In this document: one piece after another, positions 1 to 64,000 of the stretch | Numbering within the stretch: the first letter of the stretch is position 1 | Layout: each line of letters begins with the position of its first letter | Assembly (NCBI GenBank): GCA_963665095.1 | Contig: OY762069.1 | Coordinates: 3,616,001-3,680,000, forward strand | Length of the DNA: 64,000 bases | Direction: 5' to 3' | Origin: an uncultured Desulfobacter sp. | Lineage (GTDB): Bacteria > Desulfobacterota > Desulfobacteria > Desulfobacterales > Desulfobacteraceae | Notes under the pieces: model-generated | Told to the model about the DNA's origin: nothing | What the model saw: the letters and a program-made list of their open reading frames with translations, nothing else | Databases searched by the model: none | Translations under genes and position numbers: made by a program

Positions 1-20
1 ATGTTTTTGCAAAGGATATT

Positions 21-494
21 ATGATTTCTGATTTTGACACAATTAATCAGGATGCTCCCATTGAAAATGCCATTAAAACTATTTTTACCGGAAAGGTAAG
101 AGGGACTGGAGATAAAACAACCAGCCTCATGGTTGTGGATGAAGCAAATAATTTTGTCGGTATCATTACTATGTTTGATATCCTCTATCACATAAGACCG
201 GGATTTCTTAATTATGGACTGGAAGGAAAGGATATTTCATGGCTGGGCATGATAGATATATGCAAAAAGGAGCTCATGAAGAAAAAAGTTCGGGATTTAA
301 TGAGCACAGAGGTTGTAGGCGCTTTTAAAGGTGAGCATATGATGACCCTGCTTGATCGAATGGTAAAAAATAAATACCATAGACTGCCTGTATTAGAGGA
401 CAATAAGCTCATTGGCGTTGTTTATATTTCTGATATATATTTCCATCTTTTTGCCAGAGCCGGCCTGGTAAATAAGCATGGGATATCCAATTAA
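21..494 (+). CDS. CBS domain-containing protein (may start upstream of window)
   Basis: Tandem CBS motifs (LMVVDE..FVGIIT..DIL; RLPVLEDNKLIGVV..SDI). The frame is open back to position 3 (VFAKDIM), so the true start may lie outside the window. Confidence 0.85.
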   Translation: MISDFDTINQDAPIENAIKTIFTGKVRGTGDKTTSLMVVDEANNFVGIITMFDILYHIRPGFLNYGLEGKDISWLGMIDICKKELMKKKVRDLMSTEVVGAFKGEHMMTLLDRMVKNKYHRLPVLEDNKLIGVVYISDIYFHLFARAGLVNKHGISN

Positions 495-994
495 GTTTCC
501 AGCAAAACAGCTAAGGTTACCGCAGTTTTGCTCACCCATAAGAGATAAAGCGTAAACACTTCCGGTTCAACCGGTGCATATCTGATTACGGCATTCAGAA
601 AAGGCCAAACTGGCAGCCTGCACCGGAACCGGAGAAATCGCCAGGCGCTGATTCGCGGCGACACGAAATATCTGGAGACCTGTCACTTTTCAAAATCACT
701 TCTCAAAAAGCCTGCCTTTCACATCGCTGAAAAACATATGACACAGCAGGTTAAAATATCGAATGCTATTGATACAATATTTAGGTTTTGACATTTTTAT
801 TAGTAGTCTGCTATGGTATAAAAATTAATAAATTAATAGTCTGCTCAACAATGCTTGCGGTTAAAATTTCGTCATCTATAAAAAAAGCAGCGTACACAAA
901 GTTTAACCTTAGGAGTCTGTGGTTTCACTATAAATATAGTTATAGTTCCCAGGGGATAAAACCTTACTATTTTAAATCATTAAAGGAGAGAAAT

Positions 995-1465
995 ATGAAA
1001 AGATTGACGATTTGTTTAGTTACCCTGTCGTGCATCTTTATCGTAACTAACTGTTTTTCGGCAGAAATCACTAAAGAGCAGGTAATTAAGCTTGTGGATA
1101 AAACCTGTGAAGATATCAAGGCTGACGTCGGCGGCACTTTTGAAAAAATTGCCAACGCGGAACATCCATATAAAGATGCTCAAAACCCTGCTTCCTATGT
1201 TTTCGTATATAATACCGAAGTGGTCATTGTCGCACATCCCAAAAAAAGTCTTATCGGCAGAAGCTACAAAGGCAAACCTGATGTCAGAGGCAAAAAATTC
1301 AGGGATGATATTGTCAATGGCGCCCTTAAAAACGGAACCGGATGGGTGGATTATTCCTATAAAAAGCCGGAAGAAAAAGGCATTCACCAAAAAACCACCT
1401 ACTATAAATTAGTTACTGGATCAGACGGTAACAAATACGTGGTTGCCAGCGGCAAGTACTTATAA
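995..1465 (+). CDS. Stand-alone secreted single Cache (sCache_2-like) domain protein
   Basis: RBS aaggag before ATG 995; signal peptide; YVFVY..VIVAHP..D..GK.F...GWVDY.Y.KP....K..YY Cache_2 pattern. Confidence 0.85.
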   Translation: MKRLTICLVTLSCIFIVTNCFSAEITKEQVIKLVDKTCEDIKADVGGTFEKIANAEHPYKDAQNPASYVFVYNTEVVIVAHPKKSLIGRSYKGKPDVRGKKFRDDIVNGALKNGTGWVDYSYKKPEEKGIHQKTTYYKLVTGSDGNKYVVASGKYL

Positions 1466-1503
1466 ACCCAAAGCTGTGCTCGCCCTAGGGAGATATTGCT
1501 AAA

Positions 1504-3138
1504 ATGACAATTCGATTCAAACTAATCCTAATTGCAGTGATCTCATTAATTTCTCTCGTCGCCACTGCCGGACTAGGACAATACAATCTATCACGTATGG
1601 CTGAAACCCTTGAACTTTATAACCAGAAGAATGAAACCCTTTTAACACTTTTCAGGGCCTCAAAAAATTTCGACAATATTCTTGAGGCTTATAAAGTTGA
1701 CATTATTGCCACCATGCTAGGCCAGGAAACTCATCAGGAGTGGGCCAAAGTTGAAGAAAACCTGGCGCATATTCAAGAGGAGCTGGTCCGGGCCGAGCAG
1801 ACAAACAATATGAAGCCTCTAATCAGGGATCTGCTGCAATCCCTTAAGCCGGACCTGAAAAAGGGCGTATCGTCTATCCTCGATGAAGACGCCTATGGTG
1901 CCAGTGAAATATTTTCGTCAAAAATTAATTCGCTACAAAAAAAGATAAAGCAGGAGATCAACCAGATTGTTTCAACTGCTGAAGAAATTTTAAAAACGAA
2001 TTATGATGATGCCTTTAAAAAATATCAGGCAAACCGGAAAATGCTGATCATCATCGTGTCGATCATCTGTATCGGCATATTTGCTTTTGTCCTGATCACC
2101 GGCAGCAGGATTTCGAAACGGCTCAAACAGGCCGAGCAGGATGTGGCCATCATTGCACAGGGTGACATGACGGTAAAAATGGAGGAGAACCCGTCCGATG
2201 AAATCGGTAAGTTGAACCAGTCACTGAACAAAATGACCACCGATCTCAGGGTAATGTTTAAAGACATTGCAATGGATGTCAAAACACTGAACGCCAACTC
2301 CAGTCTCCTTGCAACATCCGCAGGCGAAATTAAAACACAATGCGACCAGGCTGATGACAAATCAAACACCGTGTCCACAGAAGTCAGGGAGATGAAAGAG
2401 ACCATGAACAGTGTCGCAGCCGCCACTGAAGAGGCCTCAACCAGCATCCAGATGATTGTGGCCGCCTCCGAAGAGATGTCTGTGACCATTCAGGAGATTT
2501 CCCGAAATGCCAATCAGGGCAATCAAACCACCTCAGAAGCGGTACAGGTATCACAAGGCGTTTCAGAACTGATGGATAAACTTGGCCACGCCGCCTCTGA
2601 AATAGGTGAGTTTACAAGCACCATTGCAGACATTTCAGGGCAGATCAATCTGCTGGCACTGAACGCAACCATAGAAGCTGCCAGGGCAGGCGAGGCAGGA
2701 AAAGGCTTTGCCGTTGTTGCGGATGAAATTAAAACCCTGGCAGAACAAACCGATGTCGCTACCAGTGAAATTAAACAAAAAATTGACGGTATCCAGGGCA
2801 TTGCCAAGGATTCAATGGACGCTATTAAATCCGTTTCCGGCATCATTGGCAATGTCAATTCCATTATGTCAACCGTGGCAACATCTGTGAACGAGCAGAC
2901 AACAGCAACAGGCGAAATTTCCAACAATGTTGCCCAGGCAGGTTTAGGTGTGAATGAGGTAAGTGAAAATATCAATCACACAACTACGATCACAGAAGAG
3001 ATAAGTCAGCGAATCACCGAGGTCAGCCAACTGATTCAGGAGACCAACTCCCGCAGTGATGAGGTGAATAAAAGCGCGGACGAATTATCCCTGCTGGCTG
3101 AAAACTTACATGTGATGGTAAAGCGGTTTAAGCTGTAA
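1504..3138 (+). CDS. Methyl-accepting chemotaxis protein
   Basis: Two TM helices, HAMP, and the signature [31 protein letters not shown]. Confidence 0.95.
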
Positions 3139-3196
3139 TCATCAGGGCGTTCAAGCCCGTGCATCTCCTTCCTTGAGCTGCTCGTGCCCGGCAGTC

Positions 3197-3979
3197 TCAC
3201 GGTTTTTTCTGCACGGGCTGCGCCCCGATGATGGGCCAGATCTTATTGGCCCACCAGGTGATTCTGGGAAATTTTCCGGGGTAGACATGCATTTTCTTCT
3301 TTTCAATGCCTTTGATGGCGTCGGATACCACTGTTTCAGGCGGGTCTACAAATAAAGAGGGCACCCGCTTAGCCCGGACACTGCCATAAGACGGGGAGTT
3401 TAAAATATTGGTATCTGCCCAGAACGGATAGATGTTTGTCACAGGAATACCGTACTCTTTGAGCTCTTTTCCCAGCGCCATGCCAAAACTTCTCACGGCA
3501 AACTTTGACACCGAATAGGTGGTTTCATATGCCGTGGGGATAAAGCCTGCCACAGACGAAAGAAAGACAAAATGCCCCTTCCTTTGATTCACCATATCTT
3601 TGGCAAACAGTGAGGTCAGGTGCATGGGCGCAATGCTGTTCACCTGCATGAGTTTGTAAAAGCTTTCGGGGGGTGTTTCATGAAATTTTCCATAGGTGAG
3701 CATGCCGGCATTATTGATCACAATATCGGGCGTGCCGACATTTTTCATCACCTGCTCAAAAAGGGTCTTACACCCTTCAAAGGTGGAAAGATCCGCACCA
3801 GCGGCACAAATCACATCGCCAGGAACCCCCTTGGGCACCTCCCTGGAAAGAATGACATCACGATCAATGTCTGCCAGGATGAGGTGTGCCCCCTTTTCCA
3901 GCAGCTGCCGGGTGAATTCCGTGCCAAATCCGCCGCAGGCACCCGTTAGAAGGATTTTTTTATTTTCCAGATATGACAT
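3197..3979 (-). CDS. SDR family NAD(P)-dependent oxidoreductase
   Basis: TGACGGFG, NNAG and YSVSK motifs; RBS aggag before ATG 3979. Confidence 0.9.
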   Translation of the reverse strand: MSYLENKKILLTGACGGFGTEFTRQLLEKGAHLILADIDRDVILSREVPKGVPGDVICAAGADLSTFEGCKTLFEQVMKNVGTPDIVINNAGMLTYGKFHETPPESFYKLMQVNSIAPMHLTSLFAKDMVNQRKGHFVFLSSVAGFIPTAYETTYSVSKFAVRSFGMALGKELKEYGIPVTNIYPFWADTNILNSPSYGSVRAKRVPSLFVDPPETVVSDAIKGIEKKKMHVYPGKFPRITWWANKIWPIIGAQPVQKKP

Positions 3980-3993
3980 AAAGATCTCCTTTC

Positions 3994-4875
3994 TCAACTG
4001 TTGGATGTTTCGCCTAAAATCCCTTTCAGGCGGTCTTTAAATGTTGCTTCCTGGTCATGGATATAGGGCATTTGGGGAGTGGGAAAGTTCGCCACAGGCC
4101 GCCCCGGATTCAGCCGGGTCTGAAGGTAGTCCGAGCTCATGATACCCACAGGTTTTGCCGTTTCAAGACCCAGATCCCGGACATTTTGGGTCATGCGGTG
4201 GTTGCCGGGGCCGGCCTTGACTTCAATGTGCCTGCAGGTACAGTTTTTCATCTTACCGTTGACTTCGGTCTCCACCCGGAAGATGGTATCTTCGTAGTTG
4301 TTAAAGGAGACCAGGTCAAAGGCTTTGGTGGTGATGCCGGGCCCCATGGTCCCTTTGACCTGGACGATGGATTCGTCTGTGTCGGGATCCATGACCCCGA
4401 ACTCAAAATTATTGCCTGAAAGACGGGAAGGAATGGTGGTCAGAAACTTGGGAAACCCCCAGATTTCGCGGCCTGCCGCCCGGGCCGCCGGAATGGTCAC
4501 GGGCATCTCCAGCACATACGACCCCAGCTTTTTCCATAAAGCCGCTTTTTTAGCCAGCATAATAGTGGGAATGGGCAAAGAGGGGGCGCCTAAGGCCTCG
4601 GGATAGCACATGATGGAGATCACCACCTCGTCATAGGCCCCGATGGTGACATCCTGATAGTTGAAAAAAATCAGAGAGACCATGGACTTGTCTTTAAAAA
4701 ACCGGCAGGGTTTAAGCCCTGTGCCCTCAAGTTTTGGCAAAACTTTTTCGTAATCGATGAAATAATTGACGATCCGGGCGGCCATCCGGTAGAAAAACAT
4801 GGGCACCTGGGTAGGGGTGTACGACGTGGTGTAAAAGGTCCTGGGTACATCAAAAAAATCTTTTTTCATCATCAT
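3994..4875 (-). CDS. Acetoacetate decarboxylase (ADC) family protein
   Basis: IGAYDEVVISI and EMPVT..AARAAGREIWGFPK (Schiff-base Lys) ADC-family pattern. Confidence 0.8.
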   Translation of the reverse strand: MMMKKDFFDVPRTFYTTSYTPTQVPMFFYRMAARIVNYFIDYEKVLPKLEGTGLKPCRFFKDKSMVSLIFFNYQDVTIGAYDEVVISIMCYPEALGAPSLPIPTIMLAKKAALWKKLGSYVLEMPVTIPAARAAGREIWGFPKFLTTIPSRLSGNNFEFGVMDPDTDESIVQVKGTMGPGITTKAFDLVSFNNYEDTIFRVETEVNGKMKNCTCRHIEVKAGPGNHRMTQNVRDLGLETAKPVGIMSSDYLQTRLNPGRPVANFPTPQMPYIHDQEATFKDRLKGILGETSNS

Positions 4876-5540
4876 TCTCCCTGGCTTGGTAGTTGAGATA
4901 TATCCTGCCTGAATTTTTCGGCAATGCCGGTCAGGTGCTTCTCTTTTAAAGACAACGGATCTTCGTGGATGTAGGACAGATTGGTGTTATTGCACCCGGC
5001 AATAAATCCATGGATGATACTCCAGTAATGGATGAGCAGGAACCGGACATCCTGGTCTTTAATTTGTTTATCCATGGTTCCGGCATAATCCATGATGGTG
5101 GCAGAAAATATCCCCGGAATTTTCATAGCCACCTCAAGCTGCTGCTTTGCCACAGGTTCCATGGAGGTGCCTGCATAGGTGTTATATTTGGGCACATGCC
5201 AGGTATACATCAGGTTATAAAAATTGACATTGGTCAGGCCAAATTCCATGTAGGCGGCAATCATGGCCCTAAGCTGTTCAGAAGGGTCATGGTGCTGCGC
5301 CCTGGCAGCTTCAAGCTGCTGGTAAAGGGAGTCAAACCCTTTAATTAGCAGGTTGATAAACAGATCATCCTTGTTTTTATAGTAGTTATAAATAGTTGTT
5401 GCGGTGACGCCTAAATTCACCCCGAGCTTTCGCATGGTAAACCCGTCATATCCGATATCAACAATCAACCGGGCTGCCTGTTTCAGTATCCTGAATTTAA
5501 CCTGGTCTATCTCTTCCTGTGTTCGCTGTACTTTGGGCAT
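4872..5540 (-). CDS. TetR/AcrR family transcriptional regulator
   Basis: N-terminal HTH GYDGFTMRKLG..LGVTATTIYNYYKNKDDL. Confidence 0.92.
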   Translation of the reverse strand: MPKVQRTQEEIDQVKFRILKQAARLIVDIGYDGFTMRKLGVNLGVTATTIYNYYKNKDDLFINLLIKGFDSLYQQLEAARAQHHDPSEQLRAMIAAYMEFGLTNVNFYNLMYTWHVPKYNTYAGTSMEPVAKQQLEVAMKIPGIFSATIMDYAGTMDKQIKDQDVRFLLIHYWSIIHGFIAGCNNTNLSYIHEDPLSLKEKHLTGIAEKFRQDISQLPSQGE

Positions 5541-5573
5541 GAACCGTCTTTTTTTATCCCTGCAGTTTTTAAT

Positions 5574-5599
5574 TTAACATTGTTAATATAACGCTGTTA
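5574..5599. promoter_or_regulatory. Tandem TAAC-N3-GTTA palindromes, probable TetR operator
   Basis: ttaacattgttaa (5574-5586) and taacgctgtta (5589-5599) lie just upstream of the tetR start. Confidence 0.55.
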
Positions 5600-5647
5600 C
5601 ACTAAATTCAACCAATTTTTCTCTACCTCGAACTAATGTTCAAAAAT

Positions 5648-5974
5648 TCAGCAATAAAGTGTTCGCTTTATCTGCTTTTCAGGATAAAAACAGATCCCGA
5701 ACCCGGTTCTTTCCACCCCGATGGTAATGTCTCCACCCGGGCTGCAGTACTGGCGGGCATTATCCAGAAGATTCTGCAGAACAATGCACATGCGCCCAAA
5801 ATCCAGATAAACAAGGGAAAGCAGGCCAGATGTATCATTGAAAAAATGCCCCCGGCTGGCCATAATATCCCGGTTTCTGTCATAAAAAACAGCAGGCCAC
5901 AGGCTATGCATGTGATGATACAGTCCTGTGTAATAAAGTACCGGACCAGCTTGATGTATATGGCCTTCATTCAT
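5648..5974 (-). pseudogene. Sensor histidine kinase remnant
   Basis: HATPase N-box fragment (LDFGRMCIVLQNLLDNARQY..GGDITIGV) joined out of frame to a hydrophobic N-terminus; no H-box or G-boxes. Confidence 0.6.
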
Positions 5975-6007
5975 CCCACCTGAAAGGGTTGCCTGGGGTA
6001 ATGCTGT

Positions 6008-6487
6008 TTACGAATGTAACAGCTGCTGGATATCTTTATCAATTTTTTCAGGCGGGGTGACAGGAGCATACCGCTTCACCGGGCGGCCTGAACGGTCAAT
6101 GAGAAATTTGGTGAAATTCCATTTAATGGCCTTTCCGGCAAGCCCGGATTTTTCTTCTTTTAAAAACCGGAACAGTGGATGGGCATCCCTGCCGTTCACT
6201 GAAATTTTCTGGAACATGGGGAAAGTCACCCCGTAATTAATGGCGCACACCTGCTCAATATCACTTTGGGTGCCCGGTTCCTGGTTGGCAAACTGGTTGC
6301 ACGGAAATCCTAAAACAAAAAAGCCCTGATCTTTGTATGTTTCGTAAAGTGTCTGCAATCCTTTGAACTGAGGTGTAAACCCGCACTTGCTTGCCGTGTT
6401 CACAACCAGCAGCACGTTTCCTTTAAAATCTGCCATTGAGATGGTTTCGCCCTTAAGCGTCTCCAAAGAGATATCGTAAATATCCAC
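6008..6487 (-). CDS. Glutathione peroxidase family protein (Cys type)
   Basis: [20 protein letters not shown] and IKWNFTKFL motifs. Confidence 0.95.
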
Positions 6488-6823
6488 AGGTGTGTACCTC
6501 CTTTTTTTATATAGTGTGTGAACGAAAAGTCACCCGGTACGATATTTTAGCAAAAATAATTCATAAGGCTAACGAATAATGATAGATCGAGTGAGGAACG
6601 AACCAAGATCTTGGTTGATTGTTGAACAGGTCCGGCTAAAATAAGCCGGATTTTCTTATAAACCGAATAAAAATATTTGTAACTTAATCCCCATGCAGGT
6701 ATGTTTTTATGCGGCTCTTTAAAAGAAATAATTTGTTGTGCCACAGTGCATATTGCCCTGTGGAAAATCATTGACTTAACCCGGTCGTTGACTTAATCCG
6801 AGTTGCCCATGAGAGGTCCCGAT

Positions 6824-8418
6824 ATGTTTTTTCGTGCACTTGTCTGTATCTGTTTCCTGTTTTTTCCTGCTTTTATGCCCGCTGCAGCTTTGCCCAGGAC
6901 TTTCCCCTGCAGCTTACATTTGCCAATCTAACGGCTGTCAAGGAAAAGCACCATCATTACGGGGCGCTCAACGGTTTGAAAAAACAATATTATGGTGAGT
7001 ACTGGGAAGAGAAATACACATTTTCTGACAAGCTGGCCAATGCAGACCGTTTTGCGCTCATGTCAGACACCATTTTGCATCTGTTGAACAATTCCGCCCA
7101 TTCATTTACCAGGTACGACTACCTTGAGTTTGAATATGGCGGTCAATCATACGCCATGAAGCTGGACGCCTATGCAAAAACGGCCACTATAAAGTTGACT
7201 CGACGCTGTGCCTATTCCCCGTTTCTTTCCCTGCAAATGGCTGACTGGCCCATGGATGCAAAGCTTGCCGCCAAGGTGGGCGATGTCCCGCTGCTACCCG
7301 TTGCACCATATGCCGATGAACTTGAGGTAACAGGCCTGAAATACAAAAATTACGAAGAGAAACAGTTCCGGACTAAAGGTGTTACCATTGATGCAAAGGG
7401 TAAATTCTGGGAAATCCGGTATGCTCTGAAAAAGTATGATAAACACAACCTACTGCGTTATCGGGCAACTCACAATTACCGTGATTTGCTTGCCAAACAG
7501 GGCGCACGGATCAGCATGGACGGTGATGCCGGCTTTATTTTCTCCCTGGATTATAAAGGCAGACACTATGCTGGAGATTTTGCCGCCTATGACAGCACGG
7601 CTGAACTCAAGATCATCGAAGAGGATGCCTTTAAACAGACCCTTGTTCTTTCGCCTGACAAGCTTAAGTCCCAGCTTGATGCAAAGGGCAAGGTCACCCT
7701 GCAAGGCATCTATTTTGACACGAACAAGGCAACCTTGAAAAAAGAGTCTAACAGCGCCATCCTTGCCGCTGCATCTCTTTTGAAACAGTATGGCGATTTG
7801 ATCCTTGAAGTTCAGGGCCATACCGACAACCAGGGCGATGACGCCTATAACCTTGAACTTTCAGCCCAGCGGGCCGAAAGCGTTGTAAAGGCCCTGGTCG
7901 CCGAAGGGGTGGAAAAAACACGCCTGGTATCCAAAGGTTTCGGGGAGAAATCCCCTGTGGCTGATAATGCAACAAAAGAGGGCCGCGCCCAAAACCGCCG
8001 CGTGGAACTGCACCGCATAAGCGGGGGCAATGAGATGACGATGATCAGCATTGATTTCATCAAGCCGCTGCCCGGTGCTGTTCTTGAAGCCAAACGCCAC
8101 TACAGCGAGGGTGAGTTGACAGTTCATCACACCCCTCCCTGGGCCGATAAAAAGCATGTGGAGACGGTCACGGCATCGGATTACGACGTCTGCTCCTATA
8201 TTATTGAACGTGACGGCAAAACCGATACCAGCCTGGGGCCCACGGAGATTATTGCCAATTACCGTAATATCCTGCCCATGCTGGGGGCACAGTTATTGGG
8301 CGAGTATCAGAGCAGGATCTATTTCGCCTTTGAGGATCGTGGAGACCGGCGCACGCTTTTCGGTGTCATTGCAGCCTATACCGGTCAATATGAAGTGAGG
8401 GTATATCTCCTTGATTGA
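6824..8418 (+). pseudogene. OmpA-family peptidoglycan-binding protein, frameshifted in the signal peptide
   Basis: OmpA_C motifs (IYFDTNKATL, EVQGHTDNQG..YNLELSAQRA, GRAQNRRVE). ATG 6824 with RBS gagagg is out of frame with the body ORF 6976-8418; one extra T at ~6889-6891 restores MFFRALV...AAAFA/QD. Confidence 0.7.
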
Positions 8419-8443
8419 GCCTTAAGGTTGAGGTGTCGGGGAG

Positions 8444-8555
8444 GGATTCCTGCTTGATCGAGAATGTGGCCGTATGCGCCCGGGCCTTTGCCATGGTCAC
8501 ATGGCCCGGTGCCGAGTCCCGGAAGGGTGAAAAGACTGATTCGGAGGAGATACTC
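8444..8555 (+). pseudogene. Internal fragment of a ddaH paralog
   Basis: Translates DSCLIENVAVCARAFAMVTWPGAESRKGEKTDSEEIL; ungapped match to ddaH 11716-11827. Confidence 0.8.
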
Positions 8556-8695
8556 TCCCAAAACACAACAGCGCCGGGTGGATGATCAAATGATTGCCCA
8601 GATTCTTGAATCCTGTGCTGCTGTCCCGCTGATTCAACGCCTTCTCCTGCCGGTAAAAATAAAGAGACAAGCCCTGAAACCATCAAAACCACGTA

Positions 8696-9598
8696 TTAAC
8701 AGGACTCTGCCTCTAAGGCTGTGACCAGCCACTGCCTGACCGCGGTGACACTCCTGGAATTTCGGTTCATATCCGGCCAGGAAAAATAATAATTGCCGGT
8801 GCGGATGGGGGTAAGCCCCAAAGGCGCCACCAGTCGGCCTGATTCCAGTTCATCCCGGATGAGGAAAAGATCGCCCAAAGCCACGCCTAAACCGGCGGTG
8901 GCCGCCTGCAGCGCCGCATCATCCACCTCAAAGACCTGGCCCCTTTCCAGGGAGAGGTCGGGCAGCCCGTTTTGGTCCGCCCAGGCAGCCCACTCCTTTA
9001 AATCCGGGCTGTTGTGGAGCAGTACATGGTGCTTTAAATCTTCGGGACAGGTTAGGGGTGGCTGACGCTTCAGCAGTTGCGGCGAGCATACCGGAATCAA
9101 CTGCTCTTTGAGGATCTCTTCCCGGCTGACGCCCGGGATATCTTCTCCAAGATGGGTGATGCCGGCATCAAAATTTTCCTTGGAAAAATCCACGTTCACA
9201 CTGGATGTGGTGAACCGGACCTGGATATCCGGGTGAAGGGCCTGGAAATTATGAAGCTGGGGAATCAGCCAGCGGATGGCAAAGGTGGGGTGGACCTTGA
9301 GGTTCAGATCCTGCGGCTGGTGCTTCAGCCTGACCACGGCATCGGCCATGATATCAAAGGCCCGGGTCAGGGGCCGGACCAGCAGCCGCCCCTGCTCGGT
9401 CAGGGCAAGTTCTCGGTGGTGCCGGTGAAACAGGATCACATCAAGCTGACTTTCCAGAAGCTTGATCTGGCGACTCACCGCCCCCTGGGTGACATTGAGC
9501 TCCCGGGCGGCCCGGGTAAAAGAGAGCTGCCTGGCGGCTGATTCAAACACCTTCAGTCCGTTCAGGGAGGGCAGATGCTGGTAATGGGGGTGTTGCAT
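8696..9598 (-). CDS. LysR family regulator (GcvA-like)
   Basis: LPSLNGLKVFESAARQLSFTRAARELNVTQGAVSRQIK HTH; divergent from rocD. Confidence 0.95.
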   Translation of the reverse strand: MQHPHYQHLPSLNGLKVFESAARQLSFTRAARELNVTQGAVSRQIKLLESQLDVILFHRHHRELALTEQGRLLVRPLTRAFDIMADAVVRLKHQPQDLNLKVHPTFAIRWLIPQLHNFQALHPDIQVRFTTSSVNVDFSKENFDAGITHLGEDIPGVSREEILKEQLIPVCSPQLLKRQPPLTCPEDLKHHVLLHNSPDLKEWAAWADQNGLPDLSLERGQVFEVDDAALQAATAGLGVALGDLFLIRDELESGRLVAPLGLTPIRTGNYYFSWPDMNRNSRSVTAVRQWLVTALEAESC

Positions 9599-9718
9599 GA
9601 GTTTTTCTCACTCATTATATGTGTTAAAATGATTTGACCAGTCTCCTTAATACTGTGATATTTAAAATATTAAAACTAATAATTCAGATATTAATCTATG
9701 AAAAAAATAGAGGTAACA

Positions 9719-10930
9719 ATGAACACAGAAGAATTAATCCGCCTTGAGAATCAATATGGGGCAAAAAACTACAAGCCTTTGGATGTGGTCTTAAACAAGG
9801 GAAAGGGAATCTGGGTATGGGATGTGGAAGGCAACAAATATCTGGACTGCCTGTCTGCTTACTCTGCCGTAAATCAGGGGCACTGCCATCCTGAAATCAA
9901 ACAGGCCATGCTGGAACAGGCTGAAAAACTGACCCTGACCTCCCGTGCCTTTCGCAATGACCAGCTGCCCCTTTTGTACCAGGAGCTGTGCGAACTGACG
10001 GATTCCCATAAGGTGCTGCCCATGAACTCCGGAGCGGAAGCCGTTGAAACCGTGATCAAGTGCGCCAGAAAATGGGGGTACGAATCCAAGGGGGTACCAG
10101 AGGGGAAAGCTGAAGTGATTGTATGCCAGGACAATTTCCATGGCCGGACCCTGTCCATCATTGGATTTTCCACAGACGAAAACGCAAGGCAGAATTTCGG
10201 TCCCTTTACTCCAGGGTTTACCACCATTCCCTTTGGGGATGCCCATGCCCTGGAAAATACCATCACCCCGAACACGGTGGCATTTATGGTGGAACCGATC
10301 CAGGGAGAGGCGGGGGTGATCATTCCGCCCAAGGGATATCTTAAAAAGGTCCGGGAGATCTGCACCCGGAAAAACATCCTCATGATTCTGGATGAAATTC
10401 AGACAGGCCTTGGCCGGACAGGAAAGCTTCTGGCAGAGGAGCACGAAGGGGTCCAGGCAGACCTGACACTGATCGGCAAAGCCCTTTCCGGCGGATTTTA
10501 TCCCGTATCCGCCGTTCTCTCCAACGAGGCGGTTTTAGGGCTTCTTCAACCCGGCCAGCACGGATCCACCTTTGGCGGCAACCCCATGGCCTGTGCCGTG
10601 GCCCGCATGGCCTTAAAGGTCCTGGTGGAAGAGAATATGATTGAAAATGCCGCCGACATGGGGGCGTATTTTCTGGGTGAACTGAAAAAAATAACCCATC
10701 CGGCCATTAAGGAGATCAGAGGCATCGGCCTTATGATTGCCGTTGAACTGCATGAAGGCACCCCCGGCGGGGCCAGGGCCATTTGTGAAGACCTTGCAAA
10801 GATGGGAATTCTATGCAAGGAGACCCATACTTATACCATCCGGTTTGCACCGCCCCTGATCATTACAAAGCCCGATATTGACTGGGCAGTGGAGAAAATC
10901 TCCAGGGCTTTTGACAATGTTGCCCGTTAA
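9719..10930 (+). CDS. rocD: Ornithine--oxo-acid aminotransferase
   Basis: [61 protein letters not shown]. Confidence 0.93.
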
Positions 10931-11000
10931 CCGCCTGAAACAGACAGGGAGACCAATATCAAAAACCCAAATAGTTAATATGTTGTATTCATAATAAAAA

Positions 11001-11195
11001 TTGTATATCCTATCAAAAATTTCACAAGGCCGGTTTGATAATACAAGCGAAGCCGTTCGTGCTGATTTGCGGCTTCTGGAAGTTGAAGAAATCAAGCTGG
11101 AAGCGTTACGCGCAAGATTGGCAGAAGGTGAAGCGCAGCTTGACAAAGGACAAGGGGTTGACGGCCAATCTTTCATGGATGGATTGATCGGCTGA
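11001..11195 (+). pseudogene. ParD-like antitoxin, 5'-truncated
   Basis: GRFDNTSEAVRADLRLLE..KLEALRARLAEGE matches ParD_antitoxin; the N-terminal beta strand is missing. Confidence 0.7.
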
Positions 11196-11196
11196 C

Positions 11197-11382
11197 ATGA
11201 ATCAATATATTCTTTCTCTCAATGCACAAAAGAGTTTGCGTGACATCAAAGCCTATTCTCTTGGGAAATTTGGTGAACAACAGACCATCACCTACTTAAA
11301 GCTTATTGAAAAAAAGTTGCAAATGATAGCAGAGAGCCCAGATATAGGCCGGAAACGTGAAGAAATTAACAAAGGCTATTGA
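11197..11382 (+). pseudogene. ParE toxin, 3'-truncated
   Basis: Y.LS..AQKSLRDI..YS...FG..Q...Y...I......IAESPDIGR.REEI..GY, then a stop at 61 aa (ParE is ~95 aa). Confidence 0.75.
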
Positions 11383-11536
11383 AGTGGACACCCTGGACAG
11401 GAAAATGATGGCCGCCATTGGCGCGGCCGAGGCCCTTGCCGGCAGGGACGAGTATTGTATGAACTACCTGAAAGGATTCAGGGCTGGAATTTTTTAGTGG
11501 CCGGGTTCAACCTGGATAGTTCAAAGGAAAAAGCAT

Positions 11537-12301
11537 ATGTTTAAACATGCCATTGTTAAAACGCCGGCACGGTCTCTTGCTTCCGGCATCACGTCGGCTC
11601 CGGAACTTGGACCGCCTGATTATACCAACGCCCTGGAACAGCACCGAAATTATATCCGTGCCCTTGATACCTGCGGCGTCTCAGTCAAAATTCTGAAAGC
11701 AGATGAACAGTTCCCGGACTCCTGCTTTATCGAGGATGTGGCGGTATGCACCCGGGCCTTTGCCATGGTCACCAGTCCCGGTGCCGGATCCAGGAAGGGT
11801 GAAGAGACGGACACGGCAGCCGTACTCAAAGAATTTTATGATGACATCCATCAGATCCGGGCCCCGGGCACACTGGAGGGCGGTGACGTGATGATGGTAA
11901 AGGACCATTATTATATCGGACTTTCGGACCGGACCAACCAGGAGGGGGCAGACCAGCTCATAGCGGCGTTGAACGCACACGGGATGGATGGATCCACTGT
12001 GGAGATGAAAGCGTTTCTCCACTTAAAAACCGGGACCTCCTACCTGGAAGACAATTTTCTTCTGGTGACAGGCGAATTCAAGGATAAAGATGAGTTCAGC
12101 TCCTTTACCCGGCTTGAAGTACCGGCGGACGAAAGCTATGCCGCCAACTGCATCCGCGTCAACGACTTTGTAATCATCCCTAAGGGGTTTCCAAAGACAA
12201 AAAAAATGATCGAAGAAGCAGGACTTAAAACAATTAGCATAGACACCTCGGAATTCAGAAAGCTGGATGGGGGGCTTTCCTGCCTCTCTTTAAGGTTTTA
12301 A
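11537..12301 (+). CDS. ddaH: N(G),N(G)-dimethylarginine dimethylaminohydrolase
   Basis: FPDSCFIED, LEGGDV, LHLKTG, YAANC and the C-terminal KLDGGLSCLSLRF with catalytic Cys. Confidence 0.92.
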   Translation: MFKHAIVKTPARSLASGITSAPELGPPDYTNALEQHRNYIRALDTCGVSVKILKADEQFPDSCFIEDVAVCTRAFAMVTSPGAGSRKGEETDTAAVLKEFYDDIHQIRAPGTLEGGDVMMVKDHYYIGLSDRTNQEGADQLIAALNAHGMDGSTVEMKAFLHLKTGTSYLEDNFLLVTGEFKDKDEFSSFTRLEVPADESYAANCIRVNDFVIIPKGFPKTKKMIEEAGLKTISIDTSEFRKLDGGLSCLSLRF

Positions 12302-12317
12302 CAACTTGAGGAATTGA

Positions 12318-13268
12318 TTGATGCTGGACGTCTCAAGAACCACCCATACCGTTCTCATGGTCAGGCCCTATGACTTTGGCTACAACGCGGAAACAGGCCT
12401 GGACAATGAGTTCCAGACCTGCCCTGGTGAATCGGAACAAGAGATCAACCGGGAGGCCAACCGGGAATTTGACGCCATGGTGGAGGCCTTAAGGGCGGAG
12501 GGGGTGCGGGTTCTGATTCTGGAGAAGCCGGAAAAGGCATACTCCCCGACCCCGGATGCCATCTTCCCCAACAACTGGTTTTCAACGGAGCACGACGGCA
12601 CATTGCTCACCTATCCCATGGCCGCCATGAACCGGAGAAAAGAACGGCGGCCCGAAGATGTGGAGAAGCTGCTCAAGGCCAATGGATATAAGATCAGGAA
12701 CGTTATCAACGTGGGCAGCCTGGATGAAACCCGTCACTTCCTGGAGGGCACAGGCTCCATGGTGATTGACCATCGGGCCGAAGTGGTTTACGCGGCCCGG
12801 TCCAAACGGTGTGATCCCGTGCAGTTTGATAACTTTATCCGCCTCAGGTTTTATAAGCAGGGGATCATGTTTGATACGAAAAGCAGTAAAGGACAGCCTA
12901 TTTACCATACCAATGTGATGATGGGTATCGGTGATAAATTTGCAGTGGCCTGCCTTGACTGTATCGTGGGAGACAAAGACCGGAAAAGGGTAAGGGATTC
13001 CCTGACCGAGTCGTTTGACCTCATTGAAATCTCAGTGGAGCAGATGGAAACCCACTTTTGCGGGAATATCCTCCAGGTGAACACAGCCGGCAGTCCGGCC
13101 CCTGGATCGCCCCTGATCGTCATGTCCCAAAACGCCTTTTCCGGGTTCCGGCCGGACCAGATCAACAAACTGAAAACCTATGGAAAAATCCTGCCGGTCA
13201 AACTGGATACCATTGAGCGTGTGGGCGGCGGCAGTGCCCGGTGCATGATGGCTGAAATTTTTTCTTAA
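12318..13268 (+). CDS. ctlX: Amidinotransferase-superfamily citrulline utilization hydrolase (CtlX-like)
   Basis: LMVRP..FGYNAET..DNEFQ, TPDAIFPNNWFST, LEGTGSMVID, IYHTNVMM, IERVGGGSARCMMAEIF. Confidence 0.85.
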   Translation: MMLDVSRTTHTVLMVRPYDFGYNAETGLDNEFQTCPGESEQEINREANREFDAMVEALRAEGVRVLILEKPEKAYSPTPDAIFPNNWFSTEHDGTLLTYPMAAMNRRKERRPEDVEKLLKANGYKIRNVINVGSLDETRHFLEGTGSMVIDHRAEVVYAARSKRCDPVQFDNFIRLRFYKQGIMFDTKSSKGQPIYHTNVMMGIGDKFAVACLDCIVGDKDRKRVRDSLTESFDLIEISVEQMETHFCGNILQVNTAGSPAPGSPLIVMSQNAFSGFRPDQINKLKTYGKILPVKLDTIERVGGGSARCMMAEIFS

Positions 13269-13280
13269 AGGGGGATCAAA
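13097..13280 (+). repeat. 184 bp direct repeat, copy 1 (ctlX 3' end)
   Basis: Matches 21399-21582 with 3 substitutions by eye. Confidence 0.95.
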
Positions 13281-13303
13281 CAGGAGATGAAAACCAAATA
13301 GCC

Positions 13304-14596
13304 TTATGGCTCAACACGCAGTTTACTGAAACAAAGAAGATTTGACGTATTGACGATTTCTTCTATGGCGATGTTTGCTTTGGAGGCCCAGGATTGGTTC
13401 TGCCAATGCAGGGGAATAAATGCGGCATCGTCATACAATATTTTTTCTATAGTCTTAAGCATTGCAGCACGTTTTTCTATGTTGGTTTCTCTATTTGACA
13501 GCCGGGTGAGCCTGCCCACCTCCGGATTGCAATAGTGGCCGGTATTATATCGGCCGATCCCGGATTCTTTATCCGGACACATGTAAAGAATTTCAAAAAA
13601 ATTGGCAGAATCTTCCGTGTCGCTGTGCCATCCAAGCATTTGAATATCTGCGTATTCCTGGTGAAAAAGCTTCCAGTATTGTGATTTAGGAAATGTTTCC
13701 AAATGGACTTTAATATGCAGATTGGTCATCATGGTGACAAATGCCCGAGCAAGCTTTTCATCATTGATGTATCGGTTGTTCGGAGCAATCATGGTACATT
13801 CAAAACCACTCTCATAACCTGCATCTTTCAAAAGTTGCCTGGCTTTTTCAAGATCAAAACGCGGCTTCAGCCTTTTAATATGACCTATATACCCTTCTGG
13901 GGAGTTTTGTTCGGCAGCAGTGGCAAACCCTTTCATGATGCACTTAACGGCTTTTTCATTGTCGTATGCATATGCCATTGCCCTGCGAACTCTTGCATCG
14001 GAAAATGGCAGGCATTTTTTCTGATTAAGCTGAAGTCCAATAATACGCGCACCGGGCATGGTAACCAGCTTAAGGTCCTTGTTTGATTGGATGGCATCAA
14101 ATGAAGAAGGTGCCACGGGTTCTATAAAATCGACATAGCCGGAGATCAGCGCAAGGGTCCTTTTAGCTTCACCAGGTATGGGATAAAGCTCAATGGTGTC
14201 AATGTCTCCGACATTGGGATCCCAATAATCCGTGAACTTGGAATATACTAATTTTACGCCCTTTTTATGGAATTGGACAGTGAATGGTCCGGTCCCGGAG
14301 ACATGACTTCCGGCAAAGGTCTCGCCGCCTTAATCAATCTGATCCTTGGATAAGCCGCTTTCCCTGTCAATGCCTGAATAAAACGCCTTATCCATTGGGA
14401 AAAGAAATTTTACCAGCTCCAGAACCAGGCCATATGGTTCCCTGGTAATCAGGTCAACCGTGTGCGGATCAAGGTTTGGCGGCTCTTCATTTACCCCAAT
14501 TTTCAGCGTGCCAGCATAGGCGTAACTGCAGATCGCCCAAATGGACACAACAAGGACCAATGGTCCGGCCAGCAATCCTGACGCAATCTTTTTCAT
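13304..14596 (-). pseudogene. Peptide/nickel ABC solute-binding protein (family 5), inactivated
   Basis: ORFs 14330-14596 and 13304-14116 are in the same frame, separated by TAA at 14330-14332 (read-through gives GTGPF...). There is also a large internal deletion after LDPH. Confidence 0.85.
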
Positions 14597-15003
14597 ATGT
14601 CTCCTTCCATATTAAAAAACTGTTGGAAACTTCAGGAGTAACATAACCCCTTAAACCTGGAAAAATCGTGACGTTCAGGACACTGGAGAGAAATCTGACC
14701 CCTGGCTTATTTCAATGTCGTGTTAATCTGCTTTTCAATATTTTCTTTGCCATTGCCGTAACCGTTGAAATTGTCACCTCTTGCTTTGGGGATTTTGGGG
14801 TACGGGACTGTTCGTTTACCTCACTTTTGTCAGGTCCCTGATGCTACTTTTCACGGCACCTGTGGCGCCATAACCGGTAAGCAGAATTAATCTGTTCCAG
14901 GGGTTATCAATTCCCGGCATTTTTTCATAATTGTGCAGGCTGCGGGCATAGATATCCTGGACGTTTTCAACTGAAAGGCTGAACTGTTTACCATGGCCCA
15001 GTC

Positions 15004-16281
15004 CTATTCTTTGATAAACGGTTCATACCAGGAGTCAAGACCTTTTTGAACATAGGCTGCTGCCTGCTCCGGGGTGAACCGGTCAGTGAGCATCTCAATC
15101 AGGGCATCATTCATCATCCGGTTCCCCCCCGGTGCCCTGTCTGACAATTTCTCCCAGGTGGTTCGAATGGTGATGTCACTCCCCTGGGCTGCGTCAATCA
15201 TTTGTTTTGCCAGATCATCTTTTAATTCGAACTTCCCCGGAGTGTACACATAAAATCCTGGAATATGCGTCATGATCAGACCGGCAAATTCGGTACTTAC
15301 GGTCCATCTTAAAAAATCCAGGGCCTGGGCCGTATGTTTAGAATTCTTGTTTACACCAATGCCTGCGTCAACATGGAAACAATAGGATAGCCGGTCGCCT
15401 TTTTTTTCAACGGGCGGGGGAAACCATCCCACCTGTCTCTTGCTTTTCTTCCGGATTATTCCAAGGTCCCAGGATCCGCCTATATACATGACCGCGTTGC
15501 CGGATATAAACATGTTCTGCATCCCGACATCATCAAGCTTTTTATATCCTTCGGGCAGATAGGGTTGCAGTTGGTCGATGCGTTTAAATGCATTGATAAA
15601 GGCCGGGTCCGTTAATTTCATTTTCCCCTGCATCAGCAATCGCCTGGATTTTTCCCCACCGTAAAAGTTGGGCCCAAGCCCGCTGAAAACAACTTCATAC
15701 AAGGTCCATTCGTCCATGGCGCCTTGGGCCAGTACGGTTTCTTTGTTTTCCTTTAACAGGCGGCAGATGTCCATGAAAGCATCCCAGGTTTCCGGAACCT
15801 TGATACCGTATTTTTTAAAGGTGTCTTTATAATAATATATACCATGGGTGACTCCGAAAACAGGTACCCCGTAGATTGTCCCATTCCCCGTCGTCCAGGC
15901 TTTTCTGGCTGAATCAGGGAATTTTTCAAGGCCTGGCACGTCATTGTTCAGTGCAAGCAGAAACCCGCTGTCATAGATTGTCCGGCCAGGCGAAAAAGAG
16001 CGCAGGAAGATGAGATCTGCGCCTGTGCCGTCTATAAGAGAAGTGGCCATAAACGCATCGTATTCTGTGGCAACAACCGGTTTGAAAACAACGTTCACCC
16101 CTGAATGCGATTTGTTGTAAACAGCCAGTATCCGCTCCATTGCATTGGCATCATCCATACGCCAACTGGTTATTTCTAATTGAATTTTGTCATCGGTGTA
16201 GGCATTTTTCGTAACAATCAATAAGGAAAAAATAAATAAAATATTGATCCCGGCAACTATTTGGAAAACATATTTTTTCAT
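15004..16281 (-). CDS. Extracellular solute-binding protein (family 1, sugar-type)
   Basis: Signal/anchor, SWRMDD, YGVP..GIYYYKD.FKKYGIKVPETWD.F; no permease nearby. Confidence 0.88.
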   Translation of the reverse strand: MKKYVFQIVAGINILFIFSLLIVTKNAYTDDKIQLEITSWRMDDANAMERILAVYNKSHSGVNVVFKPVVATEYDAFMATSLIDGTGADLIFLRSFSPGRTIYDSGFLLALNNDVPGLEKFPDSARKAWTTGNGTIYGVPVFGVTHGIYYYKDTFKKYGIKVPETWDAFMDICRLLKENKETVLAQGAMDEWTLYEVVFSGLGPNFYGGEKSRRLLMQGKMKLTDPAFINAFKRIDQLQPYLPEGYKKLDDVGMQNMFISGNAVMYIGGSWDLGIIRKKSKRQVGWFPPPVEKKGDRLSYCFHVDAGIGVNKNSKHTAQALDFLRWTVSTEFAGLIMTHIPGFYVYTPGKFELKDDLAKQMIDAAQGSDITIRTTWEKLSDRAPGGNRMMNDALIEMLTDRFTPEQAAAYVQKGLDSWYEPFIKE

Positions 16282-16474
16282 AAAACTCCCCTTATGTATC
16301 CTGATTGAATTAAATGGAGCTCCGCCTGCCCCTGTTTTAATGCCCCTGTTACTTCATCTGTTAAGGCATATTGGTGCTTTGAAGCCGCTATAGTTTCTAT
16401 TGGTTGGTTTCATCACCGTAACAGTCAGGTGGCACCGGAGTGATCTCATGCATGTATGGTTGTTACAGCCTACC

Positions 16475-17476
16475 TCAAATTTGCCTGCCGGATGATGGCG
16501 CTGTGCCCGGCGTCCGGTATTGATTAAGGTATGCCTTGAATTGGGCGACGTTTGATTTATCTACAATTGTTGTGCCTGTATAGGTGGTCGGCGGGACTTT
16601 GGCACCCTGGATCATTTTAGCGGCAATCTGAACGCCTTTGATTCCCATCTCGGCCGGCATCTGAGCAATTGTTGCCAACATTATTCCGGATTCGACAGCA
16701 TCAAGTGCAGGTGTAATTCCGTCATATCCGATCACGCGGATATCGCTGCGCCGGGTAGTGGTAATGGCCTGAATAGCCCCGAGTGCCATGTTGTCATTGC
16801 AGGCAAAAATCAGATCAAGCCCTGGATCTTGTATAAGAAGATCGCTCACCGCTTTATATCCTGCCTGTTTTTCCCAGTTCGCCTGGCATTCATGCACATT
16901 GGCCGGCCCATGTTTGAGAACCTCGCTTTTAAACCCCTTCCAGCGAGCTATGGCATTTTCCTGCTGGACAATCCCGATGAGAATGCCAAGGCTCATACCA
17001 TTCAGATTAAAATGACTTGCTGCGTACATACCGGCTTTTCTCGCGCCATCATAGTTATTTGTTCCCACATAGGGGATAGGGGATAGTTGAGATCTTTTTA
17101 ACAAGGCCGGATTAAGTCTGGTATCTATGTTAACAATCTGAATGCCCCTGTCCTGTGCCGTTTTGAGCTTTAAAACCACGCTCTCATAACTTGGAACAAT
17201 ACAGATGACATCCACACCATCGGCGATGAGATCCTCTATAATCTGCTCCTGGGCCTTTCCACTCCTGTGGGTGCTTCCTGACCTGACGATCAGTTCCGCA
17301 TCAATGTCCCGGGCAGCTTGATATGCGGCATTGACCATTATGACAAAATATTCATTGTCCAATGTCATGGGAACAAACCCGATGCGTTGTCTTTTACTTT
17401 GATCCGCCGGACAGTTTCCTGCGGCAACCATCAAAAATACAGCTATGATAACCATCCATATTCTGAATAGATTCAT
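16475..17476 (-). CDS. RbsB-like periplasmic sugar-binding protein
   Basis: TLDNEYFV, YVGTNNYDGA, ANWEK, IFACNDNMALGA, VIGYDG, ATIAQMP. Confidence 0.9.
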   Translation of the reverse strand: MNLFRIWMVIIAVFLMVAAGNCPADQSKRQRIGFVPMTLDNEYFVIMVNAAYQAARDIDAELIVRSGSTHRSGKAQEQIIEDLIADGVDVICIVPSYESVVLKLKTAQDRGIQIVNIDTRLNPALLKRSQLSPIPYVGTNNYDGARKAGMYAASHFNLNGMSLGILIGIVQQENAIARWKGFKSEVLKHGPANVHECQANWEKQAGYKAVSDLLIQDPGLDLIFACNDNMALGAIQAITTTRRSDIRVIGYDGITPALDAVESGIMLATIAQMPAEMGIKGVQIAAKMIQGAKVPPTTYTGTTIVDKSNVAQFKAYLNQYRTPGTAPSSGRQI

Positions 17477-17893
17477 ATATCGCTCCTAAAACAGACTTAA
17501 TACCTATCCTGACAGCGATCGGGATCGGGAAATCTTTGTTCGGTTTTTAAGAAATTGGAAGATCGTTCTTGTGCTTATCATAACTACTTCGAATTATTAA
17601 TACAATAATCAAATGCAGAGATCAATAATTAAGGCGTAACATCAAAACAAAATTTACGAAAAATCATTGGCTATAGCAACGCATGGGAAATATATAGATA
17701 TCAAGCAATTATAGAGATAATGAGATTTTTAAAAATCCTTGTGGATCTGTCTTTAAAATTTTAAATATCTTTCAATAATTATTTATTTTCCGGTGCATTA
17801 TAGTGCCTGAATTTTGCCTTGACTTTTATGATTTCTACTTGATATTCTTATTGAATAAATTAACAAGCCTCGTTTCTACCCCTAATATTATAT

Positions 17894-18364
17894 ATGGAAA
17901 AACTAAAATTTTTTACCCTTATCCTGACCTGTCTTTGTATTACAGGGACGGTTTTTGCCCTTGAAATTACAGATGAGCAGGTTATTGAGCTTGTGGATAA
18001 AACTTGTGAAGATATCAAAAAAGATGCACAAGGAACTTTTGACAAGATTGTAAACGCAAAACACCCTTATAAAAATGCCCAAAATCCGGCTTTATATGTT
18101 TTTGTTTATAATACCCAGGTTGTTATTGTAGCCCACCCTAACAAAAAGCTTGTTTATAGAAGTTTTGAAGATAAAACTGATGTAAAAGGTAAAAAATTTC
18201 GTAACCAGATTGTTAACGGGGCAGTTAAAAACGGAAGCGGCTGGGTGAGTTATCAATATAAAAAGCCCAAAAAGAACGAAAGGTATAAAAAGCTCACCTA
18301 CTACAAATTGGTCACCGGTTCAGATGGTAACAGATATGTGGTTGCCAGTGGGAAATATTTATGA
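17894..18364 (+). CDS. Stand-alone secreted single Cache domain protein (paralog of 995-1465)
   Basis: Same length (156 aa) as 995-1465, with long identical stretches. Confidence 0.85.
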   Translation: MEKLKFFTLILTCLCITGTVFALEITDEQVIELVDKTCEDIKKDAQGTFDKIVNAKHPYKNAQNPALYVFVYNTQVVIVAHPNKKLVYRSFEDKTDVKGKKFRNQIVNGAVKNGSGWVSYQYKKPKKNERYKKLTYYKLVTGSDGNRYVVASGKYL

Positions 18365-18427
18365 TGAATTTTATTAGGCATTCTAATGCTTATTGGGAAA
18401 TAGATTTGATGAAACTTAAATCTTATG

Positions 18428-21070
18428 TTAATCCCCGGCTATCGGTGCAATAACGGCCATATCCCTGCCCATGTTTTTTGCTTCATAAAGCGCTGCATCA
18501 GCCATTTCCAGAGCATCTGAAAGCGTTATTGCATGAACCGGACACAGGGCCGACCCAACTGAAACGGTTATTTTATAAGATTGTTTTTTATGTTTGACAA
18601 CAAGAGTCTCCCTGATTTTTGCGCAAATTTCTCCTGCTTTTTTTTGCAAACCTTCAAGTGTTGTATTAATAAGAACGATGACAAATTCCTCCCCGCCGTA
18701 TCTACAGGCTATGTCTTCACCCCTTGTATTCTTTTTTAAAAATTCTCCAAGAGATTTAAGAACTGCGTCGCCACAGTCGTGACCATATGTATCGTTGAAT
18801 TTTTTGAAATGATCCACATCCAACATGATAATGCCGACTTTATACTTATTTCGAACCATTCTCGAGGATTCAAGTTTCAGGGTCTCATCCATGAAACGCC
18901 TGTTATGTAACCCGGTCAACTGATCAATAATTGACTTTTGTTTTAAAGAACTTTGAAGCCTTACATTTGCAAGAGCCATGGCTATGTATTCAGAAATGGT
19001 TGTTCCCACTTCCTTTTCCCTGGACAGCTTTCGATTGTTTGCAACACTATCCGCCTTATCAGATGGATTTTCCATGATTACATAGAAAAGACCAAGGGTT
19101 TCTCCTTGAAAAATCATTGGTACACATAAAGAATCCATATCTGGGCTGTTCATAAAATGGGGACAGCGCAACAACCGGTCCTGTTTATGGTTAAAGTATG
19201 GTTTTCCCTGACGCAGCGCCCAGCATTCATCAAATATAAAGTTGACACTTTCCCCTTTGTTGTTTCCCCATGTTAATACATTAAAGAGATTTTTAGTCTC
19301 TTTGTCATATTCAAGCAGCATTCCTGAGGTATCAGGAAAAAATTTTTGAATATATTGATGGGCTATCTTATATATTTCAGCACTGCTGGAACAGATCTGA
19401 ATCATTTCGTTCATATTTCGGAATAAAGCATTTTCCAGATTCAGTTGTTCCAGCTCTTTTATCCAGCTTGATAATTCCTGGGTCCTTTTTTCCACTTTGC
19501 CTTCAAGCTCACGCTGTGATGTTTTCAAGGCTTTTTCATAGTCTTTATAGTCGGTTATGTCAGTAAAAAAACCATCTATATACAGAATTTCATTTGCATC
19601 ATTTTTATAGGCCTTAAGACTTAAAGAGCACCAGAACGTAGTTTTGTCTTTTTTGAAGAATTCAACCTGATGATTGTTGACTCCACTGTCTTTATACAGC
19701 AGCTTATACATTTGTTTTTGATCATCCGGGCATTTAAAAAGCTGAGCGCCAATATCTTTTACCTCTTCTATCATTTGCCCGGTTGATTCATAGCCAAAAA
19801 TATTGGCCATGGCCGGATTGATGGTGAGCAGTTTCCCGTCCCGGGCTATCCGGCAAATACCTTCCATGGAGTTTTCAAAGATACCTCTATATTTTTCCTC
19901 TGATTCCAAGAGCTTAAGGCTGGTAGACTGTAATTTATCAATAAATTTATTGTAGTTTTCAGCAAGCTGACCCATCTCCGCACCCCACCGCACCTTCATG
20001 CGTCTGGAGAAATCAACCTGGCCCTTGCTTCCGAAAATAGAGATCATTTCCTGAAGCGGTTCTGCCAGCCATGAACTGATCAACCAGGTGATGGGTGCAA
20101 TTATCAGCAACATTACTATGGCGGTGATAAGGGTTGATACCCCAATAGTCCGTATGGGACTATAAAATTCTTCCATATAACCCGACGATGCCACAATCCA
20201 GTCAAGTTCGGCAATATAAGTGAAGACAACCAGTTTTGTTCTGGCGACCGGATCTCCCGGATTTTTCCATGGATAGAGAATTTTCCCATTTTTTGCTTCA
20301 CACATCTGCTTGATGAACATGCGACCGCTGTCATCTGTAGAATTATAAATATTGGAGCCTTCAAGCTTAGGGTGAATGATGAGAAGGCCTTCACTGTTTA
20401 TTATAAATGGATAGCCTGTTTTTCCAAAGGTCAGGGAAAGGATGTGGTCTTTAAAATCATTCACGCTGATAAGCTGATTAAATTCATTGCAATACACTGA
20501 AACGGAAATGATCCAGTCCCATGGAGGGAAATGGCACATATAGAGTGCTTTTGAAGCCTTCCTTTTTTCACCTGCATTGGCCCATTCATATTCCAGGTAT
20601 CCGTTCTTTTTCTGAATTTGATATTGCACAAATTTAAAATTTGATATGTCCTGATTGACTAAATCTTTTTGCGGATGGAAAAGGACAACTCCCTTGCTGT
20701 TAATGCAATAGATATAGCCGCTATCTCCCACAACCTGGTTGAGCAAAAATTTTTCAGCGGCCTCTTTAGCCTCTTTTTCCGTAATTTCATTTATTTTCGC
20801 CCTATGATAAAGATCTAATATAAAATCAAGATTAGTTTCAGCTTTTGAGCGAAGATAATTTTTAATAGATGAATCAGCAGCCGATGTCACCATGCCGTGG
20901 ATAATCTGAGTAAAATTACTCAGATTTTTTTCAATATCTTTTTCAAGGGTTGATTTGACAAGAAAGTAGACGATTGAAAAACTTAATACCAGAATAAAGG
21001 TAAAGGCCAGGATATAGCTTAATAGAAGCCTGGAGCGAATGGACAAACTTTTAAAATAACCGCTTATCAA
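18428..21070 (-). CDS. Membrane diguanylate cyclase: Cache-Cache-HAMP-PAS-GAF-GGDEF
   Basis: TM, two Cache_2-like repeats, PAS (YRGIFENSMEGI), GAF (CWALRQG), DVDHFKKFNDTYGHDCGD, and RGEDIACRYGGEEF (RxxD I-site and active site). Confidence 0.92.
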   Translation of the reverse strand: MISGYFKSLSIRSRLLLSYILAFTFILVLSFSIVYFLVKSTLEKDIEKNLSNFTQIIHGMVTSAADSSIKNYLRSKAETNLDFILDLYHRAKINEITEKEAKEAAEKFLLNQVVGDSGYIYCINSKGVVLFHPQKDLVNQDISNFKFVQYQIQKKNGYLEYEWANAGEKRKASKALYMCHFPPWDWIISVSVYCNEFNQLISVNDFKDHILSLTFGKTGYPFIINSEGLLIIHPKLEGSNIYNSTDDSGRMFIKQMCEAKNGKILYPWKNPGDPVARTKLVVFTYIAELDWIVASSGYMEEFYSPIRTIGVSTLITAIVMLLIIAPITWLISSWLAEPLQEMISIFGSKGQVDFSRRMKVRWGAEMGQLAENYNKFIDKLQSTSLKLLESEEKYRGIFENSMEGICRIARDGKLLTINPAMANIFGYESTGQMIEEVKDIGAQLFKCPDDQKQMYKLLYKDSGVNNHQVEFFKKDKTTFWCSLSLKAYKNDANEILYIDGFFTDITDYKDYEKALKTSQRELEGKVEKRTQELSSWIKELEQLNLENALFRNMNEMIQICSSSAEIYKIAHQYIQKFFPDTSGMLLEYDKETKNLFNVLTWGNNKGESVNFIFDECWALRQGKPYFNHKQDRLLRCPHFMNSPDMDSLCVPMIFQGETLGLFYVIMENPSDKADSVANNRKLSREKEVGTTISEYIAMALANVRLQSSLKQKSIIDQLTGLHNRRFMDETLKLESSRMVRNKYKVGIIMLDVDHFKKFNDTYGHDCGDAVLKSLGEFLKKNTRGEDIACRYGGEEFVIVLINTTLEGLQKKAGEICAKIRETLVVKHKKQSYKITVSVGSALCPVHAITLSDALEMADAALYEAKNMGRDMAVIAPIAGD

Positions 21071-21398
21071 AATTGTTTCCTCGTTCTACAGTGTTACGAT
21101 AATTTTTTTACACCATCGTAATTTTTCAGATATCAATTATACTTTTCCCGAATAATGGCGAAAAGATATCTGTACTCCTTCCGATGTACAAAATAACGTA
21201 CAGGCTAAACGGAAAAATTAAAATTTGGTATGGAGAATAAAGGCAGCCAAAATCTTAAAATATATGATCACTGCTTGCTTGGATAATAGTAGTAAAAAGG
21301 CTTGTTTTGTGTCAAGAATAAACTTTTATTCAGTGCCATGGTCCAGGCCGACACATCCACCCAAAGCGCCAAAGCTTCCCCAAAAAGGGGCCAGGCCA

Positions 21399-21582
21399 GG
21401 CCCCTGGATCGCCCCTGATCGTCATGTCCCAAAACGTCTTTTCCGGGTTCCGGCCGGACCAGATCAACAAACTGAAAACCTATGGAAAAATCCTGCCTGT
21501 CAAACTGGATACCATTGAGCGTGTGGGCGGCGGCAGTGCCCGGTGCATGATGGCTGAAACTTTTTCTTAAAGGGGGATCAAA
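21399..21582 (+). repeat. 184 bp direct repeat, copy 2 (orphan ctlX 3' fragment)
   Basis: Near-identical to 13097-13280. Confidence 0.95.
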
Positions 21583-21880
21583 ATTTCAGCCGCGTCAGCC
21601 GCCGGTTAAAATCTTGCGCCACTCAAATTTGAACCAGACGATCTGTATTGGAACAGTTTCTAATCCAGAATACACCGTCTTTACATCAGACTGAAAAGCC
21701 GATATTTTAAAAAATTCGAAATGGAATGGTTCGAAAAGATCCCTGTTGGTCAGGCAGGCTATGGTGTGGGAAAAAATCGATCTGTATATGATACTATGTC
21801 GGTGATATACAGATCATCTGCCATTTTAAAACCAGAGAGAGAACCGGACCCCTTTAATCTTAAAGAGACAGGAAAAAGAC

Positions 21881-22894
21881 GTGAAAGAGATACACGATAA
21901 AGCAAGAGAGCTGATGAAAGGATTCTGCAGGGTCTGCCCCAGATGCGACGGCAGGGCCTGTGTGGGAGAAGTCCCGGGAATGGGGAGCCTTGGAACCGGG
22001 GCTGCCTTTAAGGACAACATAGCCGCCCTGGATGAGTTAAAATTTAATATGCGGCTGGTTCATGGGGTGACCGAACCGGACACAGGCGTTGAGATCTTAG
22101 GTAAAAAGCTGTCTTTACCCCTGCTTGCCGCCCCCATTGGCGGGGTCTCCTTTAATATGGGGGGAAAAATTAGTGAACAGGATTATGTGAAGGCCATTGT
22201 CCAGGGCTGCAAAGAGGCCGGTATCATCGGCTGCACCGGGGACGGGGTACCTGAATTTATCTATAAAACCGCCCTGGAGGAGATTTCCGCTGTCCAGGGC
22301 TATGGCATCCCCTTTATCAAGCCCTGGGAAGGGGATGAACTGTTTGAAAAAATCAAGGAAGTCCAGGCCTGCGGCACCGATATCATGGGCATGGACATTG
22401 ATGCGGCAGGCCTTGTCACCCTGCGCAAGATGGGACGCCCCGTCTCACCCAAGAGCGTGGAAGAACTTAGGAAAATCATCAAAAAAGCAAACATGAAATT
22501 CATTGTCAAAGGGGTGATGACCGTTTCGGATGCAAAGGCCTGCGTATCTGCCGGAGCCGATGCCATTGTGGTATCCAACCACGGAGGACGGGTCATGGAG
22601 TACACACCCGGCACAGCCAGGGTCCTGCCCGAAATTACCGGGGCCGTGGGCAACGATATCTGCATCCTTGCGGACGGCGGGGTAAGAACAGGTGCCGACA
22701 TCCTTAAAATGCTGGCTTTGGGCGCAGATGCCGTAATGATCGGCAGGCCCTTCAGCGTGGCAGCCTTAGGCGGACTCAAAGAGGGGGTGACCACCCTTAT
22801 CGAAACCCTTAAAAACGAACTGATCCAGGCCATGGTGCTGACCGGCACCCAGAAGGCTGATCAGGTGGATGCATCCATCCTGTTCAAGCCCTGA
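21881..22894 (+). CDS. FMN-dependent alpha-hydroxy-acid dehydrogenase (L-lactate dehydrogenase-like)
   Basis: VSNHGGR, ADGGVRTG.D, IGRP FMN motifs; N-terminal CRVCPRCDGRAC. Confidence 0.9.
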   Translation: MKEIHDKARELMKGFCRVCPRCDGRACVGEVPGMGSLGTGAAFKDNIAALDELKFNMRLVHGVTEPDTGVEILGKKLSLPLLAAPIGGVSFNMGGKISEQDYVKAIVQGCKEAGIIGCTGDGVPEFIYKTALEEISAVQGYGIPFIKPWEGDELFEKIKEVQACGTDIMGMDIDAAGLVTLRKMGRPVSPKSVEELRKIIKKANMKFIVKGVMTVSDAKACVSAGADAIVVSNHGGRVMEYTPGTARVLPEITGAVGNDICILADGGVRTGADILKMLALGADAVMIGRPFSVAALGGLKEGVTTLIETLKNELIQAMVLTGTQKADQVDASILFKP

Positions 22895-22912
22895 TCCCCT
22901 CCCCCCGGAAAG

Positions 22913-22943
22913 CAACGGCACCGGGATACACCCGGTGCCGTTG
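22913..22943. terminator. Hairpin terminator between convergent genes
   Basis: caacggcaccggg-atac-acccggtgccgttg stem. Confidence 0.7.
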
Positions 22944-23072
22944 ACATCTAATATCCTCATAAATTTATTTAATTATAGTCATCAAATTTAAATTTCTGTG
23001 AATATATTCTCCTCTTGCACAGGATAGTGATACCCTTTCGGGTAGTTGCCTTTCTATATTTGGGTTCAAACA

Positions 23073-23723
23073 CTATTTTGTGTTGCCTCCCGGCAGCAGT
23101 TTGGCCATAAGCTTAGGATTGATGCTGTTGATATAGGCGGTTACATCAAAATCAGGCTTGACCATTGTGGGCCACCAGTTTCCCATACCACCCAGGCCGG
23201 TCAGCTCCTTAACCCCCTTGTTGCCGTACCTGATATGAAAATGAGACTGGCCGTTTTGGTGTTGATGGATCTTGAGCATAATAATATACCGATATTCTGA
23301 GGCCTTGCCCTCTTTCTCTGTGGCCTCAAACGCATACCATTCTAATTTATGGTCTCCATAGGTGTCCGGGACTGATCCAAGTGACTTATACCCAAGTTTC
23401 ATATGATTTTTTTGTTTATCGTAAAATGTAATGTCATCGCCGGCCATTGAAAGTCTGTGAAACGTTGTTGTCCCCAGTGTTTTGAAAAAAGCTTTGATCT
23501 GCTCAATACTTTGGGTTTCTCCCCGTTTTTTGGATTCATCCGCGATCTTTTTATAGACGGCATCCATTTCAGGCATTTCGTATACAAACGCCTGGTTTAT
23601 AAACTCTCCCTGCCAGTCGGCAAAAATACCGTTTGATGTTTCGGCCCTGGCCTGGGAGATGATAAAGATACATATTGCGATTGTGATAATTATTGTCCAT
23701 GTTTTCTGAAAGCCAATAGACAT
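23073..23723 (-). CDS. ZinT/AdcA-like periplasmic metal-binding protein
   Basis: Signal peptide; ADWQG.F, W.AFEA, H....HFHIRYG, NWWPT ZinT pattern. Confidence 0.75.
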   Translation of the reverse strand: MSIGFQKTWTIIITIAICIFIISQARAETSNGIFADWQGEFINQAFVYEMPEMDAVYKKIADESKKRGETQSIEQIKAFFKTLGTTTFHRLSMAGDDITFYDKQKNHMKLGYKSLGSVPDTYGDHKLEWYAFEATEKEGKASEYRYIIMLKIHQHQNGQSHFHIRYGNKGVKELTGLGGMGNWWPTMVKPDFDVTAYINSINPKLMAKLLPGGNTK

Positions 23724-23762
23724 CGCTGTGTTCTCCTGAAATAAAATTTAAAAAAGATAAAA

Positions 23763-25790
23763 TTAAAACGTTATGTTCATACCCAGTACCATGTTGAACC
23801 CGGAAATGGGATAAAGGGCTTCGCTACCGGGATTGCCGCTGCCGTAACCCACAGCACTTTCATCAAACAGATTGTTTGCCAGAAGATAAAAGTCAGCCCG
23901 CCCGATCTGTTTTGAATATTTTGCGTTCAATACCCAATAGCCGTCTTCCTCATTGGTATTTGCATAGTTGAAGTACTGTTTGCCTGTGTAGACAGGATTC
24001 AGTGACAGGTTGCCCAAGCGTTCATTCCGGTATCCCAGTGTAAAGGCAAAAATGATTTCCGGCACACCGGTCAGCTTGTTTCCGGAATAGTCCACTCCCA
24101 TGCTGACGAAATCTTCAAATTCAGCCTCCTGGTAAGTGAAATTAGCGGAAGTGTAAAAGCCCTTGGGCAATTTTGCACTGGCTCCCAGTTCAACCCCTTT
24201 TGAACTGGTTTCCCCGGCGTTTTCATATTGTGCCGTCCAATCGGCACTGGGCAAAACAAACTTATCTTTTACGATTTGCCGGAAAACAGCCATATTGTAA
24301 TTGAACCAGCCGGCAACATTGCCGCGAAGCCCCAGTTCATAGGCCTGAAGTTTTTCCGGGTCCAGCTCGCCGTTTGTGTAATAGACCGGCAGTCTGACCG
24401 GGCTTTTAATGCCGCTGTTGTATCCTGCAAAAAAGTTGACTTCATTGCAAAACTGGTAAGTAAAGCCAAGCTTGGGGCTTATGTCCCCTTTTTCCTGGTC
24501 CCAGGAGTCGCTTGCGGCAATATGGGCGGTTTGTTCCAGATCAAAAAAATCATAGCGCAGACCGGCGGTAATCGTCAGGGCATCGGTTACAAGCAGTTCA
24601 TCCTGCACATACCCGGCATAACTGATATCTTTTCTGGTGAAATCCTGGTTGATGGCGATTATGTCATTAAAGCTTGATGCCGTGTACCTTTTCACATCAT
24701 AGTCATGATAGCGGTACTCCCCACCGATCACCAGTTTGTTTGCCATTCCCCCAATATTATTATTAAAGGTCATGCTCACTTCCGGATGCACCTGCCTGGA
24801 GTCCATATGGGTTAAGTGCCCCCAGTAAAGTTGATAATCACAGGCCTGAACTTCCATTTTCGCCATGAATTCGTGGCCCCCCAATTGCTGGTTATAGACC
24901 AGGGCCCCCAGGGTATCCGCGGATTCGTAGTCATAATCCGCCCCGGCATTGGGATTCTGTGAAGGGTCGTCATCAAACTGATCCCTGGTCAGGCTTGCGG
25001 CATAAAGCCCTTTTGTGTCGTTATGGGATCCATGGAAGGTGATTTGTGCACCAGGGTTAAGCGCATACCCCACCCGGGTATAAACGTTGTTGCCATCTTC
25101 AAATCCGTTATCCTGGTAGGTATCTTCCCGTTGTACGGCCGCATCAATATAGTATTCCCATTTGTCCCGGGTGCCGTTGAGTACGCTGTAACCGTTGCCG
25201 CCGCCAAAACTTGTAAAGGCAATGCCGGCCCGGCCTTGAACAGGTTCTTCTGCCGTTCGGGTAATAATATTGATAACCCCGCCCAGGGCCTGATCCCCAT
25301 ACTCGGCCGAAGGGGTTTTGGTGATCTCAATACGCTCTATGTCGTGTACCGCCAGGCGGCCGGCCGATATATTCCCGTTTGCCCGGTTCATCTCAATGCC
25401 GTTTACCATGACCTTCATTCCCCAGCTTGAGACCTCGCTGCCCCGGGTACTTACTGAGGTGCTGGCGCTCCCGCCGCCAAAGACGTTGGTGGAAAAAAAC
25501 AGTCCCGGAATGTTGGCGGCCTGGAGTACGGTCAGGGCATTGTAATGACCGGGAAATTTTTCAAGCTCTTCCCGGGTAATAACGCTGATATTGGTCGGTA
25601 CGTGATCCACCTGTGTGGACATTTTAGTCGCGGTCACCGTTATATCTCCAAGTTGAACATTTGACTTGTCGGCGTTGTCATCCACGGCCCATACCGGCTG
25701 GCCTGAAAGGCTAACGATCATTACAAAGATATAAACAAGGCATAGTACCCTGTTGTGTCGCAATTTTCTGTTTTTTGCCTGGCTGTTCAT
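23763..25790 (-). CDS. TonB-dependent outer-membrane receptor
   Basis: TonB box DITVTAT, plug (IERIEI..YG..ALGGVINIIT), C-terminal Phe. Confidence 0.93.
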   Translation of the reverse strand: MNSQAKNRKLRHNRVLCLVYIFVMIVSLSGQPVWAVDDNADKSNVQLGDITVTATKMSTQVDHVPTNISVITREELEKFPGHYNALTVLQAANIPGLFFSTNVFGGGSASTSVSTRGSEVSSWGMKVMVNGIEMNRANGNISAGRLAVHDIERIEITKTPSAEYGDQALGGVINIITRTAEEPVQGRAGIAFTSFGGGNGYSVLNGTRDKWEYYIDAAVQREDTYQDNGFEDGNNVYTRVGYALNPGAQITFHGSHNDTKGLYAASLTRDQFDDDPSQNPNAGADYDYESADTLGALVYNQQLGGHEFMAKMEVQACDYQLYWGHLTHMDSRQVHPEVSMTFNNNIGGMANKLVIGGEYRYHDYDVKRYTASSFNDIIAINQDFTRKDISYAGYVQDELLVTDALTITAGLRYDFFDLEQTAHIAASDSWDQEKGDISPKLGFTYQFCNEVNFFAGYNSGIKSPVRLPVYYTNGELDPEKLQAYELGLRGNVAGWFNYNMAVFRQIVKDKFVLPSADWTAQYENAGETSSKGVELGASAKLPKGFYTSANFTYQEAEFEDFVSMGVDYSGNKLTGVPEIIFAFTLGYRNERLGNLSLNPVYTGKQYFNYANTNEEDGYWVLNAKYSKQIGRADFYLLANNLFDESAVGYGSGNPGSEALYPISGFNMVLGMNITF

Positions 25791-25817
25791 GTTTTCTCTC
25801 CTCTTTGAAAAGTTGTC

Positions 25818-26606
25818 CTATTCCACGACAACAAGGGTTCTGATTTTTGTTTTGTCCTTTTTATCAATGGTAATGATTCGGGACGCCACATCGAAAAACA
25901 GTTTGATATTCTTCTCGGTAATAATGTCCGGGGCAGGCCCGTATATATAAGTTTTCTTTCCGGATGCCGTGCGTCTTAGCATGAGTGTGGCATCGGAGAT
26001 CCTTAAGGCATGGTCGGGGTAGTGGGTATTAATGATGCACGAGATCCCCTGTTCCCTTGAAAGCTTTTCAAGCATCTTTAAAACCAGGATCTGATTTTTA
26101 TAATCCAGGTGGGACTCGGGCTCATCTAAAATCATCAGTTCCGGCCTTTTGACAAGCCCCCGTGCCATGAACACGAGCTGGAGCTGCCCGCCGCTGAGCT
26201 GGGAGCAAAGCCGCTTTCTAAGATGGAATATCCCCACTTCAGAAAGGATGGCGTGAACCGCTTCTCTATCCTTTCGGGTGGGGATGGAAAACAAGCCGAT
26301 CTTTCCGGCAAGTCCCATGGTTACGGTCTCTTCAACAGAATAGGGAAAGGCAAATTTGTACGCCTGGGGCACATAGCCGATCCGTCCCATGTGTTTTTTA
26401 TAGTTCATTGGTTCGCCGTTGATCAGGGTTTGCCCCTTTTTCCACGGCAGAATACCAAGCAGGCATTTTAACAGGGTTGTTTTGCCGATACCGTTCTGGC
26501 CGAGTATGGTCAAAATCCCGGCCGGCGGCAGCCTGAAGCAGATATCGGTGAGGATCTCTTCGTTTGAGGTATAGCCAAAATGGCCGTTTTTGACTTCAAC
26601 CTCCAT
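25818..26606 (-). CDS. Iron-chelate ABC transporter ATPase
   Basis: GQNGIGKTT, LSGGQLQ, ILDEPESHLD, THYPDHA. Confidence 0.93.
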   Translation of the reverse strand: MEVEVKNGHFGYTSNEEILTDICFRLPPAGILTILGQNGIGKTTLLKCLLGILPWKKGQTLINGEPMNYKKHMGRIGYVPQAYKFAFPYSVEETVTMGLAGKIGLFSIPTRKDREAVHAILSEVGIFHLRKRLCSQLSGGQLQLVFMARGLVKRPELMILDEPESHLDYKNQILVLKMLEKLSREQGISCIINTHYPDHALRISDATLMLRRTASGKKTYIYGPAPDIITEKNIKLFFDVASRIITIDKKDKTKIRTLVVVE

Positions 26607-27631
26607 CAGCGCCCCCACCCGGAATACTTATACACATAGATAAACAAGGGCACTCCGGCAATGGCGGTCAGGATGCCGATGGGAATCTCCGCCACAGTTA
26701 AAATCCTGGCTAAAAAATCAACCAGAAGAACAAAAATACCGCCCATGAGAAACGAGGCAGGCAGCAGGTGCTTATGATCAGCCCCCACAAACATCCGGCA
26801 GATATTTGGAATAATCAGCCCGATCCACCCGATAATCCCGGAAACCATAACGCCGGCCGCAGTGATAACGGTGGCCAGGGCCACAATGCCAAGCCTTAGG
26901 CGGTGGGGATTGATGCCAAGGGAGTAAGCCTCTTCATCTCCCATGGAAAGGATGTTCATGCGCCACCGCAATAAAACAAGCACCATGGTGCCTCCGGCAA
27001 TCAGGGGCAAAACAAGGGATATCTCCTTAAACGTGGTATTGGCAAAGCTGCCCATCAGCCAGTAGGTGATGGCCGGCAGCTGGGAATCGGTATCGGATAG
27101 AAGTTTAACCAGGGATATCAGGGCATTGAAGAAAAACCCCACGATCATTCCCGACAGCAAAAGGGATATGGGGGAGAACATGTTTTTGATTTTTGAAATG
27201 GTGTAGGCAAGGATGACACTCACAAGTCCGAAACCAAAGGCCAGGGCCATGGTGATGCCGGTGTTTCCCGAAGTTAAAATAATTCCCAGTGCCGCGCCAA
27301 ATCCTGCTCCGGAGCTGACACCGAGTATATCAGGGCTGACAAGCGGGTTCCGGAAGATGCCCTGGAAAGAGGCCCCGGAAACGGATAGGCCTGCACCCAC
27401 CATCACGGCGAGAAGCACCCGGGGCAACCGGATATTCCAGACCACCGTAGCCTGGGTACCGGTTAAAGCACTATCAGTTAAAGCGATTCCGGTCAGCTTA
27501 TTAAACAAAACAGCCACCACCGTATCCGGCGGCACTGTATACCTGCCTTTAAAAAGCGACAAAAACATCAACGCGACAAGGCCTAAGGTCAGCAAGCTGT
27601 ATATCAGGATGTAATTTTTCTCATTTTCCAT
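26606..27631 (-). CDS. FecCD/BtuC family ABC permease
   Basis: IRLPRVL, FRNPLVSPDILGVSSGA, GIIGWIGLIIP, EIPIGILT. Confidence 0.95.
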   Translation of the reverse strand: MENEKNYILIYSLLTLGLVALMFLSLFKGRYTVPPDTVVAVLFNKLTGIALTDSALTGTQATVVWNIRLPRVLLAVMVGAGLSVSGASFQGIFRNPLVSPDILGVSSGAGFGAALGIILTSGNTGITMALAFGFGLVSVILAYTISKIKNMFSPISLLLSGMIVGFFFNALISLVKLLSDTDSQLPAITYWLMGSFANTTFKEISLVLPLIAGGTMVLVLLRWRMNILSMGDEEAYSLGINPHRLRLGIVALATVITAAGVMVSGIIGWIGLIIPNICRMFVGADHKHLLPASFLMGGIFVLLVDFLARILTVAEIPIGILTAIAGVPLFIYVYKYSGWGR

Positions 27632-28721
27632 TGGGATAAAGGATCTCTTTCATGAGTTCATCAGGAAGGTCAATGTTGTACCGGCGCGAGTAAAAAGCCT
27701 TCATCATGCTTAAAAAATCAGTTTCTTTGAGAAGATGCGGGTAGTTTTTGCTGACCAGCCATAAAAGGGTCAGGGGGGAGTCGGCTTTTGCCGTGCCCCA
27801 GTTTGTAAGCCCCTGGGGCATATCATACACGGCGTTGTTTTGAACCGCTTTTACGTGGTGCCAGTTCTGGCCGGGGATCTGTTCTGTTCTGTATTTGGAG
27901 GCAGGAAGCCCCCAGAAGATATAAATAATATCAGGGTCCCAGGCATAGATCTGTTCCAGGCAGACTTCCCTGCCGCCGCCCTGGGGGTCTGCCACATCTG
28001 CGACATTAATAACCCCGCTTTTTTTCAACCAGTCATCCCCGCAGGACCCCTTGCCCATGACGATGAGTTTATCTCCTGTGTTGGAGACAATCATCAGGCC
28101 TTTTTTCCGGGGCCCTTTAACTTTTCCCAGAAGATCTGCAGTCAGTTTCTTTGACCTTTCCCACTCTTTGGCAAGAGATGATCCGCCATTGCCTTTTCCA
28201 AACACCTGTCTTAAAAGATTTTCCGAAGCACTTGAACTGGTTTCGTTATCATGGCCTTTTAAATAGAAATCCAGGACTGGAACCGTTATCCCTTCAAGCC
28301 CTTTTTTCTGGAAATTTCCATAGACCAGGATAATGTCCGGGTTAAGGGTTAACAGCTCTTCGGTATTTGACCTGAACCCGGTAAGAAAACCGGTGGGGAT
28401 CTTTCGCCATCCCGGCAGCATCAAATCCAGCAGTTTTTCATTGGCATTTTCAAAGGCCATTTTATTTGCGCCAACGATTTGCACCCGGGGTAAGCCAAGG
28501 CTTGCAAACAAAGAGACAAGCGTAGGCGCAATAATAACCACCCGTTGCAGATCGTTTGCCGGCGGCAGCTGAACCCGGTTCCCCTGAAGGTCCGTCACCG
28601 TGCGGGTAGAGAGTACCGGGGCGGCATATCCGGCAACGGCAACCGACACCTTGGAACTGCCTGCAACGATGAGTATGGCCGCCAGGATACGGCATACCAA
28701 AGCGGCCTGTCTTTTTTTCAT
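27621..28721 (-). CDS. Iron-chelate/cobalamin-type ABC substrate-binding protein
   Basis: RTVTDLQGNRV.LP, EELL.LNPD, EQIYAWDPDII, W..VKAVQN..VY. Confidence 0.88.
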   Translation of the reverse strand: MKKRQAALVCRILAAILIVAGSSKVSVAVAGYAAPVLSTRTVTDLQGNRVQLPPANDLQRVVIIAPTLVSLFASLGLPRVQIVGANKMAFENANEKLLDLMLPGWRKIPTGFLTGFRSNTEELLTLNPDIILVYGNFQKKGLEGITVPVLDFYLKGHDNETSSSASENLLRQVFGKGNGGSSLAKEWERSKKLTADLLGKVKGPRKKGLMIVSNTGDKLIVMGKGSCGDDWLKKSGVINVADVADPQGGGREVCLEQIYAWDPDIIYIFWGLPASKYRTEQIPGQNWHHVKAVQNNAVYDMPQGLTNWGTAKADSPLTLLWLVSKNYPHLLKETDFLSMMKAFYSRRYNIDLPDELMKEILYPNGK

Positions 28722-28743
28722 GTTTATCCTCACAGGCGAAGGC

Positions 28744-29793
28744 TTACCTTGCCACCACAAGTTCGGCCTCACCGCTGGGCAGATGGACCATCCTTGAATC
28801 AACCCGGTCAAATCCGGCCTGTTTCAGATAACCTGCAATCTCGCCTTTGTTAAAGGCATAGCTTTGTCCACCCGGGGCATTTATGGTCTCCATGGCACTG
28901 GAAAGGCGCATCAAAATGATATCTGCGGGTGCGGTCTGCTCCTGGACCAACCCTTCGTGAAGGCAGACAAAAATCCCGTTGTCCGCCAAAGCGGTTTTCA
29001 CACGCTTGAAGAACGACACCCGGTCCTCGACAAAATAGAGGTTATGGCTTGCCCAGATCAGGTCATAGCCGCTGCCCAACTCCGTCTCATTGTAGTCTCC
29101 GGCAATAAAGGAGATCCGGTCGGCCATCCCCTCTTTCTCGATCTCCTGCCGGGCCAGGGCAATAACCGCGGGAAGGTCAATGAGCACCCCGGATGCCCCG
29201 GGAATCCGCCCAAGGATTTGTGCGCCCACAAGCCCTGGCCCACCGCCCAGATCAAGGATTTTTTTTATGTTTTTGAACTGTGGGAGATCTTCGATCAGGT
29301 CCGCATAAATGGCGGCCATACCGGCACGCTGGCCAAGGGCCAGATTTGCGACAGCGCGTTCCCACCGGGATTCGCCTTCCCAGGATTCGGCGTTTGGCAG
29401 ATCCGGCATGCCGTTTTTTACAATATCTGCCATGCCGGCCAGGTTTTTTTGCACAAGGGATTTCATATTTTGTATGTAATCCCCCATATAGACAGGGCTT
29501 GTTTTGTCGAAAAAATATCTTCCGATTTCAGTGTTGCTGTACCTGCCGTTTTCCTTGTTTGCCAGCCCCACGGCAACCATGGCATCCAAAAAGCAGATAA
29601 GGCCTGAAGTTGTGGTCTGTATACCTGCTTTTTGAGCAATGTCATCAACCGTGGATGCACTGGAAAGAATATGTGCCATATCAAGCTCAATGGCGGTTTC
29701 AATGACGGCTTGTTTTACAGGAGCCACCAGGGCTTCAAACAAAAACGCTATGGATGGATAAGGGGTCTTGGGCGAGTGAACAGGCTGTGACAT
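28744..29793 (-). CDS. SAM-dependent O-methyltransferase (Methyltransf_2 with dimerisation domain)
   Basis: N-terminal wHTH dimerisation region; ILDLGGGPG; IDLP.V; FIAGDY; YDLIWASHNL. Confidence 0.88.
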   Translation of the reverse strand: MSQPVHSPKTPYPSIAFLFEALVAPVKQAVIETAIELDMAHILSSASTVDDIAQKAGIQTTTSGLICFLDAMVAVGLANKENGRYSNTEIGRYFFDKTSPVYMGDYIQNMKSLVQKNLAGMADIVKNGMPDLPNAESWEGESRWERAVANLALGQRAGMAAIYADLIEDLPQFKNIKKILDLGGGPGLVGAQILGRIPGASGVLIDLPAVIALARQEIEKEGMADRISFIAGDYNETELGSGYDLIWASHNLYFVEDRVSFFKRVKTALADNGIFVCLHEGLVQEQTAPADIILMRLSSAMETINAPGGQSYAFNKGEIAGYLKQAGFDRVDSRMVHLPSGEAELVVAR

Positions 29794-29874
29794 AATATTT
29801 TTTCCTCCAGGTAATTAGCTGATAGTTCATCTGTCGAGCTGAACTTTTAGCCCTGTTCACCCCCCCAATAATAT

Positions 29875-29907
29875 CATTTGCGTAAAAAAAGAGCATTTGC
29901 GTAAAAA
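29875..29907. promoter_or_regulatory. Tandem direct repeat CATTTGCGTAAAAA x2, probable AraC operator
   Basis: Exact 14-mer at 29875 and 29894, in the divergent promoter between araC and the uptake operon. Confidence 0.6.
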
Positions 29908-30012
29908 CAAGATGAGTTAAATAATATTATATTGACAAAACAAGATAAGTTTGGTCTTCATGACATGAATATTGTGTACATAAAATCAAAAAAAATAAAA
30001 GGAAGGCTGAAC

Positions 30013-31077
30013 GTGCTGTCTCAGATTTTGATAAAAGACCATAAAGGCGGCTATGTTGATTTCAAACCCATGGTGCCTGAAGATAAAATGACGAATCCAA
30101 ACGAAATCATTCGGCCCTTGCCCCGGCAAAAAGGAATCGGTCATTTTTCCTCTTCTGCCATATGCAAAGGGTTGGACTTAGGCATATGCCGGTGTAGATT
30201 TGACGAAGACTATAAGGCCAGGTTCACATTGGAAAAGCCTTTTTTCACCTTTGGATTTTGTCTCAAGGGGAATTGTCCACCCAATTCTTCATCTGGGGGA
30301 TCACGCCATTCGTATGCAATGCCAATGGCACCTGACCGTTCATCAGCCTGTTTTTTTAAAGGCAGGATTGTTGAACGAAAAATCAAAGGGGCTCAGGAAG
30401 TCCTTGCGCTTGCCATCCATATTTCGCCGGATTTTTTACTCAACCTGCTCAACCCGGAACCCCTTCGGGATGCACAGTATAGCAAGATACCGGAACAACT
30501 TTTTAAAAGCCGCCACTTTTATGCCGACCACGTCATGACAGCTCAGATGAAAACATCAGTTCACCAGATTTTGAACAATCCCCATAAAGGAAGAGTGGGC
30601 AATATTTACTTGGAAAGCAAGGTGCTTGAACTCATAGCGTTAAGACTGGATCAGGTCTTCCACCCGGATGATGATCTCCGGGTGAATGCCCCCATGGGGC
30701 CTGAGGACAAAGCCCGTATCTGCCGGGCCAGGGACCTGCTGGTGAAGAATCATCAATTTCCGCCCTCTCTGAGGGAATTGGCCAGGCAGGCAGGCATGAG
30801 TCACACCCAGCTGAACAAAGGATTCAAAGCGCTATTTGGGTGCACGGTATTTGAGTACCTGCGAAAAGAGCGACTCTCCTATGCCCGGATGCTGATGGAA
30901 GAGAACCCGCAAGATCTGACATGGATCGCCTATGAATCGGGATTTTGCAGTTCAAGCCATTTTGCAGCCTCTTTTTATAAAGAATACGGTGTCAGGCCCT
31001 CCCAGTACAGAAAATCTGTATTGGGATCCGGCAGAAAAGCCTCTCCCGGTTTTTCAGAATTTGCGACAACGACATAA
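30013..31077 (+). CDS. AraC family regulator (PchR/YbtA-like); start uncertain
   Basis: YLESKVLEL, PSLRELARQAGMSHTQLNKGFKALFGCTVFEYLR, GFCSSSHFA. Confidence 0.9.
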   Translation: MLSQILIKDHKGGYVDFKPMVPEDKMTNPNEIIRPLPRQKGIGHFSSSAICKGLDLGICRCRFDEDYKARFTLEKPFFTFGFCLKGNCPPNSSSGGSRHSYAMPMAPDRSSACFFKGRIVERKIKGAQEVLALAIHISPDFLLNLLNPEPLRDAQYSKIPEQLFKSRHFYADHVMTAQMKTSVHQILNNPHKGRVGNIYLESKVLELIALRLDQVFHPDDDLRVNAPMGPEDKARICRARDLLVKNHQFPPSLRELARQAGMSHTQLNKGFKALFGCTVFEYLRKERLSYARMLMEENPQDLTWIAYESGFCSSSHFAASFYKEYGVRPSQYRKSVLGSGRKASPGFSEFATTT

Positions 31078-31169
31078 GAATGATCTCATTTTAAATATAG
31101 TTGCCGTCATAAAACCCTTTATCGGCATATAGAGGAACCCTTATCCACAGGATGCATGGCAAGGCGTGC

Positions 31170-33371
31170 TCAGGCGCATTCGGAGTAGCCGCAGGCACGG
31201 CAGACCATGCAGCCCCCCTCATGTTCCACAGGCCCTCCGCAGTCCGGGCATGCCCCGCCGTTGGTGATGCGGTCTGCCCCGATCTCGCTCTTGTCCAGGG
31301 TGTGCTGCAGGATGGCTTTGGCCACGGCATCGGCGCATGAGGTCACGCGGTTGTCACCGAACCCTGCATGCTTGTGGCAGCTGATGCCGATGAGCTGTTT
31401 GACCGCCTGGCGGGCCTGAACACCGCTGCGCCAGGCCAGGGAGACCAAACGGCCGATGGCTTCGCACTGAGAGGCGGCACAGCCGCCTGCTTTCCCCATG
31501 GTGGTAAATAACTCAAACAGGCCGTCCTCATCCTCGTTGATGGTGACGTAAAGGGGCCCGCAACCGGTTTCCATCTGATAGGTATTGCCGGAAAGGGACC
31601 GGGGCCGTTCCCGTTTATATCCGGCTTTGCCTTTTTCCACAGGCATTTTCTTTTCATCCGGCCCTGAGAAACTGAGCACCTGCTGATCCCTGGAACCATC
31701 ACGGTAAATGGTGACGCCTTTGCAGCCCTCACGGTAGGCGAGACGGTAAACCTGTGCAACGGCGTCCGGGTCTGCGGTGTACGGGAAATTAACGGTTTTG
31801 GAGACTGCGTTGTCCGTATGACGTTGAAAGGCGGCCTGCATCAGGACATGGTCCTTTGGGGTGATATCGTGGGCGGTGACGAACAGGCTGCGGATCTCTT
31901 CCGGTATTTCGTCCATATCTTTGATACTGCCTTTCTCCGCGATCTTTTTCATCAGTTCCGGAGAGTAAAACCCGCGTTCTTTGGCAATACGTTCGAAAAT
32001 CGGATGAACTTCCACCAGCGTATCGTTGTCCAGGATCTTCCGTATATAGGAGACTGCAAACAGCGGTTCAATGCCCGAGGATGTGTTGGCAATGATGGAT
32101 AGGGTACCGGTGGGGGCGATGGTCGTGCAGGTGGCGTTACGCCGGGCAGGTTCTCCTCTTTGCTGTGAAAGGCTTCCTTCGAAGTTGGGAAAGGCCCCGC
32201 GTTCCCCGGCAAGGGTCTGGGACGCCTGCCTTGCCTCCCGGGAGATGAAGGCCATAAGCCGTTCTCCAAGTTCCAGGGCCTTTTGGCTGTTGTAGGGGAT
32301 TCCCAAAAGAATCAGCATATCGGCCCAGCCCATGATACCCAGTCCGATCTTGCGATTGGCCCGGGTCATTTCCTTGATCTGGGGCAGCGGGAAGCGATTA
32401 ACTTCAATGACGTTGTCCAGAAAGCGGCAGGCCAGGCGAACCGTACGGCCAAGTTTTTCCCAGTCCACCTTTGCCCCGGAAGTCAGCATGGCAGAAAGGT
32501 TGACAGATCCCAGGTTGCAGGACTCAAAGGGCAGAAGCGGTTGTTCGCCACAGGGGTTGGTGGCCTCGATATTGCCGATGTGGGGGGTGGGGTTGTCTTT
32601 ATTTATGCGGTCCAGGAAGATAATGCCGGGCTCGCCGTTGTGCCATGCCATGTCCACGATCCGGCTGAATACCTTGCGTGCGGACAGCGGTTTGACCCTC
32701 TCCTGGGTGCGGGGATTGATAAGATAATAGTCTTCGTCCCTTTCCACGGCATTCATGAATGACTCTGTCAGACCTACTGAGATGTTGAAATTGTTCAGGA
32801 CTAAGGGATCCTTTTTTGCCATGATGAAATCCATGATATCGGGGTGATCCACCCGCAGGATGCCCATGTTGGCCCCGCGCCGAGTGCCTCCCTGTTTAAT
32901 GGTTTCCGTTGCTGCATTAAACACCTGCATAAAGGAAAGAGGACCCGAAGACACGCCCTGGGTTGAAAGTACCACATCCTTTGCGGGGCGGATCCGGCTG
33001 AAGGAAAAGCCCGTGCCACCGCCGCTTTTATGAATAAGAGCCGTCTGCTTGATGGCTTCGAAAATACTTTCCATGGAGTCTTCCACCGGGAGAACGAAAC
33101 AGGCTGAGAGCTGGCCCAGTTCCCTTCCTGCATTCATCAGGGTCGGGGAATTCGGCAGGAATTCAAGAGATGAGATGAGTTGAAAAAATTCGGTTTCAAG
33201 TTCCCGGAGATCTTTGGCCGTGTCAAAGGTTGCTTCGGCCTGAGCAATTGTCTTGGCCACCCGGCAAAACATCTTTTCAGGCGTTTCAAGCAAGTGGCCG
33301 TCAGCATCGCGTTTGAGGTAGCGTCTCTCCAACACGGTCACGGCATTGGACGACAGGTCAGTGGTACTCAT
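31170..33371 (-). CDS. nrdJ: Class II adenosylcobalamin-dependent ribonucleotide reductase
   Basis: PNSPTLMNAG, SACFV, TNPCGEQPL, IAPTGT, KGVTIYRDGSR; C-terminal TSCPD-like domain and Zn ribbon. Confidence 0.95.
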   Translation of the reverse strand: MSTTDLSSNAVTVLERRYLKRDADGHLLETPEKMFCRVAKTIAQAEATFDTAKDLRELETEFFQLISSLEFLPNSPTLMNAGRELGQLSACFVLPVEDSMESIFEAIKQTALIHKSGGGTGFSFSRIRPAKDVVLSTQGVSSGPLSFMQVFNAATETIKQGGTRRGANMGILRVDHPDIMDFIMAKKDPLVLNNFNISVGLTESFMNAVERDEDYYLINPRTQERVKPLSARKVFSRIVDMAWHNGEPGIIFLDRINKDNPTPHIGNIEATNPCGEQPLLPFESCNLGSVNLSAMLTSGAKVDWEKLGRTVRLACRFLDNVIEVNRFPLPQIKEMTRANRKIGLGIMGWADMLILLGIPYNSQKALELGERLMAFISREARQASQTLAGERGAFPNFEGSLSQQRGEPARRNATCTTIAPTGTLSIIANTSSGIEPLFAVSYIRKILDNDTLVEVHPIFERIAKERGFYSPELMKKIAEKGSIKDMDEIPEEIRSLFVTAHDITPKDHVLMQAAFQRHTDNAVSKTVNFPYTADPDAVAQVYRLAYREGCKGVTIYRDGSRDQQVLSFSGPDEKKMPVEKGKAGYKRERPRSLSGNTYQMETGCGPLYVTINEDEDGLFELFTTMGKAGGCAASQCEAIGRLVSLAWRSGVQARQAVKQLIGISCHKHAGFGDNRVTSCADAVAKAILQHTLDKSEIGADRITNGGACPDCGGPVEHEGGCMVCRACGYSECA

Positions 33372-33401
33372 ATCAGTTATGTCCTTTTCAATATCGTTAA
33401 A

Positions 33402-33449
33402 GCCCAATATATAGCGCTCGAATAACGAATTAAACACAACATATTGTTA
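33402..33449. promoter_or_regulatory. Tandem NrdR boxes
   Basis: gcccaatatatagcgc (33402) and acacaacatattgtta (33434), 32 bp apart upstream of nrdJ; they fit acaCwAtATaTwGtg. Confidence 0.8.
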
Positions 33450-33768
33450 ATGTCAAGTAATAGGACATACAGGGTAACCGCATTTATAATAATACACAGA
33501 ATCTCCAATTAAATTTATTCCAGGTGTTCAAAAACAGACACAATGGTGTCCTGGGAATTTCGGAAAAAGCGTTCATTCATACCATTTTGTGAACCCTGGT
33601 ATTACTTGATCGTATTATGGAGATCCTCCAAATCTCAGAGTGCCAAGAGAAAATAGTTTGATGAAAGAGTTATTGAATTTTCGGTATCATCATTCTTTTG
33701 AAGTTCATTCTTGTTCAATCTTTGTTTAACCGATATTTTGTTCAACAAGTTGGGTAAAATCTGAAGAG

Positions 33769-34037
33769 ATGATGATATTGGGACATAACAGTTTAAAATG
33801 CTACATTATTTCAGGGCCTAATGGAGCTGGGAAAACCACCTTTGCAGAAAACTATCTTCCAGTAGAGGCTGAATGCTTGAACTTTATAAACGCTGATATG
33901 ATTGCAAAAGGGCTTGCTCCTTTCAACCCGGAAAGCGTTGCCATAGAAGCGGGAAAAATATTTTTAAAGCGTATTGAAACATTGGCCCATTTGCCTTTGA
34001 GACAACGCTAAGTGGATTGAATTTCATTGATCGCATT
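33769..34037 (+). pseudogene. Zeta-toxin-like P-loop kinase, frameshifted and transposon-interrupted
   Basis: [17 protein letters not shown]; after the frameshift [16 protein letters not shown], resuming at 37141 as NKWRTVGYEVI. Confidence 0.8.
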
Positions 34038-34330
34038 TGTTGAGTCGCATTTTATCCTGACTTAAATTTTCTAATTATTTTGAACAGATTAAATCTTTTC
34101 CATATTATTTAAGACAGCTACAGAAGTCGCTGCGCTCCTTCTCAGTAGGTTTTTAAGGCATAGGCAGAACAGCTTGAATAAAGCAGAAAGGGGAAGCAGG
34201 TAATCCCCACTTCCCCTGGCGCATTATTCAATGCTGCCTGCTTCCGGCTATCCCTTACCAGGTTGCTCCTCAGCAGAGCCCGGCTCCGTTTCACCGAAAT
34301 CGTAATATTCTGCTCTATGGCTGTTTTTTC

Positions 34331-35140
34331 TTAAAAAATTTCCGATGAAGCAATGCGGACATGCTCTGCAGATACCGTCATTGATTTTTCTGCCGCAGCA
34401 GCAATCAATGAGCCTCTGGCAAGATTATTCGCCTTTCGTAAAAGGCCGCCGGAGCCTTGATGAATCGCAGTCACCGCCTGGTCAGAAAAAAAGTTGGTGT
34501 CAACACCGCATAGTTTTAAATGATGGATCAGGTAAGTTTTCATTCCAGCCACATCCAGACCATCCAGATGGCTTTTAGCCACAATCCTGGATGCAAACGG
34601 GATTGACGTCCGGTACTGAAGCTTATCTATCAATGTCGGCTGACCTGCAAGGATCACAGGCAGCCAGGGCATGGCGTCTTTTTCAAATTGAACCAGGGTG
34701 TGAAGTTCGGCAAAGACTTCCATGCGAAGCAGAGATGCCTCATCTATAATCAAAACGGTTTTGATCTTTTTTCCCAGGACGAATTCACGTATTTCATTTT
34801 TAATAATGGAGATCATAACAGCGCGGGACGTCGATGTCCGCTCTATGCCCAGTTCTTCAACAATCTGCCGGTAAAGTTCCATGATGGAACCGCTTGAGGC
34901 CGTAACATAAAAGACTTTGTATTCCGAAGGGTGTAGGGATGAGGCGGCATACCTTAAGGCGGTGGACTTTCCGCTGCCCACATCCCCTGTGATAACCGCA
35001 CTGCAGCCAAGTCTTAAGGAATAATCAATCCGATTTTTAACGCCCGAGACCTCCGGGGTGACCAGGATATCATTGATTTCTATCTGTGCCGGGAAGGCCT
35101 CCCTATATAAGCCAAAAAAGGTACGATACATTTCACTCAT
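34331..35140 (-). CDS. ExeA/TnsC-like AAA+ ATPase (transposition helper)
   Basis: Walker A GDVGSGKS, Walker B LIIDEA, ILAGQP; 4 bp overlap with the transposase. Confidence 0.9.
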   Translation of the reverse strand: MSEMYRTFFGLYREAFPAQIEINDILVTPEVSGVKNRIDYSLRLGCSAVITGDVGSGKSTALRYAASSLHPSEYKVFYVTASSGSIMELYRQIVEELGIERTSTSRAVMISIIKNEIREFVLGKKIKTVLIIDEASLLRMEVFAELHTLVQFEKDAMPWLPVILAGQPTLIDKLQYRTSIPFASRIVAKSHLDGLDVAGMKTYLIHHLKLCGVDTNFFSDQAVTAIHQGSGGLLRKANNLARGSLIAAAAEKSMTVSAEHVRIASSEIF

Positions 35141-36393
35141 AACAGTTGCCCTCCCTTGTAATTTGAGGGTTCAGGCATAATCCGGATATCATTTTCGTTC
35201 CAGCGGTGCCGCTTGACCCGACAGTTCACAGCAAGGTCCACCGGGGTTAACAAGCCATAAGACTTTGCTTTATAGATAACTTCAGCCTGCAAAGGGGTGT
35301 CCTCATGGTACTTTACATCCACATGTCTGCCGATCAGCGCAACCGGGGCCTCAAACATGTTGCCGTCAAGGGTGATGGTTCGGTCCTTTGCCACCTTGCG
35401 CCGGGCGGTTTTGCGGAAGTGGTCTTTCAGATCCGGTGGGGCGGTACGGATGCACTCCATGGCCGAGGTAAATCTTTTAAACGGTGATTCGCCTGTGGAA
35501 CTGTGTTTACGCTGATGGTACTCATTATGAAGCCACTTCTCAAACGCCCCATTCAGATCATCCAGGGTCTTACCTGTAAATCTTTGCAGAAACTGAAGCC
35601 GAACCGTTCTGAACCAGCGCTCGATTTTACCTTTCCCCTGGGGTTTATATGGCCTTGCATGGATTAAAGCGATGGACAGAGACGCGGCTACATATTTTAA
35701 ATGATGGGATCTGAACGCAGGACCGTTATCTACATACAGCTTGCGGGGAAGCCCGCGGCTCAAAAAAGCTTGCTCCAGTACCATAAGATAGGTCTTCAGA
35801 TTCTCAGATAAATAAAAACCTGCAGCCGTAACCAGCCTGGAATGATCGTCCATAATGGCAATCAGGTACGTTTTTCTTTGCTTATCCTGAACCAGGACTG
35901 TAGGGCCGTGCATGACGTCGCTTTGCCACATATCATTGGGGTGCGGGGCTTCAAACTTTCTTCTATCCTCTGGCCGGGCCGTGTTCATTAGCCCCCGGCC
36001 GCGTAAAAAACGGTATACACTGGATGGACTGTATGTCTGGCATGTAGTTTTTTGAAGTGAACAGATCAATGTATCGACTGTCGCATCAGGCTGGTCTAAC
36101 CGGAGTTTGATTAGTTGAGATGCAGTCTCGTCATCGAATACCCTTGATTTTCCCTGGTCTGAACGGTCTTTGGGGTAAAGAGATTCTATTCGACCGTTAT
36201 ACTGCCGGACCCATCCCAGAATCGTACTTCTGGAAAGCCTGGTCCTTCCAGAATACGGGATGGACCATTTGCGGGCGCATTTCTGCTGTAAAATTCGTTC
36301 TTTTTCACCGTAATCAAAATTTGTTCCGGTCACAAATTCACAAATGACCCCAAACCTGAACACGGCAACCTCTTTTTTCTGATTTTCTGTCAT
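35137..36393 (-). CDS. DDE transposase (rve core, Mu-transposase C-terminal domain)
   Basis: HTH; WQSD, LYVDNG, GKIERWF catalytic triad; RKVAKDRTITLDG C-terminal barrel. Confidence 0.92.
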   Translation of the reverse strand: MTENQKKEVAVFRFGVICEFVTGTNFDYGEKERILQQKCARKWSIPYSGRTRLSRSTILGWVRQYNGRIESLYPKDRSDQGKSRVFDDETASQLIKLRLDQPDATVDTLICSLQKTTCQTYSPSSVYRFLRGRGLMNTARPEDRRKFEAPHPNDMWQSDVMHGPTVLVQDKQRKTYLIAIMDDHSRLVTAAGFYLSENLKTYLMVLEQAFLSRGLPRKLYVDNGPAFRSHHLKYVAASLSIALIHARPYKPQGKGKIERWFRTVRLQFLQRFTGKTLDDLNGAFEKWLHNEYHQRKHSSTGESPFKRFTSAMECIRTAPPDLKDHFRKTARRKVAKDRTITLDGNMFEAPVALIGRHVDVKYHEDTPLQAEVIYKAKSYGLLTPVDLAVNCRVKRHRWNENDIRIMPEPSNYKGGQLL

Positions 36394-36496
36394 ACTTCCT
36401 CCTTAAAATTTGGTTCTAAGGGCTTGTATGACAGTATGATCCTTCGGTAAATCACAGCCTTCGGTAGGGTGGTTTAAACCTGATCCAGCCCCATGG

Positions 36497-36943
36497 TTAA
36501 ATTGAACTGGTAACCGGGATTTTACCCATACCGATTAGCTTGATAAAACCAGCAACCACACCTTTGTCCCAACTGTTGGACAGGTAGGCCGCTATATTTC
36601 GTTTCAATGCAGTAAACCAAAAATGCTGTCGACTCCAGGAGAGTTCCGGCAGATACCGGTCTGTGTATAGACGACTCATAATGCTGGTAAGGATTTGCCA
36701 GATACTGGCCTGGAACCTCTTGAAAAAACCATATGGCTTCAATTTGAATACGGTTTTGCAATAGGGGCAGCGATATCGCTTCAAATACACCCCTTGATCA
36801 AATCCATCAAAAAAGGAGAGTACAAAGCCGTGTCCCCACAGCCTGGAGTCGTTGCAATGTGGACATCGTGACGGTTTTGGCCATGTAAAATTTTTGCCCT
36901 GCTTGAAAATTTGCTTGATATCAGCTTTGACCTTTATTATCAT
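36497..36943 (-). CDS. Small Zn-ribbon transposon protein (DUF6431-like)
   Basis: CPHC..LWGHG..RYRCPYC; first gene of the element. Confidence 0.75.
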   Translation of the reverse strand: MIIKVKADIKQIFKQGKNFTWPKPSRCPHCNDSRLWGHGFVLSFFDGFDQGVYLKRYRCPYCKTVFKLKPYGFFKRFQASIWQILTSIMSRLYTDRYLPELSWSRQHFWFTALKRNIAAYLSNSWDKGVVAGFIKLIGMGKIPVTSSI

Positions 36944-37174
36944 TTTTATGGTTGTTTTGGGATTTTATAAATCCCGGTCTTAAGGGCGAGGCTCTGCAAA
37001 GCTTTTCGCCCTTTTCATTTTTGTCAGAATGCTTTGATCAGAACCTGTACAGGATAATTTGAGAAAAATGGAACTTTGTCAATTTAATATGAAAAATTTG
37101 GCGGGTTTTTGTTCAGATTATTTCGGGAATCTACAGCATTAATAAATGGCGGACAGTTGGTTACGAAGTAATAA

Positions 37175-37920
37175 AGGGTGTTGAAACCATTTAAATCATA
37201 ACGGAGTTATAATTGCCTCACAGGTTTGAATTTTTTCTTTTTCAAAATCCAGTAGTTCATTTTTACCGTCGTATAATCTGAATTTGATTTTTACCGCGTG
37301 TTTTCATCTTATGAAACGGCCTTGGTGAGGTTTCAGATATACCGGTATTGTCCGAGCTATCGGTTTTATGAAAAATTCAATGTCGAATTTTTTGATTTAT
37401 CCTGTGGCTGCAAACAACTCCTTTTGTTTATTATATTTTTTCTGAGGCGTCTGCCTTGTACCAGCCATTTCAAGCAACAAGGTTGCAATTGTTGTCAACG
37501 CTGATCGAACAACTACACCATGCTGGCTTCTTACCCTTGTTTGTTCGAGGCCTTCCCTTTTTTTCATCAAATTGAAAGGACGTTCGCAGTTCTTCCGAAT
37601 CTAGATTGATTCTTGAGAACCTTGATGAAACGTCGGCATTGGCTGGAAATAACCACTATCAAAAGCCAGGACTCTTGATTTGGGGCATCTTGATTCGAAC
37701 ATACACTCACCGGGTGTTGTACCGCAGCCAATAACATAATACGACTTATCTCTTTTCTTCCGGCGCTTTCCACAATCACAATCCATGTCGGAATAGATTC
37801 GTACCTTTTTGCCCTTGATCTCAATTGTGCAAAGGGGATAGTTGATCTCTGATGGCAACTCAGTAGAATCAACGCCATGAATAACTGCGTTTTCAAGACA
37901 ACCAGATTTATAAAAATGAT
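37175..37920 (-). pseudogene. IS1182/IS5-like transposase remnant
   Basis: GVDSTEL...(deletion)...ESI*IRKNCERPFNLMKKREGL; IS-like end tttcaacaccct at ~37175. Confidence 0.65.
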
Positions 37921-38310
37921 GGCCGTTCCCACCCGGTTCAGCACGGTTGCCCCTAAACAAAGGCACAAACAATGCCCGGGTTTACGATTTGGTTTCAGAA
38001 AGCAGCAATCCCAGCCATTTCACATGAAATACTCCCCTAAAGGGTGTGCAGGTATAATCTTCCCTGGCAAACAGCTCAAAGCAAGGCAGGCAAAGAAGAT
38101 CAGGCTTGTTTTAATAAGGTGACCCCTCCCTGGCTCTGCTCTATATTTTTTTGCAAACCATGGCAGATAATAGCAAGGTCCTAATATTAAAACAAAAAAC
38201 CAGATGAATTGAATTTTGATAAAAGATCAGGAAAAGTGAAACCCTGGTGACCGGGATGCAGGTTTTGTAACCGGTTTGATAAAGCAGTCCCGGGACTGCT
38301 GCCTGCCTGA

Positions 38311-39864
38311 TTACAAATCCCTGGCAGCTCCCCGTGAACGGACTTTTTTTCTGCCAAAAGGGACCTTAAGTTTTTTCATACGGTTGCGCAGGGTGTTGGC
38401 ATTGATCCCAAGCAGCACTGCGGCACCGCCAGGACCGTCGATACGGCCCTTTGTCATCTCCAGGACCTGTTTGATATGAATGGCATTGACCCTGTCCAGG
38501 TTCAACTCCTGACTCATGGTTGTATCAGCCGGGGAGGGAGCCTTTTTTCCAAATGCATTGACCTCAAAATCCAGCAGCCCCCCCTGGTTCATAATCAGGG
38601 CTCTTTCCACAACATTTTCAAGCTCACGCACATTGCCCGGCCAGGAATAGGCCATGAGCCGGTCAATGGAATCCGGTGCAAGCCTGGGGATAATTCTCTT
38701 TTTCAGTTCCCGGGATTTTTTCTGTATCAGATACTGAACCAGCATGGGAATATCAGCCTGACGCTGCCGCAAGGGGGGAATCTGCACGGGAAACACTTTT
38801 ATCCTGAAGTAGAGGTCCTGCCGGAACTGCCCTTTTTTCAGCATGGCTTCCAGGTCCCGGTGGGTTGCCGCAATCACCCTGACATCCACTTTGATCTGGG
38901 CGGTACCACCCACACGCTCCAGCTCCTTTTCCTGGAGAACCCGCAGCAGCCGGATCTGGGCGTTCAATGGAAGCTCGCCGATCTCATCCAGAAACAAGGT
39001 TCCGGTATGGGCTCTTTCAAAACGCCCCCTTTTTCCCTGAACCGCACCGGTAAAGGCTCCTTTTTCATGGCCGAACAACTCACTGTCCAGAAGAGAGTCA
39101 GGGATGGCACCGCAGTTGATTTTTATAAACGGCCTGTTTCTTCTTCTGGATAAATTATGGATGGCATTGGCAATCACCTCCTTGCCTGTTCCGGTCTCTC
39201 CAAGCAGCAGCACAGGGCTGTCATGGTCTGCCACCTGGTGCACCATCTCCATTGCCGCACAAAGCCCTGAGTCCTGCCCCACAACCTCCTTGCCGGTCAT
39301 GCCGTATAATTCATCCTGGAGATACCGGTTGTCGTCTGCCAGGGCGTCTTTAATGCTGACAAGCTCCCTGTAGCGAAGTGCATTGGTAATGGCAACAGCA
39401 AAGGGTTTATTTAAAAGACGGATCAAATTAACATGGTCATCTGTAAACTGCCCTGGTTTTTCATTAAAAACAGTGACCATGCCCACTTCTTTGTTTTCAA
39501 GCATCAAATCCATGATAATGGCGGATCCATTGGAAAGGTCAAAAGAGTCCAGAGCAACTTTCGTATAGATATTTTCCTTCAGATTTTCAATATAGTGAAT
39601 CCCCTGAACCCAGTTCTCCTTTACGGATGCCCGCAGGTCCGGGGGCAGCTGTATCTGCTCTGACAAGGCCTGGCCGCAGGTTTGCGAAGCCATGGCAATG
39701 GTCTCTAAAATCCCTAGTTCATAATCATGCACATGAAAAGCCATGCGGTCGGCAGGCATGAAACCCTTTAGATACAAAAGGCACTTGTGCAATGCTGTTT
39801 CAATATCAAGGCTTGAACAGATCCTTAATATAGCTTTCATGAAAAATTCGGTTTTATCAACCAT
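38311..39864 (-). CDS. GAF-containing sigma54-dependent activator (NifA/FhlA-like)
   Basis: GETGTGKE, ELFGHEKGAFTGA, LFLDEIGE, WPGNVRELEN, C-terminal HTH. Confidence 0.95.
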   Translation of the reverse strand: MVDKTEFFMKAILRICSSLDIETALHKCLLYLKGFMPADRMAFHVHDYELGILETIAMASQTCGQALSEQIQLPPDLRASVKENWVQGIHYIENLKENIYTKVALDSFDLSNGSAIIMDLMLENKEVGMVTVFNEKPGQFTDDHVNLIRLLNKPFAVAITNALRYRELVSIKDALADDNRYLQDELYGMTGKEVVGQDSGLCAAMEMVHQVADHDSPVLLLGETGTGKEVIANAIHNLSRRRNRPFIKINCGAIPDSLLDSELFGHEKGAFTGAVQGKRGRFERAHTGTLFLDEIGELPLNAQIRLLRVLQEKELERVGGTAQIKVDVRVIAATHRDLEAMLKKGQFRQDLYFRIKVFPVQIPPLRQRQADIPMLVQYLIQKKSRELKKRIIPRLAPDSIDRLMAYSWPGNVRELENVVERALIMNQGGLLDFEVNAFGKKAPSPADTTMSQELNLDRVNAIHIKQVLEMTKGRIDGPGGAAVLLGINANTLRNRMKKLKVPFGRKKVRSRGAARDL

Positions 39865-40065
39865 GTCACCTGCCCTTTAATAAATCACCGGATTTGGTAA
39901 AACCTTCTATCCCCCCCGACAAAACAAATATAAGCTGCAATATATTAGATACACTAATACCATATTTGATATAAATTAAATTTTTCACCATATATCACAG
40001 AAATCTCATGTCCCAATCTATCACCAAACACACAATATATTGACATTAAAGCATTTAGTATCCAA

Positions 40066-40081
40066 TGGCACACCCATTGCT
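40066..40081 (+). promoter_or_regulatory. Sigma54 -24/-12 promoter
   Basis: TGGCAC-ACCCA-TTGCT fits the consensus, ~40 bp upstream of ATG 40123; IHF-like site near 40033-40045. Confidence 0.9.
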
Positions 40082-40122
40082 ATATAAATTTAAATTTGAA
40101 AAACAGCAAACCCGGAGGAAAC

Positions 40123-41499
40123 ATGACATCAACACACCCCGGACAGGTGAGCAGAAAAACAAAAACCCAGGTATTTAAACAATTCGGAGATCACATCTCC
40201 AGGGGACAGATCCGGTTTTTAACTGCCGGACACCTGGATATCCTTGAAAGAAAAAGAAAAGGGATCTGCTTTTCAGAAGCACAGACAGAAAGAACATTTC
40301 TGGACTGCTTTTCCTCTGCAGGTTCATTTAACACGGGCAGGGGAAACCAGAGTATTGCCCGGGCGGCCTGCGATCACGCCGGGGTAAGCGACATGGGCTC
40401 CTCCATGCTCCTCTCCCCTTTAAAGATCAGGCTTGCCCAGAAACTTGCAGACCTTGCGCCCGGGGACATGAATAAAGTGGTGCTTACCGGCAGCGGGGCT
40501 GACTCCATCGAAGCGGCCATAAAACTTGCCAGGGGCGCCACAGGAAGGGATGAAGTCATATCCATGGTAAAGGCGTACCACGGACATTCCGGATTCAGCC
40601 TGTCCGCAGGGGGAAAGGACTACTATAAAGAGTTGTTTGAGCCGCTCATGCCGGGGTTCCGGCTTGCTGCGTTCAACGATCTTGCCGCCGTAACCGCCAT
40701 GGCCTCGGAAAAGACCGCTGCCATCCTGCTGGAACCGGTCCAGGGAGAGGGCGGTATCCATGTGGCCACAGACGAGTATTTAAAAGGTTTAAGAAATCTT
40801 TGCGACAAACTTGGAATCATCCTTATTTTTGACGAAATCCAGACCGGGTTCGGACGCACCGGCAGGTTGTGGTTTTCCCAGCATTCAGGTGTTGTGCCCG
40901 ATATCATGGCCCTGGCCAAATCCATTGGCGGCGGCATATGCCCCAATGGCGCCATGGTGTACAGAGGCACAGAACAATTGACCGGGTATGTAAACAGATT
41001 TCCTTTTTTCCACAGGTCTTCCGGCGGGGGAAGCGATCTTGGGTGTGCCGTATCCTTAAAGGTTATTGACCACCTCATGGAAACCAGGCTGTGGGAAAAT
41101 GCCGAAAAAACAGGGGGGATGTTAAAGGCAGGACTGAACCGCATTATGGCCGAAAACAGCCGGATCATCAGGGAAGTCCGGGGCAAAGGGCTTATGATAG
41201 GCATTGAATATACCCAGGAGTTCATGGGAGTGCTCATGGCGGACTGCCTGTCCAAAAGCGGTATTTTTGCGGCCTATTCAGGCAATGCCCCCCAGGTCAT
41301 GAGGTTTATGCTCCCTTTAACAGTCACGGAACATGAGGTTAATGATTTTTTAGCCCGGTTTAAAAAAGCGCTGGCCCTTCAAAAGCGTTACCTGTTTTTC
41401 CTGCTGCCCCTGAGCAAAATCCCCATTGTGCGAAAATGGTTGAATGAAGACGATATTCTTGTTCCCATCAATGTCTTTGCCAGGAAATTCGGTCTTTAA
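40123..41499 (+). CDS. Class III aminotransferase (catalytic Lys present)
   Basis: GSGADS, AYHG, EPVQGEGG, FDEIQTGFGRTG, PDIMALAKSIGGG. Confidence 0.9.
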   Translation: MTSTHPGQVSRKTKTQVFKQFGDHISRGQIRFLTAGHLDILERKRKGICFSEAQTERTFLDCFSSAGSFNTGRGNQSIARAACDHAGVSDMGSSMLLSPLKIRLAQKLADLAPGDMNKVVLTGSGADSIEAAIKLARGATGRDEVISMVKAYHGHSGFSLSAGGKDYYKELFEPLMPGFRLAAFNDLAAVTAMASEKTAAILLEPVQGEGGIHVATDEYLKGLRNLCDKLGIILIFDEIQTGFGRTGRLWFSQHSGVVPDIMALAKSIGGGICPNGAMVYRGTEQLTGYVNRFPFFHRSSGGGSDLGCAVSLKVIDHLMETRLWENAEKTGGMLKAGLNRIMAENSRIIREVRGKGLMIGIEYTQEFMGVLMADCLSKSGIFAAYSGNAPQVMRFMLPLTVTEHEVNDFLARFKKALALQKRYLFFLLPLSKIPIVRKWLNEDDILVPINVFARKFGL

Positions 41500-41572
41500 C
41501 CCTGATATTCTAAACAAACCCCCGGCTGGATTTGAAATTCCATGAACGATCCGGGTCAAAGGAGTCTTCCCC

Positions 41573-42826
41573 ATGAAAGATACTGCCACAACGGCTCAAG
41601 CAGGCAATCTTGAACAATCGTTATTACACCAGGCCAAAAATCTTTTTTCCCAAAGCCTTGTTGATAATTTAACTGCTGCAGGCCATGATATCATTGAAAC
41701 CCGCAGCCAGGGGATCTATCTTTTTGATATAAACGATAAAGCCTATATTGACTGCTATTGCGGTGCAGGCACATACAATCTTGGCAGGAACTGCAAAAAG
41801 GTGCAGGCCGAACTTCAAAATGCTGTCCTGAATACAGATTGCGGCAACTTTATTCTTATTTCCGAAGAAAAAGCTGACCTGGCCTCACACCTTGCCCGGT
41901 TCACGGGCAACGACCTTTCCTGCTGCCTTTTTACCGTAGTCCGGGGGGAGGCCATGGATGCAGCCTGTAAAATTGCCAGGGGCCATACCGGTAAAAAGCA
42001 GTTAATTGCTGCCGACGGAGGGTGGCACGGGGAGACCGGTTTTGCCTTGGGGCTTTCCCGGCGCCCGGACAAGGAGCAGTTCGGCAGGCTGATCCCGGAA
42101 CAGACAATTGTTGAATTCAACAATATAAAGGAGGCTGAAAAAGCCATCACCCATGACACTGCTGCATTTATCCTGGAACCGGTCCAGGCGGAAAACGCCT
42201 GCTGCATTGCAGATAAAGAATATCTGGAAGCTGTGAGGCAGCTTTGCAGCGAACACGGGGCATTGCTGATTTTTGATGAAACCCAGACCGGGTTCGGCCG
42301 CACCGGCCACAAATTTGCCCGGGATTATTCTGGTGTTGAACCGGACATCCTTTTATTTGGAGAAGCGGTTACATCCGGGGTTTTCCCCATGACAGGGCTT
42401 ATGTTTACCCCCCGGGTCAAATCTTTTTTTGATCTGCATCCTTTAATTCACCTGTGCACCTTTGGCGGGCATGATGTGGGGTGCAGGGTTGGTGTCAGGG
42501 CCCTTGAGGTCTATACAGAAACCCGGCCCTGGGAAAATGCCGCAAAACAGGGCAAAACACTGCTCAATCACCTTACATCCCTGAAAAACGATCATCCTGA
42601 TTTGATGACCCGGGTAAACGGACTTGGACTTTTAATTTCCGCAACCTTTGCAGATGAACCCCTTGCCCGGTCATTCTGCATACATGCAAAAAACAATGGA
42701 TTTTTTGTTGCCCAGGGCCTGGTTGACCCCAAATCTGTTATTTTCCGGCCTGCCCTGACCATGACAGATGAAGAAACCGGGCTGTTAATCCAGGCTGTGA
42801 CTGCGGCCGTACAGGCGTTGCCATGA
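41573..42826 (+). CDS. Class III aminotransferase-fold protein lacking the PLP lysine
   Basis: EPVQAE, FDETQTGFGRTG, but PDILLFGEAVTSG (Lys to Glu); intact 417 aa ORF with RBS. Confidence 0.88.
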   Translation: MKDTATTAQAGNLEQSLLHQAKNLFSQSLVDNLTAAGHDIIETRSQGIYLFDINDKAYIDCYCGAGTYNLGRNCKKVQAELQNAVLNTDCGNFILISEEKADLASHLARFTGNDLSCCLFTVVRGEAMDAACKIARGHTGKKQLIAADGGWHGETGFALGLSRRPDKEQFGRLIPEQTIVEFNNIKEAEKAITHDTAAFILEPVQAENACCIADKEYLEAVRQLCSEHGALLIFDETQTGFGRTGHKFARDYSGVEPDILLFGEAVTSGVFPMTGLMFTPRVKSFFDLHPLIHLCTFGGHDVGCRVGVRALEVYTETRPWENAAKQGKTLLNHLTSLKNDHPDLMTRVNGLGLLISATFADEPLARSFCIHAKNNGFFVAQGLVDPKSVIFRPALTMTDEETGLLIQAVTAAVQALP

Positions 42827-44514
42827 AAATCCTGTATAATATCAAGGCCTTTGCCATGGACAAAGAGTGCACCCGAGCCACGGCCATTGCCTGGGAAAAC
42901 GGAACCATCACCAGGGTGGGAGAAAAACAGGATCTGATCAGGGAGTGCAAAGATGCGGAAACAATAGACGGCCAGGGCCTTACCCTGGTTCCGGCCTTTA
43001 TTGATCCGCATATCCACTTTATGGACGGAACTGTTTACCAGGGTGCACTGGATTGTTCCCCTGCTGCTGCACCCGACATCCAGGCCCTGAAAGTATTATT
43101 GGCAAAAGAGGCTGCAAAACACAAAAAAGGAGAGTGGATTGTTGCCCAGGGCTATGACCCCTGGGCATATCCCCAAAAAAGGACCCCGTTGCGGCACGAC
43201 CTTGACCAGGCCTGCCCGAACAACCCTGTGGTAATTATTCACTACTCATTTCATGAATGCGCTGCCAACTCCAGGGCCCTTGCCCTGGCAGGAATTGACA
43301 GGGATTCACTGCCCCCGTTTGCAGGAATTATTAAAAAAGATCGCCAGGGCAATCCCACAGGACACCTTATTGAAACTGCCATGGAAAAGGTGCTGCGCCT
43401 TTCCAAAAAAGAATTGATTGCCCGGTCTGACCAGAAGATTTTGCAGCGGACCCAGACAGCCCAGCAAAAATTGTTTGAATTTGGCATCACAAGAATCGGG
43501 GATCCTGCCGTGGATCATTTAAGCCGTAAATTATACCAGCAGGCATTTGAACAAGGCATGCTGAAACTAACGGTCTTCATGTTCCCATGCAATGAACAAA
43601 ACATGCTCAAGCTCCCTTTGGACAAGCTTGACCAGCCGTTTCAATACAGAGACAATGAATGCCTGAAAACAGGGCATTTAAAAATTTTTCTGGACGGGGC
43701 AGACCGGACCGCCATGGCGTTAACCGGGAAGCAGCTTTTCCAAACCATTGCAATGACATTCTGGGATGCTGTCAGAACCATGTCCCTGACACCAGTTAAG
43801 ACAACCATGAGAAGCCCGGTAAAACTGAAAAAAGACGGATTGTTCCACTTTGGACTGATTCTGGCAGAACCGGACAAGTGCGGGCAGCTGGTTCAGAAAG
43901 CGGTTAAAAAAGGATTTTCTCCTGCCTTTCATGCCATTGGTAATGAGGCGGTTCAACTGGCGGTTGAATTGATTTCCCAGAACATGCCAAAGGCTTCCCG
44001 GTCCGGCAAAACCGTCCCCCCTCCCAGGATTGAACATGGTCTGTTCCTGAACAATGACCTGATCCGCCGGATTAAGGAGTCCGGGGCTGCAGTGGTGACC
44101 CAGCCCCTGTTTTTAACCCATATGGACAAGGAAAACCTGCCCCACATGCCGGAAATAAAGAAACTGCCCCTGCGTTCCATGATCGACCAGGGCATCCCTG
44201 TGGCCGGAAGCTCGGATTTCCCGGTGGTATCCTGCAACCCGCTGCTGGGAATTGAGCATGCGGTCACAAGGGTGACAAAAGGAAGTGAAACCCTGGATCA
44301 GCAGGAAGCTGTTACAGTGGAACAGGCCTTTGCCATGTACACCAGGCAGGCGGCTTTTGTGCTTGGATGCCTGGATGACACCGGCACCCTTTCACCAGGA
44401 AAACGGGCTGATTTTATTTTATTGTCCGGCGATCCTCTGGACAGCAGCAATGTCTGCTGGCATAAGGTCAAGGTGCAGAAAACCTATATGAACGGAAAAG
44501 TGGTGTTTCCGTAA
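42823..44514 (+). CDS. YtcJ-like metal-dependent amidohydrolase (Amidohydro_3)
   Basis: PAFIDPHIH, KIFLDG, FHAIGN, RIEHG, AGSSDFPV, GKRADF. Confidence 0.9.
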   Translation: MKILYNIKAFAMDKECTRATAIAWENGTITRVGEKQDLIRECKDAETIDGQGLTLVPAFIDPHIHFMDGTVYQGALDCSPAAAPDIQALKVLLAKEAAKHKKGEWIVAQGYDPWAYPQKRTPLRHDLDQACPNNPVVIIHYSFHECAANSRALALAGIDRDSLPPFAGIIKKDRQGNPTGHLIETAMEKVLRLSKKELIARSDQKILQRTQTAQQKLFEFGITRIGDPAVDHLSRKLYQQAFEQGMLKLTVFMFPCNEQNMLKLPLDKLDQPFQYRDNECLKTGHLKIFLDGADRTAMALTGKQLFQTIAMTFWDAVRTMSLTPVKTTMRSPVKLKKDGLFHFGLILAEPDKCGQLVQKAVKKGFSPAFHAIGNEAVQLAVELISQNMPKASRSGKTVPPPRIEHGLFLNNDLIRRIKESGAAVVTQPLFLTHMDKENLPHMPEIKKLPLRSMIDQGIPVAGSSDFPVVSCNPLLGIEHAVTRVTKGSETLDQQEAVTVEQAFAMYTRQAAFVLGCLDDTGTLSPGKRADFILLSGDPLDSSNVCWHKVKVQKTYMNGKVVFP

Positions 44515-44702
44515 AAAAACATCTTTCATATATCGCAGCTGGCTGCACAGCCGGGATCAATTCTCTTTGCCTGACCAGTACTATTTTAAATGAATGACCC
44601 CGACTGATCCGTTAAAAATACCCAGTTTACTGAAACAGCAGATGGATAAAAGAACACCCATAATCTGCGTATTCCGTATCCTTTAAAACACCAAGCTGTT
44701 CA

Positions 44703-46187
44703 ATGGTTTTCTCACCCACCTTTTTGTTTTTCGTAAAAAAGCGCTGCAAGCGGAATTGGGATGAACATTCGATCCCCATGTTTAAAGCATCCAACATTCA
44801 ATACGAGATTGACGGTCGCCTCCAAGGCGTTGCTCCAGGTGGCATAGGGCTGATTCATATGCTTGCAAAAAGGACCGGTCTTCTGAAAGAAATTGATAAG
44901 GAGCTCGAACTGCTTAAACGTCATTTGCCCTATCACGAATCAGATCATGTCGCCAACATGGCGTATAATATTCTTGCCGGAGGCTCCTGCCTTCAGGATA
45001 TTGAACTGCTCAGAAACAATGAAGCCTGGTTGAATGCTCTCCATGCAGAAATTATCCCAGATCCAACTACAGCGGGAGACTTTTTGCGCCGGTTTACCAA
45101 AAAAGATATCATAGCACGGCTTGACGTCAAAAATACCATCCGAAAAAAGGTATGGGAAAAGCAGCCGCAAAACTTCAAGAAAGAAGCCATTATCAATATC
45201 GACGGCACCATCAGTGAGACAACCGGCGAGTGCAAACAGGGCATGGACATCTCCTATAATGGAAAGTGGGGATATGCCCCGCTGGTGGTTTCTCTGGAAA
45301 AAACAAGGGAGCCTCTTTATATTATCAATCGATCCGGCAATGCTCCGTCCCAGCTCGAATCTGCAGGGTGGGTGGACAAGGCCCTTGATCTGCTGGAGGG
45401 CACTTTTAAAAAATTATACGTTCGGGGAGATACTGATGTCAGCCTTACTTCCAACTTTGACAAATGGGATCAACGCTGTACCTTTGTCTTTGGCATGGAC
45501 GCCAGATCAAACCTGATAAAACTGGCCGATGGCCTTTTAGATGCCGAATGGGAGATGGTTGAAAAACAGCCACAAACAATCAAAACAAGCCCCAGAAAAC
45601 GTCCTGAAAATGTTAAACTTCAGGTGGTCAAAAAACGGGACTTCAAACGTCTTGAGACCGCCTGTGAACATATAGCCGAGTTTGAATATAAACCCGGTAA
45701 ATATCGAAACTCCTACAGGATGATCGTCCTGCGTAAAACAATAAACGAGTGCAGAGGCGAACGTCTGCTGTTTGACGATATCCGTTACTTTTTTTACATC
45801 ACCAACGATTGGAAAAAATCGGCCAGGCAGCTGGTCGATTTTTACCGAAAACGGGCTGATCACGAAAATGATATTGATCAGTTGAAACATGGCGTACATG
45901 CTATGGATAACCCCTCTGATCCTCTGAATGCCAACTGGGCCTATATGGTTATTGCATCTTTGGCATGGGATCTGAAGGCCTGGTATGGAATGATGATGCC
46001 ATATCGATCATTAGGGCTTTCGATTGTCCGTATGGAATTCAAACGTTTCATCCAGACATTTATAAATATCCCCTGCCTGATCATACGGTCCGGCAGGGCT
46101 AGTAAATACCGAATCATTGGTTATAACAACAGGCTCGCAAGCGTGTTCAAGTTTTTTAACTCTTTAAAGACTGTCTGGGTTACATGA
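44703..46187 (+). CDS. IS1380 family transposase, probably 5'-truncated
   Basis: PYHESDHV, IPDPTTAGDFLRRF, NIDGT, GYAPL, RGDTD, HENDIDQLK, NWAYMVIASLAW. Confidence 0.88.
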   Translation: MVFSPTFLFFVKKRCKRNWDEHSIPMFKASNIQYEIDGRLQGVAPGGIGLIHMLAKRTGLLKEIDKELELLKRHLPYHESDHVANMAYNILAGGSCLQDIELLRNNEAWLNALHAEIIPDPTTAGDFLRRFTKKDIIARLDVKNTIRKKVWEKQPQNFKKEAIINIDGTISETTGECKQGMDISYNGKWGYAPLVVSLEKTREPLYIINRSGNAPSQLESAGWVDKALDLLEGTFKKLYVRGDTDVSLTSNFDKWDQRCTFVFGMDARSNLIKLADGLLDAEWEMVEKQPQTIKTSPRKRPENVKLQVVKKRDFKRLETACEHIAEFEYKPGKYRNSYRMIVLRKTINECRGERLLFDDIRYFFYITNDWKKSARQLVDFYRKRADHENDIDQLKHGVHAMDNPSDPLNANWAYMVIASLAWDLKAWYGMMMPYRSLGLSIVRMEFKRFIQTFINIPCLIIRSGRASKYRIIGYNNRLASVFKFFNSLKTVWVT

Positions 46188-46411
46188 TGCTTTTGCTCCG
46201 GACAGTTATTGCAAACGGGTTGCAATGGCGAGTCAAAAACCTGTAGATTTCAAAAGGGAATTTAAGCAATGAACCACAATACAATCGGCAGTATTCCAAA
46301 AAATATCAGGACTCGTGCGTCTGTTTGATGGGGATTGGAGACACAAAATAATAGCTCGGGTCGCCGATTGCTTATGAGAAATTCATTTTTTATAACACGC
46401 TTGTTTTGGGG
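44721..46411 (+). mobile_element. IS1380 element with right end only
   Basis: Right-end-like acgcttgttttgggg at ~46397-46411; no matching left inverted repeat found. Confidence 0.65.
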
Positions 46412-46539
46412 CTAAGCTGATACACGGATGTTTAACTTCTGATAAATCTATTTTTCAAAGCATTTACCCTGAATCTTCTTTACACGATCTATCCATACTG
46501 ATATGCAGTTCTGGTAAATACTAAGATGATAACCGACCA

Positions 46540-46623
46540 GGTTATCGGTTGATTCTTCATGATATGCGGTTAGATATCAGAATGCTCAAGATAACCGGAC
46601 AACCGGAGAATAACTTGTTAAGC
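46540..46623 (+). repeat. Degenerate attC-like site
   Basis: Imperfect palindrome (ggttatc..tgatat/atatca..gataacc) ending in GTTAAGC (GTTRRRY) 20 bp before the next CDS; left R'' box decayed. Confidence 0.45.
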
Positions 46624-46642
46624 CCATAAAAATGAGGTTTCT

Positions 46643-47692
46643 TTGAAAATATTTTACTCCTGGCAGAGCGATATTGAAGGTAAATACAATCGCAATTTCA
46701 TTAAAGACTGCCTTGAAAAAGCTATAAAGCAGATAAACAATGAGTTGAAAATTGAAGAAGCTATCAGGTTAGACCATGACACAAAAAATGTGTCAGGCAC
46801 ACCTGATATAGTAACAACCATTTTATCAAAAATTGAAGAAAGCGATATTTTTATCGGAGATTTAACCTTTGTAGCAAAAAGTATTCATAATAACAAATTA
46901 AATCCAAACCCAAATGTTCTCATTGAGTTAGGTTACGCGCTAAGTACACTTGGAGACTCAAGAGTCATCAATATCATGAATACTGCCTATGGCAAACCAG
47001 ACAATAATTTACCCTTCGACCTTGCCCACAAACGATGGCCTATCCAGTACAATCTATCAGAGGTTAATTACAGTGAAAAAACAGAAATTAAAACCTCACT
47101 CATTGTTTCGATAAAGTCAGCATTATTTCCATTTTTAAACAAACCCAAAGCTTCTACCCCACAATTTCAATCTCAAGCTGACAAAATTTTGCATAGAGAA
47201 AAGCTGAGAAAAGAGTTTGATAATGAGTTTCTTAAGATAAGATCACAGAATCTAAGAAGAGACTCAATTATAAGGGATGTAGACCGGGTTGATGGGTATC
47301 CAAATATTGACGATGATGAAACAGGCATTTCGCCTTGGTTTAAGGTTGCTATTCTCGAAACATACACCAAAGGAGTACGTGTTGGTTTACAGGTCGTAGG
47401 TCTAAAAGAATGTGAAGGTGGCTATAGATTTGTCGATTACAAGACAAAGGAAGAAAGTGATTTAAGAGCTTATTTGGTGGGCGAAATTCCTTTTGACTCA
47501 ATAGTTACTGTAAACTGGGAAGGCGATGAATATTACTACTTTCCACACCTCTATTGCCACTTCAACAATGACGGCGAGCCATATGAAAAACTAATGTATT
47601 GTGAGAAGGTCGACATGGGAAATGGTATTGATTATTACAAGGAAATTTCTGATTATAATTCTGTAAGAAGCAATACAATGTCATTAACTTAA
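46643..47692 (+). CDS. TIR/nucleoside-deoxyribosyltransferase-like domain protein with uncharacterised C-terminal domain
   Basis: IFYSWQSD, GTPDI..TILSKIEESDIFIGD, NPNVLIELGYA, LPFDL; AT-rich; TTG start with RBS gagg. Confidence 0.7.
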   Translation: MKIFYSWQSDIEGKYNRNFIKDCLEKAIKQINNELKIEEAIRLDHDTKNVSGTPDIVTTILSKIEESDIFIGDLTFVAKSIHNNKLNPNPNVLIELGYALSTLGDSRVINIMNTAYGKPDNNLPFDLAHKRWPIQYNLSEVNYSEKTEIKTSLIVSIKSALFPFLNKPKASTPQFQSQADKILHREKLRKEFDNEFLKIRSQNLRRDSIIRDVDRVDGYPNIDDDETGISPWFKVAILETYTKGVRVGLQVVGLKECEGGYRFVDYKTKEESDLRAYLVGEIPFDSIVTVNWEGDEYYYFPHLYCHFNNDGEPYEKLMYCEKVDMGNGIDYYKEISDYNSVRSNTMSLT

Positions 47693-49171
47693 GAATGAAC
47701 AGGATTTAACTCGCTGAATTTATATGTAAATATTGAAATTTTAAGATCGACATGATATACTCAAATCTAATAATAACAGCGAATTATCAAAAAGAAAGGA
47801 GCATATCATGCCGAAACTTTTTAACCAATCTAACAGCGTTGACACGGAACCTGATTTCCAATATCTGTGCCAGGTTGATCGGATTTCTTCAAGAAATCAT
47901 CAACTCTGATCAATTTATCAAGCAGCACCACCAAAGTCCAACCGATTTTATCCGCCAACGAAAACTTCCTTTTTCAACCCTGATATTTTTTCTCATAAAT
48001 ATGGTAAAAGGCTCATATCAGGACGAACTTGATCATTTTTTCAAATCTATCTTTGGATTTGAAGTGGTTAAACGAATTGTCTCCAAAGCCGCTTTGACTA
48101 AAGCAAGAATGAAGCTGAAATATGAAGCTTTCATAGACCTCAATATGCGTTTGACCAGCTACTTTTATGAAAATTTTAAACCAAAGGAATGGCACGGGTT
48201 CAATTTGCTTGCCATAGACGGAACAACTGTTCGTTTGCCTCGAATAGAAGCTATCTCGGAGCATTTCGGGGCCTGGAATCCAAGGCAGGGAGACAAATGC
48301 CCCATGGCGAGAGTTTCACAAATGTTTGACCCCTTAAATAAAATCTCAGTGGATGCCATCATTGAATCCAAAAGCAGTGGAGAACGTGAATTGGCAGCAT
48401 TCCATTTCTTGAATTTAATGCCAAACGATTTAGTCTTCCTTGATCGAGGCTACCCGGCCTATTGGCTTTTTAATCTCATCTTGTCCCGTGGTGCTAATTT
48501 TTGTGCTCGAATCCAGCGTAAACGATGGAAAGTGGTCCGCCAGTTCTACAATTCAGGCAAAAAGGAAAAAATCATATCTTTGTCCGTATTCCCAAGTTCT
48601 ATCAAGCCCTGTAAAGAGATGGGCCTGGATCTCATCTCCTTGAAATTGAGATTAATCCGAGTGGAACTGGAAACCGGAGAATCCGAGGTTCTGATCACCT
48701 CCTTGCTTGATACACAGAGCCACCCACGCGAACTATTTGCAGATCTTTATCATCTCAGATGGCCTGTGGAAGAAGATTACAAAACAATGAAACAGTGGAT
48801 TGAAATAGAAAACTTCTCCGGCAAATCGATTCTTTCAGTGTATCAGGATTTTCATGCTAAAGTGTTTTCAAAAAACCTGATCTCAGCATTGATATACCCG
48901 ACTCAGGCCGTAATTGACAAAAATACCGAAGATCGACTTTATCGATATCAAAGAAATTTTGCCCAGACGTTATCAAAGATAAAGGATGTGCGCCCTCTCT
49001 TGTTCCTCAGGCCTTTAGAGACCGTGACCAGGTTGATATCCGATATCCAAGAGATAGTGGTAAAAACTATTGAACCGGTAAGGCCGGGACGAAAGTACCC
49101 GAGGAACTTTAATAATAGGGGCGGTCGTTTTCACTATGGATACCAGCCGCTCCGTTAAGTTAATGACATTG
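47676..49171 (+). mobile_element. IS4 family insertion sequence, 1,496 bp
   Basis: Perfect 17 bp terminal inverted repeats caatgtcattaacttaa / ttaagttaatgacattg; no target duplication. Confidence 0.92.
47752..49158 (+). CDS. IS4 family transposase (true start probably TTG 47875)
   Basis: AIDGTT, LDRGY, YHLRWPVEEDYK (YREK motif). Confidence 0.92.
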   Translation: MIYSNLIITANYQKERSISCRNFLTNLTALTRNLISNICARLIGFLQEIINSDQFIKQHHQSPTDFIRQRKLPFSTLIFFLINMVKGSYQDELDHFFKSIFGFEVVKRIVSKAALTKARMKLKYEAFIDLNMRLTSYFYENFKPKEWHGFNLLAIDGTTVRLPRIEAISEHFGAWNPRQGDKCPMARVSQMFDPLNKISVDAIIESKSSGERELAAFHFLNLMPNDLVFLDRGYPAYWLFNLILSRGANFCARIQRKRWKVVRQFYNSGKKEKIISLSVFPSSIKPCKEMGLDLISLKLRLIRVELETGESEVLITSLLDTQSHPRELFADLYHLRWPVEEDYKTMKQWIEIENFSGKSILSVYQDFHAKVFSKNLISALIYPTQAVIDKNTEDRLYRYQRNFAQTLSKIKDVRPLLFLRPLETVTRLISDIQEIVVKTIEPVRPGRKYPRNFNNRGGRFHYGYQPLR

Positions 49172-49227
49172 ACTGACAAATAATAAAAAAATTGTTACCT
49201 TGGCAATTAAAGAAAATGTGGCCTAAT

Positions 49228-50268
49228 ATGTTCAATCCCAAATTCACCATAACCAACCGCATGACATCAGCCATCACCCAAATTGAACGAGCTCGGGGTT
49301 TTCTGGAAGCGGCAATATTATCCGATGACTGGGTGAGGGATATGGGAAATCAGGCCCTTATAAAAGAGGCCCATCATACCACCCATATCGAAGGGACACG
49401 GCTGACATTGGATCAGGCAGAACGTTTATGGAAAGGTGAAGCTGTACCTGAAGCCGATCCGGATGATACCAGAGAACTGTTGAACTACCGGACTGCTTTT
49501 GAATTTGTATCCCAATGTCTGGATAGTGGTGATCCAATTACTGAAGGAATGGTACGTGAAATTCACCGAAAGCTGGTTGAGGGGGTTCGGGGCGGCAAAG
49601 CAGGTCCGGGCAACTATCGGCGGATTCAAAATTATGTGGCCAATTCATCTACAGGTAAAGTGATTTATACACCACCATCTGCGGTGGAAGTGCCGATCAT
49701 GATGTCTGAATTGGTAAAATGGCTGAATTCGAATCTTGAAATCCACCCGGTCTTGATCAGTGGGATTGCCCAATTCCAACTGGTCCATATCCATCCGTTC
49801 CTTGATGGTAACGGGCGAGCTTCAAGGCTGTTATCAACCCTCTGTCTTTACAAGGCCGGATATGATTTCAAACGGTTGTTCACCATCAGTGAATATTATG
49901 ACCGTGACAGACCGACTTTTTATAAAAAAATACAGAGTGTTCGTGAAAACGACATGGATATGACCGGATGGCTGGACTATTTCATCACCGGTCTGGAAAC
50001 TCAAATGATTGAGGTTAAAAAGCGTGGCGAACGGGTAATCCGAAGAGATGTTATGGTTCAAAAACACGGGTTGAATGAACGGCAAGGAAAGGCCATAGAG
50101 TTTTTATTAACCCATGGAAAACTCTCTATAAAAGACTTTGAAGAACTTTGTCCGGAAGTGAACCGACGAAGTTTACAGCGAGACCTAAAAGCATTTTCCG
50201 ACAAAGGTTTGGTCAAAGAAGCCGGAACCGGCCCTACAGATCCAACACGCTATTATATTCTATCATAG
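49228..50268 (+). CDS. Fic family protein with C-terminal HTH
   Basis: [12 protein letters not shown]; inhibitory [19 protein letters not shown]. Confidence 0.93.
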
Positions 50269-50322
50269 CTATGACAAGCTATGACACCGAGCTGTGACAC
50301 TACTATGACAAACACTGTGACA
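50269..50322 (+). repeat. Five CT(A/G)TGACA direct repeats
   Basis: Starts at 50269, 50279, 50292, 50303, 50315. Confidence 0.85.
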
Positions 50323-50336
50323 CCTGAATAGAAGGA

Positions 50337-50386
50337 TTCCAACAAAATAATGAACCGGATGTAACCGGTTATTTTTGTGGTTAAAA
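50337..50386 (+). repeat. Integron attC site (short)
   Basis: TTCCAAC-AAAAT-AATGAAC-CGG..CCG-GTTATT-TTTGTG-GTTAAAA: R''/L''/L'/R' geometry with an extrahelical base. Confidence 0.7.
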
Positions 50387-50429
50387 ATGGTCAAAATTGC
50401 TATGTTTAATCAATTAATAAGGAGACAAT

Positions 50430-51563
50430 ATGAAGATGAATCGGATCAATTTAACATTCTGGCAGGTGCTGTTGGTATCAGCGCTGTTGATTAACGCTTT
50501 CTCACTCCCTGCTACTGCCTGTACAGGCATTCGATTAACCGCTAAAGACGGAGGTGTTGTCTATGGCAGAACTATGGAATGGGGAGCTTTCGACCTACAT
50601 ACAAGAGTCGCCATCATTCCGAGAGGGTACAAGTATGTCGGCTTAACGCCGGATGGAAACAATGGAAAAACTTATACCACAAATTATGGTATTGTTGCGC
50701 TCGACATGGTTGGAAAAGATTTCATCTCGGATGGAATGAATGAAAAAGGTTTGGCGCTGGGTATGTTTTACCACCCCGGATATGCCGTGTACCCCGAATA
50801 CAAAAAAGAGAATGCCCAAAACAGTATTTCAAGCCAGGAGCTTGCAAACTATATTTTAGGTGAATTTGCAAGCGTGCAGGAAGTGCGTGATGGCTTGCCC
50901 AATGTAACTGTAGTAGGCGTTGTTGAAAAAGCTATTGGTATAATTGTTCAAGGCCATTGGATGGTTACTGACAAAACCGGAGAATCGATTGTCATTGAAT
51001 ATACTGAAGGGAAATTAAAGATTCATGATGCCCCTCTTGGAGTTATTACCAATGCCCCAAACTACGATTGGCACATGACCAATTTAAGCAATTATGTAAA
51101 CATATCTATGTTTTCCGTAGAACCTAAGGAATTAGAAGGAGTCAAGTTTTCACCAACCGGAGCAGGTTCGGGTATGATAGGCTTGCCAGGTGACAACACG
51201 CCACCTTCGCGTTTTGTCAGAGCTGTTGCCTGGACACAAACAGCAAGAAAAACCGAAACAGCCGATGAAACTCTTTATGAGGCTTTCAGGATATTGGATA
51301 ATTTTAATCTCCCACTGGGCCCCGATGGAGCAGAAGGCGCGGGCCACGCTGGCGACACTGACTTGATGCGTTCATCAACTATCTGGACCAGCGCCTGGAA
51401 CCTTAAAGACTTGACATTGAATTACCACACACAGCACAATCGACGTATAAGGCAAGTCGATATGAAAGCTATAAATTTTGGTGAACTTGATGGTGAGATA
51501 GTGCATGTCGTTTTGGATGATAAAAAAGAACAGGATCTAAAAGATATAACGCCAAAAAAATAG
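50430..51563 (+). CDS. Secreted choloylglycine hydrolase / penicillin V acylase family Ntn hydrolase
   Basis: Signal peptide ATA/CTG with catalytic Cys; GRTMEW, DGMNEKGL, ITNAP, LPGD.TPPSRFVRA. Confidence 0.92.
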   Translation: MKMNRINLTFWQVLLVSALLINAFSLPATACTGIRLTAKDGGVVYGRTMEWGAFDLHTRVAIIPRGYKYVGLTPDGNNGKTYTTNYGIVALDMVGKDFISDGMNEKGLALGMFYHPGYAVYPEYKKENAQNSISSQELANYILGEFASVQEVRDGLPNVTVVGVVEKAIGIIVQGHWMVTDKTGESIVIEYTEGKLKIHDAPLGVITNAPNYDWHMTNLSNYVNISMFSVEPKELEGVKFSPTGAGSGMIGLPGDNTPPSRFVRAVAWTQTARKTETADETLYEAFRILDNFNLPLGPDGAEGAGHAGDTDLMRSSTIWTSAWNLKDLTLNYHTQHNRRIRQVDMKAINFGELDGEIVHVVLDDKKEQDLKDITPKK

Positions 51564-51592
51564 AATACGAAGAATAATTGAACACAACAAAT

Positions 51593-51718
51593 GGCTAACA
51601 ACCGCTCCAGCCGACCCGGGGGTCTATCGACTTTTCAAAGACCTTGGTTTATGAAAGGATTTGGCTTTTACAACGCGCTCGGCGACTTGCCCCCGGTCGG
51701 CTGAGCTTATCGTTAAAG
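51593..51718 (+). repeat. Integron attC site
   Basis: GGCTAAC-AACC-GCTCCAG-CCGACC...GGTCGG-CTGAGC-TTATC-GTTAAAG. Confidence 0.75.
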
Positions 51719-51850
51719 TGGAATAAATTCGTGATGATGGGAGTGTAAGAACCGGATGAATCGCCACTGAGTCATTTAAATCTGTCATGAAACCTGATAT
51801 CAAGGATATTGTCTGATTTTTAAAACTGAAAGGAAACGAGTAAAGGACGT

Positions 51851-52789
51851 ATGTTATTTTTTAAAGACAAGAAAACCGGTAAAGAGTGCCTTTCTCTTGT
51901 CGAGGATGGTAGCAAGCAAGACTATGAGTGTGTCTTTTCTGCTTGTCCCAATCCGACTTGTACCTGCCTGACCATAGACATTGATCTTACCTTCATGACA
52001 GGTCAGAACCGTGGGAATCTGCCCAAACTTGGCCACAGTGTTACAATTGATCTGGACAAAAGAAAACTGCAGACGTCACCCGAAATAAAATTACCGCCTG
52101 AGGAAAAGGCTTTTGGAGATCTGCTTTTATCCCAGCTTGGAGAAGATGATTTTAAATTCCTGGAAACCAAGCATTTTGCCTATAAAAATAAGATTACAAA
52201 AGAAGCAGACATCAACGAAATAGAGGGCTATTTTGACTATGATGAAGTAGAGCTGAATGGGTTGATGTATGCTTACAATGGTATTTTACCGTATGGCGAC
52301 CGGATTCTGGTCGATATAAAAAAAGAAAAATACCTGATTGTAGACCAATTCTGCCTGGTGCCAAAGTGTAAATGCACGGATACAATCCTGGATTTAGTAG
52401 CTGCCGGGGAAGATGCAATGACGGCGGAACCCTGGTGTGCCGTTCAACTGAAATATGCAAAAAGGCACTGGGCCGCGATGGAGGATTCTTTTCCTCCCAT
52501 CCCCATAGAAGAAATTCGAGCCGCCATTGAAGCACAACATCCGGACTTTTACAAACAGCTTCTAAAGCGCCATGAAAAATTAAAAAAGATCTATTTGAAT
52601 TGCCGCAGGAAACATTATTTACCTCCACAGATCGTAACAGACCCGAAAGTTGGCAGAAACGATCCCTGCCCCTGTGGCAGCGGGAAAAAATATAAAAAGT
52701 GTTGTTTAAAATCGACCACACCGGTTGGATTCCCAGACAACCGATCGGACATTTCCGACTTTCAATTTCCCGGCGATTTTAAATTATAA
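51851..52789 (+). CDS. SEC-C motif domain protein
   Basis: [20 protein letters not shown]; duplicated CxxPxCxC motifs. Confidence 0.88.
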
Positions 52790-52847
52790 TGTTTTGTTGC
52801 ATCAGGGTTAAAAAGTATGAATGAGTTTTTGAAAAGGTATAAACAAC

Positions 52848-53138
52848 ATGGACGGTTCTTTTCCACAGTATGAAGCTGAATGCCAGGGCTGTGATACCTT
52901 TTTGCCGGTTAATGATTTAGGACTGTGTGAAGATTGTGCGGGCAAACTTGACCGCGATATGATCCGTAAACGAGATTGGGCGTATTCCGTCCTTGCATTT
53001 GGATGTCCAAAAGACAAACTTGAAGATTTAAGGAACGATATTATCAAAAAGCACGGTAAAACATTTGAACTGATTGCTGATGAAAAACCTAAAAAGAAAA
53101 AACAGGGGAATAAACGCAAACGAACTCGAAAAAAATAA
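52848..53138 (+). CDS. Small CxxC..CxxC hypothetical protein
   Basis: RBS aagg, ECQGCD..LCEDCA, basic tail. Confidence 0.65.
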   Translation: MDGSFPQYEAECQGCDTFLPVNDLGLCEDCAGKLDRDMIRKRDWAYSVLAFGCPKDKLEDLRNDIIKKHGKTFELIADEKPKKKKQGNKRKRTRKK

Positions 53139-53198
53139 TCAGCCGCCAAAAATTAAAGGCAATAGGAAATAAGCACCGGGCAACTTAGTGGGTTTATA

Positions 53199-53566
53199 AT
53201 GATTCATTCAATTTCAATAAATGATGTGGCAAGTTTCGATGCTTCCGGTGTCTGTATAACCGATTTAAAAAAATAAATTTCGTATATGGTGCCAATGGGA
53301 GTGGTAAAACAACCATTTCAAATTTGATTGCCAACCCGGGCAATGAGGATTATCAGGAATGTACTGTATCCTGGCAGCACGGCATGCCGCTTAAAACGCT
53401 TGTTTATAACAAACAATTCCGGGATCATAACTTCGGCCGGGGTAAAATTGAGGGTGTTTTTACCCTGGGGCAGGCAACCAAAGTTGACATTGAACGAATA
53501 AAACAGAAGCAGGAAGAATTATCAGAACTGAAAACATACGTCTATCAGTGGTCGCCTCAAGCCTGA
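53199..53566 (+). pseudogene. AAA_13 / RloC-like ATPase N-terminal remnant
   Basis: MIHSISINDVASF..LKK, frameshift in an A-run, then INFVYGANGSGKTTIS..LVYNKQF..GVFTLG; truncated. Confidence 0.75.
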
Positions 53567-53755
53567 ATTCTGGAACCACAATATATTGGGGTGGCCTTCC
53601 GGGTCGAAAATTCAATTAAATACTTAATATTTAATTTAGAAATGAGATTCTAATATTATCCCGGATTATAAATACTGAGACCCTGACAGGACAAATCCTT
53701 TGACGGACCATTTTGGATAATTCAGCCCTGATATTTAAGGTAGGTCTAAAAACAA

Positions 53756-53785
53756 ACGGCACCGGAGATCTCTTTCCGGTGCCGT
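53756..53785 (-). terminator. Terminator hairpin downstream of hbd
   Basis: acggcaccgga..tccggtgccgt followed by ttgttttt on the minus strand. Confidence 0.75.
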
Positions 53786-53813
53786 ATATATTTAAACCGC
53801 CTTACTGAATCAA

Positions 53814-54665
53814 TCAGTTGTAGTCATAAAACCCTTTGCCGGACTTGCGTCCCAGCCAGCCGGCTTCCACATATTTGCGCAGCAGCGGGCAGGGTCTGTA
53901 TTTGGAGTCTTTGAATCCGTCATACAGGGTCTCCATAATGGCAAGGCAGGTATCCAGACCGATGAGGTCGGCCAGGGCCAGCGGGCCCATGGGATGGTTC
54001 ATGCCAAGCTTCATGACGGTGTCGATATCCTGGGCTTTACCCACGCTCTGGTAGAGGCAGAAAACCGCTTCGTTGATCATGGGCATCAGGATCCGGTTGG
54101 CGATAAAGCCGGGAAAATCATTGGCTTCAGCCGGGACCTTGCCGAATTTTTCAGACAGCTCCCAGGTCAGTTTAAAGGTCTCTTCGCTGGTGGCAATGCC
54201 CTTGATTACCTCAACCAGTTTCATCATGGGCACGGGATTCATGAAGTGCATGCCGATGACTTTGTCCGGACGACTGGTCTGGGCCGCAATTCTGCCGATG
54301 GGAATAGACGAGGTGTTGGTTGACAGAATGACATGTTCCGGACAGGCTTCATCCAGTTCCCGGAAAATATTGAATTTCAGGTCTTCGCGCTCAACCGCCG
54401 CTTCCACCACAAAATCAGCCTTGGCCATATCCTTTAAATCCGTGGTGGTGGTAATTCTTGCAAGGATGGCATCCTTGTCAGCCTCGGTCATTTTTTCTTT
54501 TTTCACCAGACGGCCCAAAGAGTTTGCAATGGTGGCAAGGCCTTTTTCACAGAACTCTTCTTTGATATCGCTCATGATAACGTTCAGGCCCGCTGCTGCC
54601 GCCACCTGGGCAATACCGTTGCCCATCTGGCCGGAACCAACCACACCAAAGGTTTTAACTTCCAT
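53814..54665 (-). CDS. hbd: 3-hydroxybutyryl-CoA dehydrogenase
   Basis: GSGQMGNGIA, STNTSSI, GMHFMNPVP, NHPMGPLALADLIGLD. Confidence 0.95.
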   Translation of the reverse strand: MEVKTFGVVGSGQMGNGIAQVAAAAGLNVIMSDIKEEFCEKGLATIANSLGRLVKKEKMTEADKDAILARITTTTDLKDMAKADFVVEAAVEREDLKFNIFRELDEACPEHVILSTNTSSIPIGRIAAQTSRPDKVIGMHFMNPVPMMKLVEVIKGIATSEETFKLTWELSEKFGKVPAEANDFPGFIANRILMPMINEAVFCLYQSVGKAQDIDTVMKLGMNHPMGPLALADLIGLDTCLAIMETLYDGFKDSKYRPCPLLRKYVEAGWLGRKSGKGFYDYN

Positions 54666-54763
54666 TTTACATATCTCCTTAACGTTCAACTTGGAACAAT
54701 TTGACCCGGCGCCGGGGGAGATACCGGGTTGAAAATACAGCCCCCACCCTGACGGGATGAAGA

Positions 54764-55939
<1,176 letters not shown>

Positions 55940-56005
55940 ATCCAACTCCTTTAAATTATAATAATATTCATTCTGAATTAAATTTTTATGTCTGAACAAG
56001 GGTCC

Positions 56006-56130
56006 ATGTTTGGGTGGCAAGTTGCCCAGATGCAAGGCGCAGAAAAATTTACAACCGGAGCAACCTCACGGTTGTGAGGATTGTAAATTTTTCTGCAATG
56101 CCGCAGGTGGGTGACTTGCCGCCCAAACAT
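56006..56130. repeat. 125 bp palindromic intergenic element (REP/MITE-like)
   Basis: atgtttgggtggcaagttgccca / tgggtgacttgccgcccaaacat outer arms; gcagaaaaatttacaa / ttgtaaatttttctgc inner arms. Confidence 0.8.
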
Positions 56131-59100
56131 TACATATTTCTGCGGTATTTTCCACCCACTTCATATAATGCATTGGTAATTGTTCCTAAAGAACAGTTCT
56201 GAACCGTCTCCATAAGCTGCTCAAACATATTGCCACCGGTAAGCGCCGTCTCTTTCAGGGCTGCAACTGCCGGGTCAAGCGCTTCCTCATGCGCCGTTTT
56301 AAACGCCTCAAGGCGGTCCAGCTGGGCCTGTTTCTGTTCGTCCGTGGCCCTGGCAAGATCCAGATTATTGGCCATGGCAGCATAATCGGCATCCGGGTTT
56401 TCAAAGGTGTTCACGCCAATGATAGGGTGCTTGCCCGTATGCTTGAGGTACTCGTAATAGATGGACTCTTCCTGGATTTTACCGCGCTGATAACCGGTTT
56501 CCATGGCCCCGAGCACGCCGCCGCGTTCGGTGATCCGCTCAAATTCGCACAGGACCGCCTCTTCCACCAGGTCAGTCAGCTCATCCACAATAAATGCCCC
56601 CTGAAGCGGGTTCTCATTTTTCGCCAGGCCCCACTCCCGGTTGATGATGAGCTGGATGGCCAGAGCCCGCCTTACAGACTCAGGACTTGGCGTGGTGATG
56701 GCTTCGTCATAGGCATTGGTGTGCAGGCTGTTGCAGTTGTCGTAAATGGCGCAAAGCCCCTGCAGTGTTGTTCTGATATCGTTGAACTGAATCTCCTGAC
56801 AATGCAGGGAGCGGCCTGATGTCTGGATATGATATTTGAGTTTCTGGCACTTTTCATTGGCCCCGTATTTGTACCGCATGGCCACGGCCCAGATGCGGCG
56901 GGCCACACGCCCAATCACTGTGTATTCCGGGTCCATGCCGTTGGAGAAGAAAAAGGAGAGGTTCTGGGCAAAATCATCAATGTGCATGCCCCGGGAGAGA
57001 TAATACTCCACATAGGTGAACCCGTTGGCAAGGGTGAGTGCGAGCTGGGTGATGGGGTTGGCACCGGCCTCGGCAATGTGATACCCGGAGATGGAGACGG
57101 AATAGAAATTCTGCACATTATGGTCGATAAAATACTGCTGGATATCACCCATCATCTTCAAAGCAAACTCAATGGAGAAAATACAGGTGTTCTGGCCCTG
57201 GTCCTCTTTCAGGATATCTGCCTGGACCGTGCCCCGGACATTGGACAGGGTGAATGCCTTGATCTCCTCTGCTTCCTTTTCATTGGGATCACGGCCGTTT
57301 TCCTGTTTAAATTTATCTGTCTGCTGGGCAATGGCCGTGTTCATGAACATGGCCAGCATCATGGGGGCCGGCCCGTTGATGGTCATGGAAACCGAGGTAT
57401 TGGGCGCACACAGATCAAAACCGGAATAGAGTACTTTGACATCTTCCAGGGTGCAGATACTCACGCCGGAGGTGCCGATCTTGCCGTAAATGTCCGGGCG
57501 GACATCCGGGTCAAACCCGTACAGGGTGACGGAGTCAAATGCAGTGGAGAGGCGCTTGGCCGGATACGCGGCAGACAAAAGCCGGAACCGTTCATTGGTA
57601 TCGGCAGGACCCCCTTCTCCGGCGAACATCCGGGTGGGATCCTCGTCAGCGCGTTTAAGCGGAAACACCCCGGCCGTGTATGGGAAATTGCCGGCAAAAT
57701 TCTCCTTGCGCATCCAGGAATACTGCTCTCCGGGGTCCTTGAAACCAGGAACGGAAATTTTCGGGATTTTGGAATGGGACAGGGACTGGCTGTATAAAGG
57801 CAGTCTGAACTCTTTGCCCCTGACATGGTAGACCAGCTCATCTTTTTTATAGTCACTGGTGAATTTTGAGAAATCCTCGATAATCTGGTCTGTCTCCTTG
57901 TCCACGGCCTCGGCTGCCACAGCCACGGCTGCTTTCAGGTCTGCAAGGGAGTCCCGTCCTTCCAGGGCGACCAGGGCCTGTTCCAGGTGCCAGCGCTGGC
58001 GCACGGCATCGGCCTGCGTTTCCGTGTCCTGATGGTACTGGCGCACGGTGTCTGCAATCTCAGCCAGGTATCTTACCCGCTCACCGGGAATGATGATGGT
58101 TTTGGAGGATGACTCCTTGACCCCGGTCCTGGGTATGGCGGATGTGTAAGTAACGCCTGTCTTATCGGCAATGCAATCCAGGATGCCGTGGTAAAACGCA
58201 GTAACGCCGTCGTCATTGAACTTGGAGGCGATGGTGCCGTACACCGGCATCTCACCCGGGGCTTTGTCAAAGGCTTTGCGGTTGCGCTGTACCTGTTTTC
58301 TGACATCCCGTAAGGCATCTTCGCTGCCCTTTTTCTCATATTTATTCACCGCCACAATATCGGCGTAATCAAGCATGTCAATCTTTTCCAGCTGGGAAGG
58401 CGCACCGTATTCAGCGGTCATGACATAGACGGAGAGGTCCACCAGGTCAACGACCCTGGAATCGCCCTGGCCGATACCGGCGGTTTCAACAATAACGATA
58501 TCAAACCCGGCGGCCTTGGCCACCTCCACGGCGTGGGGCAGTGCTTCGGGAAGCTCCGTCTGGGAGCGCCGGGTGGCAAGGGAGCGCATGTATACCCGGC
58601 CGGTCTCTATGGAGTTCATGCGGATACGGTCGCCAAGCAGCGCCCCACCGGTTTTTCGCCGGGATGGATCGCAGGAGATCACAGCCAGATGAATATCGGG
58701 AAAATCCCGCAAAAACCGGTTGATCAGCTCGTCCATCAAAGAGGACTTCCCTGCTCCGCCCGTGCCTGTGAGCCCGATAACCGGAACTTTCAGGCCGGCA
58801 GTTTTTTCGCGGACCTTTGCCATGATTGTCTCAAGCAGGTCACTGCCCCTGGTGCTGGCCTCCTGCACCGCAGAAATAAAATTGGCCGTGACCCGTTTAT
58901 TGTCTTTGTTCAGGGCCTCGTAATCCAGATTCTCAAAATCCACGGACGGTGCATCCATGGTCTCAAGCATGTGGTTGATGATCCCCTGAAGTCCCATTTT
59001 GGCCCCATCCTCCGGGGAGTAGATCCGGGCCACGCCATAGGCATGAAGTTCATCTATCTCCAATGGAATGATCACGCCACCGCCGCCACCGAACACCTTG

Positions 59101-59387
59101 ATATGGTCTGCCCCTTTTTCCCTGAGCATATCCACCATGTATTTGAAATACTCCACATGTCCCCCCTGGTAGGAGGAGACCGCAATTCCCTGGGCATCTT
59201 CTTCAATGGCAGCATCCACCACCTCGCTGGCCGATCGGTTGTGCCCGATGTGGATCACTTCGGCACCTGAATCCTGCAGGATTCTTCGCATGATGTTGAT
59301 GGATGCATCATGACCGTCAAACAACGAGGTGGCAGTGACGATCTTGACAGGATTTTTCAGGGAATAGACTTCGGGTTCTGCGCTCAT
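56130..59387 (-). CDS. icmF: Fused isobutyryl-CoA mutase / MeaI GTPase
   Basis: B12-binding [21 protein letters not shown] GTPase, mutase [18 protein letters not shown]. Confidence 0.95.
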
Positions 59388-59508
59388 AACATCTCCTTTA
59401 AAATTTGATGCCGGAAAAGTTTGATCAGACCAAACCAAGTTTATATTTCTTGTGATGTCACATCTCGCCGGAAAAATAAATACAATTTTTTAAATTATTT
59501 TAATTTTT

Positions 59509-60153
59509 TTAATAAAGCAGACCCAGGATAAAATCTGTCTGGATGGCGATGTACTGGTCCAGGGTAAAATTATTTTTGACGTACCATCGCCTGAAGGCCC
59601 ACATGTGTCCGAGAACGGATATATTGTGGGCCACCAGGTGGCATTTTCCCTCATCCAGATTGGGGAAATCATTGTTTCCTGAGATATGCGACAGGGCTTT
59701 TACAAAAGTCTGGGTGATATCCAGTTCATTCTCCAGAACCCGTTTTTTCCATTTGTCCGGCAGGAACTGAGTCACCTGGTACATCAGAAGCACATGATCC
59801 GCCATGTCATCGCACACAATAAAATACCGGCGAATAGCTTCGGCCAGCTGTTCTTTTTCCTGGATACCATGGGACAGAGCCTCCTCCACAGCCACCTGGA
59901 CAGCTTCGTGGATGGCACTGCACACAAGATAGAGCAGATCCTCCTTGGAAGAGACATACTCATACAAAGATCCGATGGAAAAGCCGGCCGCTCTGGCAAT
60001 CATGCGGGTGGTGGTGTTGTGGTACCCGTGCTCGATAAACAGCTTGACCGCAGCATCAATGATCTGCCTGCGCCGCTCACGCACAAGATCGGCATTTTTT
60101 ATCTGGGTGGGAACATCGTTTTCAATGCCGGGCTTTGGTTTTTGGGTGGGCAT
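59509..60153 (-). CDS. TetR family regulator upstream of icmF
   Basis: GYHNTTTRMIARAAGFSIGSLYEYVSSKEDLL. Confidence 0.92.
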   Translation of the reverse strand: MPTQKPKPGIENDVPTQIKNADLVRERRRQIIDAAVKLFIEHGYHNTTTRMIARAAGFSIGSLYEYVSSKEDLLYLVCSAIHEAVQVAVEEALSHGIQEKEQLAEAIRRYFIVCDDMADHVLLMYQVTQFLPDKWKKRVLENELDITQTFVKALSHISGNNDFPNLDEGKCHLVAHNISVLGHMWAFRRWYVKNNFTLDQYIAIQTDFILGLLY

Positions 60154-60172
60154 GGCAGATCCTTTTTTAATC

Positions 60173-60188
60173 GAACGAGCGCTCAGTC
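60173..60188. promoter_or_regulatory. Palindromic operator candidate
   Basis: gaacGAGCGCTCagtc, 20 bp upstream of the tetR start. Confidence 0.5.
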
Positions 60189-60230
60189 TGTATCAATTAC
60201 GCATGAAACCCGCGTTTTGTCAACGGGTTA

Positions 60231-61028
60231 TCAAAAAAACACAGAAAACAGCATCCGGGTGCCCACCACAAGCAGCAATACCGCAAAAACACGTTTCAGT
60301 TTATCCACGGGCAGACTGTGAGCCAGCTTCACCCCAATGGGTGCCGTACACACGGACGCCGCCACAATACCGGCTAACGCCACCAGATTGACAAAGCCTA
60401 AGGAGTAGGGCGGCAGGTTAGGCTGGCCAAGTCCGTTGATCACATAGCCTAAAAAGCCTGCGGCTGCAATGGGAAACCCGATGGCTGAAGAGGTGCCGAT
60501 GGCCTTGTGAATCTTGACATTGCACCAGCTCAGAAAGGGTACGGACATGGTGCCCCCGCCAATGCCCACCAGACTTGAAAATAACCCAATAATACTGCCT
60601 GCGGCAAAAATACCGGCCCTGCCCGGAACATCCCGGGTGGGTTTGGGTTTCATACCAATGAGCATCTGGGTGGCCACATAGTATAAAAAAATACCAAAAA
60701 AGGCCTTAAGAAAATTGGTGGAAAGCATGGAGGCAATACAGGTGCCGCCAAAGGTGCCCACCAGAATTCCCGGTGTAATGCTGAAAACAACCGGCCAGGC
60801 CACAGCCCCGCGCTTGTGGTGGGAACGCATGCTGGAAACCGAAGTAAACAGAATGGAGGCTAAAGAGGTGCCAAGGGCCATGTGAAGAATGACTTCATGG
60901 GCCACGCCCTGGGAAGTAAAGACAAAGGTAAGCATGGGAACGATCACCAGCCCTCCGCCAATGCCCAAAAGTCCGGCCAGGACGCCTGCAACACCACCCA
61001 CGGCCAAGTATAATAATATATATGTCAT
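60231..61028 (-). CDS. TauE/SafE family sulfite exporter-like membrane protein
   Basis: GLLGIGGG..VP, GTSLA, and a repeated GIGGG motif. Confidence 0.9.
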   Translation of the reverse strand: MTYILLYLAVGGVAGVLAGLLGIGGGLVIVPMLTFVFTSQGVAHEVILHMALGTSLASILFTSVSSMRSHHKRGAVAWPVVFSITPGILVGTFGGTCIASMLSTNFLKAFFGIFLYYVATQMLIGMKPKPTRDVPGRAGIFAAGSIIGLFSSLVGIGGGTMSVPFLSWCNVKIHKAIGTSSAIGFPIAAAGFLGYVINGLGQPNLPPYSLGFVNLVALAGIVAASVCTAPIGVKLAHSLPVDKLKRVFAVLLLVVGTRMLFSVFF

Positions 61029-61240
61029 TTTTTATTTTCCTTTATTAAAACGAACCAGGTTAGATGGATATATAAATTCAGCCCAAAAAGCAATAGAGAC
61101 CTCGCCTGATGTCCAGGATACAGACAATAATAGCCGGACGGCTGTTAGACTTGATTTTCGACATGGTAATTCGGAATTCGTTTTAGCTGCATCCGATTTG
61201 CATTTGGGAAAGTTTTACTTTAAAGGATGACATGGATGAA

Positions 61241-61729
61241 TCAGAGATTGACCCGTTTGCCCAGAATGGACAGGCTGTATTCCCTGCCATCCATCTCAGC
61301 AATATCAGGCAGACGCCCCCACTCTTCAAACCCAAAGGATTGAAACAATTTCAGGCTCGGGGTGTTATGTGAAAAAATAAATCCCACCACATGCTTGATA
61401 CCAAGTGATCCTGTCATCTCCAGAGCGTCTGCAAGCAATTGTCTGCCAAGCCCATGGTGACGGAAATTTTCCTTTACATAAATGCTGATTTCAGCCGTTC
61501 CCTGGTAGGCAGGCCGGCCATAAAAGGATTGAAAACTCACCCAGGCGGCAATCTCGTCATCCTGCTCATGAACCATCAAGGGCCGGCTGCCCGGGGTATG
61601 CTGCCGAAACCACGTAAGCTTTGATTCTACCGTCACAGGCATGGTATCAGCTGTGGCCAGCCGCGATGGTACTGTGGAGTTATAGATGTCAACGATCTCT
61701 TTTAAATCATATTCCCTGGCAATTCTCAT
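61241..61729 (-). CDS. GNAT N-acetyltransferase (YncA/Pat-like)
   Basis: IYN..V....TAD, FYGRPAY..TAEISIYV, GLG, HNTPSL. Confidence 0.9.
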   Translation of the reverse strand: MRIAREYDLKEIVDIYNSTVPSRLATADTMPVTVESKLTWFRQHTPGSRPLMVHEQDDEIAAWVSFQSFYGRPAYQGTAEISIYVKENFRHHGLGRQLLADALEMTGSLGIKHVVGFIFSHNTPSLKLFQSFGFEEWGRLPDIAEMDGREYSLSILGKRVNL

Positions 61730-61847
61730 CAGCGCTACTCCTATTCTTTGGTAGAAGTAAACTATACAACCACACACAAGGCATTGGAAACAAAAAACCG
61801 GTTATTAAAAGCATAAAGATCCCTGGTAAACGAAAATCACGAAAGAT

Positions 61848-63263
61848 CTACATGTCTTCCAGCTCCCGGCCCTTGGTCTCTTTCACGAAAAGATACACAA
61901 AAAAGACAGAGACACCTGCAAACAGGGCATACCCGCCATATGCAACGCTTAGCCCGAAACTTCCGATAATGGGCGGAAAGGTGGTGGAAACCAGAAAATT
62001 GGAAATCCACTGCATGGCGGCAGCCAGGGAGAGTGCGGCCGCGCGGATACGGTTGGGAAACATTTCGCCTAAAAGCACCCACACCACAGGTCCCCAGGAA
62101 AATCCAAAGAAAAACACATAGAGATTGGCAGATACCAGGGCCATGATGCCGGTGAGATGAGACAGAACCGGCTGGCCGGTATCCGGGCTGATATCTGCTG
62201 TGCCAAACACCACGGCAAGAAGACCCAAAGTTACGGTCATGCCAATGGACCCCACCAGAAGCAGAGGTTTGCGTCCCCACCGGTCCACATACCGGATGGC
62301 GATCAGGGTGGTAACGATGTTGACGATCCCTGTGATCACTGCAATCTTAAGGGAGTCTGACTCTGCAAACCCCACCACCCGCCAAAGGGTTGTGCCGTAA
62401 TAGAAAATCACATTAATGCCCACCAGCTGCTGGAGCATGGACAGAATCGTGCCAACCCAGACAATGGGCAGAAGGCCGAATTTTCCCACAAGGTCTAAAA
62501 ATCGAGGTTTGTACTCGGCATCCAGGCTGTTTTTAATGTCAGTGACCTTTGCGCGGGCCTGGGCACCCATCACCTTTTCCAGCACCTGCCGGGCCTCATC
62601 GTCCCGGCCCTTTGCCACAAGATAACGCGGCGATTCAGGGATCACCAGGGAAAAAGCCCCGTAAATAAAGGCAGCCGGAATTTCAGACCAGAACATCCAC
62701 TGCCATCCCTTGAAACCAAACCAGGCCACACCTTCGGCCGATCCCCCGGCAGCCCTGGCCACCCAGAAGTCTGACAAAAGGGCAATAAAAATCCCCACAA
62801 CAATGGCCAGCTGCTGCAAAGAGGCAAGCCGGCCCCGCATGGCTGCCGGAGAGACCTCGGCAATATAAGCAGGGGCAATCACGGAGGCCGCGCCCACGCC
62901 AATGCCGCCCAGCACCCGCCAGAAGATAAAATCGTACAGCCCAAAGGGCATCCCACTTCCCAGGGCACTGATAAAAAAAAGGCCTGCCGCAATGGTCATG
63001 GTGCGGGTTCTGCCGATGCGGTCGGCAAGGGGCCCTGCGATAAAGGCCCCGGCAGCAGATCCTAACAGTGCCAGAGAGACGGCCAGCCCGATCTGAAGTG
63101 CGGATGCATTGAACGCCTTTTGTACGGCCATGACCGCTCCGCTGATCACAGCGGTATCAAATCCGAATAGAAAGCCGCCAAGGGCGGCGGCTGAGGCAAT
63201 CAGGATCACAAACCCTGTTCCAGGGGAATCATTTTCGCCGGGTGCTGCATTGGTGGGCACCAT
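61848..63263 (-). CDS. Sugar porter family MFS transporter (GlcP-like)
   Basis: GGFLFGFDTAVISGA, DRIGR, PESPR, QQLVGINVIFYYG, ETKG. Confidence 0.95.
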   Translation of the reverse strand: MVPTNAAPGENDSPGTGFVILIASAAALGGFLFGFDTAVISGAVMAVQKAFNASALQIGLAVSLALLGSAAGAFIAGPLADRIGRTRTMTIAAGLFFISALGSGMPFGLYDFIFWRVLGGIGVGAASVIAPAYIAEVSPAAMRGRLASLQQLAIVVGIFIALLSDFWVARAAGGSAEGVAWFGFKGWQWMFWSEIPAAFIYGAFSLVIPESPRYLVAKGRDDEARQVLEKVMGAQARAKVTDIKNSLDAEYKPRFLDLVGKFGLLPIVWVGTILSMLQQLVGINVIFYYGTTLWRVVGFAESDSLKIAVITGIVNIVTTLIAIRYVDRWGRKPLLLVGSIGMTVTLGLLAVVFGTADISPDTGQPVLSHLTGIMALVSANLYVFFFGFSWGPVVWVLLGEMFPNRIRAAALSLAAAMQWISNFLVSTTFPPIIGSFGLSVAYGGYALFAGVSVFFVYLFVKETKGRELEDM

Positions 63264-63374
63264 TTTTAATTGTCCTTATCTTGGTGAAAAGATGAGAAAT
63301 TGCTCTGTACCACATTTTTAATCGTTTATTACAGCAATCCCGGATGGGGAAACCGGGCACAATCCTAAATTACG

Positions 63375-64000
63375 CTATCTGCCTGCCATTGTTTCAAAAC
63401 CATACCAGGCAGCCCCGTGCAGGGCGGCACCGGGATCAAGAATCACATGAACGGGCATGCTGGAGCAAAGTTCAAAAAACCGGCCCTTGTCCGCAATGGC
63501 ACTTAAAAAATCAGGCCGGGCAAGCCTGTCTATAATCCGCAGAGGGATACCGCCGCCGAGATAAATACCGCCGGTGGGAAGCAATGTCACGGCCATGTTG
63601 CTGGTCACGGTTCCCAAAGCCCGGACAAACATGTCCAAAGTGGCCTCGCAGATATCCGCCTTGTTTTCCATGGCAGCCGACACAATTACAGGGGTTTTGT
63701 CTTTGGCCCCGGCCAGCTCCTTTTTCAACCATTCAGGCTCCGGAAAAATCCCTTTTTCAAGAAAAAACTCGTAAATATTGGGCAACTGACTGCCGGAACA
63801 AACCCGTTCAAAACTGACATGACCGTAGCGCCGGCTTAAAAATTCCAGAAGTTCCACCTCCTGGGGCTCCCTCGGGGAAAAGGCAATGTGCCCGCCCTCG
63901 CTGGCACAGGCCCGGTAACGCTTACCGGTCCACACCAGAAATGCAATGCCAAGCCCGGTTCCCGGCGCGATAACCGCCAGGTTTCCCCTGGGTTCCGCCT
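63375..64000 (-). CDS. glk: Glucokinase (5' part outside window)
   Basis: AVIAPGTGLG, ASEGGH, VSFERVCSG, GGIYLGGGI, DKGRF. Confidence 0.92.
   Translation of the reverse strand, partial: AEPRGNLAVIAPGTGLGIAFLVWTGKRYRACASEGGHIAFSPREPQEVELLEFLSRRYGHVSFERVCSGSQLPNIYEFFLEKGIFPEPEWLKKELAGAKDKTPVIVSAAMENKADICEATLDMFVRALGTVTSNMAVTLLPTGGIYLGGGIPLRIIDRLARPDFLSAIADKGRFFELCSSMPVHVILDPGAALHGAAWYGFETMAGR

Follow-up and report, generated by a model that had tools for sequence, protein, structure and literature searches.

Two adjacent genes of an uncultured Desulfobacter sp., here called A and B, raise the question of how an aminotransferase can work when neither of its chains carries a complete active site. 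Class III aminotransferases are, to our knowledge, treated as homodimers; databases label A and B as ordinary putrescine, acetylornithine or taurine aminotransferases. The initial annotation of the window, that is, the whole stretch of 64,000 nucleotides analysed, proposed an obligate A/B heterodimer with one site, encoded by a sigma-54 operon for amide catabolism. The features concerned are the following.

9698-10930: rocD, above the TIGR01885 cut-off, with all five canonical motifs
34331..36393, minus strand: rve transposase and ExeA-like ATPase of an insertion sequence (Pfam rve, AAA_22), left-flank context outside the enzyme system
38311..39864, minus strand: divergent sigma-54 enhancer-binding activator, 517 aa, with putative GAF, AAA+ and Fis-type HTH domains (Pfam)
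39959..39972, plus strand: ACCATATTTGATA-type motif, candidate activator binding site
40066..40081, plus strand: sigma-54 -24/-12 promoter, exact match to the consensus TGGCAC-N5-TTGCT, 41 nt 5′ of the ATG of A
40123 (ATG)..41499, plus strand: subunit A, class III aminotransferase, 458 aa (PF00202, E 7e-80)
41573..42826, plus strand: subunit B, full-length class III pseudo-aminotransferase, 417 aa (PF00202, E 1.9e-68)
42823..44514, plus strand: Amidohydro_3 (YtcJ-like) predicted metal-dependent amide hydrolase, 563 aa (PF07969, E 3.8e-74)
44703..46187, plus strand: DDE transposase, right-flank context
47752-49158: second right-flank DDE transposase (Pfam DDE_Tnp_1_4 and DDE_Tnp_1 across both)

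Residues kept and lost by the two chains

PF00202 is the sole Pfam family matched by A and B (269 and 231 bits, cut-off 30.5), and each gene is preceded by a ribosome binding site, GGAGG at 40114-40118 and AAAGGAG at 41558-41564, respectively. A encodes the PLP lysine, Lys266, by AAA at 40918 and possesses SGADS and YHG, its Thr loop reading RSSGGGSD. In B, an intact reading frame, the lysine position is Glu264 (GAA at 42362), accompanied by VRGEA, WHG and CTFGG. All motifs initially ascribed to the two chains, as well as those of rocD, were found again in the sequence, with a refinement for each chain. Where Thr is expected, the degraded loop of A carries Ser300, for this one protein a conservative substitution (for B, see WHG below). 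Ser occupies this position in 12 of the 66 pair loci compared; Ser300 could still bind phosphate, and a homodimer of A may therefore remain partly active.

The PLP Lys of A is kept in 120/120 homologs listed, and the residues of its cis catalytic set (G125, Y152, H153, H155, E209, D237, Q240, K266, R394) in 66/66 pair loci, including K266, D237, Y152, G125, E209 and R394. The Thr-loop column is variable among the 120 homologs (the five commonest residues being S40, H38, F14, L10 and T5). At pair loci neither Thr nor, in the Phe column, Phe is encountered (0/66 each), the two columns displaying twelve and thirteen different residues; H297 and the GG are retained within the degenerate loop. B shows the reverse: Glu for the PLP Lys, Arg for the phosphate-binding Gly and a retained Thr in 120/120 matches listed, self included, Glu264, Arg124 and Thr296 being also present in 66/66 pair loci. 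Its residues acting in trans are preserved (F93 and T296 66/66, F297 64/66, with L291 also kept in the window's B); the conserved ring-stacking aromatic (W 34/66) and the catalytic Arg at the R426 position are lost, and the His of WHG is replaced by Tyr in 113/120 homologs. The residue set of a catalytically competent class III enzyme (Lys, Asp, aromatic, Gly and Glu/Arg switch) is found in A only, and the combination of TFGG loop and Lys on one chain, as in a self-sufficient homodimer, in neither, A lacking the loop and B the Lys. New invariant residues appear in or near the old site of B (R124, E264, G263, N208, R392), next to the conserved Asp235 and Glu207 (66/66) and Gln238 (62/66). These last three exceed what a simply dead site would need, which counts against the single-site proposal.

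We looked for close homologs of B carrying Lys, which the initial annotation had named as the finding that would contradict it, and encountered Glu in all those listed instead. This invariance, together with the use of both Glu codons over the 66 loci (GAG 37, GAA 29) and contigs of 4/4 sequencing runs spanning 42362 without difference, one of which may be the window's own source, rules out a strain mutation or sequencing error at that position. For Arg124, all six Arg codons are in use among homologs. Selection on B is purifying, with a median dN/dS of 0.22; B evolves faster than A (0.14), and a decaying pseudogene is rejected by values below 0.36 in all 152 usable close pairs out of 284, these pairs not being independent of each other.

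Pairing and descent

A locus search with B as a single protein returned nothing, and an alignment-based search returned 80 pair loci, six of which stop at a contig edge. The suggestion that B always neighbours A proved correct wherever the sequence allows a judgement: in 74/74 informative loci, which span at least eight phyla, the gene immediately upstream of B is A. Among 401 genomes of the phylum, the 6 that have an A-type gene are also the 6 that have a B-type gene, and the two genes are adjacent. Cultured carriers of the pair include Desulfosudis oleivorans and Desulfoluna species. Six A-B fusion sequences (L068, P0389-P0392 and partial P0397) fall on at least three branches of the tree. 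The A and B trees are congruent (r 0.88), as expected from linkage alone. An A-centred metagenome scan returned mostly distant class III genes, its seven best loci including one A-type match (L081), which ends at a contig edge, and the ESM Atlas search gave generic class III clusters only. B is present in 2 of the 151 genomes of the host family searched, source genome included; this rarity and the transposases on both flanks suggest a mobile or acquired island.

A, B and an intact single-gene sister, clade C, form a single clade (SH-aLRT 95; A 100, B 99). Clade C displays K, G, Y, H and R as well as F, T and F, each in 19/19 members, hence all residues of a self-sufficient homodimer. Extant forms comprise the unsplit C, tandem intact C1+C2, the split A/B pair and re-fused single chains. 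The pair would have originated when a homodimeric C-type gene was duplicated and the two copies then underwent complementary losses: A kept the cis residues and B the trans loop, as duplication with division of labour would predict. This makes the family a clean natural case in which the cis and trans active-site faces of a homodimer are parted between two genes.

A probable single site shared by two chains

From the observed residue patterns, gene order, fusions, selection and phylogeny, we infer that A and B likely form an obligate heterodimer that has a single PLP site. A would hold PLP via Lys266, Asp237, Tyr152 and the Gly125 loop, its Glu209/Arg394 pair being kept for the keto-acid half-reaction, and B would finish the site in trans, with Thr296 on the phosphate and Leu291 and Phe93 as pocket wall. 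The own site of B would bind no PLP; the new invariant Arg124, Glu264 and Arg392 plus the retained Asp235 and Glu207 probably plug it.

It could be objected that A works as a homodimer and that B, a pseudo-enzyme with a regulatory or scaffolding role, acts on A or on a partner enzyme and is dispensable for active-site assembly. Any stable partner could explain tight linkage and fusion, and the loop of A, with its conservative Ser300, Thr in 5/120 homologs and H297 and GG kept, would agree with this; however, B preserves almost without exception the very residues that act on a partner, and the variety at the Thr and Phe columns of A denotes a lost trans-face function, so that we hold this improbable. 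We likewise give little credit to a heterodimer with two unlike sites, in which the PLP site of A would coexist with the old site of B, now PLP-free and remodelled (Arg124, Glu264, Arg392, Asp235, Glu207, Tyr152), for an allosteric ligand or a second, non-PLP step. The five invariant residues gained by B and the D235, E207 and Q238 it kept would make sense there, but the A loop meant to close this site is hypervariable, paired Arg and Glu gains suit an internal salt-bridge plug equally well, and B is the faster evolving chain.

One-site heterodimers are already known in other classes, in SerTA and LCB1/LCB2, and a class III case may be new. Our literature search, with most subscription journals outside its scope, found SerTA, SPT and fumonisin transaminases and no class III heterodimer. 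In SerTA (Ser4/Ser5, Serratia sp. ATCC 39006), as described in the available part of PMC11726168, a single site lies between an active and a Lys-less chain; as with A/B, the genes are in tandem and the Lys-less chain completes the sole PLP site, holding phosphate in trans. According to the same text, the SerTA chains are insoluble when alone. Expressed by itself, either A or B would likely fail or mislead. The marks of SerTA proper, a sugar-aminotransferase (DegT/DnrJ) family and a truncated partner, are missing from A/B: both match class III PF00202 only, and B, which bears specific Glu/Arg substitutions, is a full-length protein, whereas Ser4 amounts to a truncated large domain of 24.6 kDa. 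SerTA is moreover biosynthetic and carrier-protein linked, unlike our proposal for A/B. LCB1/LCB2 are, in the accessible text of PMC3794620, homologous full-length subunits with the PLP lysine in one of them and a single proposed site, and their bacterial relatives are homodimers; they differ from A/B by their alpha-oxoamine synthase chemistry, eukaryotic and membrane-bound nature and independent origin. A/B do possess the gene arrangement of single-site fold-type I heterodimers, i.e. linked homologs, one of them Lys-less with trans residues.

Regulation, neighbours and possible substrate

The promoter announced ahead of A is indeed there and is the window's sole zero-mismatch sigma-54 site, compared with 23 in the 6.9 Mb source genome (0.21 per 64 kb). 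One-mismatch sites are not above chance (5 in the window vs a mean of 3.15), so that what gives the site weight is the exactness of the match and where it lies. The divergent regulator is a sigma-54 activator (Sigma54_activat E 2.5e-72, plus HTH_8), as initially described; its GAF part is weaker than claimed (GAF_2 E 0.001, below cut-off), and its nearest NCBIfam models, NifA, FhlA and NorR, all stay below cut-off. The 14-mer ATACCATATTTGATA of the candidate binding site recurs ahead of A in L001, the second locus to have an activator encoded divergently; it was spotted by eye, and MAFFT left the two copies unaligned. In the source genome the activator would induce the operon. Sigma-54 control is rejected as a family trait and appears local: an activator homolog is near the pair in 2/80 loci, the usual regulator being TetR, and a motif scan over the 80 loci found no sigma-54 site upstream of A. 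Scans for sigma-70 promoters and terminators remained at chance level.

The Amidohydro_3 gene overlaps B by ATGA (42823-42826), as first noted, and its product (251 bits, above the Pfam cut-off) contains the HxH, His, His and Asp motifs (DPHIH 61, HAIGN 370, EHG 404, SSDF 463), its best PDB matches being the uncharacterised hydrolases 3icj/3igh. Being only 24-27% identical to counterparts at other pair loci, it is by this comparison an exchangeable module, and so part of the system in a narrower sense than initially claimed. Amide hydrolases are beside the pair in 29/80 loci and absent at 51/80 (31/51 where flanks are long), alanine dehydrogenase is present in 32/80 and a Zn-dehydrogenase, nearest to threonine/butanediol/sorbitol dehydrogenases, in 10/80.

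PatA/YgjG of E. coli (PDB 4uox) is the best PDB match of B (E 4e-55) and of the A profile (E 7e-99) and, as NCBIfam model, the top one for both, far from its equivalog cut-off (612 / 658.65 bits; A 311/262, B 237/203). Fold and cis/trans residue split are identical, Thr332* and Phe327* of YgjG being donated by the other subunit; in the PatA homodimer there are two sites, whereas A/B residues are shared out between two genes (PMC4244111, available part). Mapping via the PatA-like homolog P0280 and the PDB-match alignments of A and B indicates that none of the putrescine-shaping residues is retained: Phe91 corresponds to Ala, Leu419 to Gly, Gln119 to Phe (B), Lys183 to His and Phe327* to Leu (B). 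Cut-offs and pocket residues lead us to reject assignment as a putrescine, ornithine or taurine aminotransferase; one A homolog bears the taurine name through automatic labelling. The A/B pocket would be wider and more apolar than that of PatA, and a single-site, wide-pocket transaminase with a natural single-chain fusion could serve as a biocatalyst scaffold.

Pocket changes and family neighbours point to amide to amine to carbonyl catabolism, in which the usual acceptor would be pyruvate, recycled by alanine dehydrogenase; no alanine dehydrogenase was found in the source genome, where acceptor or recycling would have to differ. Of the amide to amine to aldehyde route first proposed, the amide-to-amine step finds family-level support in three unrelated amide-hydrolase types; instead of an aldehyde, the product may be a ketone or ketol. 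We lean slightly towards a transaminase that serves to break down a bulky hydrophobic amine. The explanation as a whole, a one-site A/B heterodimer probably deaminating such an amine freed by the neighbouring amide hydrolase, appears likely. A functional model is FumI of Sphingopyxis, a single-gene class III enzyme which, in the available parts of PMC3136697 and PMC9858248, acts after a hydrolase and uses pyruvate to deaminate a long-chain 2-amino polyol; no FumI structure is among the best 60 PDB matches of A or B, so that, by these match lists alone, it is not a close homolog.

That the one-site heterodimer is a biosynthetic aminase, whose donor alanine dehydrogenase would supply, or else a racemase or lyase of class III, seems quite unlikely. 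Racemases, epimerases and lyases figure in the PDB match lists of class III folds, and the source genome is without alanine dehydrogenase; yet A keeps Glu209/Arg394/Gln240, tied to the keto-acid half-reaction in the part of PMC4244111 available, and ligand-responsive regulators, amide hydrolases and the uptake permeases among clade C neighbours suit catabolism.

A sphingoid-type amino-diol is a tentative substrate, to which we attach a low probability. An SCP2 lipid carrier follows the clade C gene in 13/14 loci; SCP2, APC permease and transketolase are absent at all 80 A/B loci, so the lipid clues come from this sister clade, and neither SCP2 nor a C-type cassette was found in the source genome. 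Equally speculative is the fuller picture of a first obligate one-site heterodimer in class III, its ancestral homodimeric type surviving as C, that deaminates in an anaerobic ceramide/N-acyl lipid route. This reading, if true, would provide a way for amides and sphingolipids in necromass to be turned over anaerobically; a literature search on the topic listed no such route. The amide hydrolase would free the amino-diol, and A/B with pyruvate would convert it to a 2-keto-diol. The C-terminal extension of A is hydrophobic (median tail of 76 aa beyond the V392 anchor vs 39 in clade C) and would here replace the SCP2 lipid carrier needed by C.

The A/B locus and the conservation of B

The four genes and all the motifs described in the initial annotation were found in place in the window sequence, and PF00202 is the sole Pfam match of both A, the class III aminotransferase carrying the PLP lysine, and B, its neighbour with glutamate at that position.

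Features of the A/B locus in the window
38311-39864, sigma-54 activator gene, divergent from the A/B operon
40066-40081, sigma-54 -24/-12 site, exact match
40123-41499, A, aminotransferase, Lys266 codon at 40918
41573-42826, B, pseudo-aminotransferase, Glu264 codon at 42362
3' of B, Amidohydro_3 gene, ATGA overlap with B

The Lys-to-Glu change of B, first seen in the window, turned out to be conserved: Glu occupies the lysine column in all of the best 120 of 5735 matches (B itself included, the others 47-72% identical). The same 120 all show Arg in place of the phosphate-binding Gly and retain the Thr of TFGG (120/120 each), and the His of FHG is replaced by Tyr in 113. At position 42362, the Glu264 codon, the contigs of four out of four runs agree (three studies; one run may be the source). 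Among the 66 complete A/B loci, both Glu codons are used for Glu264 and all six Arg codons for Arg124; B has a median dN/dS of 0.22 and A one of 0.14 over 152 close, non-independent pairs of 284 (dS 0.05-1.5). In the best 120 of 7948 matches to A, the Lys is invariant and the Thr column variable.

The initial annotation asked whether B always neighbours A. An alignment of B, with patterns specific to B and no selection for A, retrieved 167 relatives from GTDB genomes, and in 74 of the best 80 loci kept the gene immediately before B, on the same strand, is A; in the remaining six, a contig edge falls within about 200 bases of B. A is fragmented in four loci (L001, L059, L067, L075) and B also in two of these, by error or by a real break. 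A/B loci span at least eight named phyla, chiefly Thermodesulfobacteriota, Myxococcota and Spirochaetota. When 401 genomes of the window's phylum were scanned, with four candidates scored per genome, strong A-type and B-type matches occurred in the same six (including G000, which contains the window) and were adjacent, though some may repeat loci of the 80-locus set. The proposed sigma-54 control is a local feature and not a family trait, an activator homolog being near the pair in 2 of the 80 loci.

In locus L068, A, a linker and B are encoded in a single frame; other A-B fusions are the proteins P0389-P0392 and the partial P0397, and one cluster comprises 11 members on long contigs. In FastTree trees the fusions fall on at least three branches, two of which have unfused sisters. 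Distances within A and B are correlated (r 0.88, against at most 0.17 in 999 shuffles), as expected from linkage alone. Six further A-type proteins (P0251, P0394-P0396, P0398, P0399) carry a low-complexity C-terminal extension of 200-270 residues rich in Ala, Gly and Arg. More distant class III relatives (L193:6114-8380, L195:7536-9841; P0320, P0381, P0384, P0288) either stand next to or are joined to DUF6206, or are fusions with an APH-type kinase domain and an N-terminal NAD-binding domain.

Division of active-site residues between A and B

The intact sister clade of the pair, clade C, consists of single genes or of tandem pairs in which both copies retain Lys. A quick tree was built from 116 rows, comprising representatives and a subset of 24 loci; SH-aLRT values were 100 for A, 99 for B and 95 for A, B and C together, without settled order among the three. 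The nearest solved relative of A and B is E. coli PatA/YgjG, although both fall far below its family cut-offs. YgjG holds PLP by Gly150, Thr151, Phe180, Asp271, Val273 and Lys300, Thr332* and Phe327* being donated by the other subunit (PMC4244111).

Once positions were mapped to YgjG numbering, C was found to retain both the cis set, serving the subunit's own PLP site, and the trans set, donated to the partner (19/19 at most sites). A retains the cis set (G, Y, H, H, E, D, Q, K and R, each 66/66) and B the trans set (T 66/66, F297 64/66, L291 60/66, F93 66/66), which is variable in A; in the window's A, Ser occupies the Thr position. The Gln119/Phe93 position, unmarked in the YgjG paper, we take to be trans from other class III structures. 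Among the columns conserved in C, A alone keeps 39 and B alone 15, the latter taking in both trans segments. Such a split is what a duplicated homodimer would be expected to show, with one copy keeping the cis face, the other the trans face, and a single site between them. A/B is likely to be a one-site heterodimer, as first suggested, with the Ser at the Thr position of the window's A as a caveat.

B has gained invariant Arg124, Glu264 and Arg392 and has retained Asp235, Glu207 and, mostly, Gln238. Its own site would be filled by a salt-bridge plug, with Arg replacing the pyridinium and Glu lying close to where the phosphate would bind; alternatively, the old site could be a ligand site.

One-site heterodimers of fold-type I are described for SerTA (PMC11726168), whose partner chain is truncated, and for LCB1/LCB2 (PMC3794620); unlike A/B, neither is class III. 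No class III one-site heterodimer was found in a literature search of main texts outside subscription journals. The A/B pair is a real and widespread variant, and apparently an undescribed one.

P0248 retains the Lys, yet Arg has already replaced the phosphate Gly; it lies on a long branch sister to all B proteins and is possibly an intermediate. In a clade of their own, P0256, P0265 and P0266 carry Arg or His instead of the PLP lysine, their STFGG loop being intact; they may represent a second, independent pseudo-subunit lineage.

Neighbouring genes and possible substrates

At the entrance, Phe91 and Leu419 of YgjG are replaced by Ala and Gly in A/B and, for the most part, in C, as are Gln119 by Phe and Lys183 by His; the A/B pocket is predicted to be wider and apolar, without the carboxylate clamp. 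Among the 80 pairs, alanine dehydrogenase is nearby in 32, Amidohydro_2 in 15, Amidohydro_3 in 13, an amidase in 1, a Zn-dehydrogenase in 10 (nearest, for the one member compared, to threonine, butanediol and sorbitol dehydrogenases) and TetR in 24 by tblastn or 36 by clustering. That amide hydrolases of three unrelated types occur next to one and the same enzyme supports, at family level, the amide-to-amine step of the initial annotation. Two findings weaken a simple transfer of the family route to G000: a search of this genome found no alanine dehydrogenase, and the window amide hydrolase is only 24-27% identical to those of other pair loci. We lean towards a role of A/B in hydrophobic-amine catabolism and regard a sphingoid-type substrate as unlikely.

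In the clade C locus L194, the order TetR-AlaDH-aminotransferase-Amidohydro_3 reproduces the cassette with one intact gene replacing the pair. Of the 14 clade C loci examined, 13 have a gene for an SCP2 lipid carrier after C, and 11 have an APC permease there; three loci of one C family (L205, L201, L200) have a split transketolase, and two of them AlaDH. SCP2, permease and transketolase were found in none of the 80 A/B loci, and A's hydrophobic tail is about 37 residues longer than that of C. On chemical reasoning, a deaminated 2-amino-1,3-diol is a ketol, potentially cleavable by a transketolase. The class III enzyme FumI deaminates a long-chain amino polyol with pyruvate (PMC3136697).

The operon TetR - C1 - SCP2 - C2 - APC permease - split transketolase - SCP2-domain protein - APC permease - alanine dehydrogenase is complete in L205:8053-18686 and L201:2229-12957; in L200:8551-17734, three V4R genes precede the transketolase. 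Its two aminotransferases both retain Lys; in C2 the trans Thr is replaced by Ser and the trans Phe by Trp, possibly an early stage of the A/B split.

Surroundings of the window operon

Transposases lie on both flanks of the operon, and B is present in 2 of the 151 genomes searched of the host's family; both observations are consistent with an acquired module. Between transposases, a low-GC gene and a Fic protein (46643-47692 and 49192-50268) form a possible defence island, the CAP12/Pycsar TIR-domain match of the low-GC gene being weak (E 7.7e-05, below cut-off). Encoded 6 kb downstream of the operon (50430-51563) is a choloylglycine hydrolase/linear amide C-N hydrolase whose N terminus carries a hydrophobic leader. 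At 53814-59438, behind a TetR gene, are a 3-hydroxyacyl-CoA dehydrogenase, a thiolase and a fused B12-binding/MeaB/mutase gene of IcmF-like architecture. At 8696-13268, a LysR regulator gene oriented divergently to rocD, with a pair of amidinotransferase/DDAH-like genes following, likely marks an arginine/citrulline-to-ornithine catabolic cluster. Outside the window, at about 6,409,000-6,470,000 of G000:C1, the genome encodes three further class III aminotransferases, an Amidohydro_3 protein, an APC permease and a paralog of the activator.
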